Shown here: piece by piece, positions 1-64,000 of the stretch
How positions within the stretch are numbered: position 1 is the first letter of the stretch
Layout of the letters: every line of letters starts with the position of its first letter
NCBI GenBank assembly: GCA_964609615.1
Contig: CAZSRL010000002.1
Span: forward strand, 7,933-71,932
Direction of reading: 5' to 3'
Length of the DNA stretch: 64,000 nt
From: an uncultured Muribaculaceae bacterium
GTDB lineage: Bacteria; Bacillota_I; Bacilli_A; RF39; UBA660
Notes under the pieces: generated by a model
Told to the model about the DNA's origin: nothing
Database searches by the model: none
The model's input: the letters and a program-made list of their open reading frames with translations, nothing else
Program-made: the position numbers and the translations under genes

Positions 1-100
1 CCTTTTTTGTAAAATCTTCTCCAAATGTAGTTAAAACACTAAATTTTTTTACCGCTGGAGCAAAATGTAAATTTAATTTTTCTTTGTTTCCATCTTTCAT
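1..100 (-). CDS. hypothetical protein, 5' part only (gene continues past left edge); N-term MKDGNKEKLNLHFAPAVKKFSVLTTF...
   Basis: ATG at 100-98 (minus) preceded by GGAGA RBS (rc of 105-110); open frame to window edge. Confidence 0.4.
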   Translation of the reverse strand, partial: MKDGNKEKLNLHFAPAVKKFSVLTTFGEDFTKK

Positions 101-187
101 AACAAGTCTCCTTTATTCCTTAATATTACAATTATACTAAAAAAATTGTAAAATTTAAAGATTTTTACAAAAATGATATAATTTTGT

Positions 188-217
188 TTGACATTATACA
201 TAAATATATAATATAAT
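188..217 (+). promoter_or_regulatory. sigma-A-like promoter for tRNA-Asn (TTGACA, 18-nt spacer, TATAAT)
   Basis: TTGACA at 188-193 and TATAAT at 212-217, about 14 nt upstream of the tRNA 5' end. Confidence 0.5.
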
Positions 218-230
218 ATTTTATGCAGAT

Positions 231-306
231 GCCTGATTAGCTCAGTTGGTAGAGCGCACGGCTGTTAACCGTTAGGTCGTAGGTCCGAGTCCTACATCAG
301 GCGCCA
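231..306 (+). tRNA. tRNA-Asn (anticodon GTT)
   Basis: Cloverleaf: acceptor GCCTGAT/ATCAGGC, D-loop AGTTGGTAGAGC, anticodon loop CTGTTAA, T-arm GGTCCGAGTCC, encoded CCA. Confidence 0.9.
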
Positions 307-317
307 TTTTAAAAATA

Positions 318-346
318 TTCCACGAAATATCGTGGTTTTTTTGTAT
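318..346 (+). terminator. rho-independent terminator after tRNA-Asn
   Basis: CCACGA-aatat-TCGTGG hairpin followed by a T7 run. Confidence 0.7.
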
Positions 347-387
347 TAAAAAAAAATGATTATAATATACTTAATTGGTGATATACT

Positions 388-1299
388 TTGAAAAAATATA
401 AAACAGTAGGAATCCCAAGAGCACTGCTTTATCATACATATGGTGATTTTTGGTTGTACTTTTTTGATGAATTAAATATTAATTATATTTTAAGCCCAAA
501 ATCTAATAAAAAAATATTAAATAGAGGAATAAAGTTTTCAACAAGTGAATCTTGTTTATCATTAAAACTATTTATAGGGCATATTGATTATTTAAAAAAT
601 AAATGTGATTTAATATTTATTCCTAGAATACAAAAACTAAAATATAATGAAGTTGTTTGTACAAACTTTAATGCTTTATATGATATTACTAAAACTATAT
701 TTCCTAATATTAATATTCTTCATTACAATTTAGATTGCAAAAAGAAAAAAACTGAGTTAAAAGAATTTATAAAAATCGGAAATTATTTTAATAAATCATT
801 TTACACTACTATAAAAGCATATTATAAAGCAAAGAAAAAAGTAAAAGATTCAAATGAAAAAATAAACAATAAAAATAAAAAAATTCTAGACAATAAAAAT
901 AAAAAAATATTATTAGTTGGTCAAAATTATAATATATGCGATGAATTAATAGGAAATGAAGTAAAAAAATTATTATTAAAAGAAAAAGTTGATGTAGTTT
1001 TTAATACAAAAATAGATAATAATCTATATAAAAATCTTATGCCATCAATGTATTTTTCATATTCTAAAAATATTATAAATTCAATTTTAAAATATAAAAA
1101 TAAAGTAAATGGAATAATTTTTATAACAAGTTTCCCATGTGGTTGTGATTCTCTAATAATAGATATGATTAAAATAAAAATAAAGGACATTCCAATATTA
1201 TCTATTGTTTTTGATGATTATATGTCAAATACCGGATTAGTTACAAGAATAGAAAGCTTTGTTGACATTATAAAGGAGAGAGAAAATGTTAAAAATTAG
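388..1299 (+). CDS. CoA-enzyme-activase-associated protein (DUF2229-like), first of three coupled genes
   Basis: N-terminal GIPRALLYHTYGDFW motif typical of the uncharacterised domain found with BadF/BcrA/HgdC ATPases; TTG start; 14-nt overlap with next gene. Confidence 0.55.
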   Translation: MKKYKTVGIPRALLYHTYGDFWLYFFDELNINYILSPKSNKKILNRGIKFSTSESCLSLKLFIGHIDYLKNKCDLIFIPRIQKLKYNEVVCTNFNALYDITKTIFPNINILHYNLDCKKKKTELKEFIKIGNYFNKSFYTTIKAYYKAKKKVKDSNEKINNKNKKILDNKNKKILLVGQNYNICDELIGNEVKKLLLKEKVDVVFNTKIDNNLYKNLMPSMYFSYSKNIINSILKYKNKVNGIIFITSFPCGCDSLIIDMIKIKIKDIPILSIVFDDYMSNTGLVTRIESFVDIIKERENVKN

Positions 1300-2353
1300 T
1301 TTTGCTCATTGTGATAATTATTATTACCCAATATATTATTTATTTAAAAATATTACAAATAAAGATATAATTATTCCACCTACACCTACTAAAAAAACTA
1401 TTGAATTGGGAAATAAATATTCTCCAGAATGTATATGTTTACCATTTAAATATAATTTAGGTAACTTTATAGAAAGTTTAGAAAAAGGGGCAAACACAAT
1501 TATACATGCTGGTGGAGGATGTAAATATGGATATTATCCTGAAGTTCAACAAAGTATATTAAAAGAATTAGGTTATGACTTTAAATTTTATAATCTAGTA
1601 GATAGGAGAGTATTTTCTTTTAAACACATATACAAAATATTTAAAGAAATAAACCCAAATTTAATATTTATTAATTTTGTTAAAACATTTATATATTCAT
1701 TATTAATTACATATTTTATTGATAAAATAGAAAATTATATTAGATTAAATGCAACATTAATAAAAAATAAAGATATAATAGCTAAAACAAAAGAATTAAT
1801 GATTAATTCTTTCATAAATCATAAGAGCATAATAAAACTTATAATTATTTATATTATTTATAGAATTAAATTTAAATTATTAAAAAAAGATAAGTATAAA
1901 AAAACACTAAAAATTGGTATTATTGGTGAACTTTATACTAATATGAATTCTTGTGCAAATAATAATATTGAAGAAAAACTTATTAATATGAATGTAAAAA
2001 TAAAACGTTTTACTAATGCTAGTTATTTACTTGTTTTTAAAAAAATATTTGAACCATTATTATTATTTAAAATTAGAAAATATGCTAAATATAATATGGG
2101 AGCGGATGCACACGATAATATATATAGAATGTTATATCTAAAAAAGAAAAAATATGATGGAGTAATACATATAAAGCCATCTTTTTGTACTCCAGAAATA
2201 GGAGTAATTCCAACTTTAGAAAAAGTAAGTTCCGAAATAAATTTACCAATAATATTTTTAACTCAAGATGTTCAATCTTCTGATGAAGGTGTAAACACAA
2301 GACTTGAAGCATTTTGTGATATGTTATGGATGAGAAAGGACAAAAATGAATAA
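1286..2353 (+). CDS. CoA-enzyme-activase-associated protein (second DUF2229-like/HgdB-like component)
   Basis: GGGCKYGYYPE motif; GGAGAGAG RBS; translationally coupled to flanking genes. Confidence 0.5.
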   Translation: MLKISFAHCDNYYYPIYYLFKNITNKDIIIPPTPTKKTIELGNKYSPECICLPFKYNLGNFIESLEKGANTIIHAGGGCKYGYYPEVQQSILKELGYDFKFYNLVDRRVFSFKHIYKIFKEINPNLIFINFVKTFIYSLLITYFIDKIENYIRLNATLIKNKDIIAKTKELMINSFINHKSIIKLIIIYIIYRIKFKLLKKDKYKKTLKIGIIGELYTNMNSCANNNIEEKLINMNVKIKRFTNASYLLVFKKIFEPLLLFKIRKYAKYNMGADAHDNIYRMLYLKKKKYDGVIHIKPSFCTPEIGVIPTLEKVSSEINLPIIFLTQDVQSSDEGVNTRLEAFCDMLWMRKDKNE

Positions 2354-3290
2354 TTGTTATTTAGGGATTGATGTTGGATCCATTTCAACAAAAGGTGTTA
2401 TTATTGATGAACAATGTAATATAATTGTTAAATCATACATTATGACAGAGGGAAATCCAATGACGTCAATAAAAAAACTTATTAACATTTTAAATACATC
2501 CTTAATAAACAGAAATATTGTTATTAAGGGAATAGGTACTACAGGAAGTGCTAGAAAATTAGTTGGTTCTCTATTAGATGCGAATGTAATAAAAAATGAA
2601 ATAACCGCTCATGCGATAGGAACACTTCATAATCACTCTGATGTAAGAACAATTTTAGAAATTGGGGGTCAGGACTCAAAAATAATATTATTAAAAGATG
2701 GAATCGTAACTGATTATGCAATGAATACCTTATGCGCTGCAGGTACTGGAAGTTTTTTATCTAGTCAAGCAAAACGTTTAGGTATAGATATTAAAGATTT
2801 TAGTTTATTAGCATTAAAAAGTCATAATCCAACTAAAATAGCTGCAAGATGTACTGTATTTGCAGAAAGCGATTTAATACATAAAGCAGAGATAGGTTAT
2901 AAACAAGAGGATATTGTTGCTGGACTTTGTAGAAGTATTGTATTAAATTACTTAAATAATGTAGCAAAAAACAAAAAAATTAAGTTTCCAATTGTATTTC
3001 AAGGTGGAGTTAGTAAAAATAAAGGGGTTGTAAAATTCTTTGAACAAGAGTTAAATGAAAAAATAATTGTTGATGAAAATGGGCCGTTAATGGGAGCTTA
3101 TGGTGTTGCAATACTTGCTAAAGAAAAAAAAGAAAATAAAATATATGATTTAAATATTAAAGATGTAAAATATGAAACTAAAGGAACTGAATGTAGCAAA
3201 TGTCCTAATAATTGTGAAATAGTAAAGGTTTTTAGAGATAATATACTAATAGATGCATATGGAAATAAATGCCCCAATGGATTAGAATAA
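2346..3290 (+). CDS. BadF/BadG/BcrA/BcrD-family ATPase, HgdC-like [4Fe-4S] activator (archerase)
   Basis: LGIDVGSISTKGVII ASKHA N-terminus; cluster-ligand motifs NTLCAAGTGSFL and ARCTVFAESD as in HgdC; C-terminal CxxC..CxxxC. Confidence 0.8.
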   Translation: MNNCYLGIDVGSISTKGVIIDEQCNIIVKSYIMTEGNPMTSIKKLINILNTSLINRNIVIKGIGTTGSARKLVGSLLDANVIKNEITAHAIGTLHNHSDVRTILEIGGQDSKIILLKDGIVTDYAMNTLCAAGTGSFLSSQAKRLGIDIKDFSLLALKSHNPTKIAARCTVFAESDLIHKAEIGYKQEDIVAGLCRSIVLNYLNNVAKNKKIKFPIVFQGGVSKNKGVVKFFEQELNEKIIVDENGPLMGAYGVAILAKEKKENKIYDLNIKDVKYETKGTECSKCPNNCEIVKVFRDNILIDAYGNKCPNGLE

Positions 3291-3292
3291 AA

Positions 3293-3322
3293 AACTACCC
3301 TTTTAAAGGGTAGTTTTTCAGA
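3293..3322 (+). terminator. rho-independent terminator after the activase operon
   Basis: ACTACCCTTTTAAAGGGTAGT hairpin plus T-run. Confidence 0.6.
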
Positions 3323-3324
3323 AA

Positions 3325-4010
3325 CCCTATAAGGGTATATTACTGGCTAGCACCACATGGTGCTTTTTTTGTCTGCCAATTGCCTTTGTCACTCTTGCTA
3401 TCCCTTGAAGGGATCCTTATATTCTTTTATGCTTCTTTTATCTTTTATTGCATCTTCTGTTTCTTGTTCTCTTATATATTTTTTGATTGTTGCTTTATTT
3501 AGTCCTACTGTACTCACATAATATCCTTCGCTCCAAAAATGTCTATTCCCATAATTGTATTTTAAATTTGCATGTTCATCAAATACCATCAATGCACTTT
3601 TTCCCTTTAAATATCCCATGAAACTTGATATACTCATTTTAGGTGGAATTTTTACTAGCATATGAATATGATCTATACACGCATTAGCTTCTATTATTTC
3701 CGCTCCCTTATAATCGCATAATCTTCGTAAATATTTTCCTATATCACTTCTTATTTTTCCATATATTGCTTTTCTTCTATATTTTGGAACAAATACTATA
3801 TGGTATTGGCAATTCCACACTGTATGAGACAGTGAACTATCGTCATCATTTTTTATTCTCATAAATTTTATCCTCCTTTTGATTTTTAGGCAGTCGGCAG
3901 ACTACTTTCATTATATCAAAAGGAGAATAAAGTTTGTATTAACGCTTCCGCTATTATATTCTCACGTGCATAGCACGTGGTTTTAAATCTCGACCAAGTA
4001 GGTCGAGATA
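3325..4010 (-). mobile_element. IS200/IS605-family insertion sequence (tnpA only), boundaries approximate
   Basis: Single Y1/HUH transposase ORF flanked by subterminal hairpins (AGCACCAcatGGTGCT at about 3350; CACGTGCataGCACGTG at about 3963; TCTCGACCaagtaGGTCGAGA at about 3986). Confidence 0.7.
3398..3862 (-). CDS. tnpA: IS200-like transposase TnpA (Y1 HUH)
   Basis: 154 aa; HUH motif IDHIHMLV; catalytic Tyr region ...YIREQE; typical size for this family. Confidence 0.85.
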   Translation of the reverse strand: MRIKNDDDSSLSHTVWNCQYHIVFVPKYRRKAIYGKIRSDIGKYLRRLCDYKGAEIIEANACIDHIHMLVKIPPKMSISSFMGYLKGKSALMVFDEHANLKYNYGNRHFWSEGYYVSTVGLNKATIKKYIREQETEDAIKDKRSIKEYKDPFKG

Positions 4011-4011
4011 A

Positions 4012-4040
4012 TAAAAAAAATCCTTTAACAGGATTTTTTA
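4012..4040. terminator. bidirectional hairpin terminator
   Basis: A8-ATCCTTTAACAGGAT-T6. Confidence 0.6.
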
Positions 4041-4041
4041 T

Positions 4042-4581
4042 TTAATAATTAAAAGCTTTAATTTCCATATAACTTTCTGGATGATTGCATATTGGACAAA
4101 CTTTTAAAGCAGTTGTTCCTCTATAAACATGTCCACAATTTCTACATATCCATATAACTTCTTCTTCTTTTTTAAATACTTTATCATTATTAATGTTATC
4201 TAATAATTTTTTATATCTTTCTTCATGAGCTTTTTCTATTTCGCCAACTCCAGTAAAAAGTCTTGCAATTTCTTCAAAGCCTTCTTCCTTTGCAACTTTT
4301 GCAAATTCAGAATACATTTGAGTCCATTCATAGTTTTCTCCTGCAGCAGCATCTTCTAAATTACGAACTGTATTAGGAATACTACCATCATTTAGCTGTT
4401 TAAACCATAACTTAGCATGTTCTTTTTCATTTCTAGCAGTTTCTTCAAAAATACCCGCCACTTGTTCAAAACCATCTTTTTTTGCTTTAGATGCATAATA
4501 ATCATATTTATTTCTTGCTTGGCTTTCACCAGCAAAAGCAGTTAACAAATTTTGTTCTGTCTTGCTTCCTTTTAATTCCAT
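4042..4581 (-). CDS. rbr: rubrerythrin
   Basis: Ferritin-like di-iron E..H motifs plus C-terminal rubredoxin CRNCG...CPIC. Confidence 0.9.
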
Positions 4582-4669
4582 ATTTTATCTCCTCCTATAA
4601 TTTATTATATCACATCACATTTTAAAAATATATTTATATTTAAAACATAATATTTTATGAGGAGATAAT

Positions 4670-5053
4670 ATGGACTTTGATAAACTAAATAATGCATCTC
4701 CGTTTTTATTCACAGCGTCTGCAGTCCTTGCGGGGTTTCTTTTAATAGATGATATGACAGCAAACGAACAAAACGCCATCTCAGGATGGTTTTTATTGCT
4801 TGGCCAAATACTGCAAACAAATGCAGCACAACAATTGCTTTTACAAGCAAGAGCAACAGGAGGAGCCCCAAATTTAAATGATAAAAATGTAAAAGAGATT
4901 TACAATCCTCTTTTTTATGACATAGGAAAATTAAAAGAGGTTCTAAAAAATGTAACACCAACTGAACAAGACTATACAATTAATCTTTTAAAAAGAACTA
5001 TGCGCAATCTTCAAAATCAAGTAAATGACATAGAAAAAGAATTAAATAAATAA
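4670..5053 (+). CDS. hypothetical protein (127 aa)
   Basis: ORF with RBS GAGGAGATAATATG; locally higher GC than surroundings; no family recognised. Confidence 0.45.
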   Translation: MDFDKLNNASPFLFTASAVLAGFLLIDDMTANEQNAISGWFLLLGQILQTNAAQQLLLQARATGGAPNLNDKNVKEIYNPLFYDIGKLKEVLKNVTPTEQDYTINLLKRTMRNLQNQVNDIEKELNK

Positions 5054-5054
5054 A

Positions 5055-5090
5055 GAATCAAAATAGCTAATTATTTTGATTCTTTATATC
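5055..5090. terminator. bidirectional terminator
   Basis: AAGAATCAAAAT-agctaatt-ATTTTGATTCTT hairpin. Confidence 0.6.
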
Positions 5091-6873
5091 TTAATTTATC
5101 ATCTAATATTTTTTTTCTAAGTCTTATTACTTTTGGAGTGATTTCTACATATTCATCCTCATTAATAAACTCTAGTGCTTCTTCTAAAGTGAATTTTTTT
5201 GGTTTAGTCAAAGTTAAAGCTTCATCAGCTCCAGAACTTCTTGTATTTGTTAATTGTTTATTTTTACATGGATTAACATTTAAATCATTTTCTCTATTAT
5301 TTATTCCTATAATCATTCCCTTATAAACTTCATCAGAAGGATTAATAATCATAATACCCCTATCTGATAAATTCCATAATGAATATGCCATTGATTTTCC
5401 ATCTTCCATAGAAACAAGTACTCCGTTTTTACGTCCTCTTATTTCTCCAACATAAGGCATATAAGAATTAAATGCTCTTACCATTACTCCTTCTCCTTTA
5501 GAATTTGTAATAAAATTACTTCTATAACCTATTAATCCTCTAGTTGGAACCAAATAATTTAGTTTTGTATGACCATTTTCTTCAATCATACCTTGCATTA
5601 TACCTTTTCTTTCATTTAAGTCATTTATTATTGTTCCTGAATAATCATTCGGAACATTAATAAATACATTTTCAAATGGTTCACATTTTTTTCCTTCAAT
5701 ATTTTTATATAAAACTTCAGGTTTTGATACAGAAAGTTCATAACCTTCTCTTCTCATTTTTTCAAGCAATATAGACAAATGTAATTCTCCTCTACCTGAT
5801 ACTTTGAAACCATCAGCTTTTTCTAATTCTTGAACTTCTAATCCCACATTTGTTTCTAGTTCTTTATCTAATCTTTCTTTTATGTGTCTATTAGTTAAAA
5901 ATTTTCCATCTTTTCCAGCAAATGGTGAAGAATTTACTAAAAAATTCATAGACATAGTTGGTTTTTCTATTTCTATACTAGGTAGGGCTTCTATATAATC
6001 TTTATCACAAATTGTATCCCCAATAGAAATATCAGGAGATAATGAGACTATAACAATTTCTCCACACCTAGCGCTATCAACTTCTTTTTTGTTGATTCCT
6101 TCATTAACATAAAGTTTTGATATTTTAGCATTTTCAAGTGTACCATCGTTTTTAGAAATTGCTACTTGCATATTTTTTTTAAGTATTCCCTTATTTATTT
6201 TACCAACTGCTAATCTTCCAATATAATCATCATATTCTAATGATGAAACTTGAAATTGAAGAGGTTTATTTTCATTTTCTTCATTATTTACTTTTGTATG
6301 TTCAACAATAACATCTAAAAGTGGCAATATATCATTTCCTTCCTCAGAAACATCTAATGTTGCAACTCCATCTCTTGCTGAACCATATACAATAGGAAAA
6401 TCTAATTGTGAATTATTAGCGTCTAAATCACAAAATAAATCAAATGTCATATTTACAACATCATCGATTCTAGCATCTTTTTTATCAATTTTATTGATAA
6501 ATAAAATAGGATTAATATTATTAGTTAATGCTTTTTCCAATACAAATCTAGTTTGAGGCATTGGTCCTTCTGCACTATCTACTAAAAGAACAACAGTATC
6601 TACTGTTCTCATTACTCTTTCAACTTCACTTGAAAAATCAGCATGACCTGGTGTATCTACTATATTTATTTTATAATCCTTATATCTTATAGAACAATTT
6701 TTAGAATAAATTGTTATTCCACGTTCTCTTTCTAAATCATTACTATCCATAACTTGATCATTTACAACTTCATTTTCTCTAAAAACACCTGTTTGATTCA
6801 AAAGAGCATCAACAAGTGTACTTTTTCCCACATCAACGTGAGCTACCATTGCTATATTTATTATTTTTTCCAT
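5071..6873 (-). CDS. typA: translational GTPase TypA/BipA
   Basis: G-domain AHVDVGKST, DTPGHADF, NKID; EF-G-like domains; start moved to internal ATG (MEKIINIAMVAHVD). Confidence 0.9.
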   Translation of the reverse strand: MEKIINIAMVAHVDVGKSTLVDALLNQTGVFRENEVVNDQVMDSNDLERERGITIYSKNCSIRYKDYKINIVDTPGHADFSSEVERVMRTVDTVVLLVDSAEGPMPQTRFVLEKALTNNINPILFINKIDKKDARIDDVVNMTFDLFCDLDANNSQLDFPIVYGSARDGVATLDVSEEGNDILPLLDVIVEHTKVNNEENENKPLQFQVSSLEYDDYIGRLAVGKINKGILKKNMQVAISKNDGTLENAKISKLYVNEGINKKEVDSARCGEIVIVSLSPDISIGDTICDKDYIEALPSIEIEKPTMSMNFLVNSSPFAGKDGKFLTNRHIKERLDKELETNVGLEVQELEKADGFKVSGRGELHLSILLEKMRREGYELSVSKPEVLYKNIEGKKCEPFENVFINVPNDYSGTIINDLNERKGIMQGMIEENGHTKLNYLVPTRGLIGYRSNFITNSKGEGVMVRAFNSYMPYVGEIRGRKNGVLVSMEDGKSMAYSLWNLSDRGIMIINPSDEVYKGMIIGINNRENDLNVNPCKNKQLTNTRSSGADEALTLTKPKKFTLEEALEFINEDEYVEITPKVIRLRKKILDDKLRYKESK

Positions 6874-6936
6874 TACTTCATCTTCTTCCGCGATAATGAT
6901 AATAACACAAAAATGATAAAAGTACAAGAAAAAAGA

Positions 6937-7641
6937 CTACAAATCGCAGTCTAATATTATATTATAAGAATAATTTGTTTGTTTTTTCTTTATTTGTTTT
7001 TCTACAACAAGTTCAACTCTGGTATTTACTTTGTTACACTTATATTTTTCAAAAATTGAAACATCTGAATGTAATTTATCTTCTAAATCATCTAAACTAA
7101 GAGAATAAACACCCTCGCTTACTCCACCCTTCATCCATGAATCCGTTTCAAAATACTGTTTTCCAAACTCTTTTAATTTAAATTGAAGTCTATTTTCTAC
7201 GTCACTTACTTTTAAAAATGATATTCCAAATATTATTATTAAAATTATACCTAAAATTATAGAAGAATAGTATATTTCTTTTTTCTTTTTATAATTATCA
7301 TAATAATATATTCCAATACCTAATAATACCAACCCTAATACAAATACTATTATTGCAAGAATACCAGTTGTTAAACTATATGAACTACACAAATATATAA
7401 AGGAACCAACAAATAATTTAATTGTAAAAATGATTCCTAATACTATTCCAGCGATTGGATAAAACAATTTGTTTTTATCTTTAATAGATTCAAATAAACC
7501 AACAATACAAAGTAATAATCCAGCAAGAGCAATAACCTCAAATAATTCCCACACTATAAATAATATTCCAAACACTGTTAGAAAAAAACCTATTATACTT
7601 TTTTTATTATTGTTTACTTTTTCTTTTTTTTCTTTTCTCAT
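6937..7641 (-). CDS. hypothetical multi-pass membrane protein
   Basis: 4-5 predicted TM helices with a soluble C-terminal domain. Confidence 0.5.
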   Translation of the reverse strand: MRKEKKEKVNNNKKSIIGFFLTVFGILFIVWELFEVIALAGLLLCIVGLFESIKDKNKLFYPIAGIVLGIIFTIKLFVGSFIYLCSSYSLTTGILAIIVFVLGLVLLGIGIYYYDNYKKKKEIYYSSIILGIILIIIFGISFLKVSDVENRLQFKLKEFGKQYFETDSWMKGGVSEGVYSLSLDDLEDKLHSDVSIFEKYKCNKVNTRVELVVEKQIKKKQTNYSYNIILDCDL

Positions 7642-7692
7642 ACTTTTCTCCTATTATAATTATATCAAATATAAATATGTTTGAAAATAAAA

Positions 7693-8427
7693 TTATAAAA
7701 ATTCTTTTTTATTATAACTAATTAAACTTAATAAATAAAATATAAAAATTATTACAAATGATAAAATAATATTAAATATACTATATGTTTCATTCGTTAT
7801 AATATCTCTTGATGAAAATAATTCAAAAACACTTAGATTTTTTATAAATTCAAAACTCACACTTAATCCTCCTATTATTTGTAAAAAATACATTATAAAT
7901 ACAAATACTATCGCAAGAGATGTGGTTAATTTTGTGTTTCTAAAAAATGTAGATAAGAATAAACAAATAAAGTAAATAACATAATCAATAAATAAAGGCG
8001 CTATAAATAACAAAAAGAATGTTTTATAATGCATATCATCACTTATAGTTAAAGCAATAAAGTTAAATATCATAAATATTATGTTAAAAACAAATATACT
8101 TAAACAACAAGCTATAACTTTATTATTTAAGATTTTTGTTTTGCTTATTGGTTTAGAATATAAAAATTCTATAGTACCATCATTTTCTTCCTTAACAAGA
8201 CAATTAAAGCCAAGAAGTGAAGCAAATATTCCTGATATTAACAATAAAAATGTATAACCTTCAGTTTTTATCCAACCAAATACAGAATTAATTGAAACAA
8301 TATCCATATTGAATGTTTTCATCATTTCTTTTGGCATTGTTTTCATCATTTCATTTAAAGCACTTATATTTACTTCACTTATAATACTTGGATATATTAA
8401 ATATACAAGTAAGAACATTAAAGACAT
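7693..8427 (-). CDS. ABC-2 family transporter permease
   Basis: 6-TM hydrophobic protein directly downstream of an ABC ATPase. Confidence 0.6.
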   Translation of the reverse strand: MSLMFLLVYLIYPSIISEVNISALNEMMKTMPKEMMKTFNMDIVSINSVFGWIKTEGYTFLLLISGIFASLLGFNCLVKEENDGTIEFLYSKPISKTKILNNKVIACCLSIFVFNIIFMIFNFIALTISDDMHYKTFFLLFIAPLFIDYVIYFICLFLSTFFRNTKLTTSLAIVFVFIMYFLQIIGGLSVSFEFIKNLSVFELFSSRDIITNETYSIFNIILSFVIIFIFYLLSLISYNKKEFL

Positions 8428-8483
8428 AAATGCAAGCCATATAAAACATGTTTTTAAATTATTTTTTAATTCATATTTAATTA

Positions 8484-9359
8484 TTATTCTTCTCCCTTAT
8501 AATACTCAATTAATTTATCTTCAAATAGTTTATTTTCAATAATTAAACTATCTAAAGTATATTTATTAAGAATTTTTAATAATTTATTAATATCACCATC
8601 ATATTCAAAATTAATAACATTATCTTTAATATTTAATTTTTCATTTTTTAATTCCCTTTTAATATGGTTAACATCTTTTTTAGATTTAATAATAACTTCT
8701 TGTTTGCCTTCTTTTTCTATGGCTAGTTCTTCAATAATATTACCTTTTTTTATTAATATAACTCTATCACATACTTTATTAACATCACTCAAAATATGAG
8801 TTGAAAATAAAATAGCGGCTCCTCTTTTCTTTTCTTCTTTTATTATTTCAATAAATTTTTCTTGAATTAAAGGATCTAATCCATTAGTAGGTTCGTCTAA
8901 TATTATTAAATCAGGCTCATGCATTAGAGAAAGAACTATACCTATTTTTTTTAAATTACCCATTGATAATTCTTTTATTTTTTTATTAATATTTAAATCT
9001 AATTTTTTAGAAAATTCTAAAGCTTTTGTCACGCAATCTTTCTTATAAAAGTTATTATTATAATTTATAATTTCCTTTACTTTCATATTTTCATATAGAT
9101 TTATTTCACTTGGCAAATATCCGATTTTTTCTTTTAAACTATAATCTTTATTAATATATATTTTATTATTTATTAATACACTTCCACTATTAATTTTTAA
9201 ATATTTCATAATAGATCTAATAGTTGTACTTTTACCACTTCCGTTTGGTCCTATAAAACCGACAACTTCACTTTTGTTTACATTGAAAGTAATATTTTCA
9301 CAACCTTTAGAATTTCCATAAAATTTTGTAACTTTATTTAACCCTAACATATATTTCAC
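8484..9359 (-). CDS. ABC transporter ATP-binding protein
   Basis: Walker A GPNGSGKST; LSMGNLKK signature; Walker B ILDEPTNGLD. Confidence 0.85.
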   Translation of the reverse strand: MKYMLGLNKVTKFYGNSKGCENITFNVNKSEVVGFIGPNGSGKSTTIRSIMKYLKINSGSVLINNKIYINKDYSLKEKIGYLPSEINLYENMKVKEIINYNNNFYKKDCVTKALEFSKKLDLNINKKIKELSMGNLKKIGIVLSLMHEPDLIILDEPTNGLDPLIQEKFIEIIKEEKKRGAAILFSTHILSDVNKVCDRVILIKKGNIIEELAIEKEGKQEVIIKSKKDVNHIKRELKNEKLNIKDNVINFEYDGDINKLLKILNKYTLDSLIIENKLFEDKLIEYYKGEE

Positions 9360-9512
9360 CTGCTTATCTCTTATATAATTATATCATAAAATTAAAAAAT
9401 TATATTATATGGTTTACAATAATTTCTTTAAAAATAATATGTTCATAAAATAATATAGAAAGAGGATGATAATATTAATAAAAATGTAATAAAAGGTATT
9501 ATTTCAATAATA

Positions 9513-9662
9513 ATGACAATTGCTTTATGTGCTTTATTGTTTGTTCCTAGCACACCTCCAAAAGAATTATTTGCTTTGTTTTGTACTAGCTACGGATCAG
9601 TTATAACTTTCTTCTTTACAAAAAGAACTCTATGTAGTAAGGATGATGAAAATAAAGATTAA
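9513..9662 (+). CDS. small hydrophobic protein (52 aa), holin-like candidate
   Basis: MTIALCALLFVPSTPPKELFALFCTSYGSVITFFF...KDDENKD; overlaps start of downstream peptidase; no clear RBS. Confidence 0.25.
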   Translation: MTIALCALLFVPSTPPKELFALFCTSYGSVITFFFTKRTLCSKDDENKD

Positions 9663-10200
9663 ACAAATACAATATAAATTAAAAAGGTTAAATTATTATA
9701 CTGGTAAAATAGATGGAATTTTTGGTGAAAAATCTAAACAAGCAACAAAAAAGTTTCAAAGTGATTATAAAATTAAAAAAACAGGTCGTTTAAATAAAAA
9801 AACAATAAAGAAATTAAATTTTATATACATGACTACATATGAAAATGAAATAAATGCGAATTATGATAAATTTAAAAATTTCAATAAAAAAGAATTCAGA
9901 TGTCCAAAATACTGTAGTGGATTCCCAGTAGAAATGAAACATCAAACAATAGAAGTATTACAGCGAGCAAGAGATTATTTTAACTCTCCATGTTTAGTAT
10001 CAAGTGGTATTAGATGTAAAAAATACAATAATGCTCTTAAAAACTCTGCCGAAAATTCTAAACATTTATATGGAAAAGCAATTGATTGTTCTATTAATGG
10101 AATAATCGGAAATAAATTAAAAAGATTTTTTAAAAAACAACCAGAAGTCAAGTATACTTATATAATTAAAAAAAATTGGGTTCATTTTAATATTTACTAA
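9643..10200 (+). CDS. peptidoglycan-binding domain + peptidase M15A (D-Ala-D-Ala carboxypeptidase-like) cell-wall hydrolase, no signal peptide
   Basis: PG_binding_1 motif YTGKIDGIFGEKSKQATKKFQ; M15 motifs SGIRCKKYN...HLYGKAIDC. Confidence 0.7.
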   Translation: MMKIKIKQIQYKLKRLNYYTGKIDGIFGEKSKQATKKFQSDYKIKKTGRLNKKTIKKLNFIYMTTYENEINANYDKFKNFNKKEFRCPKYCSGFPVEMKHQTIEVLQRARDYFNSPCLVSSGIRCKKYNNALKNSAENSKHLYGKAIDCSINGIIGNKLKRFFKKQPEVKYTYIIKKNWVHFNIY

Positions 10201-10212
10201 AAAAATAAACAG

Positions 10213-10752
10213 TTAGCTATTTTGTAACTGTTTATTTTTTATTTCATTATCATACTTTTTAATTGACATAATACTAAAAGTAATTTCAAAAACGTTTCCA
10301 AGAATACCTAAATACGCTCCTACATATAAATTATACAATATCCATAAACATGCAGATGCAAATATTAATATATATGTTACTTTAACATTTTGTTGCCATA
10401 TAGAATATACATATGCAAGCGTTATAACTATTGGAATTAATGTAATTAATCCATTATATGCTATAACCCCTACAAATAATACTAATGCAGAGAATATAAT
10501 TAAAATGTATTTGGGAGGTTGTTTATTATCTTTTACATATTCATAAGTTATAAAGCATCTAATGAATGAAAGACCATTCATTGCTGCCGCTGTAAATGCA
10601 ATTAATATAATATACTCAATACCATATAAAGCATTAGCTATCATTTGAAAAAAGACTATTTTTTTCATGTCAGATTGTTTTATTGAATATACCCAAACAA
10701 TTATTGCAAACAATGCAAATACTTGAGCAACAATATTAATACTTAAATTCAT
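10213..10752 (-). CDS. YgjV-like inner membrane protein
   Basis: 179 aa, 5 TM; similarity is by pattern only. Confidence 0.4.
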   Translation of the reverse strand: MNLSINIVAQVFALFAIIVWVYSIKQSDMKKIVFFQMIANALYGIEYIILIAFTAAAMNGLSFIRCFITYEYVKDNKQPPKYILIIFSALVLFVGVIAYNGLITLIPIVITLAYVYSIWQQNVKVTYILIFASACLWILYNLYVGAYLGILGNVFEITFSIMSIKKYDNEIKNKQLQNS

Positions 10753-10910
10753 ATGTTCCCCTCCAATTCAAAATATTATAACACTTATTATTTATTTTTA
10801 CAATTATCTTCTCTCGCCTTATTTATTATTTTTTTTATAAAAGAATTTTTTGATTTTGTATATTCTTTACGATTATTAGAAAAACATGTTGCAAGATTAT
10901 CTTTTAACGC

Positions 10911-11321
10911 TTAATATTCTTTTAAATCTTTTTCATTATTTCTCAAATAATCCCTAAATAAAATAGAATCTATGTATCTATCTCCATTTATTTCCATAAC
11001 ATGAATGAAATGAGTTCTATTATTTTCATCGCCTTTTGTTATAAATACTTCCCCATCTGTTGATTCTGCTTTCATAGAATAATCCTTATCGTTAATAAAA
11101 TTGTTTTTAATTTTATCAAAATCACTTAGTTTGTCTACACCAACAGCCATATCAATAATCGGTTTTGCACTTAATCCCTTTATTGATGTTGACCCGATGT
11201 GTTCAACAGATAATCAAACCTCTCCAAACTTATTTTCCAGTATTTCTTTCTCAAGTAAAAACATTTTTTCCCAATTAGAATTATATTTTTCTAATTTTAC
11301 TTTTCCATCTTTTAAACCCAT
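10911..11321 (-). pseudogene. grpB: GrpB/UPF0157 family protein interrupted by an in-frame TGA at codon 36
   Basis: ATG at 11321 with GGAGGAA RBS; MGLKDGKVKLEKYNSNWEKMFLLEKEILENKFGEV-TGA-LSVEHIGSTSIKGLSAKPIIDMAVGVD... in one frame; GrpB hallmark HIGSTS..AKPIID. Confidence 0.6.
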
Positions 11322-11395
11322 TAATTCCTCCTATTTCTTTCAGTTCATTATAACATAAAAAAACATATATCACTATATATGTTTATAATAATATT

Positions 11396-11469
11396 TGGCA
11401 GGGGTAGCAGGAATTGAACCCACATCAGCGGTTTTGGAGACCGTTATTCTACCATTAAACTATACCCCT
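11396..11469 (-). tRNA. tRNA-Trp (anticodon CCA)
   Basis: rc reads AGGGGTATAGTTTAATGGTAGAATAACGGTCTCCAAAACCG...TACCCCTGCCA; anticodon loop CTCCAAA. Confidence 0.85.
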
Positions 11470-11530
11470 AGAGCGCTAAAAGTATAACATATTTTTTTAA
11501 ATATGTAAATATAATTAACTAGGTGATTGT

Positions 11531-11950
11531 ATGATTATAAACTATAGTACAAAGGAATTAGATTTGCTTGCTAGAATTATGAGAGCTGAGGCACTTGCTG
11601 AAGGTAATCTTGGTATGCTTATGGTTGGTAACGTTGTTGTTAATAGAGCAATAGCTAATTGTTTAGATTTTAAAAATATAAGAACTGTATATGATGCAAT
11701 ATATCAAAAAAATCAATTTGTTGGAACATCATCTTCTTTATTTCAAAGTGCTTCTACAACAAAAGAAAAAGATCTTGCTAAAAGAGTACTTCGAGGAGAA
11801 TATTATTATCCGGCAACACATGCTTTATACTTTTATTCTCCGGGAAGTTCTTCTTGCAAGAGTACATGGTTTAATCAACCTTTTGCAGGAAAATATAAAA
11901 ACCATTGTTTTTATAAACCTAATCCCGGTGTATGTAATGAATTATATTAA
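11531..11950 (+). CDS. spore cortex-lytic / cell wall hydrolase, SleB/CwlJ family
   Basis: Hydrolase_2 motif LLARIMRAEALAEGNLGMLMVGNVVVNRA. Confidence 0.75.
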   Translation: MIINYSTKELDLLARIMRAEALAEGNLGMLMVGNVVVNRAIANCLDFKNIRTVYDAIYQKNQFVGTSSSLFQSASTTKEKDLAKRVLRGEYYYPATHALYFYSPGSSSCKSTWFNQPFAGKYKNHCFYKPNPGVCNELY

Positions 11951-13134
11951 TTATTGCTTAAATTATCAAAATATCCTTGAATAAATATAACTGGTGTTCC
12001 TTTATCTCCACTTCCACTTGTTAAATCACAAAGTGAACCAATTAAGTCTGTATATCTTCTTGGTGTAGTTCCTTGAGATAACATTTTACCTTTTAAATTG
12101 TTATCTTTCTTTTGTATTTCTTCTTTTATAGCATTTTTTAGCTCTTCTCCACTTAATTTAGAAAATTTATTATCTGATAGATATTTAAGTTTTATTTCGT
12201 TTGGTGTGCCTTCTAATCCCTTCGTATAAGCAGGACTAACAACTGGATCTGCAAGTTCCCATATTTTACCTATTGGGTCTTTAAATGCTCCATCTCCATA
12301 TATCATTACCTCAATATTTTTTCCAGTTAATTCTTTCATTCTACTTTGAACATTAATTACAATTTTTTCACCACTTTTTGGAAACAGTTTTAACTTTTCT
12401 TCAGTACTTTTATTTGAGCCAAGTAGTCCATATTTTGGGTTAAATCCACTTTCTCCAATTGGATGACTCATAATTTCAAACAATCCATATATTGTAGAAC
12501 AACCATTATCAATTAGTAATTGTTTTGTACTCATTCTAGTATGTATATCACAATTTAATACATCTTTAGTATATTTCAATACATCAACAGGATTATTCGT
12601 AAAGATAAACTCTACTTCACAATTTTCTTTTTCAATTAAATCTCTATAAAACTCAACCATATTAATACCAGTAAATGGATGAATATATGAAGAAAACTCT
12701 TTTTTATATTCATCTTCTGTTATTAAATCACCTAAAGTATGTTTACTATTTTTTAATGTTGTCTGATCTAAAATATCATTACCTACTTCATCTGATGGAA
12801 AAGATAATACCAATGTTATTTTTTTCATTCCTCTTGCTATACCTTTTAATATAAGTGAAAATCTATTTCTACTAAGTATAGGATATACTACTCCTATATT
12901 TTTACTTGGAAATTTATTTCTAACATCCTGTGCTATATCATCCACACTAACAAAATTCCCTTCGGATATTCCTACTACAGATTCTGTTATTGCAATAATA
13001 TCCTTATCTTTAAACTCAAACATTTCCTCTTTTGAGGCATTCATAATTGAATCAACAACAATACTTTCTAAATCATCATTTTCTTTTATTATTGGAGTTC
13101 TTATACCCCTAACTACGGTACCTACAGTTCTCAT
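11947..13134 (-). CDS. CofE-like (F420-0:gamma-glutamyl ligase family) protein
   Basis: N-terminal [16 protein letters not shown] pattern; 395 aa. Confidence 0.45.
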
Positions 13135-13219
13135 ATTTCACTCTCCTATAAAAATTATAGCATAGTAAAAAATTAAAAAAAATAATTATTAAATAATTAT
13201 TCATTTACTTTACTATTTT

Positions 13220-14272
13220 TTAACTAGGTACCTGCAACTTTTGACCAACACTTAACAATGTAGATGTTAAATTGTTAATTCTTTTTAAAGTATCGACTGT
13301 TGTGTTATATTTATTTGCTATTTTCCAAAGACTATCTCCACTTTGTACTTTATATACTAAATAATCACTTGGTGGAGTAATATCTTTTTCAGATACCTTT
13401 AAAACATCTCCTATTTGTATTATATTACTCTTTAAATTATTTAAACTTTTTAATTTTTCAACTGTTAAGCCAAACTTATTTGCTATTTTCCAAAGACTAT
13501 CTCCACTTTGTACTTTATATACTAAATAATCACTTGGTGGAGTAATATCTTTTTCAGATACCTTTAAAACATCTCCTATTTGTATTATATTACTCTTTAA
13601 ATTATTTAAACTTTTTAATTTTTCAACTGTTAAGCCAAACTTATTTGCTATTTTCCAAAGACTATCACCTTTAACAACAGTATAATAATTAACCTTATCA
13701 ACAGGAATATAAGTAATACCTGCATAATTTGAAACTGCTTTAACTACTGCTTCAGTTAATTGTTCATAATTATTTTTTAATTGAGTAACATCATCAGAAG
13801 TACTATCTAAAAAACCATATTCAACTATTATTGATTCCGTATTAGGCGTGTCTCTTAACATAAAATAATAATCTTTACTAGGATCACTTGGTAAACGCAA
13901 TTGATAATTCTTGCGTGTGTTTTGTCCACTGTTTTCTAACTCAGAAAGTATTTTATCTGATAAATCACTAGTATTTCTCAATGCATATATTACTTCAGCA
14001 CCATCACCACCACCTGCGTTTATATGATTAGATATTACAATAATATCTTTTGTGTTTCCAAAAAAATCTAGAACTTTTTTTACACGTGCACTTGGTTCAA
14101 TCGTACTATCATCATCTCTTGTGAGTGCTACAGGGACTCCTAGTTCTCTAAATCTATTATACATATACTTACTTATTTTTAAATTTAAGTCTTTTTCTAT
14201 TATATCGTTGGCATTTGCCCCAGGATCACTACCACCATGACCCGCATCAATTACAATTCCTTTTATAGCCAT
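13220..14272 (-). CDS. N-acetylmuramoyl-L-alanine amidase (Amidase_3) with three LysM repeats, no signal peptide (CwlC-like mother-cell lysin)
   Basis: GIVIDAGHGGSDPGA amidase_3 motif; three YxVxxGDSLWKIANK LysM units. Confidence 0.85.
   Translation of the reverse strand: MAIKGIVIDAGHGGSDPGANANDIIEKDLNLKISKYMYNRFRELGVPVALTRDDDSTIEPSARVKKVLDFFGNTKDIIVISNHINAGGGDGAEVIYALRNTSDLSDKILSELENSGQNTRKNYQLRLPSDPSKDYYFMLRDTPNTESIIVEYGFLDSTSDDVTQLKNNYEQLTEAVVKAVSNYAGITYIPVDKVNYYTVVKGDSLWKIANKFGLTVEKLKSLNNLKSNIIQIGDVLKVSEKDITPPSDYLVYKVQSGDSLWKIANKFGLTVEKLKSLNNLKSNIIQIGDVLKVSEKDITPPSDYLVYKVQSGDSLWKIANKYNTTVDTLKRINNLTSTLLSVGQKLQVPS
13297..13650. repeat. perfect tandem repeat, about 165 bp x 2.2, encoding duplicated LysM unit
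   Basis: Identical DNA blocks starting at about 13313 and about 13478; protein repeat DYLVYKVQSGDSLWKIANKFGLTVEKLKSLNNLKSNIIQIGDVLKVSEKDITPPS occurs twice exactly. Confidence 0.8.
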
Positions 14273-14317
14273 AATTAAATCACCTATAATATATTATGTT
14301 ATATTTTATTTTTAGTG

Positions 14318-14350
14318 TTTAAAAAAATTAGTTATTTCTAACTAATTTCT
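14318..14350 (-). terminator. rho-independent terminator
   Basis: ATTAGTTA-gaaa-TAACTAAT plus T7 on minus strand. Confidence 0.6.
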
Positions 14351-16165
14351 TTTTTGTCTTCTCCTTGTGTAGGCTACTCCAGCAGCTCCCAAAGCACCAA
14401 TTCCTAATCCAGCATAAGCCAAAGTCAAATTTTCTTCATCTCCTGTTTTTACTGAATCAAGTTCTTCTTCATATTTTTTTTCTAGTTCATCTTTCTTTTG
14501 CATTTCTATTATTGCATAGTATTTTGTACCTCTTATGTTTTTGATAAGATATCCAGTTAAATTATATTTTAATGATTCAATAATTTTTTCTTCTTCAAAA
14601 TATCCTTCCAATATAAATTCTTTATCTCTTTCAAATTTTTCTTTTGATATTGAATAACCATATGTGATTTCTTCTTTGTATTGTTTTTCTAATATTTCTG
14701 ATAAAACTTTATATTTAGGATCATATAAATCAATTGATTTATTTCCTGTTAAATCATATTTTTTAACTTTCTTTTCAATTTCTTTATATTCTTTTTCCAT
14801 TGTCCCATAATTTAAATGTGATATTCTATCTTTGTCACATTTCATAGTAATAGCGTCTCCATCTATACTTATATCATAGCTACCCCATTGATTTCCAATA
14901 CTTGATAGATCATGAGTACCTGCTCCTGAGATAAATTTAAATGTAAAGTTACTGCTTACTGAAGGATCATATGATCCATTTAACCATGAATTTATAAATG
15001 ATGATTGTTGTGTTTCACTTAGTGCACCTTCAGTCCATATAACAACTGTTCCACTTGCTTGTTTTATCATTATATAATTTGCTTTAACAGAAAATGAATT
15101 ATTACTATCTAATTTGTTTGAATTATTTACAATTACATTTCCTGTTTCAACTTTTTCATATTCAATTACTTCTTTTTCTGTGACATTTGTGTCCGAAACA
15201 GTATATCCTTCTGACTTTAATTGTTCTATAAAATCATTTGCTTCTTTTTCACTATCAAATGTTTTACTTATTGCTTCGGTATTTGTTTCTTTAAACACTT
15301 GTTCTTCCGTCGGACCAGTTATAGTTACTGTAATATTTTCATTTTCTAGCAATTTTAAATTTGTAATATATGCATTTGCTTCTTCTAAAGTATCAAATGT
15401 TTTACTTTCGTTTGTTTTTTTATCTTCTATTTGTATTTTTTCTGTATTAGAAGTTTTTGTAATATCCACTTCATATCTCACTGTATCTGTGTTGTTACTT
15501 TCTATATCTGATTTAATTTGTTCTATTTTTGCATTTATTTGTTCTTCAGTTAAACCTGTTTCTTCTGCAACTTGTTCAGTGCCTTTGCTTTCCCATTCAG
15601 TATAACTTACAGATTCGGTTACATTAAAGTTTGTTTTATCTTTGTTTGCATCAACAAATTCATTTTTTTCCTCTTCTGTATCAAATGTTTCTTTTATTTC
15701 AACTCTTTCTGTTACTTTTTTTTCTTCTTTTCTTTCAGTTATTTTTAATGAGGAAGATTCGATATCAGATTTTTCTAATTCTGATTTTCTATCAATTGCC
15801 TCTTGTTCCGTATCAAATGATTCATTAATTTCCGTTTTTTCTGTGCTAATAATTTGATTTTGCTTTTCGATAATTTTTTTGTTTGTAACATCATAATTAT
15901 CCTTTTTATTTTTTTCCTTTTCGCTAAGCCAATTTTCTGCATCTTTCTTTTGTTCAAAGTCCTCTGAAACTTCTTTAATAGTTTCATTTTTTTCTTGTTC
16001 AGCAGTTGTTGTTGGTTTTTCATTAGCATAGCTATATATTGCCTCCCCAGATTGAAGCCCTCCATATCCAGCAGCAACCATTGCAGCAATTGTAACTGGT
16101 GCTAATTTCTTTTTAAAGTTTTTTTCTAAGTATGATTTTAATTCAATTAATTGTTCTTTTGTCAT
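14342..16165 (-). CDS. acidic repetitive protein with N- and C-terminal hydrophobic anchors (607 aa)
   Basis: Repeated TFD(T/S)EEEAN..I motif at least 4 times; C-terminus LAYAGLGIGALGAAGVAYTRRRQKRN; no LPXTG. Confidence 0.5.
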   Translation of the reverse strand: MTKEQLIELKSYLEKNFKKKLAPVTIAAMVAAGYGGLQSGEAIYSYANEKPTTTAEQEKNETIKEVSEDFEQKKDAENWLSEKEKNKKDNYDVTNKKIIEKQNQIISTEKTEINESFDTEQEAIDRKSELEKSDIESSSLKITERKEEKKVTERVEIKETFDTEEEKNEFVDANKDKTNFNVTESVSYTEWESKGTEQVAEETGLTEEQINAKIEQIKSDIESNNTDTVRYEVDITKTSNTEKIQIEDKKTNESKTFDTLEEANAYITNLKLLENENITVTITGPTEEQVFKETNTEAISKTFDSEKEANDFIEQLKSEGYTVSDTNVTEKEVIEYEKVETGNVIVNNSNKLDSNNSFSVKANYIMIKQASGTVVIWTEGALSETQQSSFINSWLNGSYDPSVSSNFTFKFISGAGTHDLSSIGNQWGSYDISIDGDAITMKCDKDRISHLNYGTMEKEYKEIEKKVKKYDLTGNKSIDLYDPKYKVLSEILEKQYKEEITYGYSISKEKFERDKEFILEGYFEEEKIIESLKYNLTGYLIKNIRGTKYYAIIEMQKKDELEKKYEEELDSVKTGDEENLTLAYAGLGIGALGAAGVAYTRRRQKRN

Positions 16166-16309
16166 TTCCTTATCCCTCCTGTTATGAGTATAATATATAT
16201 TTAACTTTTATACAAGTAAACATGACAAAAAATAAAATTTAATAAAAAAAAATAACAATAAAGCCATTATTATATTATATGAATTAATTAATTTTATAAT
16301 ATTGGATTG

Positions 16310-17392
16310 TTAATTTTCTCTTGAAATTAATTTAACTTTAATTTCCTTTTCTTTCCCATTTCTTTTTACTGTTACAGTAATTTGTTCACCAGGATCATTT
16401 TCATACAAATAATATCTGAATTTTGCTACACTTTTTATTTCATTATCATTTATTTTTATAATAATATCTCCTTGTTGAATTCCAGCATCACCTGCAGGTG
16501 AATTCTTTTCTACTTGAACAACTACTGCACCTTCACTCTCTATGGAAGAGAATTCGTTGCTAAAAATTGTACTTTTTACTTGATTTGTATTAACTGTTTG
16601 AAGCCCGATATATGGCCTTTCTACTTTCTTGTTTTTCTCTATTTGAGAAGCGTAACTTATTGCATCTTCAATAGGTATAGCAAATCCTAAACCTTCTGTT
16701 TCTGTTTTTACTATTTTCATTGATGTCACTCCAATTACTTCTCCGTTAATATTACAAAGAGGTCCACCACTGTTTCCAGGATTTATTGCCGCATCTGTCT
16801 GCATTACATTCATAATCCAATCCGATGCGCCACTATTTGAAAGCGACACATCAACAAGTCTATCTTTTCCACTAAGAATTCCTTTAGTAACCGTCCCTTT
16901 ATAATCTATTCCCATTGGAGCACCTATAGCAAATACGGTATCTCCAACATTCATTTTTGAATTATTTCCAATTGATACAATTTTCTTGATTGTATTCAAG
17001 TCTACAGTAAGAACGGCAATATCGCTGTATTCATCTCCACCCAAATATTTAGCTGTTGTGCTAGTATCATCAGAAAAAGTAATTTTTATATTGTTTGCTC
17101 CATCAACTACATGGTAATTTGTGATAATATAGGCACTTTTTTCTCCTTTTTTATATACAAAACCTGTCCCTATTGAAGCAGAATCACTTCCAGTTGATGT
17201 GACATAAACAACAGCGTCATACACTTTTTTAACTGATTTACTTATACCCGTATCATTAACAGTAACATCTTCTTTTTTTACACTATGTACAATGTATGTT
17301 GGGAAATAATATATTATTCCATACATAAAAGCACAACCAATAAATATACTAAAAATAATTGTTAAAATTGCCCCTAGTTTATTCTTTTTCAT
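16310..17392 (-). CDS. htrA: HtrA/DegP-family serine protease with PDZ domain
   Basis: Catalytic triad context NYHVV...DIAVL...GNSGGPL; C-terminal PDZ; N-terminal TM anchor. Confidence 0.9.
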   Translation of the reverse strand: MKKNKLGAILTIIFSIFIGCAFMYGIIYYFPTYIVHSVKKEDVTVNDTGISKSVKKVYDAVVYVTSTGSDSASIGTGFVYKKGEKSAYIITNYHVVDGANNIKITFSDDTSTTAKYLGGDEYSDIAVLTVDLNTIKKIVSIGNNSKMNVGDTVFAIGAPMGIDYKGTVTKGILSGKDRLVDVSLSNSGASDWIMNVMQTDAAINPGNSGGPLCNINGEVIGVTSMKIVKTETEGLGFAIPIEDAISYASQIEKNKKVERPYIGLQTVNTNQVKSTIFSNEFSSIESEGAVVVQVEKNSPAGDAGIQQGDIIIKINDNEIKSVAKFRYYLYENDPGEQITVTVKRNGKEKEIKVKLISREN

Positions 17393-17406
17393 TTTTTCTC
17401 CTTTTT

Positions 17407-18345
17407 TTAAATATTTATAATGTTCCTATAGTTTTGTGGAAATCCCATTTGTTTTAACACTTTTTCTATTTTTATACTTTTTAATCTTGCTGAAAGAAAT
17501 TCAATTTCATAAATTATTTCACCCATCATTACTTTAAATTCTTCATCACTTAATACTTGTTTTAAAATTATAATTAAAGCAAAAATGTCACATTTTCCAT
17601 ATATATATTCTCCATTATTTTTTTCAATATTTAGTGTTCCGTGAATATATGAATCATCTATATATTTTTGTGTTCTGTGGTCATATAATATATCTTCATG
17701 AGCACATAAATTTCTATAATTAGCTAACATAGAATAATAAATTTCAAAATTTCTAGGTTCAATATTATAAGTACTAGCTATTTCATTTTGTTCATCCTCT
17801 TTTAATATAGTAAATAATTCACTCATTATACCGAAAGATAATACTTTTACAACTACCCAAAGAGGAATATATCCATAATTTGTTATATAATGGTTAGTCG
17901 CGGTATGTTGTGTAGCATTTATTCTAATTTGTCTTTTCATTTTTCTTATTAAATCATTTACTTGTCTTGCTTTTTCTCTTGATTGAACAAAATTAGAAGT
18001 TTTTAAATAATCTTTTTCTCTATAACCAAACTTTTTACTTAAAATATAACTACTAATTGACTTGTAATTGTTTTCTACTATAAGTAAATTTTTAAATATT
18101 ATATTTCTAAATTGTCTATCAAAAGAAAACAGTGAATATATTTCTTCAAAGGTTGTTCCATCTATAAATGTTCTAGAGTTATTATTTTTTAAAAACAAAT
18201 GCCTATATCCGTTTATAAAAAAGTAATTTTCTTTAAATAATATATTTTTAGTTTTGTCTAAATCGTTAATTATTAAACCTTTTTCTTTTAAAATTTCTAT
18301 TTGTTCATCTAAATTTTTAAATACTTTGTTTCTCACTACTATCAC
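17407..18345 (-). CDS. Abi2-family (AbiD/AbiF-like) abortive infection protein, HEPN Rx4H motif
   Basis: N-terminal DEQIEILKEKGLIINDLDKTKNILFKENYFFINGYRHLF signature of Pfam Abi_2; HEPN-like YRNLCAHED (R-x4-H). Confidence 0.75.
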   Translation of the reverse strand: MIVVRNKVFKNLDEQIEILKEKGLIINDLDKTKNILFKENYFFINGYRHLFLKNNNSRTFIDGTTFEEIYSLFSFDRQFRNIIFKNLLIVENNYKSISSYILSKKFGYREKDYLKTSNFVQSREKARQVNDLIRKMKRQIRINATQHTATNHYITNYGYIPLWVVVKVLSFGIMSELFTILKEDEQNEIASTYNIEPRNFEIYYSMLANYRNLCAHEDILYDHRTQKYIDDSYIHGTLNIEKNNGEYIYGKCDIFALIIILKQVLSDEEFKVMMGEIIYEIEFLSARLKSIKIEKVLKQMGFPQNYRNIINI

Positions 18346-18477
18346 CTATTATAGAATTATATCATATATTTTTATTTATTTTAAATTATAATTTATTTAT
18401 ATTTAAAAAAAAATAATGAACAATGGTGTGGAGAAAAGATTGTTATTGTAGTTGAAGGTGTTGTTACTAATAGTTTT

Positions 18478-18510
18478 TTTATAAAAGAAAAAGATTAGAA
18501 TAAATTCTAA
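18478..18510 (-). terminator. rho-independent terminator after rpsI
   Basis: AGATTAGAA-ttt-ATTCTAATCT plus T-run (minus strand). Confidence 0.65.
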
Positions 18511-18512
18511 TC

Positions 18513-18929
18513 TTATCTTTTACTAAATTGAGGTGCTTTACGCGCTTTTTTAAGACCGTATTTTTTACGTTCTTTATTTCTGGCATCTCTAGTTACCATA
18601 CCAGCTTTTTTAAGAAGTTTTCTATAACTTTCTTCGCTAGCTTCGTTACCTTCATCCATTTTAAGTAATGCTCTTGTTATTCCTAATCTAATAGCGCCTG
18701 TTTGGCCATTAAATCCTCCACCTTTAACAGAAATTTCAATATCTAATTTATTCATATTATCTGTTATTTCTAATGGTTGAATTAAATCCATTACTAATAT
18801 TTCATAAGGCATATATTCATGAACGTCATTTCCGTTTACTATAATATTTCCTTTACCAGGTTTAATTGTAACTCTTGCAACACTTTTTTTTCTTCTTCCA
18901 GTTGCATTAAATACTTTTTCTTTTGCCAT
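18513..18929 (-). CDS. rpsI: 30S ribosomal protein S9
   Basis: C-terminal ...[12 protein letters not shown]. Confidence 0.95.
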
Positions 18930-18938
18930 TATACCCTC

Positions 18939-19367
18939 CTACACTTCCAACTTTTCAGGTTTTTGAGCTTCTTGTTTGTGTTCAGCATTTTCATATACAA
19001 ACAATTTTGTGTACATACTTCTTCCAAGTCTATTGTGAGGAAGCATTCCTTTTACAGCTCTTTCAACCATTTCTACTGGATATTTTTCTTTCATAACTTT
19101 TGCAGTTCTTTCTCTTAATCCTCCTGGAAATCCACTGTGATTGTAATAAATCTTATTTTTTAATTTATTTCCAGTTAAATTAACTTTAGAAGCATTAATT
19201 ATTATTACATTGTCTCCACAATCAATGTGCGGTGTGTATTCAGCTTTGTGTTTTCCGCGTAATATGTGTGCTGCTTTAGTAGCAACTTTACCTAAAGTTT
19301 TACCTTCAGCATCAAGAATATACCACTTGCGTGTTACATCTTCTTTTCTTAACATAAATGTTTTCAT
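18939..19367 (-). CDS. rplM: 50S ribosomal protein L13
   Basis: [20 protein letters not shown]...; conserved rplM-rpsI pair. Confidence 0.95.
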
Positions 19368-19500
19368 TTTTTCTCCCTTTCAGATCTCAATCTATTATTT
19401 TTTCCCACGAAATAATAAATCTCAATTTAAATGTACCGATATAGATTATACTAAAATTTGACTTTTATGTCAATTAATTTTATGTATATTTAGCGTAAAA
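19368..19500 (-). promoter_or_regulatory. rplM-rpsI promoter / possible L13 leader
   Basis: 180-nt untranslated region upstream of rplM; structure not verified. Confidence 0.25.
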
Positions 19501-19522
19501 CGTGAATTTAATTGTTTATAAT

Positions 19523-19552
19523 AAAAAAAACTATTGTTTTAAATAGTTTTTA
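19523..19552. terminator. hairpin terminator
   Basis: A8-CTATTgttttaaATAGT-T5. Confidence 0.5.
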
Positions 19553-20698
19553 TTTATATATATACCCATCAACAGGTTTTAAATAATCTGAATTATTTGT
19601 TACTAATTCTAAGTTTTGATTCTTATAATCTACTTTATTTGAATTATATGAATCATAAAAGCCAAGTTCAGCTTTATATATTTCTCCTGTGTCTGTATCT
19701 ATTACTCTATCATATCCTAGTGTTGCATCACTGTTTTTTTGAGAAATAACGTCATATGTTGTTTGCCTTTCGCTCCATGCATTATTGTATGATTCATATG
19801 CCGCACTCATTTGTTTCATATTATTTAATATTGATTGTGTTTCAGCATTGTTTTGTTGTATTCCTTGTTGTACATATGAATCACTTAGTTTTAAACTTGA
19901 CAGAGCTTTTGCTAAATCCTTTTCTAAATATAAAAATTCATTCTCCGGAGCAAATATACCCATTACAGAATATGCCATCATAGGAACTGTATCAGCTCCC
20001 GATACATTATAAGACCCGGGTATCATAATACTTGCAGCAAATAATCCTTCATTAGTGGTTGTTCCACTACTTGTAAAATGCGCTCTTACCATTCCTTCGT
20101 TCGCAGCTGCAGATGATAACAGTGATTTATAGGGCAATTCTTCAATTATTTTAAAATTGTTTAATGCTGTAAAATTATATTCTTTTCCATATACACTAGC
20201 ATATTGTCTAATTTGAGGCCAAATAGTAAATAGTTGTTTTGCTGTAGCTGGATTTAATACTGGAGCATCTCCAAAATATTCATAGCCCATACCTGTTGTA
20301 ACTTTGGCAAACCCCGACATTAAATTCTTTGCTTTTTGACTCTTCATAAATGGCTCTAATTTTCCATAATAGAATATTTGATAATTTGGATTTACAGGAT
20401 CATATGCTTTAAAACCAAATGTTTCATATTTTCCAACAGTATCTATTTTCCATCCTTTAGGTAATGTCATTGTGAAATAACCCCCGTTATATTCCTCAAG
20501 TGTTAAACCAGGTTTCTCAGATTTTTTTATTGCTATTTCTTGCTTATTATTAAATAAATTGTGAGTTTTTGTATTAGTTTTCCCATCTTTCCCACATACT
20601 GTAAATAATGCCACTAGTAAAATAACAATAGCGGTAATTGATATTATTGCTATACTTTTTCCCTTTGAAGTTTTAATCCATAATTTTATTTTATTCAT
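19550..20698 (-). CDS. hypothetical lipoprotein (about 380 aa)
   Basis: Start placed at internal MNKIKLW; signal peptide plus lipobox-like LFTVC; no recognised domain. Confidence 0.5.
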   Translation of the reverse strand: MNKIKLWIKTSKGKSIAIISITAIVILLVALFTVCGKDGKTNTKTHNLFNNKQEIAIKKSEKPGLTLEEYNGGYFTMTLPKGWKIDTVGKYETFGFKAYDPVNPNYQIFYYGKLEPFMKSQKAKNLMSGFAKVTTGMGYEYFGDAPVLNPATAKQLFTIWPQIRQYASVYGKEYNFTALNNFKIIEELPYKSLLSSAAANEGMVRAHFTSSGTTTNEGLFAASIMIPGSYNVSGADTVPMMAYSVMGIFAPENEFLYLEKDLAKALSSLKLSDSYVQQGIQQNNAETQSILNNMKQMSAAYESYNNAWSERQTTYDVISQKNSDATLGYDRVIDTDTGEIYKAELGFYDSYNSNKVDYKNQNLELVTNNSDYLKPVDGYIYK

Positions 20699-21191
20699 TA
20701 TAATTATCTCCTTTATAATCAATTTCAATTTCTGATAAGTTTTCATTTCCTTTTATATAATATTGTCCATCATTTTCAGGTATTTTATTATCTTGAAATG
20801 AAAATGAAACACTATCTTCATCATTTGTAAATAAGTATGTTATTGTTGTTTGGGTTGAAGAAATATTATTCTTTCTCCCTGTTAACCTAATCTTAGACAA
20901 AGCATCAAATGTATCATTAATTGTTTTTTTATCATTTATTATTTTAGGTTCCTCTCCATAAGTACAATGATTTATGTAAATAGTAAGTTTTGGAGGATCA
21001 TTTTTATCATATTTGTTAGCCCAATTAACAACATTTTTCCCTTTGAATTCAAACAATGTTATGTTTTTTACATGAAAATCATACATTTTTGGTTTGTTAA
21101 GAACTATAATATAAATATAAAGAATAAAACCTATTATAATCGCCATAGCAACACTTACAACAATTAAATTAAAATATTTCTTGTCTTTCAC
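20691..21191 (-). CDS. hypothetical N-terminally anchored membrane protein (166 aa)
   Basis: One TM helix then a soluble domain; 8-nt overlap with the downstream lipoprotein gene. Confidence 0.5.
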   Translation of the reverse strand: MKDKKYFNLIVVSVAMAIIIGFILYIYIIVLNKPKMYDFHVKNITLFEFKGKNVVNWANKYDKNDPPKLTIYINHCTYGEEPKIINDKKTINDTFDALSKIRLTGRKNNISSTQTTITYLFTNDEDSVSFSFQDNKIPENDGQYYIKGNENLSEIEIDYKGDNYNE

Positions 21192-21251
21192 TATTAACTC
21201 CTTATTTTACAATTTAATAATAACAAATTTTAATTATTAAAACAACAAATA

Positions 21252-21980
21252 TTAATAAAAAACTTTGTTCAAATATAAACCTTCACTTGGAGCAGTAACT
21301 CCAAGGTTACTTCTTTTTCCACTTTTTAATATTTTTTGAACTTCTTCTATTTTAATCTTTTCCTCATTAATTCCTATATATAAACCTATTATATTCCTAA
21401 CCATATATCTTAAAAAACCAGATGCTGTTATATAAATATAAACATAATTTTTATCTTTTTTTATTTTAATATCATATATTGTTCTAATATAATTATCTTT
21501 TATATTTTTCTCAGGTGTAAATGTTTTAAAATCATGAGTCCCCTTTAATAATTTATTTATTTGTTTTAATTTTTTTATATTTAACTTTTTACAATATTGA
21601 TAAACATAGTCTTTTTCAATAGGATTGTAAGTTCCAATATTTATTTTATATAAATATTGTTTCATTTTAACACTATATCTTGCATGAAAACTAGGTTCCA
21701 CTTCTTCTATTTTATATATGTATATTTCTCTATTTAAACTTGTATTTAAATAAAATTTTAACTTATTAAGCTCAACAGGTTCTGAAATATCAAAATGAAT
21801 ACATTGATTATAAGCATGAACTCCTTTATCAGTTCTTCCGCTTCCTACTGTTCTAATCTCTTTATTAAATCTTTTTTTTAAAGCCTCTTCTATTTTACCT
21901 TGAACAGTTTTTTTTCCTTTTTGTTTTGCATAACCATTATATTTACTACCATCATAGGAAAGGTATAAAAGACATCTCAT
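21252..21980 (-). CDS. truA: tRNA pseudouridine(38-40) synthase TruA
   Basis: YDGSKYNGYAKQ...GSGRTDKGVHA (catalytic Asp); AGGAGG RBS before ATG at 21980. Confidence 0.9.
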   Translation of the reverse strand: MRCLLYLSYDGSKYNGYAKQKGKKTVQGKIEEALKKRFNKEIRTVGSGRTDKGVHAYNQCIHFDISEPVELNKLKFYLNTSLNREIYIYKIEEVEPSFHARYSVKMKQYLYKINIGTYNPIEKDYVYQYCKKLNIKKLKQINKLLKGTHDFKTFTPEKNIKDNYIRTIYDIKIKKDKNYVYIYITASGFLRYMVRNIIGLYIGINEEKIKIEEVQKILKSGKRSNLGVTAPSEGLYLNKVFY

Positions 21981-22725
21981 AATATATTTCCTCCTCATAT
22001 ATAATTAATAAAAACATAGATAAATGAATTATGACAAATATAAAATCTACACTTTCTATTCCTTTATATTTTAACTTAGCTTTTTTTTCATCATTATAAA
22101 GCATAAACTTTTTCATTGTTTTTTGTTTATTTAACTTTCGTTGCGTTAATTCTAATCCTTTGGTAAACATATTACAATATGCTTTTAATTTAGTTTTCAA
22201 ATCTACACAAGTTATATCCACACCCCTACTTTTTTCTTTATTAACTACATTTTTTGATGAAATTACTAATTCAGGCAAAAATGATATGAAATCCACCAAT
22301 TTATCAGCCAATTTATTATAATTAATTTTTATTTTTCCAAGAGGTTTAAACAGTATTACAAAACACTTTTTTAATTCAATTGGTGAACTACTACTATAAA
22401 TAAAATAACCATAAATAAACACAATTTGAAAACTTAATATCAAATAAATAGTTAAATAAATATTTATAGTTAATAAACAAGCAATAACTAATAAAATATT
22501 TATAAACCATAAATCTTTAATGTATTTAAATATGTTTTTCAAATGGAATCCTGATGCTCTTATAAGAATTAAGAGAATAATAAAATAAAAACCTAAAAAT
22601 AATAAATTATGATTTAGTATTATAAAAGCTAGACTTAACAAAAAAGAAAAAATCTTAGTAAATAAATTTAATCTAAATATTTTAGGATTAATACAATTAG
22701 AACAATATAAATTATTAACGTGCAT
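21952..22725 (-). CDS. ecfT: ECF transporter transmembrane component EcfT
   Basis: Polytopic CbiQ-like protein in conserved ecfA-ecfA-ecfT-truA context. Confidence 0.65.
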   Translation of the reverse strand: MHVNNLYCSNCINPKIFRLNLFTKIFSFLLSLAFIILNHNLLFLGFYFIILLILIRASGFHLKNIFKYIKDLWFINILLVIACLLTINIYLTIYLILSFQIVFIYGYFIYSSSSPIELKKCFVILFKPLGKIKINYNKLADKLVDFISFLPELVISSKNVVNKEKSRGVDITCVDLKTKLKAYCNMFTKGLELTQRKLNKQKTMKKFMLYNDEKKAKLKYKGIESVDFIFVIIHLSMFLLIIYEEEIYYEMSFIPFL

Positions 22726-23554
22726 TTCTATATACCTCCTTTGCTAAATCTTTTACATTATCAAAGTATTTGAATTTTTTATCAATTAATCTCACTTCAT
22801 TAACAAAAGAAACTATTTTAGGTACACTTAAACCAAGACTTTTTAATAATACTTCATCATGCATTATAGTTTTCTTACCTTCTTTTACAATTTTTCCGTT
22901 ATTAAGCAAATAAATGTAGTTAGCAAAAGAATAAATAAAATCAGTATCTTTAGTTGTTATTATTACTATTTTGTTATATTTGTTTTTAAGTATATTTAAT
23001 AGCCTTATTAAATCATTTTTTTCTTTGTTATTAAGTCCAATTGTTGGTTCATCTAATATAATAATCTTAGGATTAAATGTTAATACTGATGCAAGAGCAA
23101 CTTTTCTAGCATCAGCTAAATTAAGAATATTTAATTTTTTTGTTAAATAACTATCATTTAATCCAACAAGTTTTAAAGAATCTAGTATTCTTTTGTTTTT
23201 TGATTTGTATTTATATTTAAAATATTTTAATCCAAATGATAATTCATCTTTAACCTTGTTTGAAACAAACATCTCCCTAGGATTAGAAAAAACGTAACCA
23301 ACGTTAAATCTTAAATTATTATAGTTTTTTTTCAAAGTTTTACTATAATAATTTCCTACTTTTACTAGACCAAAATCAGGTTTTTCTAAAAAATTAATCA
23401 ATTCACATATTTCAGTTTTTCCACTGCCTGACTTTCCTACAAACCCATATATTCCTTTTTCCTTAACGTTAAAACTAACGTGATCTAATAAAATCTTTTT
23501 TTTAAAACATGACTGGTTTTTCAATAAACTTACTTTGTTAAACTTTATTTCCAT
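22715..23554 (-). CDS. ecfA2: ECF transporter ATPase EcfA2 (signature motif degenerate)
   Basis: Walker A GKSGSGKT, Walker B IIILDEPT; signature replaced by LNLADARKVAL. Confidence 0.7.
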   Translation of the reverse strand: MEIKFNKVSLLKNQSCFKKKILLDHVSFNVKEKGIYGFVGKSGSGKTEICELINFLEKPDFGLVKVGNYYSKTLKKNYNNLRFNVGYVFSNPREMFVSNKVKDELSFGLKYFKYKYKSKNKRILDSLKLVGLNDSYLTKKLNILNLADARKVALASVLTFNPKIIILDEPTIGLNNKEKNDLIRLLNILKNKYNKIVIITTKDTDFIYSFANYIYLLNNGKIVKEGKKTIMHDEVLLKSLGLSVPKIVSFVNEVRLIDKKFKYFDNVKDLAKEVYRNAR

Positions 23555-24351
23555 AGTTTACTCACCAGCCTTTTATTACTACAATAATACTTCTCTAATA
23601 AATTATAATCCATTAAGATTTTGCATAATTCAATACTAAATGGCAATCCAAAACCAAGTTTTTTTAATAACCTATCTTCATTTAATACACTTAGAGTGTT
23701 TCCTTCTGCGATTATGTATTCATAATCAGTAAGTATTATATTATTTCCATATAAACACTCTTCAACATTATTAGTAAAATTAATAATACAATTATCTTCA
23801 CGAGAATATTTTTTTAATATTCGTATTATAAAATTTTTGTCATTATAATCTAAATGTTCTAAAACATTGTCTAATACAAGTACTTTTGGTTTAGTTAATA
23901 AAGCACATAGTATTTTTACTTTGACTTTATCGGTATTTCCAATACTAGTTGGATTACATTTTAAGATATCACGTATTTTATATTTAAATGATAATTCAGA
24001 TAGTTTTTCAATTATTTTAATATTACTCATCCCTAGGTTTTCAAGAACAAATGAAATTTCTTCCTCTACAGTTGGACATATAAAAATATTTAAATTTTCA
24101 TTTAATACAACATTTATTCTTTTAGCAATTTTAAGCGTTTCTATTCCTTTAAAAGACATATAATTAATTTTAATATAATCATTTTTTTCTAAATTATATA
24201 TATTATTAATAATTCTTTTATTTCCTTTACCCATTATAGTAGTAAAGTCTTTTTCGTTTACTATAAAATTAAATTTTTCGTTCTCATAATATTTAAATAA
24301 TGACATAAAACCCACCACGTTTATATTATACAACAAACAACAAAAAAACAA
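23545..24351 (-). CDS. ecfA1: ECF transporter ATPase paralog EcfA1, catalytically degenerate
   Basis: ABC fold but Walker A is IMGKGNKR, Walker B VLVLDN (Glu to Asn), signature SIGNTDK. Confidence 0.6.
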   Translation of the reverse strand: MFFCCLLYNINVVGFMSLFKYYENEKFNFIVNEKDFTTIMGKGNKRIINNIYNLEKNDYIKINYMSFKGIETLKIAKRINVVLNENLNIFICPTVEEEISFVLENLGMSNIKIIEKLSELSFKYKIRDILKCNPTSIGNTDKVKVKILCALLTKPKVLVLDNVLEHLDYNDKNFIIRILKKYSREDNCIINFTNNVEECLYGNNIILTDYEYIIAEGNTLSVLNEDRLLKKLGFGLPFSIELCKILMDYNLLEKYYCSNKRLVSKLWK

Positions 24352-24381
24352 AAGAAAATGGATAACTTTCCATTTTTTAAA

Positions 24382-24945
24382 CTATCTTATTATTTCTACT
24401 TCATCTCCTGTTGATAACCCAAGTGCGTTACTTTCATCCGTATCTAAATGTGCTTCAAACGTATATTTTTCATCTACTTTAATATTTGTATTATTAAGTA
24501 TTCCTCCTCTTTGAGTATATATTTTTAAAGATACTATTTCTTTGTCTTTTAAGTTAAGCTTTTTGCTAGTTTCTAAGTCAACATGAATATGTCTTTTAGC
24601 AATAATGCATGATTCCTTTATATTAATTTCTCTTTCACCGTTTATTAGAGTTATATCTTCAGAACCTTTTAAATCTCCGCTATCTCTTACAGGAGGATTT
24701 ATGCCAAGTTTTACTGCATCTGTTTTTGAAATCTCTACTTGATTATGTTTCCTAAGTGGTCCAAGTATTCTAACGTTTTCTATCATATTAGTTTGCGTTT
24801 TAATAGTTAATGTTTCACTGCAAGTATATTGTCCTTTTTGAGATAAATTTTCTTTTTTTGTAAGAGGCTTATCACCAAATAAAATAATTTTTGTATCTAA
24901 ATCTAAATGTACATGTCTTGCTGAGACAGCTATCTTTGTTTTCAT
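24382..24945 (-). CDS. pduL: phosphate propanoyltransferase PduL-like
   Basis: Duplicated motifs SARHVHL and AKRHIHV typical of PduL/EutD-type. Confidence 0.7.
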   Translation of the reverse strand: MKTKIAVSARHVHLDLDTKIILFGDKPLTKKENLSQKGQYTCSETLTIKTQTNMIENVRILGPLRKHNQVEISKTDAVKLGINPPVRDSGDLKGSEDITLINGEREINIKESCIIAKRHIHVDLETSKKLNLKDKEIVSLKIYTQRGGILNNTNIKVDEKYTFEAHLDTDESNALGLSTGDEVEIIR

Positions 24946-25028
24946 ATTTCACATCCTTAATATATTAATTATAATATATTTTTCATTTATTTTAAAGACT
25001 TTCATAATAATTAAATAGGAGGGTAATA

Positions 25029-25364
25029 ATGAATGGAAGTTTTTATAATAATGCAATGTATAATCAAGGTGTAAGTAATAATTATGAAAGCACAAAAATA
25101 CCAGTAGAAACAGTTAATGATTTACCAATGGAACAAAGTTATATAGAAAACATATTAAGATTAAATAAAGGTAAAAAAATTACTGCTTATGTTTCTTTTC
25201 CAGACAGTGTTGAATGGAAAGATAAAAAATTTAATGGAATTGTAGAACAAGCCGGAAGAGATCATTTAATAATTAGTGATCCTAATACAGGAAAATGGTT
25301 TTTGATTTTAATGATTTATTTAGACTATGTAGAATTTGATGAAAGAATTAATTATAGGGTTTAA
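25029..25364 (+). CDS. gerQ: spore coat protein GerQ-like
   Basis: EQSYIENILRLNKGK...GRDHLIISDP.TGKWFL..M.YLDYVEFDE pattern. Confidence 0.5.
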   Translation: MNGSFYNNAMYNQGVSNNYESTKIPVETVNDLPMEQSYIENILRLNKGKKITAYVSFPDSVEWKDKKFNGIVEQAGRDHLIISDPNTGKWFLILMIYLDYVEFDERINYRV

Positions 25365-25411
25365 ATAAATACAAATATTTGTTATAATTAATAACAGAAA
25401 GTAGTGATTAT

Positions 25412-25960
25412 ATGCCAATAGTATTTTCAATTTTAATAATTATTGTTGTTATATTATGCTCTGTAGGAATAGTTTTTATAAATTGTTATAATAAAATTAA
25501 CAAAGCATTATTAAAACTAAATAATGCGGAAATAAATATTGATGAAGAATTAAGAAATGTTTATGATTTATTGATTAAGGCTATTAATATTATTGAAAAA
25601 AACAACAAAAACGATATAAAGTGTTTTAATGAACTTAAAAAAATTAAAAGTGATGAACATTCAAACTTTGAAATAAATAGAATCCTTATTAATAACTATA
25701 ATGAAATTATAAAAATAAATGAGGATGATGCTAAACTTAATAATAATAAAATTTTTAAAGGCATATTAAATAAATTAAATGACTTAGATGAAAAACTAAT
25801 TGGTCTTAGAACATATTATAATAAATATACGTATCAATATAATATTTTACTTAAAACCTTTCCATCAAACATAATTGGTTTTTTAGGAGGATACAGAGTT
25901 AAAAATCAATATGATGGCAAAGATTTAAATGATGATTATATAAAAGATTTTAAAATATAA
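25412..25960 (+). CDS. lemA: LemA family protein
   Basis: N-terminal TM; ...YNKYTYQYNILLKTFPSNIIGFLGGY... LemA core. Confidence 0.7.
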   Translation: MPIVFSILIIIVVILCSVGIVFINCYNKINKALLKLNNAEINIDEELRNVYDLLIKAINIIEKNNKNDIKCFNELKKIKSDEHSNFEINRILINNYNEIIKINEDDAKLNNNKIFKGILNKLNDLDEKLIGLRTYYNKYTYQYNILLKTFPSNIIGFLGGYRVKNQYDGKDLNDDYIKDFKI

Positions 25961-25993
25961 AAGGATTAAATCCTTTTATATTTTTTTAAATCA

Positions 25994-26656
25994 TTAATTT
26001 AAATTCCAATCTATTTCTTTCAAACCATTTGCTTTCAAATAATTATTAGTTTTAGAGAATGGTTTTGAACCAAAAAATCCATTATGAGCACTAAAAGGAG
26101 AAGGATGAGTACTCTCAATTATCAAGTGTTTCTTATTAGTTATATATTGTTTTTTGCTTCTAGCAAAATTCCCCCATAAAATAAATACTAAAGGGTCTTT
26201 TTTATTATTCAATTGTTTAATAATAAAATCTGTTAGTCTTTGCCAACCAATTTCCTTATGAGAAGCAGCTTTATCCTTTTCAACAGTTAATACACTATTT
26301 AAAAGAAGAACTCCTTCTTCTGTCCACTTTGTTAAATCTCCATTATTTGGTATATCAATATTTAAGTCATTATTTAACTCTTTAAAAATGTTTTGTAAAC
26401 TTGGGGGTATTTTAACACCCTTTTTAACAGAAAATGATAACCCATGCGCTTCTCCTTCACCATGATAAGGGTCTTGTCCCACAATAACAACTTTTACATC
26501 CTTAAATGCAGTATTTTTTAATGAATTAAAAATTTCTTCATATTTAGGATATATTGTTTTTTTATTATATTCTTTTTTTATAACATTCATAAAAGTTTTA
26601 AATCCTTCGCTTTTAAATACATTATTTAAAATTTCATCCCAATCATTACCTATCAT
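25994..26656 (-). CDS. ung: uracil-DNA glycosylase
   Basis: GQDPYHGEGEAHGLSFSV and HPSPFSA motifs. Confidence 0.9.
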   Translation of the reverse strand: MIGNDWDEILNNVFKSEGFKTFMNVIKKEYNKKTIYPKYEEIFNSLKNTAFKDVKVVIVGQDPYHGEGEAHGLSFSVKKGVKIPPSLQNIFKELNNDLNIDIPNNGDLTKWTEEGVLLLNSVLTVEKDKAASHKEIGWQRLTDFIIKQLNNKKDPLVFILWGNFARSKKQYITNKKHLIIESTHPSPFSAHNGFFGSKPFSKTNNYLKANGLKEIDWNLN

Positions 26657-27887
26657 AATTTACTTTTCTCCTTAATAAAGTTATACATATTATATTTATT
26701 ATTATTAAAATAAACATCATTGAGTCAATTATGTACCAAATTATTTTTGGTTTTAATATAACTCCACTTAATGTAAATAATAACACATTTATTCTAAATA
26801 TTAAAATTATTATTTTATTTTTTGTTAAATACATTAAGTTTGTTAACCCATAATAAAAACCACTTATTATAGTAGTAAATGCAAACATAGCTAATAATAT
26901 AGTTAGTATTAATCTTCCTACATTATTAAAATGAAAAACAAAAACTTTTGAAATTAAAGAAATATAATTTAAAGTTTCGGTATTATTATCTATTTTAAAG
27001 ATTATTATTAGAAAAGCTACTAATGTGCATATAACAAAAGAAATAAACAAATTTGCAATAACAGATGTTCCTGCTATAATATGTGAATTTCCATTTTTAA
27101 CTGCAGAGGCAATAGAAGTGGGCCCTATCAAAAGTTTATTTTGAAAGATGTTTCTCTTTACAGAAATTAAAATCGTTGGTATAAGGCCTCCAAATACACT
27201 TTTAAAGTTAAATGCATCATGTATTATTAAATATAATACATGATCAAGACTATTTATATTTTTGATTATAGCAATGAAAGAAATAATTATTAAAAATATA
27301 GACATAAAAGGAACAATTTTATTTATATACTTTATTATTTCTTTTGGAGTGGATATAACTATTAAAAATAATATTATAAATATACTTAAAAATAAAACAA
27401 TTTTATTAACATTTAAATTTTCACTAAAAACTAAATCTATTGTATTTGTTTGAATCATTAAAAAAAAGAATGTATATGTTATTATTAGAATAATTAAATA
27501 GAAATTTGCTAATTTTGTATTTTTTAAACCATATTTTATATAAAAATTTGGCCCACTAACATAACCATCTGCTAATTCTTTTTTATATTTATTACCAAGT
27601 AAGCTTTCAACATACACTATTGAGGTTGTAATAAGACCAAATATCCATATCCAAAATATAGAGCCTATTCCACCTGTATATATTGCAATAGTTGTTCCAA
27701 TAATAGAACCTACTCCTACTTTTGTTGCTATTGAAATATAAAAAATAGACTTATAGTCATTTTTTATATTTTTTATCATTTTAATAAAATTGTAATTTTT
27801 AAATTTTAATTTAAAACTAAAATATAAACTTAATACTATTATAAACCCTATTAATAAAACCCAAACATAATCAAGCAATATTATCAC
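26646..27887 (-). CDS. sodium:alanine symporter (AGCS) family transporter
   Basis: Polytopic protein with IFWIWIFGLITT and GPNFYIKYGL motifs. Confidence 0.5.
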   Translation of the reverse strand: MIILLDYVWVLLIGFIIVLSLYFSFKLKFKNYNFIKMIKNIKNDYKSIFYISIATKVGVGSIIGTTIAIYTGGIGSIFWIWIFGLITTSIVYVESLLGNKYKKELADGYVSGPNFYIKYGLKNTKLANFYLIILIITYTFFFLMIQTNTIDLVFSENLNVNKIVLFLSIFIILFLIVISTPKEIIKYINKIVPFMSIFLIIISFIAIIKNINSLDHVLYLIIHDAFNFKSVFGGLIPTILISVKRNIFQNKLLIGPTSIASAVKNGNSHIIAGTSVIANLFISFVICTLVAFLIIIFKIDNNTETLNYISLISKVFVFHFNNVGRLILTILLAMFAFTTIISGFYYGLTNLMYLTKNKIIILIFRINVLLFTLSGVILKPKIIWYIIDSMMFILIIINIICITLLRRKVNYDR

Positions 27888-27935
27888 CTATTGAAGTATA
27901 TAAAAAAACTAATTTATTATTAAATATATTAGTTT

Positions 27936-28373
27936 TTATTTATGATATTTTTCATTATTAATAATTTTAAATGATCTATATATTTGTTCAAGTAACACAG
28001 CTCTAAATAAACCATGAGGCATTGTGAAATCAGTAAACGACAATTTATAATCTCCAAATTCTTTTACTTCATCGCTTAACCCTTCACTTGAACCGATAAT
28101 AAAAGTAATGGTTCCATAACCATTAATAAATAAATCATTTATTTTATTTGCTAATTCAATACTATCAAGTTTATTTCCCTTTATATCTAAGATAATATTA
28201 TAATCATCTTTTTTTATATATTTTATTATTTTTTTGCTTTCTTCAAAAATATTAGAATCAGGAATTTCAATTAAAGTTATTTTATGATATTTATTGATTC
28301 TTTTTTTATAATCATTTACTAATTCTATTAAATATTTTTCTTTTAATTTTCCTACACAAATTATCTTAATCAT
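27936..28373 (-). CDS. rlmH: 23S rRNA (pseudouridine1915-N3)-methyltransferase RlmH
   Basis: SPOUT fold; ends ...LLEQIYRSFKIINNEKYHK. Confidence 0.85.
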   Translation of the reverse strand: MIKIICVGKLKEKYLIELVNDYKKRINKYHKITLIEIPDSNIFEESKKIIKYIKKDDYNIILDIKGNKLDSIELANKINDLFINGYGTITFIIGSSEGLSDEVKEFGDYKLSFTDFTMPHGLFRAVLLEQIYRSFKIINNEKYHK

Positions 28374-29121
28374 TTACTTTTACCAAACTTTCTTGTTTAG
28401 CACATACTACATTTTGAAATGAAATATTATTTTTTTTCATTACTTCATTAAATGTATCAATTGCTTTTGTTGGCGTGTTATTTTCTTCACTTAAATGCGC
28501 TAACACTATTTGTTTTGTTTTATTTCCTATAAGCATTGATAAATAAATTGCACTACTTCTATTAGATAAATGTCCAACAGGACTTAGTATCCTTCTTTGT
28601 AAATACTCTGGGTATTTTCCTTTTCTAAGCATTTCTTCATCATGATTACTTTCAAATATATAATACTCTCTATTTTTTAAATATTCAAAATATCTTTTAT
28701 TAACATATCCTGTATCTGTTAAATACACTAAACTTTCTATTTCTTCTATTACAAAGCCTTTTGTGTCAGTTGCATCATGAGATGCAGGAATTATTTTAAT
28801 ACTATATTCTTTTTTTTCTATGTCTTTCAAATCTTTTTTATTTGTGTATTTTTTTAAAAACACATTCTTTTGGCTGATTTTTTCACTCACATATACTAAA
28901 GTATTATTGTTCTTTAAAAAAGTTTCTAGTCCTTTAATATGATCAGAATGATCATGTGTTATTAGTATTAAATCAATTTGTTTTGGTTGAATACTAATCA
29001 TAGATAATTTTTCTTGCATTTTATTATACGAAAAACCAACATCAATTAATATATTGATTTCCTCCAATTGAATTAATGTTGAATTACCTTTAGAACCACT
29101 TCCAAGTACAGTCACCTTCAT
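28366..29121 (-). CDS. MBL-fold metallo-hydrolase (WalJ/YycJ-like)
   Basis: ITHDHSDHIKG metal-binding motif; adjacent to rlmH as in Bacillus yycJ-yyxA-rlmH. Confidence 0.8.
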   Translation of the reverse strand: MKVTVLGSGSKGNSTLIQLEEINILIDVGFSYNKMQEKLSMISIQPKQIDLILITHDHSDHIKGLETFLKNNNTLVYVSEKISQKNVFLKKYTNKKDLKDIEKKEYSIKIIPASHDATDTKGFVIEEIESLVYLTDTGYVNKRYFEYLKNREYYIFESNHDEEMLRKGKYPEYLQRRILSPVGHLSNRSSAIYLSMLIGNKTKQIVLAHLSEENNTPTKAIDTFNEVMKKNNISFQNVVCAKQESLVKVND

Positions 29122-30566
29122 TATTTATATAACACAAGCGGGTTAAACGCTGTTCCTCCACTATATGGTTTCCCACCTTTTACTACTGTGAAATGCAAAT
29201 GTGTTCCTGTACTTCTTCCGGTATTTCCCATAGTACCAATAACTTGTCCTTTTTTTACAACCTGTCCTTCTTTAGCATATTTTGCTGCTAAATGTAGATA
29301 TCCAGTATAGTATCCATTCCCATGATTAATATAAATATAGTTCCCCATAGATCCCCCAGAACTTGAATCTGTAACTGTTCCGGCGTTTGCGGCATATATT
29401 GGTGAACCATGTCCGCAACCTGAAATATCAATACCAGCATGCAGCCTTCCCCAACGTGGTCCAAATGGAGAAGTTATCAAATATGGACTAATCGTTGGCC
29501 ATGCCCAATCTCCAGAAACATTACCAGATACTGACAATCCTCCTTTTTTAACAATTTTAGGTATTGAAGGAGTTATTTCTTCACTTTTGGTAATTAAAGC
29601 ATATGTGGTTTCACCATTAACCGCTTCTTGTTTTATAGTTACTTTGCTCTCTCCATTTTCCCCTTCTTGTTCAACATCAGTTGTTCCTATTGGTAGTTTA
29701 TCATCGTATTTTTCTTGCGTTTTATATTTTATTTTTTGTTTTTCAACAATTGAACTAGTAATTACAACACTTACCTGCGGATTAATTAAACCAATGTTAA
29801 CTTTTTGCCCGGAAAACAATAATGTGTTTTCACTTGGAATATCAGCGTTAGCAATTAGAAATTCTTCTAAACTCAAATTGTTTTTTGCAGCAATACTATC
29901 TAATGTATCAGCCGCTTTTACTGTATAACTCTTTTGTTCCTCAAGAGTTCCAAATAATAAATACTTACTTAAATCTTTTTTAGTGGTAAAAATGTTATCA
30001 TCGCTTGATAAATAATTTTCTTTATATGTTATTTTTTCTTTTATGTCTACATCTTCTATTTTTGTTCCATAATCTGTTATTTCTCCTTGAGTGCCATTTA
30101 AATATTTTGAATATGTCTCAGCATTAACAAAAGCAGTAATTGTATTATTAATTGCTTTCTCAAAATCTTTTTTCTTAAGTACATTAAGTATTTCTTTTTT
30201 ATCTTTTGATTTATATATTGTTACTGTGTAGCCTTTTATAGTAAAAGGTTTTTTGTTTTTTATTTTATTATAAATATATTGAACACTTTCAATATCCTTT
30301 TCATAAGTAACAACTTTTTGTATCTTTAATCCTTTAGGAGGATATACTTTTTTAACATTATATTTTCTTTTTAAATATGTTTGTTCTTTATCAATTAAAT
30401 CAAGAAGTTCATTTTTATCCTTAATTGTACCAACAATTTCTTCATCTAAATACACTTGATATAAAGAAACTGGTTTTTCTATTTTTTTTACACCAATAAA
30501 ACCGACTATAAAAAATAGTCCAAATATCATTAACGTTATCAAAAATAAGCTTTCTTTTTTATTCAT
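29121..30566 (-). CDS. M23 (LytM) family metallopeptidase with LysM domain, membrane anchored
   Basis: LysM YTVKAADTLDSIAAKNN; M23 motifs HAGIDIS...GNTGRSTGTHLHF. Confidence 0.85.
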   Translation of the reverse strand: MNKKESLFLITLMIFGLFFIVGFIGVKKIEKPVSLYQVYLDEEIVGTIKDKNELLDLIDKEQTYLKRKYNVKKVYPPKGLKIQKVVTYEKDIESVQYIYNKIKNKKPFTIKGYTVTIYKSKDKKEILNVLKKKDFEKAINNTITAFVNAETYSKYLNGTQGEITDYGTKIEDVDIKEKITYKENYLSSDDNIFTTKKDLSKYLLFGTLEEQKSYTVKAADTLDSIAAKNNLSLEEFLIANADIPSENTLLFSGQKVNIGLINPQVSVVITSSIVEKQKIKYKTQEKYDDKLPIGTTDVEQEGENGESKVTIKQEAVNGETTYALITKSEEITPSIPKIVKKGGLSVSGNVSGDWAWPTISPYLITSPFGPRWGRLHAGIDISGCGHGSPIYAANAGTVTDSSSGGSMGNYIYINHGNGYYTGYLHLAAKYAKEGQVVKKGQVIGTMGNTGRSTGTHLHFTVVKGGKPYSGGTAFNPLVLYK

Positions 30567-31911
30567 TAATTTTAACCTCTCTATTTATACTGTTATTAAA
30601 ACAACTCATATTTTTTTCAAATATTAAGTCAACAGTCCCTGTTGAACCATTTCTATGTTTAGAAACAATTAACTCTGTACTTGTTGTAGTTTGTTTATCT
30701 TTTGCTTTCATATTATAATAATCATCATTATATAAGAACATTACAATATCTGCATCTTGTTCAATACTTCCACTTTCTTTCAAATCACTCATTATTGGTC
30801 TTTTATTTTCACGTGCTTCAACAGAACGTGAAAGTTGAGCTAATGCTATAACAGGCACTTTAAGTTCCATAGCTAATTTTTTTAAATCTCTTGATACTTC
30901 AGACACTTCTTGTACTCTTTGACCTGTATATTTACTAGAACTACTGATAAGTTGAAGATAATCAACTATAATAATATCTAATCCTTTATCACTATTTTTT
31001 AGTCTTCTACATTTACTTCTCATTTCGCTAACTGTTATTCCTGGAGTATCATCTAAGAAAAACTTTGTATCTGCAAGTTGACTCATTGCTTCGTTCAAGC
31101 TCTTCCAATCTTTATGTTCAAGTCTTCCTGTTCTCATTTTTTTCAAGTCTATTCTTCCGACACTTGCAAACATACGATTAACAAGTTGTTCAGCACTCAT
31201 TTCTAGTGAGAATAATGCAACACTTTTCTTTGCGTTAATTGCAATATTTGTTGCAAAATTAATTGCAAGTGCAGTTTTACCCATACCAGGTCTACCAGCC
31301 AAAATAATTAATTCATTTTCATGAAGTCCAGTTGTTCTATTATCTAAATCATAATAACCTGTTGGAATTCCTGTAATATCTGCACCATTTTTTGCTAATA
31401 GTTCAAGATCGTTTTGCGCTTTTACAATAACATCTTGAATTGATCTTACTTCTTTTCCAATCCTATCCTTATTGATACTTAAAATACCTTTTTCAGCGTC
31501 TTCAACTATTTCATCAAGATCTTTCTTTTCTTCATAACAATCAGTTACAATATTTGTTGCTTTATTAATTAAATTACGTAATACTGTTTTTTCAAACAAA
31601 ATATTAATATATTCATTAACATTTGCAGCTGTTGGAACGGCTTCAATTATTTCAGTTAAATATTCAACTCCACCAATATTACCTAATTCTTTTTTCTTTT
31701 CTAGTTCATTTGCAACAGTAGTAACATCAAGAGATACATTTTTTAATCTTAATTCTTTTAAAACTTCATAGATTTTTTTGTTCGCTTCAGAATAAAAACA
31801 TTCTGATGATAAATCCTCACAAACTTTATCTAATGCTTCATTCGTCAAAAATGCACAACTTAAAGCGGAAATTTCCGCATCTATATTTTGGGGTTCTTTA
31901 TTTACTGCCAT
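30559..31911 (-). CDS. dnaB: replicative DNA helicase DnaB
   Basis: Walker A GRPGMGKTA; DnaB N-domain; RecA-like C-domain. Confidence 0.95.
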   Translation of the reverse strand: MAVNKEPQNIDAEISALSCAFLTNEALDKVCEDLSSECFYSEANKKIYEVLKELRLKNVSLDVTTVANELEKKKELGNIGGVEYLTEIIEAVPTAANVNEYINILFEKTVLRNLINKATNIVTDCYEEKKDLDEIVEDAEKGILSINKDRIGKEVRSIQDVIVKAQNDLELLAKNGADITGIPTGYYDLDNRTTGLHENELIILAGRPGMGKTALAINFATNIAINAKKSVALFSLEMSAEQLVNRMFASVGRIDLKKMRTGRLEHKDWKSLNEAMSQLADTKFFLDDTPGITVSEMRSKCRRLKNSDKGLDIIIVDYLQLISSSSKYTGQRVQEVSEVSRDLKKLAMELKVPVIALAQLSRSVEARENKRPIMSDLKESGSIEQDADIVMFLYNDDYYNMKAKDKQTTTSTELIVSKHRNGSTGTVDLIFEKNMSCFNNSINREVKINE

Positions 31912-31921
31912 GTTTTCTCAC

Positions 31922-32359
31922 CTACTCACTTTTTACATTTATTTTTATCTTAGCTTTTACTTTACTATGTAAATTTATTTTCACTTCGTAATTTCCAATA
32001 GTTGTTATATCAGGTTTTTCTATTTTCTTCTTATCAATTTTATAGCCTAATTCAATAAGTTTCTCGTGTATTTGTTTTGTTGAGACTGTTCCGAAAAGTT
32101 TACCATTAGAACCAACCTTAACTTTTAATATAGGTTTTTCAGCTTCTAACTTTATTTTTAGTTTGTTACACTCATCAATAAGTTTTTCTTCTTGTTCTTC
32201 TCTTGAACTTATTTCTCTATTTAACACTTCATTACTTCTATGAGTATAAAGAACAGCTTGATTATTATTTATTAAAAACTTTGCATAACCATCTTTCACT
32301 TCAACTATTTCATCTTTTTTACCAAGTTTTTTTATATCTTTCAATAATATTATTTTCAT
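31922..32359 (-). CDS. rplI: 50S ribosomal protein L9
   Basis: MKIILLKDIKKLGKKDEIVEVKDGYA; AGGTGAT RBS. Confidence 0.9.
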   Translation of the reverse strand: MKIILLKDIKKLGKKDEIVEVKDGYAKFLINNNQAVLYTHRSNEVLNREISSREEQEEKLIDECNKLKIKLEAEKPILKVKVGSNGKLFGTVSTKQIHEKLIELGYKIDKKKIEKPDITTIGNYEVKINLHSKVKAKIKINVKSE

Positions 32360-32419
32360 TTTTATCACCTCTTGGTTCGTAAAATATTATATCATATTAT
32401 TATGAAAAAAAAAATAAGC

Positions 32420-33163
32420 TTACTTATTTTTCTTTTCTTTATTAGCGTATAAAATATAAAAACCAACTAAAAATCCACCAATAATATTTCCTATAGTTAC
32501 CGGTAGTAAATTATTAAATAATGCATCACATATACTTATTTCACTTGTTAAATATCCCATACTCAAATAAAACATATTTGCAACACTATGTTCAAATCCT
32601 AAAATTATAAAGACCATTATAGGGATAAATATACAAAATATTTTAGATATGGTATCTTTGTTTATAAAAGCTAAATATACTGCTACACAAACTAAAATGT
32701 TACAAAATATACCAAGTATCATTGCATTAATAAATGTTAAACTTGTTTTTGTAACAGAAATAGATGCAAATTTATTAAATAGCAAATCATTTGCTTCAAC
32801 ATTTCCTGCATAATATATTACAAGAGCAACAATAATACTTCCAATAAAATTTCCAATATAAACCCACAACCAATTATTTAGTAATTGATTTATTTTTATC
32901 TTTTTCTTAATAATTGGAATTATTAACAACATGTTTCCAGTAAACAATTCTGTTTTCATAAGAATAACAAGTATTAACCCGACCGGGAATAATAATCCCA
33001 TTACAAGTTTCGCAACGCTTGGCAAACTAATACTATATGAAGCATAAACGCTTATTGCACCTGCTAGAGCAATAAACATTCCTGCTAAAATTGAAAGAAT
33101 TATTAGTTTGCAAATATTATTATTTACTTTTTGTATTCCTGATTTATTATATTCTTCTATCAT
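32420..33163 (-). CDS. formate/nitrite transporter (FNT) family channel
   Basis: ELFTGN and GFEHSVANMF signature motifs. Confidence 0.8.
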   Translation of the reverse strand: MIEEYNKSGIQKVNNNICKLIILSILAGMFIALAGAISVYASYSISLPSVAKLVMGLLFPVGLILVILMKTELFTGNMLLIIPIIKKKIKINQLLNNWLWVYIGNFIGSIIVALVIYYAGNVEANDLLFNKFASISVTKTSLTFINAMILGIFCNILVCVAVYLAFINKDTISKIFCIFIPIMVFIILGFEHSVANMFYLSMGYLTSEISICDALFNNLLPVTIGNIIGGFLVGFYILYANKEKKNK

Positions 33164-33217
33164 AATGTCCTCCTTCTAATTAAATTATAACACAAAAAAA
33201 ATAATCTAAACGATTAT

Positions 33218-33433
33218 TTATTTAACATATGGAATTAACGCCATAAATCTTGAATATTTAATTTGTTTTGCAATATGTCTTTGGTGTTGTGCACAAGCAC
33301 CAGTCATTCTTCTAGGTAATATTTTACCTTTTTCATTTATATATTTGTTTATTATCATTACATCTTTATAATCAACGCTTTTTCCAGCACACATTTGACA
33401 TATTTTTTTCTTTTTTCTATAAAATTCTGCCAT
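33218..33433 (-). CDS. rpsR: 30S ribosomal protein S18
   Basis: CAQHQRHIAKQIKYSRFMALIPY. Confidence 0.95.
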   Translation of the reverse strand: MAEFYRKKKKICQMCAGKSVDYKDVMIINKYINEKGKILPRRMTGACAQHQRHIAKQIKYSRFMALIPYVK

Positions 33434-33447
33434 AATTATCTCCTTCC

Positions 33448-33918
33448 TTAAAATGGTAAATCATCATCAGTTAAAACTACTTCAGAACCAAAATCTTTAA
33501 ACGGATCATCTCCAGAAATTTCTGTTTCTTTAGTTTGAGAAACTACATCTTGATCAGGTATTCCAGCAGCATCTTGTGCAAAAGAACTGCTTGATGCGCT
33601 ATTTGCTCTACTAAGGAATTCAACGCTATCTGCAACTACATCAGTAACATATCTTTTTGTACCATCTTGAGCATCATATGTTCTGTTTTGAAGTCTTCCT
33701 TCTACACATACTTGTGTTCCCTTTTGACAATACTTACTAACATTTTCAGCTTGTTTTCTCCATACAGTTACATTAAAGAAATCAGCTTCAATATTTCCTT
33801 CTTTATTTTTAAAATTTCTATTTACAGCTAAAGAAAAATTTGTTGCAGGAATGCCATTAGTTGTTGTTCTTAGTTCAGGATCTTTTGTAAGTCTTCCTAT
33901 TAATACTACTTTATTCAT
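33448..33918 (-). CDS. ssb: single-stranded DNA-binding protein
   Basis: OB-fold MNKVVLIGRLTKDPELR; acidic tail DDDLPF. Confidence 0.95.
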   Translation of the reverse strand: MNKVVLIGRLTKDPELRTTTNGIPATNFSLAVNRNFKNKEGNIEADFFNVTVWRKQAENVSKYCQKGTQVCVEGRLQNRTYDAQDGTKRYVTDVVADSVEFLSRANSASSSSFAQDAAGIPDQDVVSQTKETEISGDDPFKDFGSEVVLTDDDLPF

Positions 33919-33922
33919 TATA

Positions 33923-34210
33923 TTACTCCTCACTTTTAATGATTAAATGTCTTAAAATATTTTCTTCAATTAAAGCTTTTCTATCAAATTCTTTTATTGC
34001 TTCAGGTGACGCTTCAATATTTAAAAGAAAATAAAATCCAGTTTTTTGCTTTTTAATTTCATATGCAAGTTTCTTTTGTCCCATTTCTTTTTTATTAACT
34101 ATTTTTGCTTTTTTATCAGTTAATATTTTATCAAATGTTTTAGAAATTTCTTTTACTGCACTTTCTTCCATGTCACTTCTAACAATATACATTATTTCAT
34201 ATTTGTTCAT
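33923..34210 (-). CDS. rpsF: 30S ribosomal protein S6
   Basis: MNKYEIMYIVRSDMEE... Confidence 0.95.
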   Translation of the reverse strand: MNKYEIMYIVRSDMEESAVKEISKTFDKILTDKKAKIVNKKEMGQKKLAYEIKKQKTGFYFLLNIEASPEAIKEFDRKALIEENILRHLIIKSEE

Positions 34211-34344
34211 ACTACACCTCCTTATGGTCTTTGGCTTCTAAAATGAAGCAAGGAGCTCTCGCTCAATTTGTATTATATCAAACAAACAATAATAAAACAA
34301 CTATAAATATTTATATGTAAGCATAAAAAAAATAGAATTAAATT

Positions 34345-35019
34345 CTATTTTTTTGCTGTTGTTTTTTTCTTAGCTGGTTCTTTTTTTTGTGTTGGTTTTG
34401 TTTCAACTACTTTTTGTTTTTCAAGTAATTTTTCGTAATATATTACATATGACATTGCCATATAAGGATAAACCCAAATAAGTAGTATTCCAAAAGTTAG
34501 ACAAGATAAAACTATCCATCCAAGCCAACTTAATGCAAATACAAAATAATTCCATTTGTATCCTTTAAGCATATTCCAACTTTTTTTAATTGCTCCAATA
34601 GGATCATCTTCACCATCAGCTAACAAATAATATACTTGTGATAGGCCGATTCCAACAATAATACCAGGCACAATTAATAAGCAAAAACCAATTGAAATAA
34701 AAATATATGTAAGAATTACAGTTGCAATAATTGGTAGTATGTTTTTGTAACTCATAAATAAATCTTTTAAATTAAATTTATTTCCTCTAGATACATCTAA
34801 ACAATACTTCATAAGTCCAACAGTAATTGGTGCTGCAATAAGTGTATATACTATTTCATATACATAAGCTCCAGTAGTATTATCTTCAATTCCAAATATC
34901 ATTTGGATTGCGCTAAATAAAATATACACAGCCATTACAACAAGAAATGCTTGCCATAAAACCCATCTTTTACCTTCTATTTTTTCTTTTGCCAATGATT
35001 TTATTTCTACTCTATCCAT
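34345..35019 (-). CDS. DUF975-family integral membrane protein
   Basis: Four TM helices with GIIVGIGLSQVYYLL pattern; Lys-rich tail. Confidence 0.5.
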   Translation of the reverse strand: MDRVEIKSLAKEKIEGKRWVLWQAFLVVMAVYILFSAIQMIFGIEDNTTGAYVYEIVYTLIAAPITVGLMKYCLDVSRGNKFNLKDLFMSYKNILPIIATVILTYIFISIGFCLLIVPGIIVGIGLSQVYYLLADGEDDPIGAIKKSWNMLKGYKWNYFVFALSWLGWIVLSCLTFGILLIWVYPYMAMSYVIYYEKLLEKQKVVETKPTQKKEPAKKKTTAKK

Positions 35020-35095
35020 AAATACTCCCTCCTCTTAAGATAATTATATTCTTTTTTATTATAAAAAACAAGAAAAAAGTGTATTATAATACACT

Positions 35096-36196
35096 TTATA
35101 CATTAAATCTAAAATGACAAATATCTCCATCTTTCATGATATAATCTTTTCCTTCAACTCTTAACTTCCCATTTTCTTTTACTTTTAATTCGCTTTTATA
35201 TTCAATCAAATCATTATATGTTATTACTTCGGCTCTAATAAACCCTCTTTCAAAATCTGTGTGAATAATTCCTGCACACTCTGGTGCTTTCATTCCTTTA
35301 GTAAATGTCCATGCTCTGCATTCATCTTCTCCAACTGTAAAGAATGTTTCTAAACCTAATAATTTGTATGTGATTTTAATAAGTTGATCTAGTCCACTTT
35401 CTTCTACTCCAATTTCTTTTAAAAATTCGTTCTTTTCTTCTTCATTTAATTCGGATAATTCACTTTCTAATTTTGCACACATAATAATCAATTCACCATT
35501 AAAATCTTTTAAATAATCTTTTAATTTTGAGATAAAAACATTTTCTTTATTTATCATTTCAATTTCAGAAACATTTGCTAAATATATGATTGGTTTTAAT
35601 GTGATGAAATTAAAATTTTTTATTATTAAAAGTTCCTCTTCTGAAAATGATATCAACCTTAAAGCAATATTTTTTGAAAGAGCATCTTGAATTTTTTTTA
35701 ATACTTCCAATTCTTGCTTTGTTTCTTTATCATTTGTTGTTTTTGCCTTTTTTTCTATCTTACTAATTCTATTTTCTGCTATTTCCAAATCGCTAATAGT
35801 TAATTCTAAATTTATTATTTCTATATCCCTTACCGGATCAACGTTTCCTTCAACATGTGTTATATTTTTATCTTCAAAACATCTTACTACTTGTACGATT
35901 GCATCCACTTCTCTAATATGAGATAGGAATTTATTTCCTAATCCTTCTCCAAGTGATGCCCCTTTAACTAAACCGGCAATATCCGTAAATTCATACATTG
36001 TGGAAATTGTTTTTTTAGGATTGTACATTTTTTCTAAAACAGCAAGTCTGCTATCTGGTACAGTAACCATTCCAATGTTTGGATCAATAGTAGCAAACGG
36101 ATAATTTTCTGCTAAAATGTTTTTTTTAGTTATTGCATTAAATAATGTACTTTTCCCAACATTAGGCATCCCTATTATTCCTGCTTTAAGCGACAT
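35096..36196 (-). CDS. ychF: ribosome-binding ATPase YchF
   Basis: MSLKAGIIGMPNVGKSTLFNAIT; TGS domain at C-terminus. Confidence 0.9.
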   Translation of the reverse strand: MSLKAGIIGMPNVGKSTLFNAITKKNILAENYPFATIDPNIGMVTVPDSRLAVLEKMYNPKKTISTMYEFTDIAGLVKGASLGEGLGNKFLSHIREVDAIVQVVRCFEDKNITHVEGNVDPVRDIEIINLELTISDLEIAENRISKIEKKAKTTNDKETKQELEVLKKIQDALSKNIALRLISFSEEELLIIKNFNFITLKPIIYLANVSEIEMINKENVFISKLKDYLKDFNGELIIMCAKLESELSELNEEEKNEFLKEIGVEESGLDQLIKITYKLLGLETFFTVGEDECRAWTFTKGMKAPECAGIIHTDFERGFIRAEVITYNDLIEYKSELKVKENGKLRVEGKDYIMKDGDICHFRFNV

Positions 36197-37724
36197 ATTC
36201 AACTCCTGGGAGAGCACCAACGCCTAATGGCATTCCTGTAATATACCATCCAATTACTAATACTATCCATATTGCTAAGACTGCAAACGAATACGGAATC
36301 ATGTACTTCATACTACCAAACAATGTTATCATTTCTCCTTGAGAAGAATTATATTTTTCCAAATAAGCAATATAAATTACAAAATATGCTAGTAATGGGG
36401 TTATGCCATTTGTTACACTTGAACCAGCAGTATACACTATTTGAGCATATTCTGGTGATAAAGATGCATTTATAAAGACTGGGACACTAACACCAATCAT
36501 AGCCCATTTTAAAGTAGGACTCGGATATACTAAATTAGTAAGCATTGCTCCAATAAATAAAGTTAATACAAGTGGAAGTCCTCCTACTTCAAGATTTGAT
36601 AAGAAATTTGAAAATAACGCAACTAAAACTGAACCAATTTCCGTTTTCTTAAATACACTAATAAATAGTGAAGCGAAAAATATTAAAACTAATATATTTC
36701 CAATTTTATCTAAAGAATAATTAAAACCATCAGTTACATCTTTATTATTTTTAATATTTTTAACAATAATTCCATAAAACACACCAACAAGAATAAATAA
36801 CATTGCAACTATAAATACAAATCCATCATTAAATAATGAAGTCTCTCCAAAAATTTTATCTATATAATACTTTCCATTTGGTTCTATAAGAGCTCCCGAA
36901 AAAGGTAATCCAGGAATAATCATATATACTACAATCAAAATATAAACAAATCCAGCGCCTAAACCAATAATTAATCCTTTTAAATCTTTATTAGTTAGTT
37001 TAACTTCCTCTACTTCCTCATTTTGAACTGGTTTCGGTAATTTTGGCATAATTATTTTTTCAGTAATATATGTCATAACAAATGACATAATAAATAATGC
37101 TGTAATCATTATTCCTACTGAAAAGAAAGGACTTATTGTATAATTTGTATCTAACACTTTTGCACTGTTCAAGGTTATAGAAAGAAGTGTACTATCTGTT
37201 ACACTCATAAAAACGTTCACACCATATCCAAAAGACATAGCAGCAAATGATGCAATAATACCTCCTAATGGATTTCTTTTTCCATACTTAAATAATAACG
37301 CTCCCATAGGTAACATTATTACATATCCTAAATCTCCAACAAGTGAGAAGAAAATACTAATAAATATTAACCAAAAAGTTAAAGTGTTTTTTCCGCATGT
37401 TTGAGTTAATAATGTAAAAAATGTTTTAGAAAAACCGGTTTTTTCCATTACCCCAATACCTATCAAAGTTATAATAAGCATACTTAGTGGAGCAAATGAT
37501 ACAAAACCACTTACCGCATTAGTAACAATAAATTTAAGCCCTGCTAAACTAAATAAACTAGTGACAGACACTACATTGTTGTCAAAACCACCAGTTACAG
37601 TATTAACCGTATTATAATCTGATTGCAAATTGAAAAACGCTAATATCCCACTTACAACAATGGTTATTCCAGTTAATAGTATAAACATCATCGTAGGACT
37701 TAATTTAAATTTATTTCTCGTCAT
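36186..37724 (-). CDS. AbgT-family transporter
   Basis: 512-aa polytopic protein with AbgT-like N-terminus and YGKRNPLGGIIASFAAMSFGYG segment. Confidence 0.6.
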   Translation of the reverse strand: MTRNKFKLSPTMMFILLTGITIVVSGILAFFNLQSDYNTVNTVTGGFDNNVVSVTSLFSLAGLKFIVTNAVSGFVSFAPLSMLIITLIGIGVMEKTGFSKTFFTLLTQTCGKNTLTFWLIFISIFFSLVGDLGYVIMLPMGALLFKYGKRNPLGGIIASFAAMSFGYGVNVFMSVTDSTLLSITLNSAKVLDTNYTISPFFSVGIMITALFIMSFVMTYITEKIIMPKLPKPVQNEEVEEVKLTNKDLKGLIIGLGAGFVYILIVVYMIIPGLPFSGALIEPNGKYYIDKIFGETSLFNDGFVFIVAMLFILVGVFYGIIVKNIKNNKDVTDGFNYSLDKIGNILVLIFFASLFISVFKKTEIGSVLVALFSNFLSNLEVGGLPLVLTLFIGAMLTNLVYPSPTLKWAMIGVSVPVFINASLSPEYAQIVYTAGSSVTNGITPLLAYFVIYIAYLEKYNSSQGEMITLFGSMKYMIPYSFAVLAIWIVLVIGWYITGMPLGVGALPGVEYVA

Positions 37725-37923
37725 TATTTTTCACCACTTCTTTTAATTTTTTTTCAAATGATAACCTATCAATCATAATACTTCTACCACAATTAATACA
37801 TTTTAATTTAATATCAACACCCATTCTAGTTATTTGCCAATAATTCATTTTGCAAGGGTGGGGTTTTTTCATTATAACATAATCATTAAGTTTATATTCT
37901 TTATTTTTCATTATATACCTCAA
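37711..37923 (-). CDS. DUF951 family protein (YyzM-like)
   Basis: 70 aa with CxxC-type pattern HPCK...CINCG; coordinates from ORF track. Confidence 0.6.
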   Translation of the reverse strand: MRYIMKNKEYKLNDYVIMKKPHPCKMNYWQITRMGVDIKLKCINCGRSIMIDRLSFEKKLKEVVKNNDEK

Positions 37924-38710
37924 TAGATTTATATGGGATTTTTATATTTTTTTCATAAAAAGTATCTTTAATAAGTTTTAAGGTCTGTCTTTGAATAGCA
38001 AATCTTTCTGATGGTTTTGCTTCAATAGTCATTCTATAAACAACACTAGAATCCGCTAATTCTTGAATTCCTAATACATCTATGTGTTTTTTTACACCAT
38101 TTATTTTTTCTATTGTTGGAATTAATTCAGTCAAAACTTTTATAATTTTGTCTGATTTTTCCCTATAATCCACATTAACATCAATAACAACAGTGCTATT
38201 ATATTGTGAATAATTAATTACATTCCCTACACTACTATTATTAAATATTTTTATTTCGCCAGTCCAACTTAATACTTTAGTTGTTTTTAAACCCATTTCT
38301 TTTACTTCTCCGTAGAAACCATCAATTTCTATATAATCGCCTACCTCATATTCTCTATCAGCTATTATAAAAAATCCTGAAGCAAAATCTTTAATAGTAT
38401 CTTGTAATGCCCATCCGAGTATTAATGAAAATATACCTATACTAGCTAATAATGAAGAAGTGTTAACTCCCACTATTTTTAGTATTACTATTAAATCAAT
38501 TACAATTATTAAGTATTTTACAATGTTAATTGCAACTGATGTTATAGTTTTTTGCCTCTTAACATTAATTCTTTTACTTTTTAATTGTATCTTTAACGAA
38601 CTTAATATAATTGATTTAATAATATAGTACACCAAAACACCAACAGCAATAACTATTGCTATATCAAGAATTTGCAAAATAAACTTTTCACTAATAATTG
38701 TTTCAATCAT
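37901..38710 (-). CDS. small-conductance mechanosensitive channel (MscS family)
   Basis: Three TM helices plus MscS beta-domain motif FIIADREYEVGDYIEIDG. Confidence 0.85.
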   Translation of the reverse strand: MIETIISEKFILQILDIAIVIAVGVLVYYIIKSIILSSLKIQLKSKRINVKRQKTITSVAINIVKYLIIVIDLIVILKIVGVNTSSLLASIGIFSLILGWALQDTIKDFASGFFIIADREYEVGDYIEIDGFYGEVKEMGLKTTKVLSWTGEIKIFNNSSVGNVINYSQYNSTVVIDVNVDYREKSDKIIKVLTELIPTIEKINGVKKHIDVLGIQELADSSVVYRMTIEAKPSERFAIQRQTLKLIKDTFYEKNIKIPYKSIEVYNEK

Positions 38711-38712
38711 TA

Positions 38713-39603
38713 TTACTCCTTATCAATTTCAATATTTAATATATTTAATATTCTTTCTAAATCCATTTCACTGTCATAAGGTATTTCTATGTTTTTACCA
38801 GTGATTTTAACCATTGTACCTATTTTCATTCTCATTATATGCTCAACATTTGAATATTTTCTTTCTTTAGAATAATTTCCTTCATGTTTTCTTTTAATAT
38901 TTCCTTTAGATATTAAATTTTCTAATTCTCTTACCGAAAGATTTTTATTTTTAATTTCTTTCAAATATTTAAGTATTTCTTCTTCTTCATCAAGTTTACT
39001 AAGAATTTTAGCATGAGCCATACTAATATTTCCCTTTATTATTTCTTGTTGTGCTTCTCTAGGTAGTCTCAAAAGGCCCAATGTATTAGTTATATAGCTC
39101 CTACTCTTACCAATTTTTTTACTTAGTTCTTCTTGAGTTATATCTAGTTTTTTTATTATTTTCATAAATGCTTTTGCTTCTTCAACAGCATTTAAATCTT
39201 CTCTTTGAATATTTTCAAGTAAAGCAATTTCCATCATTTGATTTTCTGAAAAATCTTTTATAATAGCAGGAATAGTTTTTTTGCCAGCAATTAAACTTGC
39301 TCTTGTTCTTCTTTCTCCAGCAACAATTTCGTAGCCTTTTATACTTTTCTTAACTATAATAGGTTGAAAAACTCCATATTCTTTTATTGATGCAGCAAGT
39401 TCGTTAAGTTTTTCTTCATCAAAATTTTGTCTTGGTTGATATGGATTACTCCTTAGTTCATTTAAATTAATATCTACTATATCTTTTGGATTAGTTTCTT
39501 CAATAATTTTCTTTTCGATATTATCCATATCTAAGGTTTGATTATTAAATAACTGTTCTAATCCGGTTCCTAAAGCTTTTCTTTTATTGTCCATTTCTTT
39601 CAA
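38713..39603 (-). CDS. parB: chromosome partitioning protein ParB/Spo0J
   Basis: ParB box IVAGERRTRAS; HTH; overlaps parA by 20 nt. Confidence 0.9.
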   Translation of the reverse strand: MKEMDNKRKALGTGLEQLFNNQTLDMDNIEKKIIEETNPKDIVDINLNELRSNPYQPRQNFDEEKLNELAASIKEYGVFQPIIVKKSIKGYEIVAGERRTRASLIAGKKTIPAIIKDFSENQMMEIALLENIQREDLNAVEEAKAFMKIIKKLDITQEELSKKIGKSRSYITNTLGLLRLPREAQQEIIKGNISMAHAKILSKLDEEEEILKYLKEIKNKNLSVRELENLISKGNIKRKHEGNYSKERKYSNVEHIMRMKIGTMVKITGKNIEIPYDSEMDLERILNILNIEIDKE

Positions 39604-40372
39604 TCACTTCCTTTGCAAGGTTAATATATGCCTCTGCCCCTCTACTTTCTGCAGAATAAGCAAGAATAGGTTCTCCATGAGATGGAGCTTCTGCTAATTT
39701 TATAAGTCTTGGAATTATTGTATTAAATACTTTTTCTTTAAAAAATTTTCTGACATCTTCTACAACTTCAAGTCCAATTAATGTTCTTCCATCAAGCATT
39801 GTTAATAATACTCCTTCAATATCTAGTTTTGGATTTAAACTATTTTGAGTCATTATTATTGTATTTAGCAATTGTGTTACACCTTCTAATGCAAAATATT
39901 CACATTGTACTGGTATTAAAACTGAATCGGATGCAGCAAGTGCGTTAGTGGTAAGTAATCCTAGCGAAGGTAAACAATCTATTAAAATATAATCAAAACT
40001 TTCTTTTATCATATCTAATTGAATTTTTAATTGTTCTCCTAATTTAAATTCAGCATCTTTATTGCCTTTTTGTACAAGTTCGATATCAGTTCCTGCTAAA
40101 TTAATCATTGCAGGAATTACATAAAGATTTTTAAATTTTGTTTTAACCACAGTATCCTTGATATCGCATTTGCCCATTATTGCATCATAAATACCTAATT
40201 CTATTTCACTTCTATTAACCCCTAAACCTGTAGATGAGTTTCCTTGTGGGTCCAAATCAACTAAAAGTACACTCTTGCCTAGATAACCTAGAGATGCACT
40301 TAAGTTTATACTGGTTGTTGTTTTTCCAACTCCGCCTTTTTGATTAACTAATGCAATTACTTTTCCCATCAT
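39584..40372 (-). CDS. parA: chromosome partitioning ATPase ParA/Soj
   Basis: Deviant Walker A NQKGGVGKTTT. Confidence 0.9.
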   Translation of the reverse strand: MMGKVIALVNQKGGVGKTTTSINLSASLGYLGKSVLLVDLDPQGNSSTGLGVNRSEIELGIYDAIMGKCDIKDTVVKTKFKNLYVIPAMINLAGTDIELVQKGNKDAEFKLGEQLKIQLDMIKESFDYILIDCLPSLGLLTTNALAASDSVLIPVQCEYFALEGVTQLLNTIIMTQNSLNPKLDIEGVLLTMLDGRTLIGLEVVEDVRKFFKEKVFNTIIPRLIKLAEAPSHGEPILAYSAESRGAEAYINLAKEVIERNGQ

Positions 40373-40467
40373 CCATACCTCACTTACATGTTTTTCAATT
40401 AATATTTTATCACAATATAAGATTTTTTTAAACTTATTTTAGTGAAAATATAAAAAAATAAAAAAGT

Positions 40468-40956
40468 TTATAAATAATAACCGTTATAAACTTTTTTATT
40501 TTCATTTATTGTAATAAAAGCGTTTTTTTCAAAAGCGTTAACTATTTCTTTTATATAAGTCACTCTTTTAGAAGTAGTTCCAATAAGTTCTTTCCCCATA
40601 ATCTTAACAACGCTCACAGAATATCCATTATTAATCAGTTCATTTACTAACTTTTTATTTTTCTTGCAAATAATGTTTACCGATACATAAATAGTAGAAT
40701 ATTTTTCTATTATAATCATCCCTATATATGTTCCAAGTGCAAATCCTAAGGAATAACTAATTACAACCACAATTGAAAAATTATTTGGATCAATTGATTC
40801 TTTGAATATTACAAGCCAAATAATAGTTTCTATAAAAGCTATTATTGTGGCAATAGATTTTTGATTCTTAACTGTTGTTATAGTTCTTAGAGTTCCTAAT
40901 GTTGTATCTATTAACCTTGTAAAGAATATAACAAAACAAAATAATATTATTTTCAT
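40468..40956 (-). CDS. UPF0316 family protein (DUF2179)
   Basis: TTLGTLRTITTVKNQKSIATIIAFIETIIWL matches UPF0316 N-terminus. Confidence 0.6.
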   Translation of the reverse strand: MKIILFCFVIFFTRLIDTTLGTLRTITTVKNQKSIATIIAFIETIIWLVIFKESIDPNNFSIVVVISYSLGFALGTYIGMIIIEKYSTIYVSVNIICKKNKKLVNELINNGYSVSVVKIMGKELIGTTSKRVTYIKEIVNAFEKNAFITINENKKVYNGYYL

Positions 40957-40984
40957 AATATTATTTTCTCACAAAATGTAAATT

Positions 40985-42841
40985 TTATTCTTTTTCAGTT
41001 TCTTTTGGAAGTTTTTTATACTTTACTAAGTAATCTATTTCTTCTTTTGTTATTGTTTCTTTTTCAAGTAAAGTCTTAGCAATCAAATCAAGTAAATCAG
41101 TATTTTCTGAAATGATTTTTTTTGTTTTTTGATAACTTTTATCAATTATTTTTCTCATTTCTTGATCTATTTCATATGCAACTTGACTTGAAAAATTTCT
41201 ACTTTTATTGTAGTCTCTTCCTAAAAAGACACTTGATTCTTGATGTTCAAATTGAATAGGTCCTAAATCACTCATTCCATATTCAGTTACCATTGCTCTT
41301 GCAATTTTAGTTGCTTTTTCAAAATCATTATGAGCTCCAGTTGTAACTTCTTTAAATTTTATTTCTTCAGCAACCCTACCTGCTAATAAACTACTTATTG
41401 TTTCTAATAATTCAGTCTTTGTAGATAACGCAAGCTTTTCTTCTTTTGGAAGCATTAAATTATATCCTCCAGCATTTCCTCTTGGAATAATAGTTATCTT
41501 TTGAACTTCATTTGCTCCTTCAAGTTTTATTCCGACAACAGCATGACCTGCTTCGTGATAAGCAACCATTTCTCTTTCAAGTTTTGTATATTTTTTACTT
41601 TTCTTAGCTGGACCCATCATTACTCTGTCATGAGCTTCATCTATTTCTGACATAGATATTGCATTTTTATTTCTACGAACTGTTAATAAGGCTGCTTCAT
41701 TTAATAAGTTTTCCAAGGCTGCTCCACTAAACCCAACAGTTCTAGTTGCTATATTACTAAGAGTTAGTCCTTCTACAAATTTTTTGTTTCTAGCATGAAC
41801 TGCCAATATTTCTTCTCTTCCTTTTTTATCTGGAAATGCAACAGTAACCTGTCTATCAAACCTTCCAGGTCTTAATAATGCAGGATCTAATACATCCGGT
41901 CTATTTGTTGCTGCAATAATTATAATTCCTTCATTTGCGCCAAATCCGTCCATTTCTGTTAGCAATTGGTTTAATGTTTGTTCTCTTTCATCATGTCCTC
42001 CACCAATACCTGATCCTCTTTGTCGTCCAACAGCATCAATTTCATCAATAAACACTAGACATGGTGCGCTTTGTTTTGCCTGTTTAAACATATCTCTAAC
42101 TCTTGATGCTCCAACACCAACAAATAATTCTACAAAATCAGAACCACTTATATAATAAAATGGAACTTTAGCTTCTCCTGCTACTGCTTTGGCAAGCAAA
42201 GTTTTACCCGTTCCAGGAGGGCCAACTAAAAGTACACCTTTTGGTATTCTTGCTCCTAGTTTAGTAAATTTTTTTGGATTTTTTAAAAAGTCAATTAATT
42301 CACTTACCTCTTCTTTTTCTTCATCTAAAGCTGCAACATCTTTAAAAGTTACTTTACCAGTTTCTTCGCTTAATTTCGCCTTACTTTTTCCAAAATCAAA
42401 TGATTGTTTATTGCCTCCGCCAAGTTTAGTAAATATATATATTGTTGCACCTATTAATAATAATAATGGCAAAACATTAATCATAAATGACCATAAAGAA
42501 CTTGATTTCGGATCACTTTTTACTTTCACATCTAAACTTTGTGATTTTGCATCTTTTAAAATATCATCTATTACTGAATCAGTTAAAGGAACAGTTAATT
42601 TAAATGATTCCTTTTTTTCATAATTCTTCATCTTTCCAGTTAATTCATAAACACCTGCAGTATTTTTTGGAGTAACTGTTAATTCCTTTATTTTTTCATC
42701 TTCCAACTCAGAAATAAAAGTATTATAGGTTAGTTCATTGACCTTTACATTTACCATATTAAATACATATAATGTGCCTAAAATTATCATAAATAGTACA
42801 ATGTAAGGTACCCAAGTATTTTTATTTGTTTTTTGTTTCAT
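40985..42841 (-). CDS. ftsH: ATP-dependent zinc metalloprotease FtsH
   Basis: AAA+ GPPGTGKT; zinc site HEAGHA; two N-terminal TM helices. Confidence 0.95.
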   Translation of the reverse strand: MKQKTNKNTWVPYIVLFMIILGTLYVFNMVNVKVNELTYNTFISELEDEKIKELTVTPKNTAGVYELTGKMKNYEKKESFKLTVPLTDSVIDDILKDAKSQSLDVKVKSDPKSSSLWSFMINVLPLLLLIGATIYIFTKLGGGNKQSFDFGKSKAKLSEETGKVTFKDVAALDEEKEEVSELIDFLKNPKKFTKLGARIPKGVLLVGPPGTGKTLLAKAVAGEAKVPFYYISGSDFVELFVGVGASRVRDMFKQAKQSAPCLVFIDEIDAVGRQRGSGIGGGHDEREQTLNQLLTEMDGFGANEGIIIIAATNRPDVLDPALLRPGRFDRQVTVAFPDKKGREEILAVHARNKKFVEGLTLSNIATRTVGFSGAALENLLNEAALLTVRRNKNAISMSEIDEAHDRVMMGPAKKSKKYTKLEREMVAYHEAGHAVVGIKLEGANEVQKITIIPRGNAGGYNLMLPKEEKLALSTKTELLETISSLLAGRVAEEIKFKEVTTGAHNDFEKATKIARAMVTEYGMSDLGPIQFEHQESSVFLGRDYNKSRNFSSQVAYEIDQEMRKIIDKSYQKTKKIISENTDLLDLIAKTLLEKETITKEEIDYLVKYKKLPKETEKE

Positions 42842-42856
42842 AAATTTCTCCTTTTC

Positions 42857-44182
42857 TTAATAATATCGTAGTATAATATCATACTCTTCATCAATACTTT
42901 TGTCAAACTTGGATTTTTTTAATCCAGGCAACCATATTATTTTTCCAGTCGCATCACAAACAATTGGCCAAATTTCTCTATCATCAAGTTTAATTTTTTC
43001 ATTTATAAATATATCATTAATCTTTTTTCTACCAATCATACCTTTAATTTCCATTTTATCACCATTATGTCTGCTTCTTACATATAATGGTAGGGTTACT
43101 TTATTACTATTAAGTCTTGTACAAAAATTATTTGTCCATTCACATGATTTAACTTTGGAAATGTTTTTAGCATTTGGCAAATTAACAATATCTATAATTT
43201 CTACCTCATATGCTTCATTTAATTCTTCTTTTACGTCGAAAGATAAAAATTCATATTCCTTTTTTACAATTACATTATTTGGTAAATGTACTTTTGCATT
43301 TGCTTTGTTTGATTTTATTAAATGAAATATCAAATCCACATGAGAATCGCTAATTATAATTAAATCGTCATTATATATTTTTTCAAGCATGTTATATAGT
43401 ATTTTAACCTGTAATAAATGATCTGTTTTATTAAACTCATCCAAATTAATTGTATGTTGTTTTACAACTTTTTTTATTACATTATTCATTTGTTTATCAA
43501 TAAATGCATTATATTCTAAAAGTGTTTCACTATATTTCAAAAATTTTTTATGGACATGTTCATCTTCTGTTTTAAAAAATGGTAATACATATTTCCTATA
43601 TCTATTTCTAGTATAAACATCTTTAAAATTAGATTGATCTGTTCGATATTCAATATTATTTTTCTTAGCATATTCTAGTATTTCAGCCTTAGTTTTTGTA
43701 ATAAGAGGTCTTATAATTTTATAGCCTTCTTTATCCACTATTTTAGAAAAACCGCTGTATCCTTTTAATGTAGAACCTCTAGCAATTCTCATCAAAATAG
43801 TTTCCATTAAATCATCTCCATGATGCGCTGTTGCTAAAAACTGAGCTCCATATTTTTTCACGACTTTTTCAAAATATTTATATCTTATTGTTCTTGCCTC
43901 ATTGTGAAAATTGTCTTCCCCATATTCTTCAATTTTATAATACTCAAAATATATTCCTTTTTCTCCACAATAATTTTCTATAAATGTTTTTTCTTCTGCG
44001 CTTTCTTTTCTTAAATTATGATTTACATGTGCACAAATCAAAAACAAATCCAATTCTTTTTTTAATTCATTAAATATATGTAACAAAACCATAGAATCTG
44101 GTCCACCAGAAATTCCTAATACAATTGTATCTTTATATTTAATACCAGTATTTTTTTTAATATATTCATAAACATCTTTCAT
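42857..44182 (-). CDS. tilS: tRNA(Ile)-lysidine synthetase TilS
   Basis: PP-loop GISGGPDSMVLL; start moved to ATG with GGAGGC RBS (MKDVYEY). Confidence 0.85.
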   Translation of the reverse strand: MKDVYEYIKKNTGIKYKDTIVLGISGGPDSMVLLHIFNELKKELDLFLICAHVNHNLRKESAEEKTFIENYCGEKGIYFEYYKIEEYGEDNFHNEARTIRYKYFEKVVKKYGAQFLATAHHGDDLMETILMRIARGSTLKGYSGFSKIVDKEGYKIIRPLITKTKAEILEYAKKNNIEYRTDQSNFKDVYTRNRYRKYVLPFFKTEDEHVHKKFLKYSETLLEYNAFIDKQMNNVIKKVVKQHTINLDEFNKTDHLLQVKILYNMLEKIYNDDLIIISDSHVDLIFHLIKSNKANAKVHLPNNVIVKKEYEFLSFDVKEELNEAYEVEIIDIVNLPNAKNISKVKSCEWTNNFCTRLNSNKVTLPLYVRSRHNGDKMEIKGMIGRKKINDIFINEKIKLDDREIWPIVCDATGKIIWLPGLKKSKFDKSIDEEYDIILRYY

Positions 44183-44259
44183 TTTAATGCCTCCTACATT
44201 ATGTAATTTTATCAAATATTTTAATAAAAGTATATAACATTAGCTTAAAAAAAGTAACC

Positions 44260-44565
44260 TTAGTTACCTTTATCTTCTTCATCTATACGAATTATGATTT
44301 CTCCATTTTTACTATACATATATTTTTCTCTTGCATATTTTGCTATATATTCTGGGTCATTTAATTTTGTTATTTCTTTATTTAATTTTTCCTCTTCTTC
44401 TAATTTGTTGGCATATTGTTCTTTCAACTGAATTTTTTCTTTTTTGTTTTTATATATTTGAGACCAGTACGAAAACATATTACTCACTAATAAAGTAAAT
44501 AACGGAATAATAATTATTGTTAATAATAATACTTTTCTTTTATGTTTTTTATTTGATCTACTCAT
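44260..44565 (-). CDS. divIC: septum formation initiator DivIC/FtsB family
   Basis: TM helix plus coiled coil, DPEYIAKYAREKYMYSKNGE tail. Confidence 0.8.
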   Translation of the reverse strand: MSRSNKKHKRKVLLLTIIIIPLFTLLVSNMFSYWSQIYKNKKEKIQLKEQYANKLEEEEKLNKEITKLNDPEYIAKYAREKYMYSKNGEIIIRIDEEDKGN

Positions 44566-44616
44566 TTTATTCTCCTAATTATATTTATTTTACCACTTAA
44601 AAAAAAGTAAAACAAA

Positions 44617-44931
44617 TTATTCATCTTTAATTTTACTTTTTTTTACATTAAAATTTAAAAATTTTCTAAGTTTATAATTGTTTTTATTAAACAAGCTAAA
44701 TCCAATAATTAAAACTATAATAAAATACACATGTATTATTCCATTATTAATTTTTCTTAAACATATAAAGTATAACAAAAATACATTTACAAAAATTAAT
44801 AAATTTAATAACATTTTATATTTTAATTTTGTGTTATTAAGATAATAATAAAGAATGTTTACTATGTATGAAACAAGTATTCCATATGAAAAAGAAAAAA
44901 TAAGAGAAAGTAATTGTTTTTCTAATTCCAT
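44617..44931 (-). CDS. yabQ: spore cortex biosynthesis protein YabQ-like (short)
   Basis: Small polytopic membrane protein between yabP and divIC, as in Bacillus. Confidence 0.5.
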   Translation of the reverse strand: MELEKQLLSLIFSFSYGILVSYIVNILYYYLNNTKLKYKMLLNLLIFVNVFLLYFICLRKINNGIIHVYFIIVLIIGFSLFNKNNYKLRKFLNFNVKKSKIKDE

Positions 44932-45224
44932 TATTTAAAAAGTTTAGACATTATAGATTCATTTTTAATTTTTTTATTAGAATCTTCTAAATAATTTAAA
45001 CTATTTATTTTTCCTTTTATAGATATAGTACCTTGAAATGTATCAAGTTTCAGTAATTCTAATGTATTTCCTTTAACAAGAACATAACCCATGCTGGATT
45101 CTATTATAAATTCTTCTTCATTAAAACTGTCTATTTTTTTTATTCCAGTTAAAACAATACTTTTCCTCTCATTTATTTGTATAGTGTGATTTATTGTTGC
45201 TTGTACGTCATTAATCTTGTCCAT
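44931..45224 (-). CDS. yabP: sporulation protein YabP
   Basis: NERKSIVLTGIKKIDSFNEEEFIIESSMGYVLVKGNTLELLKLD matches the YabP family. Confidence 0.8.
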   Translation of the reverse strand: MDKINDVQATINHTIQINERKSIVLTGIKKIDSFNEEEFIIESSMGYVLVKGNTLELLKLDTFQGTISIKGKINSLNYLEDSNKKIKNESIMSKLFK

Positions 45225-45261
45225 ATTCCCTCCTATTTAAAAATATGAACATAACAATTAT

Positions 45262-45295
45262 TTAGAACAAAAAAAACGTCTTACGACGTCTTATT
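45262..45295 (-). terminator. terminator after spoVG
   Basis: ACGTCTTACGACGT hairpin with A/T run. Confidence 0.45.
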
Positions 45296-45599
45296 CTTCT
45301 TCTGCAGCTTCTTCTGTTTCTTTTTTATTTTCAGGAACATAGTCTTCTGCATTTTCGTATGCATTTAAAATTTCTTTTTCAAATTTGCTTCTTGTTTCTT
45401 GTGTTATTGGATGAGCAATATCTTTATAATCGCCAGTAGGTGTTTTTCTACTAGGCATTGCTATAAATAATCCTTTTTCACCTTCTATAATTCTAATATC
45501 GTGTACTGCGAATTCGTCATCTAGTAAAACTGAAGCTATTCCTTTCATACGAGAATTTTCTTTTTCAACTTTTCTAATGTTGACAGATGTAATTTCCAT
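45291..45599 (-). CDS. spoVG: septation protein SpoVG
   Basis: [11 protein letters not shown]...[48 protein letters not shown]. Confidence 0.95.
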
Positions 45600-45668
45600 T
45601 TAAACATTCCTCCCATGCATTAAATCTAATTTCATTTTACAATGTTTTTTTTAATAAAGCAATAAATT

Positions 45669-45881
45669 TTAAATAATTTTAACTATTAGAGTTTTTGTTA
45701 AAATATCAGAATAACTAAATGACTTTATTTCCTTTTCTCTTCTAATAATAAATAAGTAAGGATATGTTTCACTAATTTCTCCTTTAAAATATTCATACTT
45801 GTTTCGCCCTATGTTTATTTTAACTTCTACTTGTTTGCCTTTAATATTTTCTGTTTGTTCTTTAATTTTTAATATATTCAT
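45669..45881 (-). CDS. veg: Veg (DUF1021) protein
   Basis: GKQVEVKINIGRNKYEYFKGEISETYPYLFII...SFSYSDILT. Confidence 0.85.
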   Translation of the reverse strand: MNILKIKEQTENIKGKQVEVKINIGRNKYEYFKGEISETYPYLFIIRREKEIKSFSYSDILTKTLIVKII

Positions 45882-45886
45882 TTTAA

Positions 45887-46671
45887 TTACCTTGGAAATC
45901 CAATATACATCATCCCCTTTGACATTAACCCTCCTATACCATCTTTTCCATATTTAGTTTTATTCAATAACTTGATTAATTCTATTTCTTCATTTCTATC
46001 ACTTAAACTTATAGTAGTTGCTATTATAGCGGTATCTAATGCATGAATATTTATTCTTTTAGGACTGGAAGCAAAAGTTGCACCTGCTTTAATTAATTCT
46101 TCATAATTGCTTTGACATGCTCCAGCTATAATTACTAGTTTATCATATGATTTTTCATACTTCCTTGCGATTTTTACAGATTGTATAAAGTATTCACTAT
46201 TTTTATAGTCATTATTTTGGTCTTTTCTTTTTTTATAATATGCATCATGTCCCGTTATAATTAATATATCAGGATTTACTTCGTTTAAATATTTGTCTAA
46301 ATTGTTTTCTAAATCTTTTTCACTTAAGCATATTCCATATGCAAGAACACTGCTTTTTTATAAAATTTCATACACCTTTTTAAATACTCATTATCGCTAT
46401 CTATGTGAAGTATTTTACCTGGCAAATAAAAATATTCGTCTCTATTATCTTTTTTTAAATCTGATACTCTTTTTAAATATTCTTCATCATTTTCTAATAT
46501 TTTTTTATTTTCTTTCTTTAAATCTTCTTTTATAGCATCAGCTTCTAATCGATAATTAATTCCTCGTAAATAATAATTATCTTCCTTTATTTTTATTACT
46601 TCAAAGACAATATCATTTTTATATGAGTTTCTTGTAACAAAATCACCTACATTCATCATAAATATCACCAA
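45887..46671 (-). pseudogene. yabG: sporulation-specific protease YabG, frameshifted at a homopolymer (T6 on plus strand at 46354-46359)
   Basis: N-terminal 115-aa ORF matches the YabG N-terminus (GDFVTRNSYKNDIVFEVI...YLPGKILHIDSDNEYLKRC); the next frame continues ...DILIITGHDAY...VIIAGACQSNYEELIKAGATFASSPKRINIHALD to the stop at 45887. Confidence 0.75.
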
Positions 46672-46702
46672 TTAACTTTATGCAATTATAAAAAAAAAAT
46701 AC

Positions 46703-47482
46703 CTAATTTAAATAATTAGATATTTCAACAAATTCTTCTATAGTTAATGATTCTGCTCTGTAAGTAAGATCTTTCTTTAATATTTTTAAACATTTTTCTA
46801 CTTTTATTAAATCATATTCTTTTAAATTATTCCTTAAATTTTTTCTTTTATATTTAAAGGAATCTCTTATTAATTCAAATAAATGTTCTTCGTTATTAAC
46901 CTTCATTTTTTCTTTTCTTTTATAAAATTTTAAAACAACACTATCTATCTTAGGTGATGGTACAAAACAATTTTTTGAAACTTTAATAATTTTTTTAATC
47001 TCAAAATAATAATTTAAAAAAACAGTTAAAGAATTATACATTTTAGTATTATTTAAAGCACAAAATCTATCACCCACTTCTTTTTGTACCATGAATACCA
47101 TTTCGTTAATATTTATATTTGAATATATTATTTTCATTATTATTGGCGTTGTTATATAATATGGCAAGTTTCCAATAAAATAAATATTTTTATAGGCTTT
47201 AGTATGTTTTTCCAAATCAACATCTAAAAAATTCTCGAACAAAATCTTTAAATTATCACATTTTATTTTTTTCAATTCTTCTTCTAGTCTTTTATCAATT
47301 TCAAAACATAAAACATCACAATTCTTATTTACAAGTTTTTTGGTTAAGGCTCCACTACCTGGGCCAATTTCTATAATTAAATCATCTTTTAAGGGACTAA
47401 TTGATTCTACTATTTTATTTACAATATTATTATCTATTAAAAAATTTTGTCCTAATGATTTCTTATAATTAAAGTTTTTCAT
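46703..47482 (-). CDS. rsmA: 16S rRNA (adenine1518/1519-N6)-dimethyltransferase RsmA/KsgA
   Basis: KSLGQNFLID; SAM motif IEIGPGSGALT. Confidence 0.9.
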   Translation of the reverse strand: MKNFNYKKSLGQNFLIDNNIVNKIVESISPLKDDLIIEIGPGSGALTKKLVNKNCDVLCFEIDKRLEEELKKIKCDNLKILFENFLDVDLEKHTKAYKNIYFIGNLPYYITTPIIMKIIYSNININEMVFMVQKEVGDRFCALNNTKMYNSLTVFLNYYFEIKKIIKVSKNCFVPSPKIDSVVLKFYKRKEKMKVNNEEHLFELIRDSFKYKRKNLRNNLKEYDLIKVEKCLKILKKDLTYRAESLTIEEFVEISNYLN

Positions 47483-47509
47483 AACAAATATCCTCTTTTT
47501 GCAAAAATA

Positions 47510-48211
47510 TTACCAACCCACTCTTAAAACTTGAAATTCAAAATTTGAAATTCTTCCAATTTTATACGCATCTTTAACATTTGTAGTCAATAAGTCAACC
47601 ACATTACCACTTACCCCTCTATCCATTGCAACTGCATTAACTTGCGTTCCTCTTAAATTGAATTTTAAAATTGTACCACATTTATAATTTGAACTTGTGG
47701 CAACTATTCTAACATTTCCATATTTTGAATCATTATAATATATTCCGTTCTTGCTTACAACATATCTAGATCCATTTTCTGTATGACAAGCAAGAACACC
47801 AGAACAGCCAGAACAAGTTGCAGTATAAGCAGTTAGTTCTCCCTTAAATGTTGAAATAACTTGAGGATTCGTTTGCGTAGATGATACAACTTTTGTTTTT
47901 TTACTTTGTTGTTTTATAGCCTTTATTTCTTCTTTAATCTGTTTTTTTTCAGTAACTACTGTCTTTTCTACTCTTGTGTTGGTAGATGATTTTTTATCTG
48001 TTTTTTCAATTGCTTGGTTCTCTTTTTCTGTGATTACAGCTAATTCCTGTTGTTTATTTATGATAACTTGTTCTTGTAATGCTTTATCTAAGTTTTCATT
48101 TGCAGTTCCTAATAATTTAATTGAATCAAATAAAGTATCATTCGCTATAAGAAACGAAATGGGTACAATCAATAATAATTGTATTACACTTTTAATTTTT
48201 CTATAAATCAT
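47510..48211 (-). CDS. 3D-domain protein (YabE/YuiC-like)
   Basis: Signal/TM anchor; C-terminal 3D (MltA-like) domain with ...VAMDRGVSGNVVDLL. Confidence 0.65.
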   Translation of the reverse strand: MIYRKIKSVIQLLLIVPISFLIANDTLFDSIKLLGTANENLDKALQEQVIINKQQELAVITEKENQAIEKTDKKSSTNTRVEKTVVTEKKQIKEEIKAIKQQSKKTKVVSSTQTNPQVISTFKGELTAYTATCSGCSGVLACHTENGSRYVVSKNGIYYNDSKYGNVRIVATSSNYKCGTILKFNLRGTQVNAVAMDRGVSGNVVDLLTTNVKDAYKIGRISNFEFQVLRVGW

Positions 48212-48250
48212 ACAAATACACCTTAAATTTCTAAAAAAAGTATAACATTT

Positions 48251-49024
48251 TTAGCCATTCAAGTCAAAAAGTTGTATAACATTTTTTGTTGTAGTGTAAA
48301 GCACTTCGGTTTCGGTTTTGTCATAAATGTTTGCAACATATTTTCCAATATTACTTATATATTTTGGTTCGTTTTTCAATTTTCTAAACGGATTTGGTGT
48401 TAAAAAAGGAGAATCAGTTTCTAAAATAATTTTATCTAAAGGTATATCTTTTAATACTTTTCTTTCATCTTCAGCATTTTTAAATGTTATAATTCCATTT
48501 ATTCCAATTAAAAAGCCCATTTTTATTATTTCATACGCTTCCATCTTTGTACCCTTAAAACTATGAAAAACACCTTTTAATTTAAATTTTTTTAATATCT
48601 CAATTATATCTTTATTTGCATCTCTTGAATGAATTATAACAGGCAAATTGTATTTTTCTGCTAAAAAAAGTTGTTTTTTTAATATTTTTATTTGATTTTC
48701 TTTTTCATATGAATCATAGTGATAGTCAAGACCTATTTCTCCAATTGCGTATACTTTGTTTGTTTTTATTAATTGCTCTAGTATTTGAATATCTGTATCA
48801 TTTATTTTACTTAGATTTTCAGGATGTATTCCTATTGCTCCATAAAATATATTTGGATACTTTGATTGTAATTTTATTATTTCATATGAACTATTAATAT
48901 CATCAGCACAATTAATTATTTTTAATACATTTTCCATTTTAGAATTTTCTATAATTTTATCTATGTCAGAATAAAATTCAGATGTTATGTGTGCATGTGA
49001 ATCTATATAATACATTGTTTTCAC
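48251..49024 (-). CDS. tatD: TatD family deoxyribonuclease
   Basis: IDSHAHI...; GEIGLDYH; HSR.A; ETDSPFL. Confidence 0.9.
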   Translation of the reverse strand: MKTMYYIDSHAHITSEFYSDIDKIIENSKMENVLKIINCADDINSSYEIIKLQSKYPNIFYGAIGIHPENLSKINDTDIQILEQLIKTNKVYAIGEIGLDYHYDSYEKENQIKILKKQLFLAEKYNLPVIIHSRDANKDIIEILKKFKLKGVFHSFKGTKMEAYEIIKMGFLIGINGIITFKNAEDERKVLKDIPLDKIILETDSPFLTPNPFRKLKNEPKYISNIGKYVANIYDKTETEVLYTTTKNVIQLFDLNG

Positions 49025-49072
49025 TTCCTCAAAAAATTATATCATAAAAAAAATCGTTTTAATAAAACAATT

Positions 49073-49264
49073 TTATTTACAATAATTAATAATTAGTAAT
49101 TTTATTACATAATATGCCATAAATAATAAAAATAATGCATTAAAAAAATTTTCTATAGTAATAAAATAATAAAATAGCAATCCAGTTAATAATAAAACAA
49201 TTATACTTCTTATTAAAAACGCTTTGTTGACTTTAAGCTTTTTTAAAACTTTTCCAATATTCAT
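49073..49264 (-). CDS. small hypothetical membrane protein (63 aa)
   Basis: Start at MNIGKVL with AAAGGGGA RBS; two TM helices. Confidence 0.4.
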   Translation of the reverse strand: MNIGKVLKKLKVNKAFLIRSIIVLLLTGLLFYYFITIENFFNALFLLFMAYYVIKLLIINYCK

Positions 49265-49358
49265 ATAATTCCCCTTTACTAGAACACGTATCAAGAATAT
49301 ATCAATTATTATTTTGTTTTTCAACATTTTAGACAATAAAAGTTAATGTTTTACATTT

Positions 49359-49883
49359 TTAGACAATATTTTGGTTATTTTTTATTAATTTAACAAGTAA
49401 TTCTATAAATTGTTTATCAATATCTTTTATTTCTCTACTTGATAATAGTACAATCGAACCAAAAAGTTCAGTATTATTTATCAGAGGATAAATAAATGCA
49501 TTGTTTTTTATGTTTATGTTTTCAAACCAATTGTAATTGTCACATATACATATTGTTTTCTTTCTTTCATTTAAAATATTTAAAAATGGTTTGTTAATAG
49601 ATTTATTTGCCAGTTCTAAACTAGAGATTGATGTAACAATTACTTTTTCCAAATTTGTTACAATAATATTTAATTTGAAAATGGTTTCCAAAAGCAAAAC
49701 ATATTCTTTTATGGTTGTTTCAAATCTTTTAAATTGATCATATTTTTTTAAAATGATTTTTTCTTCATCAACAAATATTTCTAAATTTTCATTTTCTTTA
49801 ATATATAAATAAGTTCTAATTTCTTTTGGTATTACAATTCTTCCTAAATCATCAATTTTTCTTACTATTCCAGTACATTTCAT
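49359..49883 (-). CDS. spoVT: stage V sporulation protein T (AbrB-type N-domain + GAF-like domain)
   Basis: MKCTGIVRKIDDLGRIVIPKEIRTYLYIKENENLEIFVD swapped-hairpin domain; AAGGAG RBS. Confidence 0.85.
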   Translation of the reverse strand: MKCTGIVRKIDDLGRIVIPKEIRTYLYIKENENLEIFVDEEKIILKKYDQFKRFETTIKEYVLLLETIFKLNIIVTNLEKVIVTSISSLELANKSINKPFLNILNERKKTICICDNYNWFENINIKNNAFIYPLINNTELFGSIVLLSSREIKDIDKQFIELLVKLIKNNQNIV

Positions 49884-49987
49884 TTTTACTCCTTTAATTA
49901 TATTTTGCATAATAATTGGATATATATACTACAACTTGACTTTTTATTTTGTCTAAAATATACTTAATATAGAAGAGAGATGATATT

Positions 49988-50476
49988 ATGAATAATGTAG
50001 TGGAAGCTATTATTGAAATTCCAATGGGAACTAGAAATAAATTTGAAATTAATAAAGAAACTGGCAGAATGAAATTAGATCGTGTTTTATTTTCTGCTTT
50101 ATCATATCCAGGTGAATATGGATTTATAGATAATACTTTAGCCGAAGACGGAGACCCGTTGGATATATTAATTATAAGTAGCTTTTCTACTTATCCAGGC
50201 TGTATTGTAGAAGCTAGAATTTTAGGATATTTAGAAGTTAATGATGATGGTTATGAAGATGAAAAAATAATTGCTGTTGTTGATAAAGATCCTAGATTTG
50301 AGCAATTAAATGACATTAATGATGTTGCTCCACATATAAAAATGGAAATAAAAGATTTCTTTAGCAATTATAAATCATTACAGGAAATAGATGTAATTGC
50401 AGGAGAATTTAAAAACAGAGATAAAGCAATGGTTTTATTGGAAGAATCAATTGAAAGGTATAAAAACAAGAATTAA
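49988..50476 (+). CDS. ppa: inorganic pyrophosphatase (family I)
   Basis: DGDPLDILII; YPGEYGFI; 162 aa. Confidence 0.9.
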   Translation: MNNVVEAIIEIPMGTRNKFEINKETGRMKLDRVLFSALSYPGEYGFIDNTLAEDGDPLDILIISSFSTYPGCIVEARILGYLEVNDDGYEDEKIIAVVDKDPRFEQLNDINDVAPHIKMEIKDFFSNYKSLQEIDVIAGEFKNRDKAMVLLEESIERYKNKN

Positions 50477-50488
50477 TCATTCTTGTTT

Positions 50489-53400
50489 TTAAATGGATTT
50501 TATAATATATAATAATAATTTATTTAATAACTTTAGAAAATCTTCATCTAAATTTAATTTATTTAAAGTAATAATAATATTATTTCCTCTATATTCAAAA
50601 TTAAATTTAGAACTTAGTTTTGTTGTTTCAACAAATAAATCTTCAATTATAAGTTTTTTATATAAATCTTCTTTTAATATTAAAGAAACTTTATATTTAT
50701 CATTTTTCATAATTTTAATATTTAATTTATTTAATGAACTTTCCAAAAGTTCTTGTTCTAAATATCTTTCAAGAGTATTATCAAGACATCCAAATCTATC
50801 TTTTATTTCCCGGGAAATAATTTTATAATCATTTATATCATTAATAGCATTAATTTTATTATGCAATTCTATAATTATATCATCATCATCTGAATATGTT
50901 TTATCAATATGTGTTTGAACATCATCAATGTTAATATTATTTTCTACTTCAACTGGTTTGTTATTCAATTCTTCATTTACTAACTCCAAATATAAGTCAA
51001 TTCCAACAGAATCTATGAATCCTGCTTGTTCTTTTCCTAAAATATCCCCTGCTCCTCTTATACTCAAATCTCTCATAGAAAGTTTATATCCGCTTCCTAG
51101 TTCAGTAAACTCTTTTATAGCTTCTAATCTTTTTCTTGATAACTCATTAAGTATTTGTGATGAATTATACATGAAATATGCATATGCAATCCTATCACTT
51201 CTTCCTACCCTTCCTCTAATTTGATAAAGTTGACTTAAACCAAAATTCTGAGCATTTAATACTATTATTGTATTTGCATTTGGGATATCAACTCCATTCT
51301 CTATTATAGTTGTAGTAAGTAAAACATCAATTTTCTTTTCAACAAAATCCTTCATTGTCTGTTCAGATTGCTCTTTAGATAATTGTCCGTGAGCATAGGC
51401 AATAGTTGCATTCGGAATTAAAGCTTTTAGTTTTTTTAATACCACTTCCATACCATTAATATTATTATAAAGAACAAATGATTGGCCTTGTCTGCTTATT
51501 TCTTTTTCTAATGCCTCTTTTATTAATAATTCATTATAATTAATTACATATGTTTGAACTGGAAATCTATTTAGAGGTGCTGTTTCAATTAAGGATAAAT
51601 TTCTTACACCTACTAAAGACATTTGTAATGATCTTGGTATTGGTGTTGCAGAAACCGATAAAACATGAACAGAATTTTTTATTTTTTTAATTTTTTCTTT
51701 ATGTTCTACTCCAAATTTGTGTTCTTCATCTATAATTAACAAACCAAGTTCTTTGTATATAATTTTTTCATTAAATAATTTATGGGTACCGAATACAATA
51801 TCAGTTTTTCCTGTTTTTAAGTCATTAATTATTCTTTTCGCATCTTTTTCTGATGTGTACCTGTTTAAAAGTTCAATATTAAGGTGAAAGTTTTTAAATC
51901 TCTCCAACGCAGAATTATATTGTTGATTTGAGAGCAAAGTAGTAGGGCAAAGATAAACAACCTGTTTCCCATGCATAATTACTTTAAACATTGCCCTAAA
52001 AATTACTTCGGTTTTTCCATAACCAACATCTCCACAAAGCAATCTATCCATTGGTTTATCTGATTTTAAATCTTCTTCGATTTCCTTTATGGCTTTAATT
52101 TGGTCAATTGTTTCCACATATTCAAACTCATTGGCAAAAACGCTCTCTTCAGGAAAAACTATATTCATAGGCTCTATTTTTATTTTATTTCTTTCTTTTG
52201 AAACTTCAATTAATTGTTTAGAAATATCTGATATTTTTTTCTTAATTTTAAATTTTGTTTTTTCCCATTCCAAACTGTTTAATTTATAAATTTTCGGTTT
52301 TTTCCCTTCTTTAGAGGAATATTTATATAGGGATGTCATACTTGATACCGGTAAATATAATTTATCAGTTCCTTTATATTTAATTAATAGATAATCTTTT
52401 TTTACATTGTTTTTCTCAATTGTAACAATTCCGCCATATATTCCAATCCCATAAACTTTATGCACAACATAATCTCCAATTTTAATGTTTTTTAAATCAG
52501 TTATTTTTTTTGTGTTTTGAATTTTTGATATTGATTTAAAATTTGTATTGTTATTAATAGGAAAAATATCTTTGTCACTTATGTAGTAATTGTTATTTAC
52601 AAATAAACTGGTGTTTAAACCATGAAAAACAAATTTATAAATGTTTAAGTTAAGTTCTTTTATTTTATTTATAATTTTTATATTATTCGAAAAAAAGTAG
52701 ATTTTTTCCTTTTTTTCTTTAACAAAAGTTATAAAATTGTCAATTGAGTCTAATTTATCAACAATATTTTTAACTTCTACATTAATATTTGAATCAACAA
52801 AATAGTCAAGAACGTTCACAAAAAGCTTTTTTTCAGATGTGTGTTTTTTATAATCGTATAATTCATCATCCTCATAATATTTTTTTTGTATGTTTATATT
52901 TTCTTGTGCTTTATATATTTCATTTTCATCTTGTATTATTAAAAATGGATTTTCTAAATAATTAATAATATTAGAAAATGATTCACTGTACTCATCTTTT
53001 GCTGGTTTAATTATTATTTCTTTTTTTTCTTTAATGCTTCTTTGAGTTTCAACCTCAAATTCTCTTATTTGTTCTATTTCATCATCAAATAATTCTATTC
53101 TATATGGTATTAAAGAATTTACCGGAAAAATATCAATTACAAATCCTCTAATTGCAAATTCTCCAACTTCAGTAACTAAACTTGTTTTTTCATACCCTAT
53201 GTCAAGTAGTTTTTTTATTATTTTATCTCTTTTTATTGTTTCCTTTTGCTTTATGCTTAAATATTTTTCTCTATATTTTGTTTTGTTAGGTAATTTTTTC
53301 ATAAAACCATTTATATCTGTTATTAATATTCTTTTTTTATTATTTTCAAATTCATTTAAAAATTGTAATCTAGAAAATGTAAACTCTGGCGACACAGATA

Positions 53401-53641
53401 AAGCTTTTTTTGTCAAGTATTCATCTTCCAAAAATAAATAAACATTGTCCAAATAATTATTTAATGAATTGTAAATTACGTTTGCTTCATTTATTGAAGG
53501 AACCAAAATAATCAAATCATGTGTGTAGTTATCATTTAAATAACATATCATTTGTGAATACATTTCTCTATTATTGCAGTTTATTTTCATATTGTTAGCT
53601 ATTTTAAAATTAAATAAAACATCGCATAATTTATCGTTCAT
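50489..53641 (-). CDS. mfd: transcription-repair coupling factor Mfd (1050 aa, shorter than Bacillus Mfd)
   Basis: Helicase motifs GDVGYGKTE, DEEHKFG; TRG motif; C-terminal KDRFG. Confidence 0.95.
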   Translation of the reverse strand: MNDKLCDVLFNFKIANNMKINCNNREMYSQMICYLNDNYTHDLIILVPSINEANVIYNSLNNYLDNVYLFLEDEYLTKKALSVSPEFTFSRLQFLNEFENNKKRILITDINGFMKKLPNKTKYREKYLSIKQKETIKRDKIIKKLLDIGYEKTSLVTEVGEFAIRGFVIDIFPVNSLIPYRIELFDDEIEQIREFEVETQRSIKEKKEIIIKPAKDEYSESFSNIINYLENPFLIIQDENEIYKAQENINIQKKYYEDDELYDYKKHTSEKKLFVNVLDYFVDSNINVEVKNIVDKLDSIDNFITFVKEKKEKIYFFSNNIKIINKIKELNLNIYKFVFHGLNTSLFVNNNYYISDKDIFPINNNTNFKSISKIQNTKKITDLKNIKIGDYVVHKVYGIGIYGGIVTIEKNNVKKDYLLIKYKGTDKLYLPVSSMTSLYKYSSKEGKKPKIYKLNSLEWEKTKFKIKKKISDISKQLIEVSKERNKIKIEPMNIVFPEESVFANEFEYVETIDQIKAIKEIEEDLKSDKPMDRLLCGDVGYGKTEVIFRAMFKVIMHGKQVVYLCPTTLLSNQQYNSALERFKNFHLNIELLNRYTSEKDAKRIINDLKTGKTDIVFGTHKLFNEKIIYKELGLLIIDEEHKFGVEHKEKIKKIKNSVHVLSVSATPIPRSLQMSLVGVRNLSLIETAPLNRFPVQTYVINYNELLIKEALEKEISRQGQSFVLYNNINGMEVVLKKLKALIPNATIAYAHGQLSKEQSEQTMKDFVEKKIDVLLTTTIIENGVDIPNANTIIVLNAQNFGLSQLYQIRGRVGRSDRIAYAYFMYNSSQILNELSRKRLEAIKEFTELGSGYKLSMRDLSIRGAGDILGKEQAGFIDSVGIDLYLELVNEELNNKPVEVENNINIDDVQTHIDKTYSDDDDIIIELHNKINAINDINDYKIISREIKDRFGCLDNTLERYLEQELLESSLNKLNIKIMKNDKYKVSLILKEDLYKKLIIEDLFVETTKLSSKFNFEYRGNNIIITLNKLNLDEDFLKLLNKLLLYIIKSI
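50803..50822. repeat. copy of 20-bp palindrome TTATTTCCCGGGAAATAATT inside mfd
   Basis: Exact 20-mer; encodes KIISREIK using rare TCC/CGG codons. Confidence 0.8.
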
Positions 53642-53666
53642 TTTACCATCCTTTAAAAAAACAGAT

Positions 53667-54215
53667 TTAATATCTGTTATATTTATTCATTATATACTCA
53701 AAATCTTTAAAAATAAAGTCATTTATTATATTATCTGTTGTTTTTAATAATTCATTAACCTTTTTTAAATCTTCTTTTGAAAAAGAACTTGTAACATAGT
53801 TTGCTAAATCATTCTTTGTTCCAGAAATACCTATTTTAACTCTTTTTATATTTTCTGTAGATAAATTTTGTATAATATTTTTTATTCCATTATGTCCTCC
53901 AGAAGATCCTTGTGGTTTAATTTTGACACATCCTACTTCAAAATTAATATCATCATATAAAACTAATACATCTTTTATATTAATTTTATAAAAATCTACA
54001 AAACTTTTTATAACTTCTCCAGAATTATTCATATATTTTTGGGGTTTTAAAAATATGACTTCTTCATTTTCTATACTTTTTTTTAAATATAAACCTTTTT
54101 TTCTTGATTTTAATTTTTCATTTATTAGATAATGATCTATTGCCATAAATCCAACATTGTGTCTTGTATTCAAATATTTTTCTCCAGGATTTCCTAATCC
54201 AACTATAAGCTTCAT
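53667..54215 (-). CDS. pth: peptidyl-tRNA hydrolase
   Basis: MKLIVGLGNPG...TRHNVGF. Confidence 0.95.
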   Translation of the reverse strand: MKLIVGLGNPGEKYLNTRHNVGFMAIDHYLINEKLKSRKKGLYLKKSIENEEVIFLKPQKYMNNSGEVIKSFVDFYKINIKDVLVLYDDINFEVGCVKIKPQGSSGGHNGIKNIIQNLSTENIKRVKIGISGTKNDLANYVTSSFSKEDLKKVNELLKTTDNIINDFIFKDFEYIMNKYNRY

Positions 54216-55054
54216 AATTCACCTTCTTTTTGTACTTGATTATATAATATATTTTTTGAAATATTATGTTCTTCTGCAACTGTTTTAATTGCATCCTTTT
54301 TTGAAAAACCTTTCTTTAAAAGATTATCTACTTCTTCAAGCAATTTGTGATAGTTTAATTGAGTTTTTTCTGGTTTTAAAATTATCACAATTTCTCCCTT
54401 AACATCTTGATATTCATTAATCGCTTCATTTATCTTTCCCCTAAATATTTCTTCGTTATACTTAGTTATTTCCCGGGAAATAATTATTTCTATATTACCA
54501 AACACTTTTTCTATGTTATTTAGCGTTTTTATAAGTCTGTGTGGTGATTCATACAAGACTATAATAGTGTCCTTCTCTTTTAATTTAATCAATTCCTTAT
54601 GATTAATACTTTCCTTATGGTTTAAAAATCCATAAAATAAAAAGTTTTTAACATCTAATCCTGATGTAGTCAGTGCAGCAACAAAAGCAGTAACTCCTGG
54701 TATTGCAACAACATTATAACCAGAATCTATTACCTCTTTGGCGCTTATTCCACCTGGATCACTTATAATCGGTGTCCCTCTATCAGTAACCAAAGCAACA
54801 TTCTTTTCATTATCTAAAAAAGAAATAATTCTTTTTGTTGCTTCTTTTTCATTAAATTTATGACATGAATATATCTTCTTTTTTATCTCATAATTATTCA
54901 ACAAAGTTTTTGTTGTTCTTGTATCTTCAGCAAAAACAACATCAACTTCCTTTAATGTTTTAATGGCTCTTAATGTTATATCATCTAGATTCCCAATAGG
55001 TGTACTTACTAAAAATAAAGTTGATTTATTATTTTTAAAACTTTTTTGTATCAT
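54212..55054 (-). CDS. rsmI: 16S rRNA (cytidine1402-2'-O)-methyltransferase RsmI
   Basis: LFLVSTPIGNLDDITLRAIKTLKEVDVVFAEDTR. Confidence 0.9.
   Translation of the reverse strand: MIQKSFKNNKSTLFLVSTPIGNLDDITLRAIKTLKEVDVVFAEDTRTTKTLLNNYEIKKKIYSCHKFNEKEATKRIISFLDNEKNVALVTDRGTPIISDPGGISAKEVIDSGYNVVAIPGVTAFVAALTTSGLDVKNFLFYGFLNHKESINHKELIKLKEKDTIIVLYESPHRLIKTLNNIEKVFGNIEIIISREITKYNEEIFRGKINEAINEYQDVKGEIVIILKPEKTQLNYHKLLEEVDNLLKKGFSKKDAIKTVAEEHNISKNILYNQVQKEGEL
54466..54485. repeat. copy of 20-bp palindrome TTATTTCCCGGGAAATAATT inside rsmI
   Basis: Exact 20-mer; encodes IIISREIT with the same rare codons. Confidence 0.8.
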
Positions 55055-55066
55055 TTAAAACTCCTA

Positions 55067-55912
55067 TTATTTATTATAATTTTTTTTTCTAAAATGATGT
55101 GTTTTAATTTTGTTTTCATCGCTTTTGCTACTATTTTGCTTTGTTACAACTATTTTTTCATTGTTTTCCGATATAGCAATATACTTATTTAATAATATAT
55201 CAACACTAATTACTTTTGCCATTCCTTTTTCTGTTTTAACCATTTCTCCAACTGTAGGTAAATTTTTTTTTGCTTCAGTATACATATCATCTTCATAATT
55301 TAAACAACATAATAAACGTCCACATTGTCCATTGATTTTGTTTGGATTAAGTGATAAATTTTGATTTTTAACCATTCCAATACTTACAGAATTAATATTA
55401 TTTAAAAAACTAGAACAGCACAATCTTCTTCCGCATTGCCCAATACCAGATATTTCTTTTGCTTTATCTCTAATACCTATTTGTCTAAGTTCTATTCTCA
55501 TTTTATATATACGAGCTAATTCTTTTGCTAAATCCCTAAAATCAACTCTATTATCAGCAACAAAAGTTAAATATAATTGTGTTTTATCTAAAGTAATATT
55601 TGCATTTAAAAACTTCATTTGTAAATTTAATCTTTTTGCTATTTTTTCTGCTTTTTCTAACGCTTTATCCGCTTCTTTTTTATTTTCTTCGTTTAATTTG
55701 TCGTCGCTTGAGTCTGCAATTCTTATTATTTTTTTCAAATTCTTATATTTTTCTCTTTCAACTTTTTTTAACTCAGTTACAACTTTTGCAATTTGTGTTC
55801 CTTTTTCAGTTTCAACAATAACATAATCATTTAATTTTATTTTTTTGTGATTTGCATCAAAAAAATATATTTTACTATTATTATTAAACTCAACACCATA
55901 TATTTCAACCAT
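55067..55912 (-). CDS. ricT: PSP1-domain protein RicT/YaaT
   Basis: GQCGRRLCCSSFL...GQCGRLLCCLNYE paired Cys motifs; start at MVEIYG with GAGGTG RBS. Confidence 0.85.
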   Translation of the reverse strand: MVEIYGVEFNNNSKIYFFDANHKKIKLNDYVIVETEKGTQIAKVVTELKKVEREKYKNLKKIIRIADSSDDKLNEENKKEADKALEKAEKIAKRLNLQMKFLNANITLDKTQLYLTFVADNRVDFRDLAKELARIYKMRIELRQIGIRDKAKEISGIGQCGRRLCCSSFLNNINSVSIGMVKNQNLSLNPNKINGQCGRLLCCLNYEDDMYTEAKKNLPTVGEMVKTEKGMAKVISVDILLNKYIAISENNEKIVVTKQNSSKSDENKIKTHHFRKKNYNK

Positions 55913-55913
55913 T

Positions 55914-56729
55914 TTACACCTCACTAAACCTTTTAATCAAATTGTCTATAAACAAGTTTATATTTACATTATAATACAATTTTTTATTTTCTTCATTTAA
56001 TATTAGTATTTTTTTTATTATTTTTTTTGAATTGTTGTTTTTTGCAACATTTTCTAATGTAGTTTCCAAATCAAATAAATACTCAATTTTTTTATTATTT
56101 AAAATACTTATACAATCTTTATAAAAATAATTCATTATTTCAAATACTTGAAAAACATCTTCTCTTTTCATTTTTTTAAGCAATTGATAAATTTTTCCTT
56201 GAGATATTATTATTTCATTCTCAATAATATTTATAATGATTAAAGTAATATCGATCAATTCTTGATCATACATATCTTTTAAAGGTAATACTTGATCATT
56301 AAGTTTTATCAAAATACATCTGGATTTAATTGTAGAAATTACTTTTTCTATATTACTAGTTATTAAAAAAGCATATATAAATTCTTCTGGTTCTTCTAAC
56401 GTTTTTAATAAGCAGTTAGCAGCAGAAGTATTTAATTTTTCTGCGCAAGTTATTATATATACTACATTATCATTTATTTGTGATTTTAAAGATATTTCTT
56501 TTTGCAAATCAATAATTTGTTCCTTTGTAATCATTGATTTTTCCAATGTAATTAAATGGACATCAGGATTATCTGTTAATGGTCTTTTTTCTTTCATTAA
56601 AAAACTATTTATTACATTTTCCAAATCATTTTTAATTGCAGGAAAATCAACATCATAAATTAAATATGCATGTCCAAATTTGTTTGTTTTGTTTATTTCG
56701 TTAAACATTTTTTTTAAACTTGTCTTCAT
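55914..56729 (-). CDS. holB: DNA polymerase III delta' subunit
   Basis: N-terminal ...FGHAYLIYD; position upstream of ricT as in Bacillus. Confidence 0.65.
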   Translation of the reverse strand: MKTSLKKMFNEINKTNKFGHAYLIYDVDFPAIKNDLENVINSFLMKEKRPLTDNPDVHLITLEKSMITKEQIIDLQKEISLKSQINDNVVYIITCAEKLNTSAANCLLKTLEEPEEFIYAFLITSNIEKVISTIKSRCILIKLNDQVLPLKDMYDQELIDITLIIINIIENEIIISQGKIYQLLKKMKREDVFQVFEIMNYFYKDCISILNNKKIEYLFDLETTLENVAKNNNSKKIIKKILILNEENKKLYYNVNINLFIDNLIKRFSEV

Positions 56730-56737
56730 TTTTCCTC

Positions 56738-56923
56738 CTACAATATGACTGTTTTTAAAAATAAAAATCCAAATATTGATGGTATTCCTAAAATACTAAC
56801 AATAATAATTGTATATATATTTATTGGTATTATTATACCAAAGTTATTTATAATTATATTAATTGAATATAACATAAATAATGCCAAAACAATCTTTTTT
56901 ATTAACATCATTATTATCTTCAT
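56738..56923 (-). CDS. small membrane protein, BofA-like
   Basis: 61 aa with two TM helices between recR and holB; similarity weak. Confidence 0.35.
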   Translation of the reverse strand: MKIIMMLIKKIVLALFMLYSINIIINNFGIIIPINIYTIIIVSILGIPSIFGFLFLKTVIL

Positions 56924-56961
56924 ATTATCCCTCTTTAAATAATATAAAAATAAATTTCTTT

Positions 56962-57558
56962 TTATGATATTTCTTTTCTATCTCCAAGCGCTTTTTCTAT
57001 AATAAGAGGATCCAAATATTCAATATCAGTTCCAAGCGGTATTCCATAAGATAGTCTTGATATTTTTATTTTTTTTCCTTCTAAAAGTTTTTTAATGTAT
57101 AAAGATGTAGTTTCTCCATTAATATTAGGATTTAGCGCAATAATGATTTCATCTACATTTTTATCTACTCTGCGTAATAATCCCTTAATATCTATATCTT
57201 CAGGATTAATTCCATCTATTGGAGAAATTAATCCATTTAAAACATGATATTTTCCATTATAATTTCCCATTTTTTCAAACAAGAAAACGTTTTTTGGTTC
57301 TTCAACAACACATAACACTTTTGAATCTCTACTATTGTTTTCGCAAATAGAGCAAATATTATTTTCAGTAAGATGATTACATATTTCACATTTTTTTACT
57401 TTTTTCTTACAATTTACTAAGTTTTTTGCGAAATCTTTAACTTCATCATTATCCATTTCTAAAACCGAGTATAAAAAACGCTCAGCGCTTTTTTCACCTA
57501 TTCCAGGTAGTTTCCTAAAGCTTTCTAAAAGTAAAGAAAAACTTTCTGGATATTTCAT
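56962..57558 (-). CDS. recR: recombination protein RecR
   Basis: HhH; zinc finger CEICNHLTENNICSIC; Toprim. Confidence 0.95.
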   Translation of the reverse strand: MKYPESFSLLLESFRKLPGIGEKSAERFLYSVLEMDNDEVKDFAKNLVNCKKKVKKCEICNHLTENNICSICENNSRDSKVLCVVEEPKNVFLFEKMGNYNGKYHVLNGLISPIDGINPEDIDIKGLLRRVDKNVDEIIIALNPNINGETTSLYIKKLLEGKKIKISRLSYGIPLGTDIEYLDPLIIEKALGDRKEIS

Positions 57559-57848
57559 TACATTAATCCTCCCATTGCGTTTGAATACTTTCCTAGCTTA
57601 TTTTCCTTTTCTTTTTCGATTTTTCTCATAACTCCATTAACTGCAGCTAAAATCATATCTTCTAATATTTCCTTATCGCTTAAACTTTCTTCTTCTATAT
57701 CAACCTTTGTTATTTCTTTTTTTCCATTTGCTTCAACTTTTACTGCTCCAACAGTTTCTTCAAACATCATTGCTTCCAACTCATTTGTAGATTTTTGTAT
57801 GTCTTGTTGCATTTTTTTTGCTTGTGCCATTAAACTTTGCATATTCAT
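57558..57848 (-). CDS. ybaB: nucleoid-associated protein YbaB/EbfC
   Basis: MQSLMAQAKKMQQDIQK...VKVEANGKKEI...MGGLM. Confidence 0.9.
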   Translation of the reverse strand: MNMQSLMAQAKKMQQDIQKSTNELEAMMFEETVGAVKVEANGKKEITKVDIEEESLSDKEILEDMILAAVNGVMRKIEKEKENKLGKYSNAMGGLM

Positions 57849-57882
57849 AATTTTCTCTCCTTTATTTTTTTTTATTTTTTCT

Positions 57883-59514
57883 TTATTTTTTCTTTATTTT
57901 TTCTGTTCCGAATAAACTCATTGCTTTTTTTTCTAACTCTGTATAATTATCATTATCTTTTGTTTTTTTTGATAATAATAACTCTTCATCTATTATTTCA
58001 TATTTAATTTTGTTTTTTCTTTTTTCTAAATATTGTTTTTTTTGATTTACCCATTCATTTGTCTTCAAACATGCTACTTTATACCTAGCTTTGTATACTT
58101 TCTTTATTAATTCTTCTATTAATTCAATATTGTTTTTAAAAATTATTTCAGATGATTTATTTTTCAATTCATAAATAACATATTTATCTGATGCTATTAT
58201 TGGTTTTGCATTTAGCAACATATTTGATATGTTATTATAATTTTTATTCGAAATGTAATTAATTATATTTTTGTGTAATTCTTTTATTTCTTCTAATTTG
58301 CTTTTATTAGCATCAACTAAAGCATTATTCACCCTTATATCCATCAAATTATCTAAAAATTGTTTTTCTTCTTTGCTTTGATTTATACTACTGATATTAT
58401 TATTCTCTAAATCATTATCTTTTTGATTTATTTTATTATCTATTTGAATGATTACAGGTGCATTTTCTTCTTTTTCTTTTACTTTCAATAATTCCATCGT
58501 CTCTAATATGGTAATTTCAAATAATATTTTTTGATTTAGTGAAGTTTTTAATTCATTGATAAGAGTTAATATTTTTCTTATAAATAAAATATCAGTGTTG
58601 CTATTTGTTTTAGTTGTGTCATTTAATTTTTTTTCTAAAAGACTAATTCTTAAATTTTCCAAAACATTCTCACAAAATATTTTATAGTTTTTTCCTGTTT
58701 TAGATAATTTGTCTATATAATCTAAAACATCTTTTACATTATTAATTTTTATATTATCAATAAAAGTTTTTACTTCTTCTTTTGGTACCATACCAATAAT
58801 ATCATATATGTTACTAGAATTAATTCTTTCCAAATTATCAGAATAAGCCTGATCAAGCATATTTATTGCATCTCTTAATCCTCCATCAGATAATTCAGAT
58901 ATTAACATCAATGCTTCATCATCTATTTTTATTTTTTCTTTTTTTACTATATATTTTAATCTGTTATATATTTCTTCATTAGTTATTTTTTTAAATTCAA
59001 ATTTTTGACACCTTGATATTATAGTAAGTGGTATTTTTTGTTTTTCAGTTGTTGCAAGAATAAAAATGACGTGATTTGGAGGTTCTTCTAATGTTTTTAA
59101 TAACGCGTTAAAAGCTCCAGTTGATAACATATGTACTTCGTCAATTATATATACTTTATATTTGCCAATATTAGGCAATAGTTTTGCATTGTTTCTTATT
59201 TCTCTTATTTCTTCTACACCGTTATTACTTGCTGCATCAATTTCTATAATATCAATTTCATTTTCCTTTGTTTTTTTACAAATATCGCATTTCCCACATT
59301 TTTCGCCATTATTAGGGTTAATACAATTTACAGTTTTAGCCAAAATTTTTGCAACTGAAGTTTTGCCGGTTCCTCTTGTGCCACTAAACAAATATGCATG
59401 TCCTATTTTATTGGATATAATAGAATTTTTTAGTATAGTAACAATATGATCTTGTCCAACAACATTTTCAAAGTCTATTGGTCTGTATTTTCTATATAAA
59501 ACTTTATAATCCAT
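57883..59514 (-). CDS. dnaX: DNA polymerase III tau/gamma subunits
   Basis: AAA+ GTRGTGKTS; zinc module CINPNNGEKCGKCDICK. Confidence 0.95.
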   Translation of the reverse strand: MDYKVLYRKYRPIDFENVVGQDHIVTILKNSIISNKIGHAYLFSGTRGTGKTSVAKILAKTVNCINPNNGEKCGKCDICKKTKENEIDIIEIDAASNNGVEEIREIRNNAKLLPNIGKYKVYIIDEVHMLSTGAFNALLKTLEEPPNHVIFILATTEKQKIPLTIISRCQKFEFKKITNEEIYNRLKYIVKKEKIKIDDEALMLISELSDGGLRDAINMLDQAYSDNLERINSSNIYDIIGMVPKEEVKTFIDNIKINNVKDVLDYIDKLSKTGKNYKIFCENVLENLRISLLEKKLNDTTKTNSNTDILFIRKILTLINELKTSLNQKILFEITILETMELLKVKEKEENAPVIIQIDNKINQKDNDLENNNISSINQSKEEKQFLDNLMDIRVNNALVDANKSKLEEIKELHKNIINYISNKNYNNISNMLLNAKPIIASDKYVIYELKNKSSEIIFKNNIELIEELIKKVYKARYKVACLKTNEWVNQKKQYLEKRKNKIKYEIIDEELLLSKKTKDNDNYTELEKKAMSLFGTEKIKKK

Positions 59515-59561
59515 TAAAACCTCCTTTGTTTACATAAATATTATACCATATATTTACGTAT

Positions 59562-59966
59562 TTAACTTCTAATATTTTCAAATACTTTAATTATATTTTC
59601 TTTATAACTTAAACAATAATTTGATGGTTTTTTTTCGTATATGGTGTCTTTATTCACTATTTTATCATTTTCTAAATAATAGTAAACCTTTTTTATTCTG
59701 CTTTCTTCTATCACACCTTTACACATTTCACAAGGTCTTACAATGGAATATAGTTCACACTCATCTAATCTCCAATCTTTAAGTTTCTTGTTTGCTATTT
59801 GCAACGCTATTATTTCTGCATGATCACAAATCTTTTTGCTTTTGTTTCTTTTATTATAAGCTTTCGAAACAATTTTTCCATTACACGTAACAATAGCAGC
59901 TACAGGAATTTCATTTTGTTTATATGCTTTATTTGATAATTTCATAAGTTCTTTTTCAATATTCAT
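59562..59966 (-). CDS. tadA: tRNA-specific adenosine deaminase
   Basis: HAEIIAL and PCEMC zinc motifs. Confidence 0.9.
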   Translation of the reverse strand: MNIEKELMKLSNKAYKQNEIPVAAIVTCNGKIVSKAYNKRNKSKKICDHAEIIALQIANKKLKDWRLDECELYSIVRPCEMCKGVIEESRIKKVYYYLENDKIVNKDTIYEKKPSNYCLSYKENIIKVFENIRS

Positions 59967-59985
59967 ATTTTTCTCCTAAAAAAAT

Positions 59986-60058
59986 GATGCACACATATAT
60001 TGAGTGTTATAGCTGCTATCTTCCGATTCTGACTAGTTTCCACTATATATGTTGCATC
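59986..60058 (-). ncRNA. ffs: candidate short-form signal recognition particle RNA (4.5S-like)
   Basis: Minus-strand hairpin GATGCA-CATATAT-GTG-TAG-uCAGaaucGGAAgauAGCAGCUA-CAC-ATATATG-TGCATC then U7; core GUCAG-N4-GGAA-N3-AGCAGC matches SRP RNA helix 8. Confidence 0.5.
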
Positions 60059-60104
60059 TATTTAATTATATTATTTTTTTAAAAATTTATCAACTTATAT
60101 TTAT

Positions 60105-60126
60105 AATTATTTCCCGGGAAATAATT
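60105..60126. repeat. 22-bp palindrome AATTATTTCCCGGGAAATAATT (intergenic copy 1)
   Basis: Perfect palindrome, 12 nt upstream of parS-1. Confidence 0.85.
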
Positions 60127-60137
60127 TTGTATTTTTA

Positions 60138-60155
60138 ATGTTCCACGTGGAACAT
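60138..60155. promoter_or_regulatory. parS: parS-type centromere site 1 (ATGTTCCACGTGGAACAT)
   Basis: Perfect 18-bp palindrome; fits Firmicute parS consensus TGTTNCACGTGAAACA at 15/16. Confidence 0.75.
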
Positions 60156-60252
60156 TGTTACGCTGCATTTTGATATATAATCAACAAATGTTTTTAAACT
60201 TAATATTAATATTTGAAATTTTGAAATTGTACTTTTTTTATTTAATTTTTGA

Positions 60253-60270
60253 ATGTTCCACGTGGAACAT
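60253..60270. promoter_or_regulatory. parS: parS-type site 2
   Basis: Identical 18-mer. Confidence 0.75.
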
Positions 60271-60390
60271 TCAAGTTTTTTTGTTGTTTTAAAATAAAAA
60301 AATTATTATGTAAAACAAAAAAGGTTTTTTATATTTTGACATTTCATATATTTATAAATTATTTACCAGAAAATAAGTTTAAAATAATAA

Positions 60391-60408
60391 ATGTTCCACG
60401 TGGAACAT
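60391..60408. promoter_or_regulatory. parS: parS-type site 3
   Basis: Identical 18-mer. Confidence 0.75.
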
Positions 60409-60496
60409 TTATTATATGTATCTAAGCAATAATATAAGTTTATAAGTTTTAAAAAAAATTATGATTAGAAAATATGTAACTTGTTAACGGTTTTCA

Positions 60497-60514
60497 ATGT
60501 TCCACGTGGAACAT
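60497..60514. promoter_or_regulatory. parS: parS-type site 4
   Basis: Identical 18-mer. Confidence 0.75.
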
Positions 60515-60612
60515 CGGATTATAATAAACATATAATATATTGATTATTTACCTAAATAACGCGTGTTAGACTTTATAAAGATATATATTGTATTAATTAA
60601 AGTGTGCTATTG

Positions 60613-60652
60613 TTAATATAAAATTATTTCCCGGGAAATAATTTTATATTAA
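60613..60652. repeat. 40-bp perfect palindrome centred on TTTCCCGGGAAA (intergenic copy 2)
   Basis: TTAATATAAAATTATTTCCCGGGAAATAATTTTATATTAA reads identically on both strands. Confidence 0.85.
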
Positions 60653-60656
60653 AAAA

Positions 60657-60674
60657 ATGTTCCACGTGGAACAT
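60657..60674. promoter_or_regulatory. parS: parS-type site 5, doubling as gyrA terminator hairpin
   Basis: Identical 18-mer 19 nt downstream of gyrA stop, followed by T7 on the transcribed strand. Confidence 0.75.
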
Positions 60675-60692
60675 TTTTAAAATTTATAGTTC

Positions 60693-63140
60693 TTAAATAT
60701 CATTTTCCATTTCTTCTTCTTTTTCTACAACAGAAATCGATGATACTTTTGTATTTGATTTTAAATTAATTAACTTAACTCCCTGAGTCACACGCCCCAT
60801 TGAAGAAACAGATTCCATAGAAATTCTAATTATCATTCCATTGTCTGTGATGATCATTAAATCCATATCATCTGATACAGACTTAAATCCTTTTATTTTC
60901 CCGTTTTTTTCAGTTACTTGTAACGCTTTAACACCTTTGCTACCTCTTTTAGTTTCCCTATATTCTGTAACATCAGTTTTTTTACCGTAACCATTTTCTG
61001 TAATAACTAGAATTTTTCTATTTGTATCGCTTACCTCTACTCCTATACATATATCATCTGTTAAGTTTATTCCTCTAACTCCTGTAGCGTTTCTTCCCAT
61101 TGTTCTTACTTCGCTTTCGCTAAACCTTGCCATTCTTCCGTTTGTAGAACACAATAATATTTGATCATTTTCTTTTACTTTCTTTACTGAAATCAATTCA
61201 TCATTTTCTTTTAAAGTTATTGCTATTTTACCGCTTTGTCTTATTCTATCAAAATCATCTAAGCTTGTCTTTTTAACAACGCCATTCTTTGTAGCAAATA
61301 TTAAATATTTACAATCATTTTCCCTTTCAACTGTTAAAATTGTATTTATTTTTTCGTCTTTCTCTATTTGCAATAAATTAACAATTGGCAAACCTTTTGC
61401 TGTTCTTGAAAATTCTGGTATTTCATAACCTTTTAATCTATATACTTTTCCTTTATTTGAGAAAAACAATATATAATCATGTGTTGTTAATGAAATTAAT
61501 TGTTTAACAAAGTCTTCTTCGTTTGTCGTTATTCCTTTGATTCCAATACCGCCTCTATGTTGAGTTTTATAAGTATCCGATGTAATTCTTTTAATATAAT
61601 TTTTATTTGTAATAGTAATTACAATTTCTTCTTCAGGAATTAGTGATTCATCTTCTATATTTTCAATACTTGTTAAATCTATTTTAGTTCTTCTTTCATC
61701 ACCATATTTTTCTTTAATTTCATTTAATTCCTGTATAATTATTTCTTCCACTTTTTTATCAGAAGATAATATTTCGTTCAGTTTATTAATTAATTGAAGT
61801 ATTTCTTTTGCTTCTTCATCTATTTTTTCTCTTTCTAAACCTGTTAATCTTCTTAATTTCATTTCCAAAATCGCTTCAGTTTGTAATTCAGTAAAATCAA
61901 ACTTTTGAATTAGTTTTTCTTTAGCTTCTAAATCTTTTTTTGCTTCCTTTATTATTTTAATTACTTCATCTATATTGTCTAAAGCTTTTATATAACCATC
62001 TAATATGTGTTTTCTTTTCACAGCTTTATCTAGGTCAAATTTACTTCTTCTAATGATTATTTCTTTTTGAAAGTTAATATAGTGTTCAATTATTTCTTTT
62101 AAACCTAAAGTTTTTGGTTGACCATCAACTAAAGCCAACATATTTATACCAAACGATGATTGAAGCGCAGTATGTTTAAATAAATTATTAAGTATAACAT
62201 TTGCATTTGCGTCTCTTCTTATTTCAATTAATATTCTAATTCCTGTTTTAAGGTTAGTTTCATCAACTAAGTTTGTTATTCCATCAATAACTTTATCTCT
62301 AACTAATTCAGCAATTTTTTTTATTAAAACCGCTTTATTTACTTGATAAGGCAATTCTGTTACAACGATTGTATGTTTTCCATTTGATGATTCTTCTATA
62401 TTAGCGTTTGCTCTTAGTTGAATTATTCCTTTTCCTGTTTCATATGCTTTTCTAATTCCTGAATTTCCTAGAATTAAAGCTCCTGTTGGAAAATCAGGTG
62501 CTTTTATATATTCCATTAATCCTTCAGTTGTTATTTCATGATCATTAATATATGCTACGCAACCATCTATTACTTCTCCCAAATTATGAGGAGGAATATT
62601 TGTTGCCATTCCAACTGCTATTCCTGATGTTCCATTAACTAAAATATTTGGAAATCTTGAAGGTAATACTTCCGGTTCCGTTTCTTCTCCATCAAAATTG
62701 GGAATAAAATTCACTGTATCTTTATTTAAATCTTTTACCATTTCAGTAGATATTTTGCTCATTCTTGCTTCTGTATAACGTGAAGCAGCGGCACCATCTC
62801 CATCTATTGAGCCGAAATTTCCGTGTCCTTCTACAAGTGTATACCTATAATTAAAATCTTGTGCCATTCTTACCATAGCATCATATATAGAAGAATCTCC
62901 ATGAGGGTGATATTTACCCATTACCTCTCCTACAATTCTTGCAGATTTTTTAAATTGACTACTAGGGGTTATTCCTAGCGAATTCATACCATAAATTATT
63001 CTTCTATGAATTGGTTTAAGACCATCTCTAACATCAGGTAAAGCTCTCGCCACAATAACACTCATTGAATAATCTATAAAAGATGTTTTCATTTCATTAT
63101 AAATATCTATATTAGTTATTTTATCATTTTCTTCATTCAT
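60693..63140 (-). CDS. gyrA: DNA gyrase subunit A
   Basis: Active-site AARYTEARM; [13 protein letters not shown]; six C-terminal beta-pinwheel repeats. Confidence 0.97.
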
Positions 63141-63152
63141 TCTAACACCTCC

Positions 63153-64000
<848 letters not shown>

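Follow-up and report, generated by a model that had tools for sequence, protein, structure and literature searches.

An AbiD/F-family HEPN ribonuclease gene as a core-operon partner of htrA in RF39-type gut Bacilli, with a probable role in cellular RNA cleavage

We analyzed a stretch of DNA of 64,000 nucleotides (the window), in which a gene encoding an abortive-infection protein, abi, lies directly upstream of htrA. Comparison with related genomes indicates that this AbiD/F-type HEPN ribonuclease is the core-operon partner of htrA, and its conservation suggests that it probably has a cellular RNA-cleavage role.

The open reading frame of abi occupies positions 17407..18345 on the minus strand and encodes 312 amino acids when counted from its first GTG. 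An earlier note on this DNA had described the protein as 312 aa; a frame of that length does exist from GTG 18345, but the likely protein has 309 aa and begins at GTG 18336 (17407..18336, minus strand), as judged from the N termini of the orthologs and the ribosome-binding site. GTG 18345 falls within the ribosome-binding site AGGTGA (18347..18342), which lies 5 nt before GTG 18336, whereas GTG 18336 aligns with the starts of all orthologs, and the shorter form is therefore favored. Consistent with this start, a database protein (P0001) that is 99% identical to the window Abi also has 309 aa. The 312-aa form had no exact record in the assembly index; the real protein is probably the shorter one, and the species is barely sampled. 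The GC content of abi is ∼22%, compared with 25% for the window.

Profile searches confirmed the assignment to the Abi_2 family that the earlier note had made. Abi matched the Pfam model Abi_2 (PF07751) with 136.6 bits (cut-off 25.6) and E = 1.5e-39 over profile positions 2–184 of 184, the PADLOC AbiD model over its whole length (positions 4–276 of 277) with E = 1.5e-53, and, with E = 2.6e-62, the family PHROG 2158 (“abortive infection resistance protein”); NCBIfam has no model for Abi. The HEPN motif of the Rx4H type reported earlier, YRNLCAHED, is likewise present, its core RNLCAH being encoded at 17698..17715 (minus strand). This core is essentially invariant, reading RNLCAH in 76 of 79 orthologs and RNICAH in 2 of 79. 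It aligns with RNSCCH of PbAbiF and with RNQCAH (R202/H207) of Clostridioides difficile AbiF, in which mutation of the R and H abolishes toxicity (PMC12373285).

An AlphaFold2 model of Abi was obtained with a pLDDT of 88.5 and a pTM of 0.84. When this model was compared with the PDB by Foldseek, the sole significant match was 8vz6_A, PbAbiF (E = 4.9e-10, TM 0.73/0.77), from an entry described as “PbAbiF dimer bound to ncRNA.” The AbiF systems (PbAbiF of Prevotellaceae, PDB 8VZ6, and the C. difficile prophage AbiF with RCd22) thus have the Abi_2 family, the fold and the Rx4H motif in common with the window Abi and are of similar size, about 290–310 aa, but their sequence identity to it is only 20–26%. 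Since sequence, catalytic motif and predicted fold all agree, Abi is, by homology, an AbiD/F (Abi_2) family HEPN ribonuclease. AbiD/F proteins are classified as HEPN RNases (PMC3710099), and the family has been proposed as the ancestor of Cas13 (PMC12165695).

Downstream, the abi stop codon TAA (17409..17407) is separated from the htrA ATG at 17392 by a 14-nt spacer (17393..17406), which carries the htrA ribosome-binding site AAGGAG at 17403..17398; these features and those described below all lie on the minus strand. A scan of the window sequence found no terminator-like site between the two genes. The co-oriented 14-nt junction is as the earlier note had it, and its suggestion that abi and htrA are co-transcribed is likely to be right. 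Upstream lie rpsI (18513..18929) and rplM (18939..19367), both outside the predicted abi-htrA operon. Sequence inspection and RNAfold point to an intrinsic terminator-like hairpin with a T-run at 18488..18513 that ends the rplM-rpsI operon. This AT-rich hairpin shares one base, the last, with the rpsI stop codon, and positions 18473..18518 match a terminator-like sRNA of Rfam weakly. In 29 other species, too, rpsI is followed by a hairpin of this kind.

Between this hairpin and abi, a consensus scan combined with conservation revealed a promoter-like site for the abi-htrA operon at 18356..18385. It consists of a −35 element TTTAAA (18385..18380), a TG of the extended −10 type (18364..18363) and a −10 element TATAAT (18361..18356), with an 18-nt spacer between the −35 and the −10. 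Essentially every orthologous locus has an extended −10 (TGnTATAAT or TATACT) equally far ahead of the ribosome-binding site, and ribosome-binding sites of the form AGGTGA or AGGAGAG occur at the equivalent place. From this conserved extended −10, abi is predicted to be transcribed from its own sigma-70 promoter after the rplM-rpsI terminator, with a leader of only ∼20 nt. Among the aligned abi promoters, no heat-shock operators of the CIRCE or CtsR type were evident by eye.

In the order of transcription, the neighborhood begins with an ecf-like transporter cluster (one gene with a PTAC domain, two for ABC ATPases and one for a membrane protein) and continues with truA, a pair of ORFs without a family match, rplM, rpsI, abi and htrA; a gene for a 607-aa repeat protein and an Amidase_3-LysM gene follow htrA. 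Annotation of the window showed housekeeping neighbors and no integrase or further defence gene near abi, and neither GC content nor the flanks gave an island signature around it, in agreement with the earlier description of a non-island setting beside rplM-rpsI.

The downstream gene, htrA (16310..17392), encodes an N-terminal transmembrane segment followed by a Trypsin_2 domain (7.1e-29) and a PDZ_2 domain (5.8e-22) by Pfam; the translation shows the N-terminal segment to be hydrophobic. The NCBIfam models for serine protease HtrA align to it from end to end, with scores under their equivalog cut-offs. The catalytic triad H94, D124 and S208 (GNSGGP) is invariant in 15 orthologs. By these features the protein is a canonical membrane-anchored, extracytoplasmic HtrA/DegP-type serine protease. 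Weak matches were also obtained between its trypsin domain and proteases that form part of some PADLOC candidate systems.

We then searched the GTDB species representatives with the window HtrA alone, so that the sample was not biased toward Abi. In all 77 loci with an HtrA 42–55% identical to that of the window, tblastn found an Abi ortholog directly upstream of htrA on the same strand. These 77 orthologs showed 57–69% identity to the window Abi and were near full length in all but one, which is fragmented (L085). The median distance from the abi stop to the htrA start was 9 nt, and 79 of 80 loci fell within −17 to +28 nt. Context look-ups based on abi gave the same arrangement in three of three cases, Abi_2 followed by HtrA with rplM-rpsI upstream, and the more distant flanks differed. 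By tblastn, rplM-rpsI orthologs were upstream of abi in most related loci. Of the 66 species whose contig includes rpsI, 32 had a spacer of 103–138 nt from rpsI to abi, and in the remaining species variable genes amounting to 0.27–5.5 kb were inserted between rpsI and abi. No defence or mobile-element genes were consistently adjacent to abi in the related loci.

A separate metagenome scan, in which loci were compared by HtrA alignment, added two loci with the abi-htrA pair, of 80 loci. Its query consisted of generic protease motifs, and the matches were mostly distant HtrAs from other phyla. More distant HtrAs (GC 37–41%) had no Abi upstream, and neither did a low-GC contig (L093) with an HtrA 49% identical to that of the window.

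A protein search with Abi returned more than 8000 clusters, of which the best 120 were all 61–78% identical to it, had lengths of 308–335 aa (most of them 309–313) and came from MAGs labeled Tenericutes, Mycoplasmatota or Bacilli and from Ca. Coprovivens. The latter has been assigned to the GTDB order RF39, family CAG-1000 (PMC8035907), and other genomes bear names typical of an RF39-type clade (Clostridium sp. CAG:1000, CAG:628 and CAG:524). The carriers thus appear to be RF39-type, low-GC, genome-reduced uncultured gut Bacilli, with the MAG names and the one published assignment suggesting a spread across the order. By the comparisons above, abi is a vertically inherited core gene in a fixed abi-htrA operon of a deep clade of gut Bacilli.

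These data bear directly on the earlier note, which had presented abi as a lone defence gene in an unusual defence arrangement and had named universal conservation at this position with a housekeeping role as an observation that would speak against that reading. Because the gene is universally conserved at this position among the related genomes, being directly upstream of htrA in all 77, the lone-defence reading is not supported. An accessory anti-phage gene would be patchy and strain-variable and would reside in a mobile element or a defence island; by its distribution and surroundings abi is not of this kind.

To compare rates of evolution we used the 59 species holding all four of the genes abi, htrA, rpsI and rplM. 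Mean pairwise identity was 0.72 for Abi, 0.57 for HtrA, 0.77 for RpsI and 0.81 for RplM. The approximate NG86 dN/dS values, which are comparative only because dS is near saturation (about 1), were 0.19 for Abi, 0.35 for HtrA, 0.26 for RpsI and 0.19 for RplM. Pairwise distances of Abi correlated with those of RpsI (r = 0.93) and RplM (r = 0.91) no less closely than the distances of RpsI and RplM did with each other (r = 0.87), and 115 of the 312 Abi positions were at least 97% conserved. As estimated from these alignments, Abi is under strong purifying selection; its pace of evolution is about that of a ribosomal protein, and it is better conserved than HtrA. Such selection on the protein rules out the mere retention of abi as a promoter donor, since the reading frame would otherwise decay. 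The pattern is that of vertical inheritance, unlike the patchy, fast turnover reported for Abi_2 genes generally, which vary within species (PMC12373285).

We also looked for the nearest relatives outside the clade. In a search of 1.84 billion representatives at 50% identity, the clade was present as one full-length representative (57%, 389 bits), and the next full-length relatives, among 5428 family clusters, were at most 42% identical (at most 220 bits). The closest outgroup Abi_2 genes (P0126, P0298 and P0140), from MAGs of similar low-GC Bacilli, are 36–42% identical to abi over the full length at the protein level. Although full-length kin, they stand in a different context: each directly follows the lysis genes of a prophage (CHAP/LysM, ChW, or Amidase_2 plus holin), has 200–380 nt of noncoding DNA upstream and has no htrA beside it. 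Genes of this kind were probably the source of the core abi. The best plasmid and phage matches to Abi were 31% identical, and signatures of the Abi subfamily, within the limits of the patterns used, were not found in IMG/VR. The lactococcal proteins (AbiD, AbiD1, AbiF, as well as AbiD-like) are comparable to the window Abi in that the PADLOC AbiD profile is matched end to end and both are single-protein HEPN RNases. Their genes, however, are plasmid-borne and strain-variable and need a conserved upstream RNA-encoding sequence (PMC13064643), whereas abi is chromosomal, belongs to the core genome, has a leader of about 20 nt and finds its best plasmid match at 31%.

The prophage setting of these nearest kin raises the question of whether abi is an abortive-infection gene that has become fixed in the lineage, its AbiD/F toxin still acting against phages and its position at htrA a historical accident that supplied a promoter. 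The full-length homology to AbiD, AbiF and PHROG 2158, the intact catalytic motif and the fact that all characterized relatives are defence toxins (PMC13064643) agree with such a history, as would the start codons of the orthologs: 38 are ATG, 25 GTG and 13 TTG, and the frequent use of GTG and TTG is compatible with a toxin under tight limitation. Defence genes, however, are normally patchy and fast-evolving, whereas abi has a single location across 77 of 77 species, and its product diverges less than HtrA does and keeps time with the ribosomal proteins; consistently adjacent defence or mobile-element genes are lacking, and no cis RNA antitoxin was found, nor is there room for one (see below). 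We consider a fixed defence gene possible but on balance unlikely. The uniform conservation of Abi favors a conserved cellular partner or substrate over changing phage triggers.

Characterized AbiF is the toxin of a type III toxin-antitoxin system, in which a cis-encoded upstream ncRNA (the abiF motif RF03085, also AbiFr or RCd22) binds the dimer and obstructs its active site (PMC12373285; PMC13064643; PMC12737573). No RF03085 hit was obtained within 17300..18600 at E ≤ 10, across the entire 64-kb window at E ≤ 0.5, or in 11 ortholog loci at the gathering score. With the same tool, the positive control phiC2 gave RF03085 at 37.6 bits, 75 nt upstream of abiF. At the gathering threshold, Rfam reported only two tRNAs and the SRP RNA on the window, and permissive scans of the window returned only terminator-like noise. 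A loose regular expression for the core of the abiF motif, which occurs in two exact copies in phiC2, gave only noise with 2 mismatches, mostly within the rpsI coding sequence. RF03085 was also undetected beside the three outgroup Abi_2 genes with prophage lysis genes in front of them. This result shows that the motif is not universal in the family and makes its absence at abi weaker evidence.

The architecture of the locus gives a second and stronger line of evidence. The rpsI-abi spacers of 103–138 nt are filled by the terminator, the promoter and the ribosome-binding site, and the conserved promoter leaves a leader of about 20 nt, so a cis ncRNA of ∼100 nt does not fit. By these searches, the abi-htrA locus has no cis RNA antitoxin of the AbiF type. 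The window abi thus differs from the AbiF systems in four respects: it has no upstream RF03085, it lies outside a prophage or mobile element, its synteny is clade-wide, and it is operonic with htrA. The defence framing of the earlier note is weakened further by these results, because the upstream RNA antitoxin of the characterized AbiD/F systems is missing and Abi evolves at a rate like that of a ribosomal protein.

An RNA antitoxin might nonetheless be divergent from RF03085, come from elsewhere in trans, or lie within the mRNA or the 3′ end of rplM-rpsI, so that abi would be part of a cryptic type III toxin-antitoxin or addiction system. The gene would then persist because the cell could not survive the loss of abi or of its antitoxin. 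AbiF toxins are neutralized by ncRNA, as in the RNA complex of 8vz6, and the failure to detect RF03085 beside bona fide phage-type Abi_2 genes means that other RNA partners probably exist. Nevertheless, only terminators and promoters were seen as conserved elements in the rpsI-abi spacers of 103–138 nt or downstream of htrA, and addiction leaves both the protein-wide purifying selection and the conserved coupling to htrA unexplained. We regard this explanation as improbable.

The invariant operon linkage and the very tight spacing could instead mean that Abi acts in cis, processing its own abi-htrA transcript or a few transcripts to tune HtrA, and HEPN sites of Cas13an and AbiF can indeed process their own associated RNAs (PMC12165695; PMC12737573). 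No conserved RNA structure or sequence was found at the junction or in the leader, however, and a 309-aa enzyme that is 72% conserved would be an expensive regulator of one gene; we judge such a cis-acting operon RNase to be highly improbable. That abi is an accessory Abi2 defence gene, standing alone and of recent insertion next to htrA, possibly forming a new RNase-plus-protease defence system, is hardly credible: although its family membership and the weak PADLOC matches of the HtrA trypsin domain could be read in that way, abi is at the same position in all related species, has no close phage or plasmid copies, shows no island signs and precedes a canonical HtrA with a conserved catalytic triad.

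Taken together, the data are best accommodated by a cellular RNA-cleavage role for Abi as the operon partner of HtrA, and the following course of events may be proposed. By capture in an ancestor of the clade, a phage-type AbiD/F toxin gene would have come to lie, together with its promoter, in front of htrA, and the abi so acquired would then have lost its cis RNA antitoxin. Abi would have remained an active RNase, presumably dimeric and with an active site that is composite, as in PbAbiF. A low level of synthesis is probable, as proposed from the GTG or TTG starts of half of the orthologs. The synthesis of Abi would be coordinated with that of HtrA, an envelope quality-control protease, by co-expression and probably by translational coupling; the htrA ribosome-binding site lies within or beside the abi stop codon. 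The most likely purpose of this arrangement would be a stress-linked cleavage of cellular RNA, as translation shutdown or mRNA turnover, at times when HtrA is needed; strain-variable sensing of particular phages is a less likely purpose.

Precedents for such recruitment exist among the eukaryotic HEPN RNases (the KEN domain of Ire1 and RNase L, Swt1 and Las1), conflict-system nucleases that were taken up into the processing of cellular RNA or into stress responses (PMC3710099), and Abi2 and Swt1 are grouped together in the HEPN classification (PMC3710099). Their relation to the window Abi is at the superfamily level only, and the likeness is one of evolutionary logic. A more specific proposal can be formulated on this basis, namely that a phage-derived AbiD/F toxin was domesticated without its antitoxin as an order-wide core RNase functionally coupled to HtrA, for example as a counterpart of Ire1-type mRNA decay; in this detailed form we hold it to be doubtful. 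In an Ire1-type scenario, the translation of exported proteins would be cut upon envelope folding stress.

The Abi_2 protein family is known, but we came across no description of an AbiD/F clade that is order-level, belongs to the core genome, is coupled to htrA and has no cis ncRNA. A broad survey of the family says only that some abi_2 genes have “posttranslational modification” genes downstream of them (PMC12373285).

AbiD/F (Abi2) is reckoned as one of the most abundant prokaryotic anti-phage systems, and the RF39-type carriers form an abundant uncultured clade of the human and animal gut. If this picture of a core gene is true, AbiD models of the PADLOC type will score one “defence system” per genome of this clade, and defence counts in gut MAGs would be inflated by a gene that may not be accessory immunity. 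The finding also raises the questions of how an AbiF-type RNase stays harmless without an ncRNA and what Abi cleaves. The abi-htrA operon would then be a bacterial case in which a type III toxin RNase was exapted for a cell function, as were the HEPN nucleases of eukaryotes.

Roughly half of the related species have variable, mostly unrelated genes occupying 0.27–5.5 kb between rpsI and abi (the related loci named for this interval are L001, L010–L023, and L042–L084), and in the other half the two genes are separated by a spacer of only 103–138 nt. One of these loci, L001, carries genes for Amidase_3, Macro, DUF5131, and Zn-dependent phospholipase C proteins in this interval. The rpsI-abi junction behaves as an insertion hotspot at which the abi-htrA pair remains intact.

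Within one subclade of the related loci (L009–L036, L073, and L080), the abi promoter region contains a conserved TTGTGAAA(A/T) element located ∼40–45 nt upstream of the −10 box. This distance is too great for a −35 box, and the element could be a binding site for a regulator. It is not present in the window's own abi promoter.

Farther upstream, the otherwise conserved ecf-like-truA-rplM-rpsI cluster is broken in the window by two ORFs of 398 and 166 aa (19550–21191, minus strand), both of which begin with a hydrophobic N-terminal segment and neither of which matched Pfam or PHROG. No such interruption is seen in L004, the window's closest long-contig relative, where rplM comes immediately after truA. 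The same locus carries a DpnII-type restriction-modification cluster (L004 coordinates 10219–12718), consisting of two methyltransferases and the DpnII endonuclease, ∼2 kb downstream of htrA, with no counterpart at the same place in the window.

Downstream of htrA, the window encodes a 607-aa acidic repeat protein (14342–16165, minus strand), situated between htrA and the gene for a cell-wall hydrolase with Amidase_3 and LysM domains (13220–14272, minus strand). The 607-aa protein has internal repeats with recurring FDTE/FDSE...EA... motifs, and its C terminus consists of a hydrophobic segment followed by a basic tail. It had no match in Pfam or PHROG. A tblastn comparison with 88 related loci yielded no counterpart, so the protein appears to be surface protein cargo specific to this lineage. 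The neighboring hydrolase gene contains a perfect tandem duplication of 165 bp (13311–13666; 2.2 copies, 100% identity) that copies one LysM module exactly. The exactness of the repeat copies suggests that this expansion is very recent.

In L093, a low-GC metagenome contig (24.8%), an HtrA with 49% identity to that of the window is encoded at 2954–4138, and its gene is preceded not by abi but by ORFs of 391 and 455 aa. On visual inspection, these two ORFs look similar to an M14-type carboxypeptidase and a RelA/SpoT-like protein. This locus represents either a neighboring lineage without the abi-htrA pair or a second HtrA paralog. In L085, a closed chromosome of 1.53 Mb assembled from a metagenome (CP091739.1), the matches to abi, htrA, and rplM are fragmented, for which putative frameshift errors of long-read assembly, rather than pseudogenes, are the likeliest explanation.

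Half of the abi orthologs in L001–L084 have a non-ATG start codon (GTG in 25 and TTG in 13, with ATG in 38), unlike htrA, which mostly starts with ATG. The GTG and TTG starts are compatible with selection for low translation of Abi.

The nearest Abi_2 genes outside the abi-htrA clade (L089, 5001–5954; L090, 5001–5951; L092, 5001–5981) show 36–42% identity and come from low-GC Bacilli metagenome-assembled genomes, where they are immediately preceded by prophage lysis genes (CHAP/LysM, ChW, or Amidase_2 with a holin). Since the 200–380 nt of non-coding DNA upstream of these three genes contains no detectable RF03085, the abiF RNA-antitoxin motif of Rfam, these outgroup Abi_2 proteins may use a different RNA partner.

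Follow-up and report, generated by a model that had tools for sequence, protein, structure and literature searches.

In the window, a stretch of 64 kb from an uncultured gut lineage of the Bacilli (RF39 type, ~25% GC), an ECF energizing module was identified in which EcfA1 is best interpreted as a structural pseudo-ATPase. The module would comprise at most one ATP site, and a non-standard one. On balance, we lean towards a module with a pseudo-ATPase EcfA1 and a single nucleotide site on EcfA2, which would probably turn over slowly and in a non-standard manner.

Identification of the ECF module

The genes ecfA1, ecfA2, and ecfT overlap on the minus strand (24306-21952) and are followed downstream by truA and then rplM and rpsI (Table 1). 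The identical gene order was found in at least 45 related loci. In Firmicutes, adjacent ecfA1-ecfA2-ecfT genes are typically located beside truA, rplM, and rpsI. By its sequence, the locus encodes a shared (group II-type) ECF energizing module, EcfA1-EcfA2-EcfT. The first-pass annotation had already named the two ATPases EcfA1 and EcfA2 from the context ecfA-ecfA-ecfT-truA, and this is supported by family models, structure matches, and a profile search for EcfT.

The top NCBIfam match of EcfA1 is TIGR04520 (98 bits, below the equivalog cutoff of 315) and that of EcfA2 is TIGR04521 (173 bits, below the cutoff of 330). The ABC_tran family (PF00005) matches EcfA1 with 22.8 bits, which is under the Pfam gathering threshold of 25, and EcfA2 with 70.4 bits, which is above it. 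The closest solved structures are EcfA1 (8bmr_A/5jsz_A, E=1e-17) for the former and EcfA2 (4mki_B, E=3e-33) for the latter, for which more than 495 homologues were found at E<1e-30. The alignment of EcfA1 to 5jsz_A covers an ECF-type NBD and the C-terminal helical extension up to the final residue. An AF2 model of EcfA1 (pLDDT 78.7) has the NBD fold with 8bms_A as nearest structural match; its very C-terminus is of low confidence.

The ORFs are as given in the first-pass annotation, but its start of ecfA1 at a TTG (24351) has to be revised. The true start is almost certainly the ATG at 24306, since it is used by independent gene calls, the orthologues all have a length of ~253 amino acids, and a ribosome-binding site (GGTGGG) precedes it. 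The truA gene was called with 242 amino acids in a further assembly of the locus (L001). A scan for promoters and terminators was uninformative in the AT-rich window, as 48 matches were obtained with 36 expected; of such signals, only the ribosome-binding site seen in the sequence itself was relied on.

Table 1. Genes and sequence motifs of the ECF module; all features are on the minus strand.
Feature	Position	Strand	Description	Basis or remark
ecfA1	23545..24306	-	253-aa EcfA1 orthologue, putative pseudo-ATPase	TIGR04520, solved-structure match
Ribosome-binding site of ecfA1	24311..24316	-	GGTGGG, 4 nt upstream of ATG 24306	read from sequence
EcfA1 P-loop remnant	24214..24231	-	GKGNKR, residues 26-31, for GxxGxGK[ST]	alignment
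EcfA1 Q-loop region	24094..24111	-	VVLNEN (Gln to Asn)	alignment to 8bmr_A
EcfA1 signature equivalent	23929..23943	-	IGNTD at LSGGQ position	contributes in trans to the sole ATP site possible
EcfA1 Walker B	23866..23883	-	VLVLDN (catalytic Glu to Asn)	alignment
EcfA1 H-loop equivalent	23767..23781	-	NFTNN (His to Asn)	alignment, family conservation
EcfA1 C-terminal region, start	23638..23703	-	GNTLSVLNEDRLLKKLGFGLPF	most conserved stretch of the family; aligns to 5jsz_A C-terminal region
ecfA2	22715..23554	-	279-aa EcfA2 orthologue, sole subunit with P-loop	overlaps ecfA1 by 10 nt
EcfA2 Walker A	23414..23437	-	GKSGSGKT, intact	alignment to 4mki_B
EcfA2 Q-loop	23279..23299	-	GYVFSNP (Gln to Ser)	alignment to 4mki_B
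EcfA2 signature equivalent	23111..23125	-	LNLAD	trans half of the predicted dead site
EcfA2 Walker B and D-loop	23030..23065	-	IIILDE (Asp-Glu intact), then TIGLN (Asp to Asn)	alignment to 4mki_B
EcfA2 H-loop	22940..22957	-	TTKDTD (His to Lys)	alignment to 4mki_B
ecfT	21952..22725	-	EcfT of 257 aa, highly divergent	overlaps ecfA2 by 11 nt
EcfT first X-Arg-X anchor	22216..22233	-	KSRGVD, C-terminal end of coupling helix CH2	R167 and G168 invariant
EcfT second anchor position	22093..22110	-	KFMLYN (CH3 Arg to Met)	alignment
truA	21252..21980	-	context gene downstream of the module	TIGR00071, 213 bits (cutoff 143)

Loss of ATPase motifs in EcfA1

Residue-level alignment to the solved EcfA1 structures (5jsz_A/8bmr_A) confirmed that the subunit has no Walker A motif (IMGKGNKR) and that Asn replaces the catalytic Glu of Walker B, both of which had been read from the sequence at first. 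The segments IMGKGNK and RIIN align against IVGHNGSGKSTLAK with a deletion of three residues between them, which lies in the P-loop, and in the AF2 model a strand (residues 21-26) is followed by a loop of two residues and a helix (residues 29-37). The signature is non-canonical as claimed, but SIGNT was off register by one residue and LSGGQ aligns to IGNTD. The list of changes was also incomplete, as Q-loop Gln and H-loop His are both replaced by Asn.

Among the 44 P-loop-less members of the EcfA1 family, 36 have the Asn in Walker B. The IGNTD site is moderately conserved, with the family consensus [IL]G.[ST][DN]K. The C-terminal stretch has a mean column entropy of 0.70, compared with 1.55 overall. 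The other best-kept parts are what remains of the Walker B and H-loop motifs and the helix that follows the Q-loop, a region which makes up the EcfT groove in solved structures.

Retained and altered motifs in EcfA2

Alignment of EcfA2 to 4mki_B bore out the first reading that Walker A and B are kept and that LSGGQ is replaced by LNLAD. It also revealed changes that this reading had missed in the Q-loop, the D-loop, and the H-loop. The partner EcfA2 proteins were represented by 113 cluster representatives with 45-71% identity to the window protein. Walker A (GxxxxGK, with invariant Lys) and the Walker B Asp are present in all of them, and the Walker B Glu in 111. The H-loop position is occupied by Lys in 104 and by Arg in nine representatives and never by another residue. 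A Q-loop Gln is found in one representative only, Lys being the commonest residue there, and the D-loop Asp in none, while the signature position has the clade consensus L-x-L-x-[DE]. Judged from the conservation of Walker A/B and of Lys or Arg in the H-loop, ATP chemistry on EcfA2 seems to be under continued selection.

Composite ATP sites and proposed cycle

According to the alignments, the dead cis motifs of EcfA1 (DN, NFTN) face the LNLAD of EcfA2 and form one fully dead site, and the Walker A/B pair of EcfA2 and the IGNTD of EcfA1 form one non-canonical site. As far as the motifs tell, the former site is incapable of binding or hydrolyzing ATP canonically, because P-loop, Glu, His, and Gln are lost and the partner signature is LNLAD. 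A consensus second site is absent, as the EcfA2 site combines H-loop His to Lys, Q-loop Gln to Ser, and D-loop Asp to Asn with the trans signature IGNTD. The composite logic of the first-pass annotation, one dead and one partly degenerate site, thus holds, but the changes in the surviving site go beyond a partly degenerate signature. That both subunits lack a canonical signature motif speaks against the single-site reading.

In the proposed cycle, EcfA1 would persist as the clamp's structural half, and the sole nucleotide site would consist of the EcfA2 Walker A/B and the EcfA1 IGNTD. One ATP at this site would close the heterodimer and push the EcfT coupling helices, which would expel the empty S-component in the manner of canonical ECF transporters, and hydrolysis at the EcfA2 site would reset the module. 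Turnover there is probably slow and chemically non-standard, since the site has Lys in the H-loop and is without the Gln of the Q-loop, the Asp of the D-loop, and a trans signature of canonical type.

In canonical ECF transporters, the S-component is expelled by ATP binding and not by hydrolysis, whereas the reset of the module needs hydrolysis in the accepted cycle (PMC10368641). In the turnover state of L. delbrueckii ECF-FolT2, ADP was found in EcfA′ and unhydrolyzed ATP in EcfA (PMC10368641), an asymmetry with which a single-site module would be consistent. Against a single site, a single Glu-to-Gln mutation of either L. delbrueckii subunit causes a severe defect in vivo (PMC10368641), so that both sites matter in the canonical module. 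In canonical ABC ATPases, mutants of the H-loop His retain less than 2% (HisP H211R, MalK H192R) or less than 0.1% (HlyB H662A) of the activity (PMC6222333). The EcfA2 site may therefore barely hydrolyze ATP, which argues against the favored cycle.

Graded and opposite degeneration in related modules

Loci of uncultured Bacilli (L019-L049 and L088) carry orthologous operons, which form a graded series towards the state of the window. Intermediate relatives have both P-loops and milder changes (Gln to Glu, LSSGE). In four loci (L041, L043, L044, and L046) the other site is degenerate, i.e., the polarity is opposite to that of the window. In L048 and L088, it is EcfA2, with DE in Walker B, whose P-loop is truncated by a deletion, and EcfA1 has a P-loop but DN in Walker B. 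P-loop and catalytic Glu are thereby placed on different subunits and no site combines both. In L031 and L034, Walker A of EcfA2 is eroded too, so both P-loops are eroded. The loss of cis motifs in one subunit accompanies the loss of the partner signature in both polarities and in different lineages. Phylogeny confounds the Spearman correlations of the cis and trans scores, which were therefore given no statistical weight; only the discordant lineages were considered, in a qualitative way. The eroded Walker A of L031/L034 and the split of P-loop and Glu in L088/L048 count against the favored cycle, as they hint that this radiation may be able to do without hydrolysis.

The same loci would fit an ATP-gated, essentially non-hydrolyzing scaffold, in which EcfA2 binds ATP and EcfA1 nothing, cycling proceeds by nucleotide binding and release, and vitamins accumulate through high-affinity S-components and metabolic trapping. 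We regard this as possible but doubtful. The residues lacking from the EcfA2 site, the losses of HisP and MalK after the exchange of the H-loop His for Arg, and S-component expulsion by ATP binding alone are in line with it. If catalysis were irrelevant, however, the near-complete conservation of the Walker B Glu and the strict Lys or Arg in the EcfA2 H-loop would be unexpected. The accepted cycle moreover depends on hydrolysis for its reset, and Glu-to-Gln mutants, which bind but do not hydrolyze ATP, are non-functional in vivo (PMC10368641).

A still wider reading, to which we give little credence, is that ECF uptake across the radiation is independent of canonical ATP hydrolysis. The module would then serve as a platform on which S-components dock, gated by nucleotide or, in some lineages, working free of it, with accumulation by high-affinity binding and metabolic trapping. 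A lack of hydrolysis is compatible with the window clade, in which the catalytic set is incomplete at every site, as well as with the split in L088/L048 and the erosion in L031/L034.

Maintenance of the P-loop-less EcfA1

Forty-four distinct P-loop-less EcfA1 orthologues of near-constant length and with the same motif pattern were found. Estimates of dN/dS were 0.16-0.33 for ecfA1, 0.18-0.37 for truA, and 0.35-0.83 for ecfT; these are approximate, as dS was 0.7-1.3 and near saturation. In a tree built from EcfA2 and EcfT only, the P-loop-less loci form one clade, whose members have since diverged to 37-50% identity. Judging by these data, EcfA1 is kept under purifying selection and the pattern is not one of decay, because 44 orthologues share it, the dN/dS of ecfA1 is like that of truA, and the loci form a single clade.

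Decay of the genes towards loss, with selection relaxed and the genome reduced, is accordingly very improbable to us. It would suit the very AT-rich genome (about 25% GC), which appears fast-evolving, the scores of all three proteins far under the curated family cutoffs, and the variation of motif erosion among sub-lineages. However, frameshifts and internal stops are absent, the substituted motifs are conserved themselves (DN, NFTN, LG.SDK, TKDT), and the points of length, dN/dS, and clade-wide persistence given above stand against it as well.

An artefact of assembly, sequencing, or genetic code is next to impossible. The DNA of ecfA1 is identical in the two further assemblies that were checked for it (L001 and L002), a third one (L003) encodes an EcfA1 protein with 100% identity, and the same motif states occur in dozens of species-level relatives. 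The window genes beside ecfA1 read through under table 11, and the sole tRNA-Trp found in the window has the anticodon CCA.

EcfT and the search for S-components

EcfT has no match in Pfam or NCBIfam searches. A profile of its relatives matches the PDB EcfT 4hzu_T (E=5e-28), and a profile made without the window lineage matches the window protein (E=2e-26). The identity to EcfT of relatives is 18-25%, whereas their EcfA proteins share 45-55% with those of the window. In L. delbrueckii structures, coupling helix CH2 docks into EcfA (EcfA1) and CH3 into EcfA′ (EcfA2) (PMC10368641). An EcfT is expected to have two such helices that both terminate in X-Arg-X, and the window protein retains the Arg of the first anchor (SRG). 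The second anchor is MEVRGY in canonical EcfT and ELRLYN in relatives, with Arg or Lys at the Arg position, and KFMLYN in the window lineage. The missing Arg belongs to the helix which docks into EcfA2, and this observation runs against the single-site reading.

No S-component was found among the ORFs of the 64-kb window with at least three predicted TM segments, which encode YgjV, ABC-2, DUF975, FNT, MscS, AbgT, and similar proteins. The same holds for the 10 kb beyond the window start and for the surroundings of the module in 28 related loci, where the membrane ORFs encode FNT and DUF308 proteins. The S-components of group II systems are usually dispersed over the genome (PMC8566771), so their absence from 64 kb says little, and a transport function of the module is assumed here. 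An Rfam scan of the window revealed no vitamin riboswitch but two tRNAs and the SRP RNA only. A putative second ECF module at 53.6-56.7 kb was rejected, as the translations correspond to pth, rsmI-like, PSP1-like, and holB-like genes.

The divergence and dN/dS of EcfT, the loss of its CH3 Arg anchor, and the S-component and vitamin riboswitch not found in the window would all agree with a recruitment to another job, e.g., in a structural or regulatory membrane complex built on the divergent EcfT and the conserved C-terminal domains of EcfA. However, every relative has the gene order, the overlaps, and the truA-rplM-rpsI context of the ECF operon that is standard in Firmicutes, canonical and degenerate modules form a continuous series, and the scattering of S-components makes their local absence uninformative. 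Recruitment is thus considered improbable.

Comparison with canonical ECF modules and other ABC systems

ECF transporters are the main route of vitamin uptake in many Firmicutes and are pursued as antibiotic targets. To our knowledge, the number of ATP molecules per ECF cycle and the role of each site are still unsettled. Laboratory Glu-to-Gln mutants trap the closed state and, being defective in vivo, cannot show whether one site suffices. The RF39-type clade, which has long kept a module with putatively at most one nucleotide site, would represent a natural experiment on this matter. The module bears on three questions, i.e., whether a single ATP sandwich can drive the EcfT spring, whether Lys can stand for the H-loop His, and what use a P-loop-less NBD has. 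Such modules are missed by the TIGR04520/TIGR04521 and Pfam CbiQ models, so that annotations of these uncultured lineages likely understate their capacity for vitamin transport.

With the canonical group II modules of L. delbrueckii (5jsz/8bms) and L. brevis (4huq/4hzu), the window module shares the three proteins, the gene order and neighborhood, the NBD fold with the ECF-type C-terminal extension, and an EcfT whose coupling helices are long and whose first X-Arg-X anchor is present. Both ATP sites of the canonical module are complete, and neither catalytic glutamate is dispensable in vivo (PMC10368641). In contrast, the window EcfA1 has no P-loop, catalytic Glu, or H-loop His, both signatures are non-canonical, EcfA2 has an H-loop Lys, and EcfT lacks the second Arg anchor.

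The claim that such an asymmetry is undescribed for ECF importers agrees with our search of the searchable full-text literature, which was not exhaustive and turned up no account of degenerate ATPase sites in ECF systems; a review of Mycoplasma ECF transporters does not mention Walker motifs or degenerate ATPase sites (PMC8566771). The chloroplast ECF-like ATPases ABCI10/11 were rejected as a precedent, as they contain all classical motifs.

Degeneration of a whole site across two NBDs is found in NBS1 of yeast Pdr5, in which the Walker B Glu is replaced by Asn, the H-loop His is replaced, and the partner signature is LNVEQ (PMC7756269), resembling DN, the H-loop Asn, and LNLAD in the window. 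Pdr5, however, is a single-chain exporter of unrelated membrane architecture which keeps the P-loop (only Lys to Cys) and a consensus second site, whereas the window P-loop is deleted and its second site is non-canonical. TM287/288, TAP1/2, and CFTR also combine one consensus-like with one non-hydrolytic site, and an altered Walker B/H-loop in one NBD goes along with an altered signature in its partner (PMC3971661, PMC7756269). The degenerate site of TM287/288 binds nucleotide and helps to keep the NBDs together (PMC3971661), whereas the corresponding window site lacks a phosphate-binding loop (GKGNKR, modelled as a loop of two residues). A dead site devoid of any P-loop goes further than the degenerate sites of the exporter type, where ATP binding persists. 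In ECF modules, the dimer is already held together by the C-terminal domains.

Identification of the ECF Module

The ATPases encoded by the first two genes of the triad gave their best NCBIfam scores with ECF_ATPase_1 (TIGR04520; EcfA1, 98 bits against a cutoff of 315) and ECF_ATPase_2 (TIGR04521; EcfA2, 173 bits against 330). With Pfam ABC_tran the window EcfA1 reached 22.8 bits, which is under the threshold of 25. The closest solved structures are EcfA1 of L. delbrueckii (E = 1e-17), with an alignment reaching the last residue of the latter, and EcfA2 4mki_B (E = 3e-33). Searches of Pfam and NCBIfam gave no match for the window EcfT even at E ≤ 1. When the third genes of related loci were combined into a profile, it matched the EcfT chains of the PDB at E = 5e-28, and a profile from which the window lineage was left out matched the window EcfT at E = 2e-26. 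Based on these matches the locus is an ecfA1-ecfA2-ecfT module, as the first-pass annotation had concluded from the gene context. Homology and synteny assign it, on the predicted proteins, to the ECF energizing-module family, from which it departs in lacking two canonical ATP sites and in scoring below the curated cutoffs.

The window has a GC content of about 25% and translates cleanly with table 11. The minus strand carries, in this order, the PduL-type gene, ecfA1, ecfA2, ecfT, truA, two unannotated ORFs and rplM, with overlaps of 10 and 11 nt inside the triad. The start of ecfA1 is almost certainly the ATG at 24306, giving 253 amino acids, since the orthologues all have about this length, independent gene calls agree and a GGTGGG lies 4 nt upstream.

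The position of the PduL-type gene, whose product may be the phosphotransacetylase of the organism, is kept in relatives, several of which have an FNT-family gene immediately 5' of ecfA1. The two ORFs are missing from the relatives L084 to L086, where truA is directly followed by rplM and rpsI. Spore-coat-type genes were found in this reduced Bacilli genome. No vitamin riboswitch was detected anywhere in the 64-kb window.

Features of the window and of L087, the stretch just beyond its start
Feature	Position	Strand	Remarks
tRNA-Asn(GTT)	231-306	+	
YgjV-family membrane protein	10213-10752	-	listed among non-ECF small-molecule transporters
tRNA-Trp(CCA)	11396-11469	-	
Two ORFs without family match	19550-21191	-	166 aa; ~382-398 aa with N-terminal hydrophobic segment; between truA and rplM
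ecfT	21952-22725	-	257-aa membrane protein; EcfT by profile searches
ecfA2	22715-23554	-	second ABC-ATPase gene; EcfA2 homologue
ecfA1	23545-24351 (ORF maximum)	-	first ABC-ATPase gene; EcfA1 homologue
PduL-type phosphotransacylase	24382-24945	-	PTAC family, 209 bits; phosphate propanoyl/acetyltransferase; directly upstream of ecfA1
Spore_GerQ	25029-25364	+	spore-coat type; adjoins the ECF operon
Formate/nitrite-family channel	32420-33163	-	non-ECF small-molecule transporter
AbgT-family transporter	36186-37724	-	p-aminobenzoyl-glutamate type; non-ECF small-molecule transporter
Small SRP RNA	59971-60068	-	
CotJB + Mn-catalase/CotJC-like	L087:2992-4023		spore-coat type

ATP Sites and Their Conservation

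In the head-to-tail dimer, site I is built from the EcfA1 cis motifs and the EcfA2 signature, and site II from the EcfA2 cis motifs and the EcfA1 signature. The motif states therefore amount to one dead and one non-canonical site: as predicted from the motifs, site I is dead in both halves, and site II has a P-loop and the catalytic Glu, the rest being non-canonical. One dead subunit and degenerate signatures had been proposed for this pair beforehand. The listed changes proved correct, including the intact Walker motifs and the LNLAD of EcfA2; the alignment moved the EcfA1 signature by one residue and added the H-, Q-, and D-loop changes of EcfA2, which had been overlooked.

Motif states of the two window ATPases
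Motif	EcfA1	EcfA2
Walker A	GKGNKR, 3-residue deletion, no GK[ST]	GKSGSGKT, intact
Q-loop Gln	Asn	Ser
LSGGQ position	IGNTD	LNLAD
Walker B	DE replaced by DN	ILDE, intact
D-loop Asp	kept (LEHLD)	Asn (TIGLN)
H-loop His	Asn	Lys (TTKDTD)

In the structure that AlphaFold2 predicts for the window EcfA1 (mean pLDDT 78.7, mostly above 80 across residues 1-180), the NBD fold is retained, with EcfA1 8bms_A as top PDB match; the strand that usually precedes the P-loop is followed by just two loop residues and then a helix.

Homologues spanning 37-100% identity to the window EcfA1 share its degenerate states and a near-constant length, mostly 253 amino acids, and P-loop-less EcfA1 forms about ten 50%-identity clusters in a representative library of 1.84 billion proteins; an artefact is practically negligible as an explanation. 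Across 44 distinct sequences conservation is highest in the C-terminal region (entropy 0.70 against 1.55 overall); the residual Walker B (LVLDN) and H-loop (NFTN) motifs and the helix that follows the Q-loop rank next, and what is left of the P-loop is conserved only to an average degree. Pairwise dN/dS values, which are rough because dS is near saturation, were 0.16-0.33 for ecfA1, 0.18-0.37 for truA, 0.19-0.59 for ecfA2 and 0.35-0.83 for ecfT. The state of ecfA1 thus appears, on sequence evidence, to be selected and not decaying, and decay of the genes is very improbable.

For EcfA2, 113 cluster representatives chosen as carrying K (104) or R (9) at the H-loop were compared. All have the Walker A pattern G....GK and the Walker B Asp, 111 the catalytic Glu, with L-x-L-x-[DE] as signature; just one retains the Q-loop Gln and none the D-loop Asp. 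These counts indicate strong constraint on the ATP-binding and catalytic-base residues, while the classical "helper" residues are replaced.

Coupling to EcfT

EcfT of the window lineage is only 18-25% identical to that of relatives, against 45-55% for the corresponding EcfA proteins. The invariant Arg of its first X-Arg-X anchor at the coupling helices is retained (SRG). By alignment, the second anchor reads MEVRGY in canonical proteins, ELRLYN in relatives and KFMLYN in the window, where Met replaces the conserved Arg (22093-22110, minus strand), as in L084 and L085; L086 has Leu. Coupling helix CH2 docks into EcfA (here EcfA1) and CH3 into EcfA' (EcfA2) (PMC10368641), so that the conserved first anchor enters the dead subunit, which would be consistent with retention of EcfA1 as a structural partner. 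A repurposing of the module proteins seems unlikely.

Proposed Mechanism and Known Systems

When Mg-ATP binds, the EcfA-EcfA' dimer closes by about 4 angstroms, which makes the concave coupling helices convex and expels the S-component, and the module is reset by hydrolysis; during turnover EcfA' contained ADP and EcfA contained ATP that had not been hydrolysed, and each single E-to-Q mutant had a severe defect in vivo (PMC10368641). The best-supported reading for the window, which we favor by a modest degree, is a one-ATP motor with EcfA1 as its structural half. A single ATP would bind between the EcfA2 P-loop and the IGNTD stretch of EcfA1 and by itself close the heterodimer at site II, EcfA1 would contribute the second jaw together with the dimer contact at the C-terminus and the groove for CH2, and site I would be an interface permanently free of nucleotide. 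Since H-loop His-to-Arg mutants of HisP and MalK keep less than 2% activity and HlyB H662A less than 0.1% (PMC6222333), hydrolysis at site II is probably slow, or the Lys is used in a different way.

This working principle would be that of ABC heterodimers with a degenerate site, and NBS1 of Pdr5, with a Walker B E-to-N change and the partner signature LNVEQ, is strikingly convergent (PMC7756269). Unlike in that paradigm, the degenerate site here has no P-loop and the other site is not consensus. ECF transporters are not mentioned in a 2020 review of degenerate sites (PMC7756269). The full-text literature searched yielded no account of an ECF transporter with degenerate ATP sites, and the novelty of such sites is provisional because most subscription-journal papers lie outside it. 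Some non-ECF importers have degenerate sites, e.g., fused CUT2-family sugar-importer ATPases. The asymmetry proposed at first is confirmed as an observation and, with refinements, supported in its interpretation; for the ABC and ECF field, it may represent a natural single-site motor, possibly with no canonical site, in an uncultured gut lineage.

Degeneration in Related Lineages

The overlapping triad occurs in 45 GTDB species representatives, all of them MAGs whose labels read uncultured Bacilli, Mycoplasmatota, Mollicutes or "Clostridium sp. CAG:1000". Motif states form a graded series, from canonical modules (Erysipelotrichia, Clostridia, Sporosarcina) over mild intermediates with two P-loops (Q to E, LSSGE) and EcfA1 that is catalytically dead (DN or DD; H to N or S) but has a P-loop to the P-loop-less state of the window. 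In a neighbor-joining tree of EcfA2 and EcfT only, without support values, every P-loop-less locus falls into a single clade, which is nested among partly degenerate lineages.

Four loci (L041, L043, L044, L046) have the opposite polarity with site II degenerate: the EcfA2 H-loop His is K or S, Walker B is DD in all except L043, and EcfA1 combines a fully degenerate signature with largely canonical cis motifs. Together with the graded series, this indicates that ECF ATP-site degeneration is widespread in the uncultured radiation and follows the composite-site logic both ways.

A mirror-image module was found in L088 (3001-5250) and L048. Its EcfA1 keeps the P-loop GNNTSGKTT and has Walker B DN, H to T and the signature LTNSE; its EcfA2, in which the P-loop is three residues shorter (GI---TGEYKS), retains DE, LSTGE and the Gln of the Q-loop, so that P-loop and catalytic Glu never meet in one site. 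At E ≤ 1e-20 the profile of this dead, P-loop-bearing EcfA1 recovers more than 1,200 90%-identity clusters, with DN in 98 of the best 119; all are from metagenomes or MAGs, with no cultured organism among the named ones. In L031 and L034, which lie inside the P-loop-less EcfA1 clade, the EcfA2 Walker A is eroded (GDSESGIYK, GDSKSGKEK) and DE is replaced by EE; here a nucleotide site is possibly absent from both subunits. Relatives of both types make it more plausible that the window module is an ATP-gated, essentially non-hydrolysing platform, the main alternative to the one-ATP motor, which we regard as tentative and clearly the less probable of the two.

CAG-1000 is a family in the GTDB order RF39 (PMC8035907). 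Several GTDB representative MAGs with Bacilli-type ribosomal and ECF operons (L004, L007, L035, L040, L046) have record titles that read "uncultured Muribaculaceae" or "Paludibacteraceae", and for others the title is "Clostridium sp."; for such contigs these submitter labels look wrong.

Follow-up and report, generated by a model that had tools for sequence, protein, structure and literature searches.

Nearly all that is understood of Noc comes from work on Bacillus and Staphylococcus, in which its membrane-binding N-terminal helix is essential and its binding sites (NBS) are treated as separate from parS. The 14-bp NBS consensus has been given as ATTTCCCGGGAAAT (PMC3020112), and both the co-crystal of Noc with NBS and the CTP-clamp assays were made with a 16-bp site, within the duplex GGATATTTCCCGGGAAATATCC (PMC7383237). 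The helix was reported to be extremely conserved, and its deletion abolishes the function of B. subtilis Noc (PMC4331003), while S. aureus Noc spreads 8–10 kb from each site (Pang et al. 2017). The DNA specificities of ParB and Noc are described as discrete and conserved. According to published mutagenesis, Q173 and R201 are required in NBS-specific variants, along with K/R at position 179 or 184 (~91%), whereas only ~19% have K/R at both of these positions; in Noc itself, position 184 is "almost invariably" lysine.

We analyzed a 64,000-nucleotide stretch of DNA (the window), in which a sequence-only reading had noticed a 20-bp palindrome, TTATTTCCCGGGAAATAATT, recurring four times, twice within genes. 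All four exact copies were verified at the places named (50803–50822, 54466–54485, 60107–60126 and 60624–60643), and the last of them is indeed the center of a perfect 40-bp palindrome. The sites in the window, including a degenerate one, are as follows.

50803–50822 (core 50805–50818), unstranded: NBS copy in mfd, read as I-I-S-R-E-I through two rare codons, TCC and CGG
54466–54485 (core 54468–54481), unstranded: NBS copy in rsmI, spelled with TCC and CGG inside xREITK, a motif conserved in RsmI
60105–60126, unstranded: NBS-1, intergenic, a 22-bp palindrome AATTATTTCCCGGGAAATAATT, 31 bp from parS1 center-to-center
60357–60376, unstranded: degenerate NBS with three mismatches, AATTATTTACCAGAAAATAA on the plus strand, 34 bp center-to-center from parS3
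60613–60652, unstranded: NBS-2, intergenic, a perfect 40-bp palindrome centered on CCC/GGG, 33 bp from parS5 center-to-center

Shuffled sequences yielded an expectation of 0.04 matches to the 20-mer with up to three mismatches allowed, and the proposed excess of CCCGGG was borne out, with five occurrences in the window against 0.26 expected; the fifth, at 20015, has flanks unrelated to the palindrome. The core ATTTCCCGGGAAAT is present in the four exact window copies and in a fifth copy to the left of dnaA, and all five match the 16-bp TATTTCCCGGGAAATA at 16 of 16 positions. Both the core and the 16-mer are letter-identical to the published NBS of B. subtilis and S. aureus, and NBS did not occur in 1.37 Mb of unrelated loci. 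A MITE or other repeat element was rejected, as similarity between the copies ends with the ~22-bp palindrome, the flanking DNA is unrelated from copy to copy and two of them lie in frame inside genes. By its sequence, the DNA word is the known NBS and requires no new explanation of its own; the "rare-codon palindrome" is therefore no longer a mystery. The earlier reading had not recognized the motif as NBS; among the functions listed there, a nucleoid or architectural protein site agrees with the published NBS, while a DNA-uptake, recombination or methylation target does not fit five copies in ~84 kb of a palindromic word whose conservation spans ~24 bp, beyond the CCCGGG hexamer.

Both host genes were identified by family models (mfd, TIGR00580, 864 bits, cutoff 800; rsmI, TIGR00096, 245 bits, cutoff 168), and in both I-I-S-R-E-I is written as ATT ATT TCC CGG GAA ATA. 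Across 48 window genes (15,723 codons), CGG makes up two of 445 Arg codons, both at the NBS sites, and TCC 26 of 946 Ser codons. SREI is encoded by AGT AGA GAA ATA in a SpoVT-like gene, as had been stated, the name spoVT itself being only approximate (99.6 bits against a cutoff of 235.9). Rare codons that were common in motif-less orthologues would have spoken for the protein; 14 RsmI orthologues, however, use AGA, AGG or CGT for the arginine of the conserved motif x-R-E-[IL]-[ST]-K, and NBS is absent from all 14, even from those with the peptide ISREI. In Mfd, the position of the NBS is not conserved at the protein level. The sole two CGG codons in 48 genes and the RsmI orthologues lacking NBS thus uphold the earlier proposal that the DNA word rather than the peptide is under selection, and support the view that selection for the DNA word, at a cost in codon preference, and not the protein, accounts for the intragenic copies. 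NBS words recur in neighboring genes in this form, as the ISREI peptide. The mfd copy is polymorphic, a 99.65%-identical strain having TATTTCCCAGGAAATA with an R-to-Q exchange, while the rsmI copy is kept in other strains. As the mfd site differs between strains, constraint is not strong on every copy.

Mapping relative to the origin, which had been recommended, was done on a reconstructed stretch from −14.9 to +69.4 kb around dnaA (~84 kb of genome). Five perfect NBS lie at −2.5, +8.8, +9.3, +14.9 and +18.6 kb from dnaA, the rsmI copy being that at ~+14.9 kb and the mfd copy that at ~+18.6 kb from the dnaA start. Within this stretch all five are less than 19 kb from dnaA, and the next 50.8 kb of the window contain no further NBS. 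In the gyrA–tadA spacer, NBS are interleaved with five parS sites.

38713–39594, minus strand: parB, spo0J-type, 293 residues, with parS-type residues; start confirmed by a matching protein record
39584–40372, minus strand: parA (soj); the preceding genes are tilS-ftsH and that of a small membrane protein rather than noc
59562–59966: tadA, one bound of the conserved spacer with the parS/NBS array
60139–60154, unstranded: parS1, perfect TGTTCCACGTGGAACA
60254–60269, unstranded: parS2, perfect, also terminator-like on the plus strand
60392–60407, unstranded: parS3, perfect
60498–60513, unstranded: parS4, perfect
60658–60673, unstranded: parS5, perfect, 20 nt 3' of the gyrA stop codon
60693–63140, minus strand: gyrA, the other bound of the spacer

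The proximity of two palindromes to parS was correctly described, with gaps from the 20-mer to the next parS of 12 nt (60127–60138) and 14 nt (60644–60657), but the array comprises five perfect parS TGTTCCACGTGGAACA, more than the two that had been noted. The degenerate NBS at 60357–60376 is probably a decayed third NBS-parS module. NBS-1, in addition, abuts a promoter-like site of the SRP RNA gene. The locus has the features of a parS centromere, namely five perfect 16-bp TGTTNCACGTGNAACA palindromes 8.8–9.3 kb from dnaA and a ParB with R173 and A201. The window ParB reads GKSR...SMAHAK in its recognition region, corresponding to R173, T179, R184 and A201, and its best match among solved structures is B. 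subtilis Spo0J (1e-56, versus 2e-44 for Noc). By these residues it is the parS-binding paralogue, not the predicted NBS binder.

The cognate DNA-binding system that the sequence-only reading had suggested looking for is encoded nearby, in the form of a predicted binder, a Noc-type protein with an NBS signature. In the same species (99.65% nucleotide identity, the public contig stemming from a different strain than the window), a second ParB-family gene directly follows rsmG, ~6.5 kb to the left of dnaA and outside the window (2319–3515 of contig L091; protein P0241); the gene follows rsmG in three relatives as well. An identical protein comes from the sample containing a 100%-identical fragment of the window, and is also encoded on a 92-kb NCBI contig. 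Its best solved structures are those of Noc (7nfu, 1.8e-55, also 7ng0) versus Spo0J at 1.7e-46, and PF02195 and PF17762 as well as the ParB boxes PNRFQPR, ENLQR and GERRY (GERR) are intact. AF2 predicts order at residues 1–207 and 355–398, and the canonical set of Noc domains (CTP-binding, HTH and C-terminal dimerization) is present. The recognition region, LGVSQPAVANKLRLLGL...ISERHAR, supplies Q173, K179, G184 and R201, and hence Q173 and R201 with a lysine at one of positions 179 and 184, as in NBS-specific proteins; lysine at both positions is not found, since position 184 is G. The NCBIfam model TIGR04285 ("nucleoid_noc") gives the Noc-type protein 274.2 bits, below its cutoff of 315, and the window ParB 232.6. 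In a neighbor-joining tree, the Noc-type protein groups with canonical Noc against ParB with 98.5% bootstrap support, obtained by a fast distance method in a rough tree whose two canonical Nocs do not allow helix gain to be distinguished from helix loss. The N-terminal amphipathic helix (about residues 1–15) is absent from the Noc-type protein, which aligns from Noc residue ~23; its start codon is fixed by a ribosome-binding site and by a stop in the same frame, 10 codons before it.

The protein belongs to a large sister subfamily of at least 150 clusters at 50% identity, currently annotated as generic "ParB family" and characterized by a long disordered linker. The N-terminal helix is missing from 152 of 155 members, which have 14–21 residues before PNRFQPR versus 39 and acidic, non-aromatic N-termini; position 184 is N, S or G, with K in one of 149. 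The acidic linker of ~145 disordered residues carries conserved short motifs, one of which, D-[IL]-D-x-L-L-K, may be reminiscent of the FtsZ C-terminal peptide. Relatives with the same Noc type also have perfect NBS at homologous positions, and the NBS/parS array occupies the same place in at least 114 of 120 metagenomic loci of low-GC relatives. In these 120 loci, NBS density peaks at the parS array and falls to ~1 per 45 kb more than 2 kb away. Across the clade sites, T/A at ±1 is invariant in 279 of 281, A at −3 to −5 is found in 83–87% against a background of 36%, and conservation spans ~24 bp; 281 of 287 CCCGGG in the clade loci lie in a perfect NBS core, and the commonest decayed variants, CCCAGG and CCTGGG, are CpG transitions. 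Helical phasing of the NBS-parS spacing (peaks at ~26, 36, 47, 58, 68 and 78 bp) appeared with p ~1e-7 in 98 clusters at 90% identity; it is not claimed here, since the 45 pairs left once the loci were collapsed by single linkage at 75% no longer showed it (p ~0.2).

Based on these comparisons, we consider it very probable that the palindromes would serve as duplex-DNA nucleation NBS for the Noc-type ParB-family CTPase encoded after rsmG in this genome. Hairpin potential is negligible in three of the four copies, so that the shared feature is a duplex word. By analogy with Noc from B. subtilis, Geobacillus and S. aureus, a dimer would read the 16-bp TATTTCCCGGGAAATA, with Q173 reading A1, R201 reading C6 and K179 making a permissive phosphate contact; NBS binding would then cause the clamp to close in a CTP-dependent manner and to slide over several kb. 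Together, the five sites would let the protein cover the DNA around the origin, along with the array of five parS and its two (probably once three) interleaved NBS. As the protein lacks the membrane helix, its effect may be passed on through the conserved linker motifs to a protein partner rather than by direct lipid binding, which is a speculative step. The reading of a Noc-type protein as predicted binder of five NBS is limited by its sub-cutoff TIGR04285 score, the missing K184, the missing helix and the ~84 kb of genome covered, outside which a further, canonical Noc could be encoded.

The same sites and the same binder could also do another job. Rather than serving nucleoid occlusion by membrane tethering, a helix-less Noc might be loaded together with ParB, as another CTP clamp, at a centromere composed of parS and NBS, and there organize or regulate the region around the origin, be it in segregation, in SMC loading or in the control of initiation. 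This possibility, to which we attach tentative but appreciable weight, would accommodate the near-universal absence of the helix in the subfamily (152 of 155, with acidic, non-aromatic N-termini), given that its deletion in B. subtilis abolishes function, as well as the confinement of all known NBS to the 19 kb nearest dnaA and their absence from the 50.8 kb that follow, the density peak at the parS array in 120 loci and the array position kept in 114 of them; a role in initiation control is, moreover, already known for S. aureus Noc. On the other hand, the part of the genome seen is small (~84 kb), the clade density of ~1 NBS per 45 kb beyond 2 kb resembles an ordinary dispersed distribution, and the protein could be brought to the membrane or divisome by an indirect route, through its conserved linker motifs, so that nucleoid occlusion would be preserved. 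In its fullest form, which we regard as somewhat unlikely, the Noc paralogue of a large clade of uncultured low-GC Bacillota would be a CTP clamp with a long linker and no helix, whose NBS stayed or became interleaved with parS in a single conserved composite centromere in the gyrA–tadA spacer, possibly on opposite helical faces, and which would act on origin organization, segregation or initiation via conserved linker peptides, not via membrane tethering. If this were true, the Noc-type protein could represent an intermediate evolutionary stage, with its specificity switched and the membrane function not yet acquired.

Readings that dispense with Noc fare less well. Terminators, cruciforms, RNA hairpins, operators of an unrelated regulator or variant parS bound by ParB might be suspected from the 40-bp palindrome of NBS-2 (hairpin −12.7 kcal/mol, z = −7.7), from the promoter-like site of SRP RNA next to NBS-1 and from the paralogy of ParB and Noc. 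Yet the other three copies fold at −2.8 to −4.6 kcal/mol, no better than shuffles, a terminator scan made no call at any NBS and two copies lie inside ORFs; hairpins and terminators were rejected on the folding energies and the scan. A ParB-bound variant parS is at odds with R173 and the small residue at 201 of the window ParB, the published specificities being discrete and conserved. A dedicated protein bearing the NBS signature is, in addition, encoded nearby, and we consider this group of explanations very unlikely. A restriction-modification or methylation target of the SmaI/XmaI type might be suspected because type II enzymes classically recognize CCCGGG and because CpG transitions, CCCAGG and CCTGGG, are the commonest decayed variants, but AT-biased mutation explains these variants equally well. 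Constraint far wider than the hexamer (~24 bp, with T/A at ±1 in 279 of 281 sites), confinement of 281 of 287 clade CCCGGG to the perfect core and clustering at one locus beside parS make such a target highly improbable; its sites would, moreover, be expected to be depleted or scattered at random, not to occur within genes in spite of codon preference. We give practically no credence to a DNA-uptake sequence for natural competence, in spite of a ComK-like gene between dnaN and recF and the over-representation of the word: known uptake sequences (Neisseria DUS, Pasteurellaceae USS) are non-palindromic, ~9–12 nt long and occur ~1 per kb genome-wide, while here five palindromic copies in ~84 kb cluster with parS and are missing from 50.8 kb of the window.

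The locus thus presents a known motif in a variant system. The new context is a very large, uncharacterized sister subfamily that keeps the predicted NBS specificity without the helix and has its sites beside parS. It offers natural tests of what an NBS-loaded Noc does without membrane binding, of whether two paralogous CTP clamps loaded within a few helical turns of one another act in concert or are mutually exclusive, and of the order in which DNA specificity and the membrane helix arose on the way from ParB to Noc. It also provides an annotation rule, by which sub-cutoff "ParB family" proteins of this kind can be identified as Noc-type.

Compared with known systems, ParB/Spo0J-parS shares the superfamily and the general mechanism, in which a sliding clamp gated by CTP is nucleated at a 16-bp palindrome; the half-sites of parS and NBS are distinguished by positions 1 and 6, read by R173/G201 and Q173/R201, respectively, according to published work. 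SlmA-SBS of E. coli is a functional analogue, in that palindromic sites away from the terminus couple chromosome position to division, but its TetR-family fold and its motif are unrelated to Noc/NBS, and it acts directly on FtsZ. S. aureus Noc (Pang et al. 2017) has the same core, origin-proximal sites with minor sites flanking dnaA and a role in initiation control; unlike the protein here, it is reported to be membrane-associated, and interleaving of NBS with parS is not described there, as compared by description. B. subtilis Noc (Wu et al. 2009; Adams et al. 2015; Jalal et al. 2020, 2021) has identical 14-bp and 16-bp sites. The Noc-type protein resembles it as a ParB paralogue encoded after rsmG (gidB), in its intact ParB boxes and GERR CTP motif, in Q173, K179, R201 and the conserved C-terminal dimerization domain, and in grouping with Noc against ParB. 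It differs in having 16 residues before PNRFQPR rather than 39 and no amphipathic membrane helix, G/N/S instead of K at position 184, a ~145-residue acidic linker and a score below the TIGR04285 cutoff; unlike in B. subtilis, noc is not adjacent to parAB, and the NBS, with a palindrome extended to ~24 bp, are interleaved with the parS array.

The 20-mer TTATTTCCCGGGAAATAATT, singled out in the sequence-only reading as a recurring GC-cored palindrome, occurs in the window as four exact copies (50803, 54466, 60107 and 60624), with 0.04 matches at up to three mismatches expected from dinucleotide-preserving shuffles. The excess of CCCGGG over chance reported there also holds (five observed in the window versus 0.26 expected; the fifth, at 20015, has flanks unrelated to those of the four 20-mer copies), and the 60624 copy indeed forms the center of a perfect 40-bp palindrome (60613-60652). 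All copies in this species match the 16-mer TATTTCCCGGGAAATA perfectly. Judged by its sequence, the word is identical to the Noc-binding site (NBS), in line with the earlier suggestion of a nucleoid or architectural protein site: 5'-ATTTCCCGGGAAAT-3' is the published Bacillus subtilis NBS consensus (Wu et al. 2009, as quoted in PMC3020112), GGATATTTCCCGGGAAATATCC is the duplex co-crystallized with Noc (PMC7383237), and 16-bp NBS sites are where Noc "nucleates" (PMC8429893). The Staphylococcus aureus Noc site has the same core, and the protein spreads 8-10 kb outward from every such site (PMC5540599). No NBS core occurred in the 1.37 Mb of unrelated gyrA-region loci that served as a negative control.

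The copies at 50803 and 54466 lie within mfd and rsmI, two genes whose identities curated models confirm, and encode I-I-S-R-E-I in the identical frame as ATT ATT TCC CGG GAA ATA. In the 15,723 codons of 48 window genes, CGG accounts for 2 of 445 Arg codons, both inside these NBS copies, and TCC for 26 of 946 Ser codons, bearing out the rarity remarked on before. SREI is spelled AGT AGA GAA ATA in the gene previously termed spoVT, as stated; its product (49359-49910) reaches 99.6 bits on the SpoVT model versus a cutoff of 235.9 and has an AbrB-type N-terminal domain, and the gene is better called SpoVT-like. The conserved RsmI motif x-R-E-[IL]-[ST]-K was compared in 14 orthologues from related metagenomic lineages: it is encoded with AGA, AGG or CGT, never with CGG, and none of the 14 carries an NBS, even where the peptide is ISREI (e.g. 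ATT TCT AGA GAA ATA). The position of the NBS peptide in Mfd is variable at the protein level. Hence the NBS inside genes are DNA words specific to the lineage rather than by-products of the protein, and selection acts on the DNA word, as had been proposed from codon bias. Comparison with a 99.65%-identical strain shows the mfd site to be polymorphic, with CAG there in place of CGG (R to Q); that strain retains the NBS in rsmI and the two intergenic ones. An NBS also lies inside dnaX in at least 18 related loci, 16 of these 18 encoding ISREI; among the matches listed, 1 of 388 parS sites is intragenic.

The window comes from near the origin of a Bacillota genome of ~25% GC, and its minus-strand gene order is gyrB-gyrA-array-SRP RNA-tadA-dnaX-ybaB-recR-bofA-holB-ricT-rsmI-pth-mfd…parA-parB…rpsF-ssb-rplI-dnaB. 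A GyrA-based search of the genome contig collection yielded no close relative. The 99.65%-identical strain is found on ENA contig ERZ4239965 NODE_185, which reaches ~20 kb beyond the window, and a contig walk gave the map PBP / noc-type (398 aa)-rsmG-mnmG-mnmE-jag-yidC-rnpA-rpmH / oriC / dnaA-dnaN-comK-like-recF-gyrB-gyrA. The noc-type product, P0241, is identical in SRR8925725 (a sample with a 100%-identical window fragment) and on a 92-kb NCBI contig.

ParB-family genes and parS sites (window coordinates unless stated otherwise)
38713-39594, minus strand: parB, the sole ParB-family gene of the window; GKSR…SMAHAK, giving R173, T179, R184 and A201
60139, 60254, 60392, 60498 and 60658: five perfect parS sites, TGTTCCACGTGGAACA, in the gyrA-SRP RNA spacer
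L091 (same-species locus around dnaA) 2319-3515, outside the window, ~6.5 kb left of dnaA: noc-type gene encoding P0241, 398 aa

Compared with the usual rsmG-noc-parA-parB order, the arrangement here is rearranged, with noc separate from parA-parB, and no noc directly precedes parA in the window. The parA-parB pair (38713-40372) lies ~30 kb right of dnaA, after tilS-ftsH, grouped with the rpsF-ssb-rpsR-rplI-dnaB block, and noc remains after rsmG on the left side. In addition, a ComK-like gene (PF06338; L091 12734-13195) sits between dnaN and recF, as in all relatives examined (L093, L095 and L088), an unusual setting for a homologue of a competence regulator. Elsewhere, the window contains an IS200/IS605-type (Y1 transposase-like) ORF at 3398-3862 and a cell-wall amidase ORF at 13220-14272 with three near-identical LysM-type internal repeats.

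The window ParB is the parS binder, judging by R173/T179/R184/A201 and its best match, B. subtilis Spo0J (1e-56, versus 2e-44 for Noc). The best solved-structure matches of P0241 are Noc (7nfu, 1.8e-55, versus 1.7e-46 for Spo0J), and its recognition region LGVSQPAVANKLRLLGL…ISERHAR presents Q173, K179, G184 and R201. Jalal et al. showed base A1 to be recognized by Q173 and C6 by R201, provided that position 179 or 184 has a permissive K; their deep scan found K or R at 179 or 184 in ~91% of NBS-specific variants and at both in only ~19%. By these residue rules, Q-K-G-R is a predicted NBS-specific combination. Moreover, in a rough neighbor-joining analysis with 200 bootstraps, 98.5% of replicates placed P0241 with canonical Noc, apart from ParB. 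The genome carries a Noc-lineage paralogue with the NBS-reading residues and intact CTP-binding boxes, alongside a separate ParB of parS type.

Two of the NBS copies lie 12-14 nt upstream of parS sites, as correctly described in the sequence-only reading, in a spacer that has five perfect 16-bp parS sites in 535 bp (60139-60673), ~9 kb from dnaA. For a chromosomal centromere array, this density of sites is unusually high; single mismatches are present in two of the five parS sites of the 99.65%-identical strain. A third, probably decayed NBS was found at 60357-60376, 34 bp from parS3. Relative to the dnaA start, the NBS lie at -2.5, +8.8, +9.3, +14.9 and +18.6 kb and all parS sites at +8.8 to +9.3 kb, with no further NBS in the next 50.8 kb after +18.6 kb, nor out to -14.9 kb. 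Within 60065-60126, NBS-1 (the 60107 copy) borders directly on the -35 element of a strong promoter-like sequence (TTGATA-17-TATAAT, 11/12) facing the SRP RNA gene (59971-60068, minus strand), and a Noc-type clamp at NBS-1 could alter ffs transcription. The sole terminator-like hairpin of the spacer comprises parS2 and its flanks (60248-60275; plus strand, 12-bp stem then a T-run).

When metagenomes were scanned for NBS cores with a parS 5-35 bp away, at least 120 loci were obtained. Among the matches listed, almost all are of 20-30% GC, 85 of 120 hold at least two NBS and 103 of 120 at least two parS, and in 114 of 120 the mixed parS/NBS cluster is flanked by gyrA and tadA/dnaX; the GyrA proteins of these organisms are only 52-67% identical to that of the window. 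NBS are densest at the array, again among the matches listed: 2.9 per kb occur in the closest 250 bp, compared with ~1 per 45 kb at distances above 2 kb. Two of three relatives examined around dnaA agree with this picture, L095 with parS-NBS-parS after gyrA and L093 with an NBS that likewise lies between mnmE and jag; in the third, L094, no NBS was found in the 12 kb covered, the contig ending at dnaN and not reaching the gyrA-tadA spacer. NBS-parS pairing is not confined to the low-GC clade: in a metagenomic contig of 49% GC (L183 1553-2335), where noc, parA and parB stand in the classical order, the noc-parA spacer has three parS and one NBS, and the encoded Noc-type protein combines Q173, K179 and R201 with a residue other than lysine at 184. 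Interleaving of NBS with parS is conserved.

Among the matches listed, the clade NBS consensus reaches ~24 bp, AAA(T/A)T-ATTTCCCGGGAAAT-A(A/T)TTT, so the 20-mer first flagged is a real extended site. The commonest non-consensus centers with intact TATTT/AAATA arms in the matches listed, CCCAGG (17) and CCTGGG (15), are transitions at the central CpG, as is the change seen at the mfd site in the other strain, and are compatible with AT-biased mutation or cytosine methylation. NBS-parS center-to-center spacings in the listed matches peak near 26, 36, 47, 58, 68 and 78 bp, a ~10.5-bp phasing at half-integer helical turns by which the two proteins would sit on opposite faces of the DNA; the phasing reaches significance in the set of 98 clusters at 90% identity and loses it after 75% single-linkage collapse. 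The window spacings are 31, 33 and 34 bp.

These data bear on the other explanations of the word. That CCCGGG is a restriction-modification or methylation target, one of the earlier suggestions, is very improbable, since the constraint spans ~24 bp, well beyond CCCGGG, and 281 of the 287 CCCGGG occurrences in clade loci, among the matches listed, are NBS cores. The companion suggestion of a DNA-uptake sequence is contradicted by copy number, symmetry and clustering and deserves hardly any credence. Action through a folded structure or another regulator is a little less remote, though still improbable: folding energies speak against the former, as hairpin energy is no better than in shuffles for three of the four window copies, and a dedicated, predicted binder against the latter. 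A terminator scan found none of the NBS terminator-like, and the feature common to the copies is the duplex sequence. With the word read as an NBS, the live alternative concerns function, not identity, namely classical nucleoid occlusion versus an origin/centromere role.

The P0241 ATG has a good ribosome-binding site, with an in-frame stop 10 codons upstream, and is equivalent to Noc residue ~23, so the protein lacks the N-terminal amphipathic helix. An exhaustive homologue search gave at least 150 representative clusters, less than 50% identical to one another (263-848 aa), and in nearly all representatives the alignment begins at residue 1-10. Among 158 sequences surveyed, 14-21 residues precede PNRFQPR in 152 of 155, versus 39 in B. 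subtilis Noc; the N-termini are acidic and non-aromatic, and the signatures are Q-K-N-R (113), Q-K-S-R (10), Q-K-G-R (5) and others, with K184 once. The subfamily forms a clade in 96.5% of bootstraps, sister to the canonical Nocs (n=2 available), and the absence of the helix is a family trait. The P0241 linker (~145 residues) is disordered and acidic, invariant LL and NPFQ motifs being the sole confidence bumps in it. The former, [DN][IML][DN]xLL[KT], is widespread across the helix-less subfamily (92 of the sequences counted) and presumably resembles the FtsZ C-terminal peptide; the latter is INPFQE in closer relatives.

Following the published mechanism, a Noc-type dimer would nucleate at an NBS, close as a CTP-dependent clamp and slide several kb, and the five NBS might thereby load a continuous zone across oriC and the centromere. 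As the membrane helix is absent, we speculate that output could run via a partner recognizing the conserved linker peptides.

Adams et al. (PMC4331003) described the helix as "extremely" conserved across all Noc homologues they examined, and its deletion as inactivating. The membrane helix and the curated cutoff are two tested defining features of canonical Noc, and P0241 fails both, scoring 274 bits on TIGR04285 "nucleoid_noc", under the cutoff of 315. Neither interleaved parS/NBS arrays nor a helix-less Noc are described in the Noc papers searched, which is not proof of novelty. The motif itself is already known; what departs from the known system is the conserved composite array together with the helix-less Noc.

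Follow-up and report, generated by a model that had tools for sequence, protein, structure and literature searches.

The 64-kb stretch of DNA analysed here (the window) holds five identical palindromes in the gap between gyrA and a tadA-like gene, and the question raised by this locus is what role such a group of sites plays at the 3' end of gyrA. Exact copies of the 18-mer ATGTTCCACGTGGAACAT were identified at start positions 60138, 60253, 60391, 60497 and 60657, with start-to-start distances of 115, 138, 106 and 160 bp. An earlier note on this DNA had described the five copies as unique in the window, and this is borne out by exact and three-mismatch searches, as no further match to ATGTTCCACGTGGAACAT was found in the 64 kb even with up to three mismatches allowed. 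Dinucleotide-preserving shuffles gave a chance expectation of 0.01 matches, with five copies reached in none of 100 shuffles. The array and the genes around it are as follows (positions are those of the window):

60693..63140, minus strand: gyrA (Pfam DNA_topoisoIV and GyrA C-terminal domain), whose 3' end abuts the array
60657..60674, unstranded: parS copy 1 (gyrA-proximal), exact match to ATGTTCCACGTGGAACAT, its minus strand forming a terminator-like hairpin stem
60497..60514, unstranded: parS copy 2, exact match; strain L085, of the same species, has a T-to-C substitution here
60391..60408, unstranded: parS copy 3, exact match, with a T-to-C change in strain L085
60253..60270, unstranded: parS copy 4, exact match, also a terminator-like hairpin on the plus strand
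60138..60155, unstranded: parS copy 5 (SRP-RNA-proximal), exact match
60065..60093, minus strand: promoter-like site (TTGATA, 17 nt, TATAAT) agreeing with 11 of 12 consensus positions, by consensus match only
59971..60068, minus strand: small SRP RNA gene (Rfam RF00169, 58.7 bits; gathering score 40)
59562..59966, minus strand: tadA-like deaminase, the ORF flanking the gap

The distance of 726 bp given previously for the gyrA-tadA gap is right when measured between ORF limits; the gap is not empty, however, since Rfam places the SRP RNA gene inside it. Its non-genic part is thus 60069..60692 (624 bp). The promoter-like site at 60065..60093 is a candidate promoter of a transcription unit made up of the SRP RNA, tadA and dnaX. 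No DnaA boxes (TTATCCACA) were found in the gyrA-tadA gap, even at one mismatch, and a DnaA-box cluster was dismissed as an identity for the array on this ground.

The palindromes have the sequence of canonical parS sites. All five copies differ at one position from the consensus TGTTNCACGTGAAACA, as the earlier note had observed for the consensus it quoted, and show no mismatch to the degenerate form TGTTNCACGTGNAACA. The note's further suggestion, that this single change is what makes the site self-complementary, does not hold, as the commonest parS sequence (TGTTTCACGTGAAACA) is already a perfect palindrome. Among 86 related loci, which together contain 293 parS sites fitting TGTTNCACGTGNAACA and 216 Noc-binding-site (NBS) palindromes, the universal form TGTTTCACGTGAAACA accounts for 173 of the parS sites and the window's form for 67. 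In L085, T-to-C substitutions are present at two of the five sites despite 99.5% genome identity with the window, which reflects either weak constraint on single sites or errors of a low-coverage assembly. Repetition in the window array is confined to the palindromes and a few flanking bases. Tandem Repeats Finder detected no tandem periodicity in 59950-60750 and the spacers are unrelated, which rules out tandem repeats as the source of the window's array; likewise, the head-to-tail repeats with conserved spacers that define a plasmid-type tandem-repeat centromere are not seen in it.

A second palindrome family is interspersed with the parS copies. The perfect NBS palindrome ATTTCCCGGGAAAT, identical to the NBS core of Bacillus subtilis and Staphylococcus aureus (PMC7383237, PMC5540599), occurs four times in the window (60109, 60626, 50805 and 54468), where shuffles predict 0.17 matches even with up to two mismatches. 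The NBS-type sites are as follows:

60626..60639, unstranded: perfect NBS ATTTCCCGGGAAAT, beside parS copy 1 (18 bp to its 16-bp core)
60361..60374, unstranded: decayed NBS ATTTACCAGAAAAT (three mismatches), beside parS copy 3 (17 bp to its core)
60109..60122, unstranded: perfect NBS, beside parS copy 5 (16 bp to its core)
54468..54481, unstranded: solitary perfect NBS in a methylase gene, also present in the same gene of loci L081 and L085
50805..50818, unstranded: solitary perfect NBS inside mfd, found by motif search

The NBS at 60109..60122 lies 15 bp upstream of the -35 box of the promoter-like site of the SRP RNA, and the decayed site at 60361..60374 appears to be what is left of a third parS/NBS pair. 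Read from the gyrA stop codon, the layout is therefore parS–NBS, parS, parS–decayed NBS, parS, parS–NBS, promoter-like site and SRP RNA. One more perfect NBS was found in locus L091, on the far side of oriC. The reading of the array as a parS loading platform near the origin is upheld at the sequence level by the sites themselves, ParA/ParB, the position of oriC and conservation; as a description it was incomplete, having missed the NBS family within the same array (60109, 60626 and the decayed 60361), the SRP RNA gene and a Noc-like ParB paralogue.

The position of the array relative to the origin was determined using L085 (99.5% identical), in which the gene order is rpmH | dnaA – dnaN – comK-like – recF – gyrB – gyrA – array. 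One DnaA-box cluster precedes dnaA and another occupies the dnaA-dnaN interval; dnaA and these two clusters are 7.3-9 kb away from the array, on its upstream side. This gene order and the DnaA-box clusters therefore place the array 7.3-9 kb from oriC. GC skew is uniformly negative over the window, as expected for one replichore. Outside the array, no parS was found in the window or in L091, a combined ~85 kb around oriC.

A ParA/ParB pair, which the earlier note had put about 20 kb away, was confirmed by ORF and Pfam analysis to lie 20-21 kb from the array, with parA directly upstream of parB:

39584..40372, minus strand: parA (Soj-type ATPase; Pfam AAA_31 and CbiA), overlapping the start of parB
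38713..39603, minus strand: parB (ParB_N and HTH_ParB domains)

For ParA, NCBIfam returned sub-threshold matches only, to plasmid ParA models. No second ParB gene was found in the window by tblastn. The best solved-structure match of ParB is Spo0J of B. subtilis (1e-56, PDB accession no. 6SDK), and alignment of the two proteins showed GERRTRA, ENIQRE and KSRSY to be present, along with Arg at specificity position 173, the invariant residue of parS binders. The window ParB is presumed from these features to be the reader of the parS sites. Position 201 (Caulobacter numbering, PMC7383237) is occupied by Ala (SMAHAK), while orthologues almost always possess Gly; Gly is preferred for parS binding at this position and Cys, Ser and Thr are tolerated, Ala not being listed (PMC7383237). 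This alanine is an observation that counts against a centromere reading, as do the two substituted parS sites of L085.

A second ParB-family gene was identified on the other side of the origin, which was reached by walking past oriC through TrmE of the same-species contig (99.5% identical over 12 kb). It occupies 13985-15181 of L091, right after rsmG (GidB, 13214-13933), and an identical 398-aa paralogue is encoded on the window's own contig of 92,236 bp. In Bacillus, noc likewise follows rsmG directly. Comparison with solved structures ranked Noc (1.8e-55) ahead of Spo0J (1.7e-46). Four residues (Q173, K179, K184 and R201) switch ParB to NBS specificity (PMC7383237), and the paralogue possesses Q, K and R at three of these four positions, including both specificity-switching ones. 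The fourth position (184) is Gly where Lys is expected, and G, N or S among nine orthologues, in all nine of which the Q/K/R pattern is kept.

Known Noc proteins depend for their function on an N-terminal amphipathic membrane helix (PMC7333895). The paralogue lacks such a helix: its sequence begins with MEEQNKIIDISIEDIVPNRFQPR and enters the ParB N-domain fold at once. Its start codon has a good Shine-Dalgarno sequence in front of it, and an in-frame stop is located 27 nt upstream. The nine orthologues (381-441 aa) have the same short N-terminus and share an acidic linker of ~150 residues with a conserved NPFQE motif. Against the NCBIfam Noc model TIGR04285 the paralogue scores 274.2 bits, below the cut-off of 315, and the window ParB 233.4. 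As the membrane helix is missing and the curated score is not reached, the paralogue is not classed as Noc. With the sub-cut-off score, Gly at position 184 and the missing helix, its DNA target is put forward as a prediction from the specificity residues, namely that it probably reads NBS DNA as Noc does. The missing membrane helix argues against its copying the nucleoid-occlusion mechanism of B. subtilis outright.

Conservation of the array was examined in relatives with GyrA 68-100% identical to that of the window, traced via GyrA homologues and compared over 22-kb loci. The numbers of parS sites in the gyrA-tadA gap are as follows:

L084 and L086: two each
L081: three
Window and L085: five each
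L089 and L090: five each
L087 and L088: nine each

No parS was found elsewhere in the 22-kb loci of these relatives. Every gap has one or more perfect NBS; the distance to the first parS is 11-32 bp except in L086, where the NBS is 76 bp from the nearest parS. Metagenome contigs, mostly from gut and rumen samples among the loci found, were also scanned for the pair alone (ATTTCCCGGGAAAT, N8-36, TGTTNCACGTGNAACA). At least 120 stretches were returned and 80 loci were read; among these matches listed, 61 of 80 have a GyrA match and nearly all others have TadA and/or DnaX, so that the parS/NBS pair adjoins gyrA, tadA or dnaX in most of the 80. GyrA of the listed loci is 52-68% identical to that of the window, and their GC content is 19-35%. 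With all related loci taken together (about 85, GyrA identity 52-100%), the gyrA-to-tadA gap contains 1-9 parS and 1-8 NBS. Comparison of the gyrA 3' flank in relatives, a check that the earlier note had proposed, thus finds dozens of related genomes with an array in this position, and the pairing of parS with NBS has been retained throughout an uncultured clade of low-GC gut bacteria. Among the Bacteroidota-dominated GyrA matches listed (at most 56% identity), no parS/NBS array was found after gyrA.

The distances between a parS and its neighbouring NBS have peaks at 9-14 and 19-23 bp, while two neighbouring parS are mostly 80-200 bp apart. The two peaks hint at helical phasing, in loci that share ancestry and so are phylogenetically non-independent, and with one pair per locus chosen by the search pattern itself. 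In one locus (L163), a parS+NBS unit of 72 bp was found in a true tandem array. The short parS-NBS gaps, set against the long parS-parS gaps, together with this tandem array indicate that the pair, rather than a lone parS, is what the clade conserves and amplifies.

The copy nearest to gyrA may have a second role. In the gyrA sense, parS copy 1 forms an 11-bp stem (-12.9 kcal/mol, z = -4.45) followed by UUUUUUU. The distance of 19 nt from the gyrA stop reported previously is in fact 18 nt to the gyrA-proximal 18-mer. Among the 61 loci in which the stop was located, the first palindrome lies at most 40 nt from it in 53 (median 15 nt), often overlaps the gyrA TAA and often has a T-rich tail next to it; this first palindrome is parS in 42 of the 61 and NBS in the remaining 19. 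The computed hairpin and U-run and their retained position agree with the proposal that the rightmost copy, with its T-run, is terminator-like. They support the prediction that the gyrA-nearest palindrome doubles as the intrinsic terminator hairpin of gyrBA.

All sequence-level characteristics of the chromosomal ParABS family are found for the parS sites, with confinement to the origin region seen over the ~85 kb covered and in the 22-kb loci of relatives, and they are filed here as putative members of that family. The five palindromes are very probably the chromosome's centromere, that is, predicted ParB loading sites. The reading as a whole, which we consider likely, is that the 624-bp stretch would act as a centromere, with paired NBS for the Noc-like paralogue and with the gyrA-nearest palindrome serving as a terminator. 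By the known mechanism of the family, ParB dimers (encoded 20 kb downstream) would nucleate on the five parS palindromes, bind CTP, close as clamps and slide onto the flanking DNA. One partition complex would form 7-9 kb from oriC; it would be moved by ParA, and SMC would presumably be loaded there. Placing parS sites side by side would raise the rate of clamp loading and make each single site dispensable. Such redundancy fits the sufficiency of a single parS in P. aeruginosa (PMC7022226) and C. glutamicum (PMC7083940), as well as the two substituted sites of L085. The NBS near three of the parS copies (two intact, one decayed) are the likely targets of the Noc-like paralogue, and if they are read by it, two paralogues would be loaded as clamps next to each other.

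A different account takes the palindromes to be mainly RNA-level terminator or insulator hairpins between gyrBA and SRP RNA-tadA-dnaX, their parS likeness being incidental. All five copies indeed fold at -9 to -15 kcal/mol, with T-runs after the gyrA-proximal copy and plus-strand copy 4, and the first palindrome is close to the gyrA stop in most relatives. Hairpins maintained for their fold would however be expected to show compensatory changes, yet the 16-bp parS consensus is held in loci with GyrA only 52-68% identical. Moreover, one terminator suffices where five to nine palindromes are found, no U-run follows copies 2, 3 or 5 when they are read in the gyrA sense, and the second palindrome is exactly NBS, with a likely reader protein in the genome. 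We regard this account as very improbable. Another idea is that the sites are operators through which ParB and/or the Noc-like protein chiefly regulate the SRP RNA-tadA-dnaX unit or gyrBA. The promoter-like site at 60065..60093 does have one NBS and one parS 15-45 bp upstream of it, and ParB of P. aeruginosa represses neighbouring promoters from the intergenic parS3 and parS4 (PMC7022226). Effects of ParB on transcription elsewhere are nevertheless side effects of the partition complex, no other parS occurs in ~85 kb around oriC, a full ParA/ParB pair is present, and a copy number varying from one to nine among relatives suits a loading platform better; a chiefly regulatory role is thus improbable.

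Perfect palindromes as short as these, recurring in an AT-rich stretch between genes, could also be REP/MITE-like dispersed elements or the remains of a partition locus from an integrated plasmid or phage, and in one relative a 68-aa ORF is located inside the array. Dispersal is at odds with the finding of zero copies outside the gap in the 64-kb window or in any relative's 22-kb locus, by which a REP-like family is ruled out; nor does the window array have conserved flanks or tandem periodicity. No mobile-element genes are found nearby, and throughout a broad clade the array keeps its place between two core housekeeping genes, which leaves an origin of either kind hardly credible. Within the preferred centromere reading, a variant may tentatively be proposed for the paralogue, possible but rather unlikely in our estimation: the NBS-reading paralogue would be a centromere co-factor and not a membrane-tethering occlusion factor, with two CTP clamps acting at paired sites and the protein representing a helix-less intermediate or a re-purposed Noc.

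Chromosomal parS/Spo0J-Soj systems of the B. subtilis type resemble the window's in the 16-bp consensus, a Spo0J-like ParB, parA upstream of parB and an origin-proximal location. Their ParB shares with the window ParB the GERRxRA motif, which binds CTP, and, at the N-terminus, a ParA-stimulating peptide region. The parS sites of B. subtilis are spread over hundreds of kb and are mostly inside genes. Here, by contrast, every site detectable in ~85 kb lies in one 0.5-kb intergenic stretch, and parAB is detached from rsmG and the noc-like gene. The bound parS sites of B. subtilis number 10 (PMC7022226), and the number of parS varies from 1 to more than 20 (PMC7333895). Clusters have been described in Corynebacterium glutamicum, with 10 parS in 35 kb (PMC7083940), and in Myxococcus xanthus, with 22 parS in a 3-kb cluster, or about one per 140 bp (PMC3899335); the last is the same density as here, so that the array's density had been overstated in being called unusual for chromosomes. 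M. xanthus, C. glutamicum and P. aeruginosa (parS1-4) all have near-identical parS packed near the origin, as in the window. Their clusters consist of parS only, in hosts without Noc, whereas the parS sites here are paired with NBS at a position fixed at the gyrA 3' end across the clade.

With the Noc-NBS system of B. subtilis and S. aureus the locus has in common the same NBS core (ATTTCCCGGGAAAT), a paralogue after rsmG with Q173/K179/R201, and solitary NBS inside genes (PMC7383237; PMC5540599). Unlike known Noc, the paralogue and all its orthologues are without the membrane helix and carry the acidic linker with NPFQE, and the paralogue falls below the NCBIfam Noc cut-off. Plasmid centromere arrays also hold many ParB sites in less than 1 kb. 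The sopC centromere of plasmid F, for example, is built of 12 tandem 43-bp repeats, and the tandem array of L163 is like these. The window array differs from them in its unrelated spacers, its lack of periodicity and a ParB of chromosomal type. In a limited literature search, no report was found of a mixed parS/NBS array, of a parS/NBS array fixed at the gyrA 3' end or of a helix-less Noc-like protein.

Why parS number varies and what drives clustering are listed as open questions in reviews (PMC7333895). The clade described here forms a natural series, with 1-9 parS and 1-8 NBS at one locus and including a tandem amplification, and would lend itself to the study of centromere growth and decay. 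The gyrA 3' flank would be, in addition, a ready centromere marker in uncultured low-GC gut and rumen genomes. The pairing of parS with NBS bears on whether ParB and Noc paralogues ever cooperate on DNA and, together with the helix-less Noc-like protein, on the origin of Noc from ParB. Under the co-factor reading, the paralogue would be either an intermediate between ParB and Noc, with its specificity switched and membrane binding not yet acquired, or a secondarily re-purposed Noc; if true, either way this would be a natural system with ParB and Noc acting on the same DNA.

A Noc-like ParB paralogue, P0256, is encoded 3' of rsmG on L091, the contig on the far side of oriC, and the same protein is encoded on the window's own contig:

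L091 13985-15181: Noc-like ParB paralogue P0256, 398 aa, 3' of rsmG

The Q/K/R specificity residues are present in this protein, which scores below the NCBIfam Noc cut-off and lacks the N-terminal peptide/helix. It possesses an acidic linker of approximately 150 residues that includes the motif NPFQE(P)E(I)LDF. This motif is conserved, as is the C-terminus of the protein (GFVVxTEEFDFEDMYQIIIKIQKD).

The parA-parB genes (window 38713-44215 region) are separate from rsmG and noc. They are located approximately 30 kb from oriC on the same replichore as gyrA, with tilS, ftsH and a DUF5698/DUF2179 gene upstream and mscS, abgT and ychF following. Residues ~199-204 of the window's ParB (38713-39603) read SMAHAK, placing an alanine where parS-binding ParBs possess the near-invariant Gly201 (Caulobacter ParB numbering).

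Differences in the predicted parS/NBS (Noc-binding-site) array were noted in a same-species contig and in relatives. In the same-species contig L085, two of the five parS copies each carry a single T-to-C change; these copies lie at 12630 and 12736 and correspond to those at 60497 and 60391 of the window. These changes exceed what the background rate predicts for a strain that is 99.5% identical overall, on a contig with a coverage of only ~7x. A true tandem array was identified 3' of gyrA and tadA in metagenome contig L163 (1-320), with at least four units of 72 bp, each consisting of parS, 12 bp, NBS and 30 bp. The array of the 85% relative L081 contains a 68-aa ORF (2696-2902) for which Pfam returned no match; the window has no such ORF.

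Perfect NBS palindromes were also identified inside coding genes of the window:

50805-50818: perfect NBS palindrome inside mfd
54468-54481: perfect NBS palindrome inside a TP_methylase-family gene

The site in the methylase gene is conserved in position in both L081 (8443; GyrA 85% relative) and L085 (18640). Upstream of tadA lies an SRP RNA gene (window 59971-60068), and, as only 4 nt separate its end from the tadA start codon, the ribosome-binding site of tadA falls inside the Rfam SRP RNA match.

The lineage, labelled 'Mollicutes bacterium' in sources, carries sporulation-associated genes:

window 46324-46671: fragment of a YabG peptidase (a mere 115 aa, against a model of 280 positions)
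L085 16199-16384: BofA
L091 19597-20112: SpoIIR

A ComK-family gene is located between dnaN and recF in L085 (6451-6912) and likewise in the related loci L084 and L086-L090, a placement within the origin gene cluster that is found in all relatives examined.
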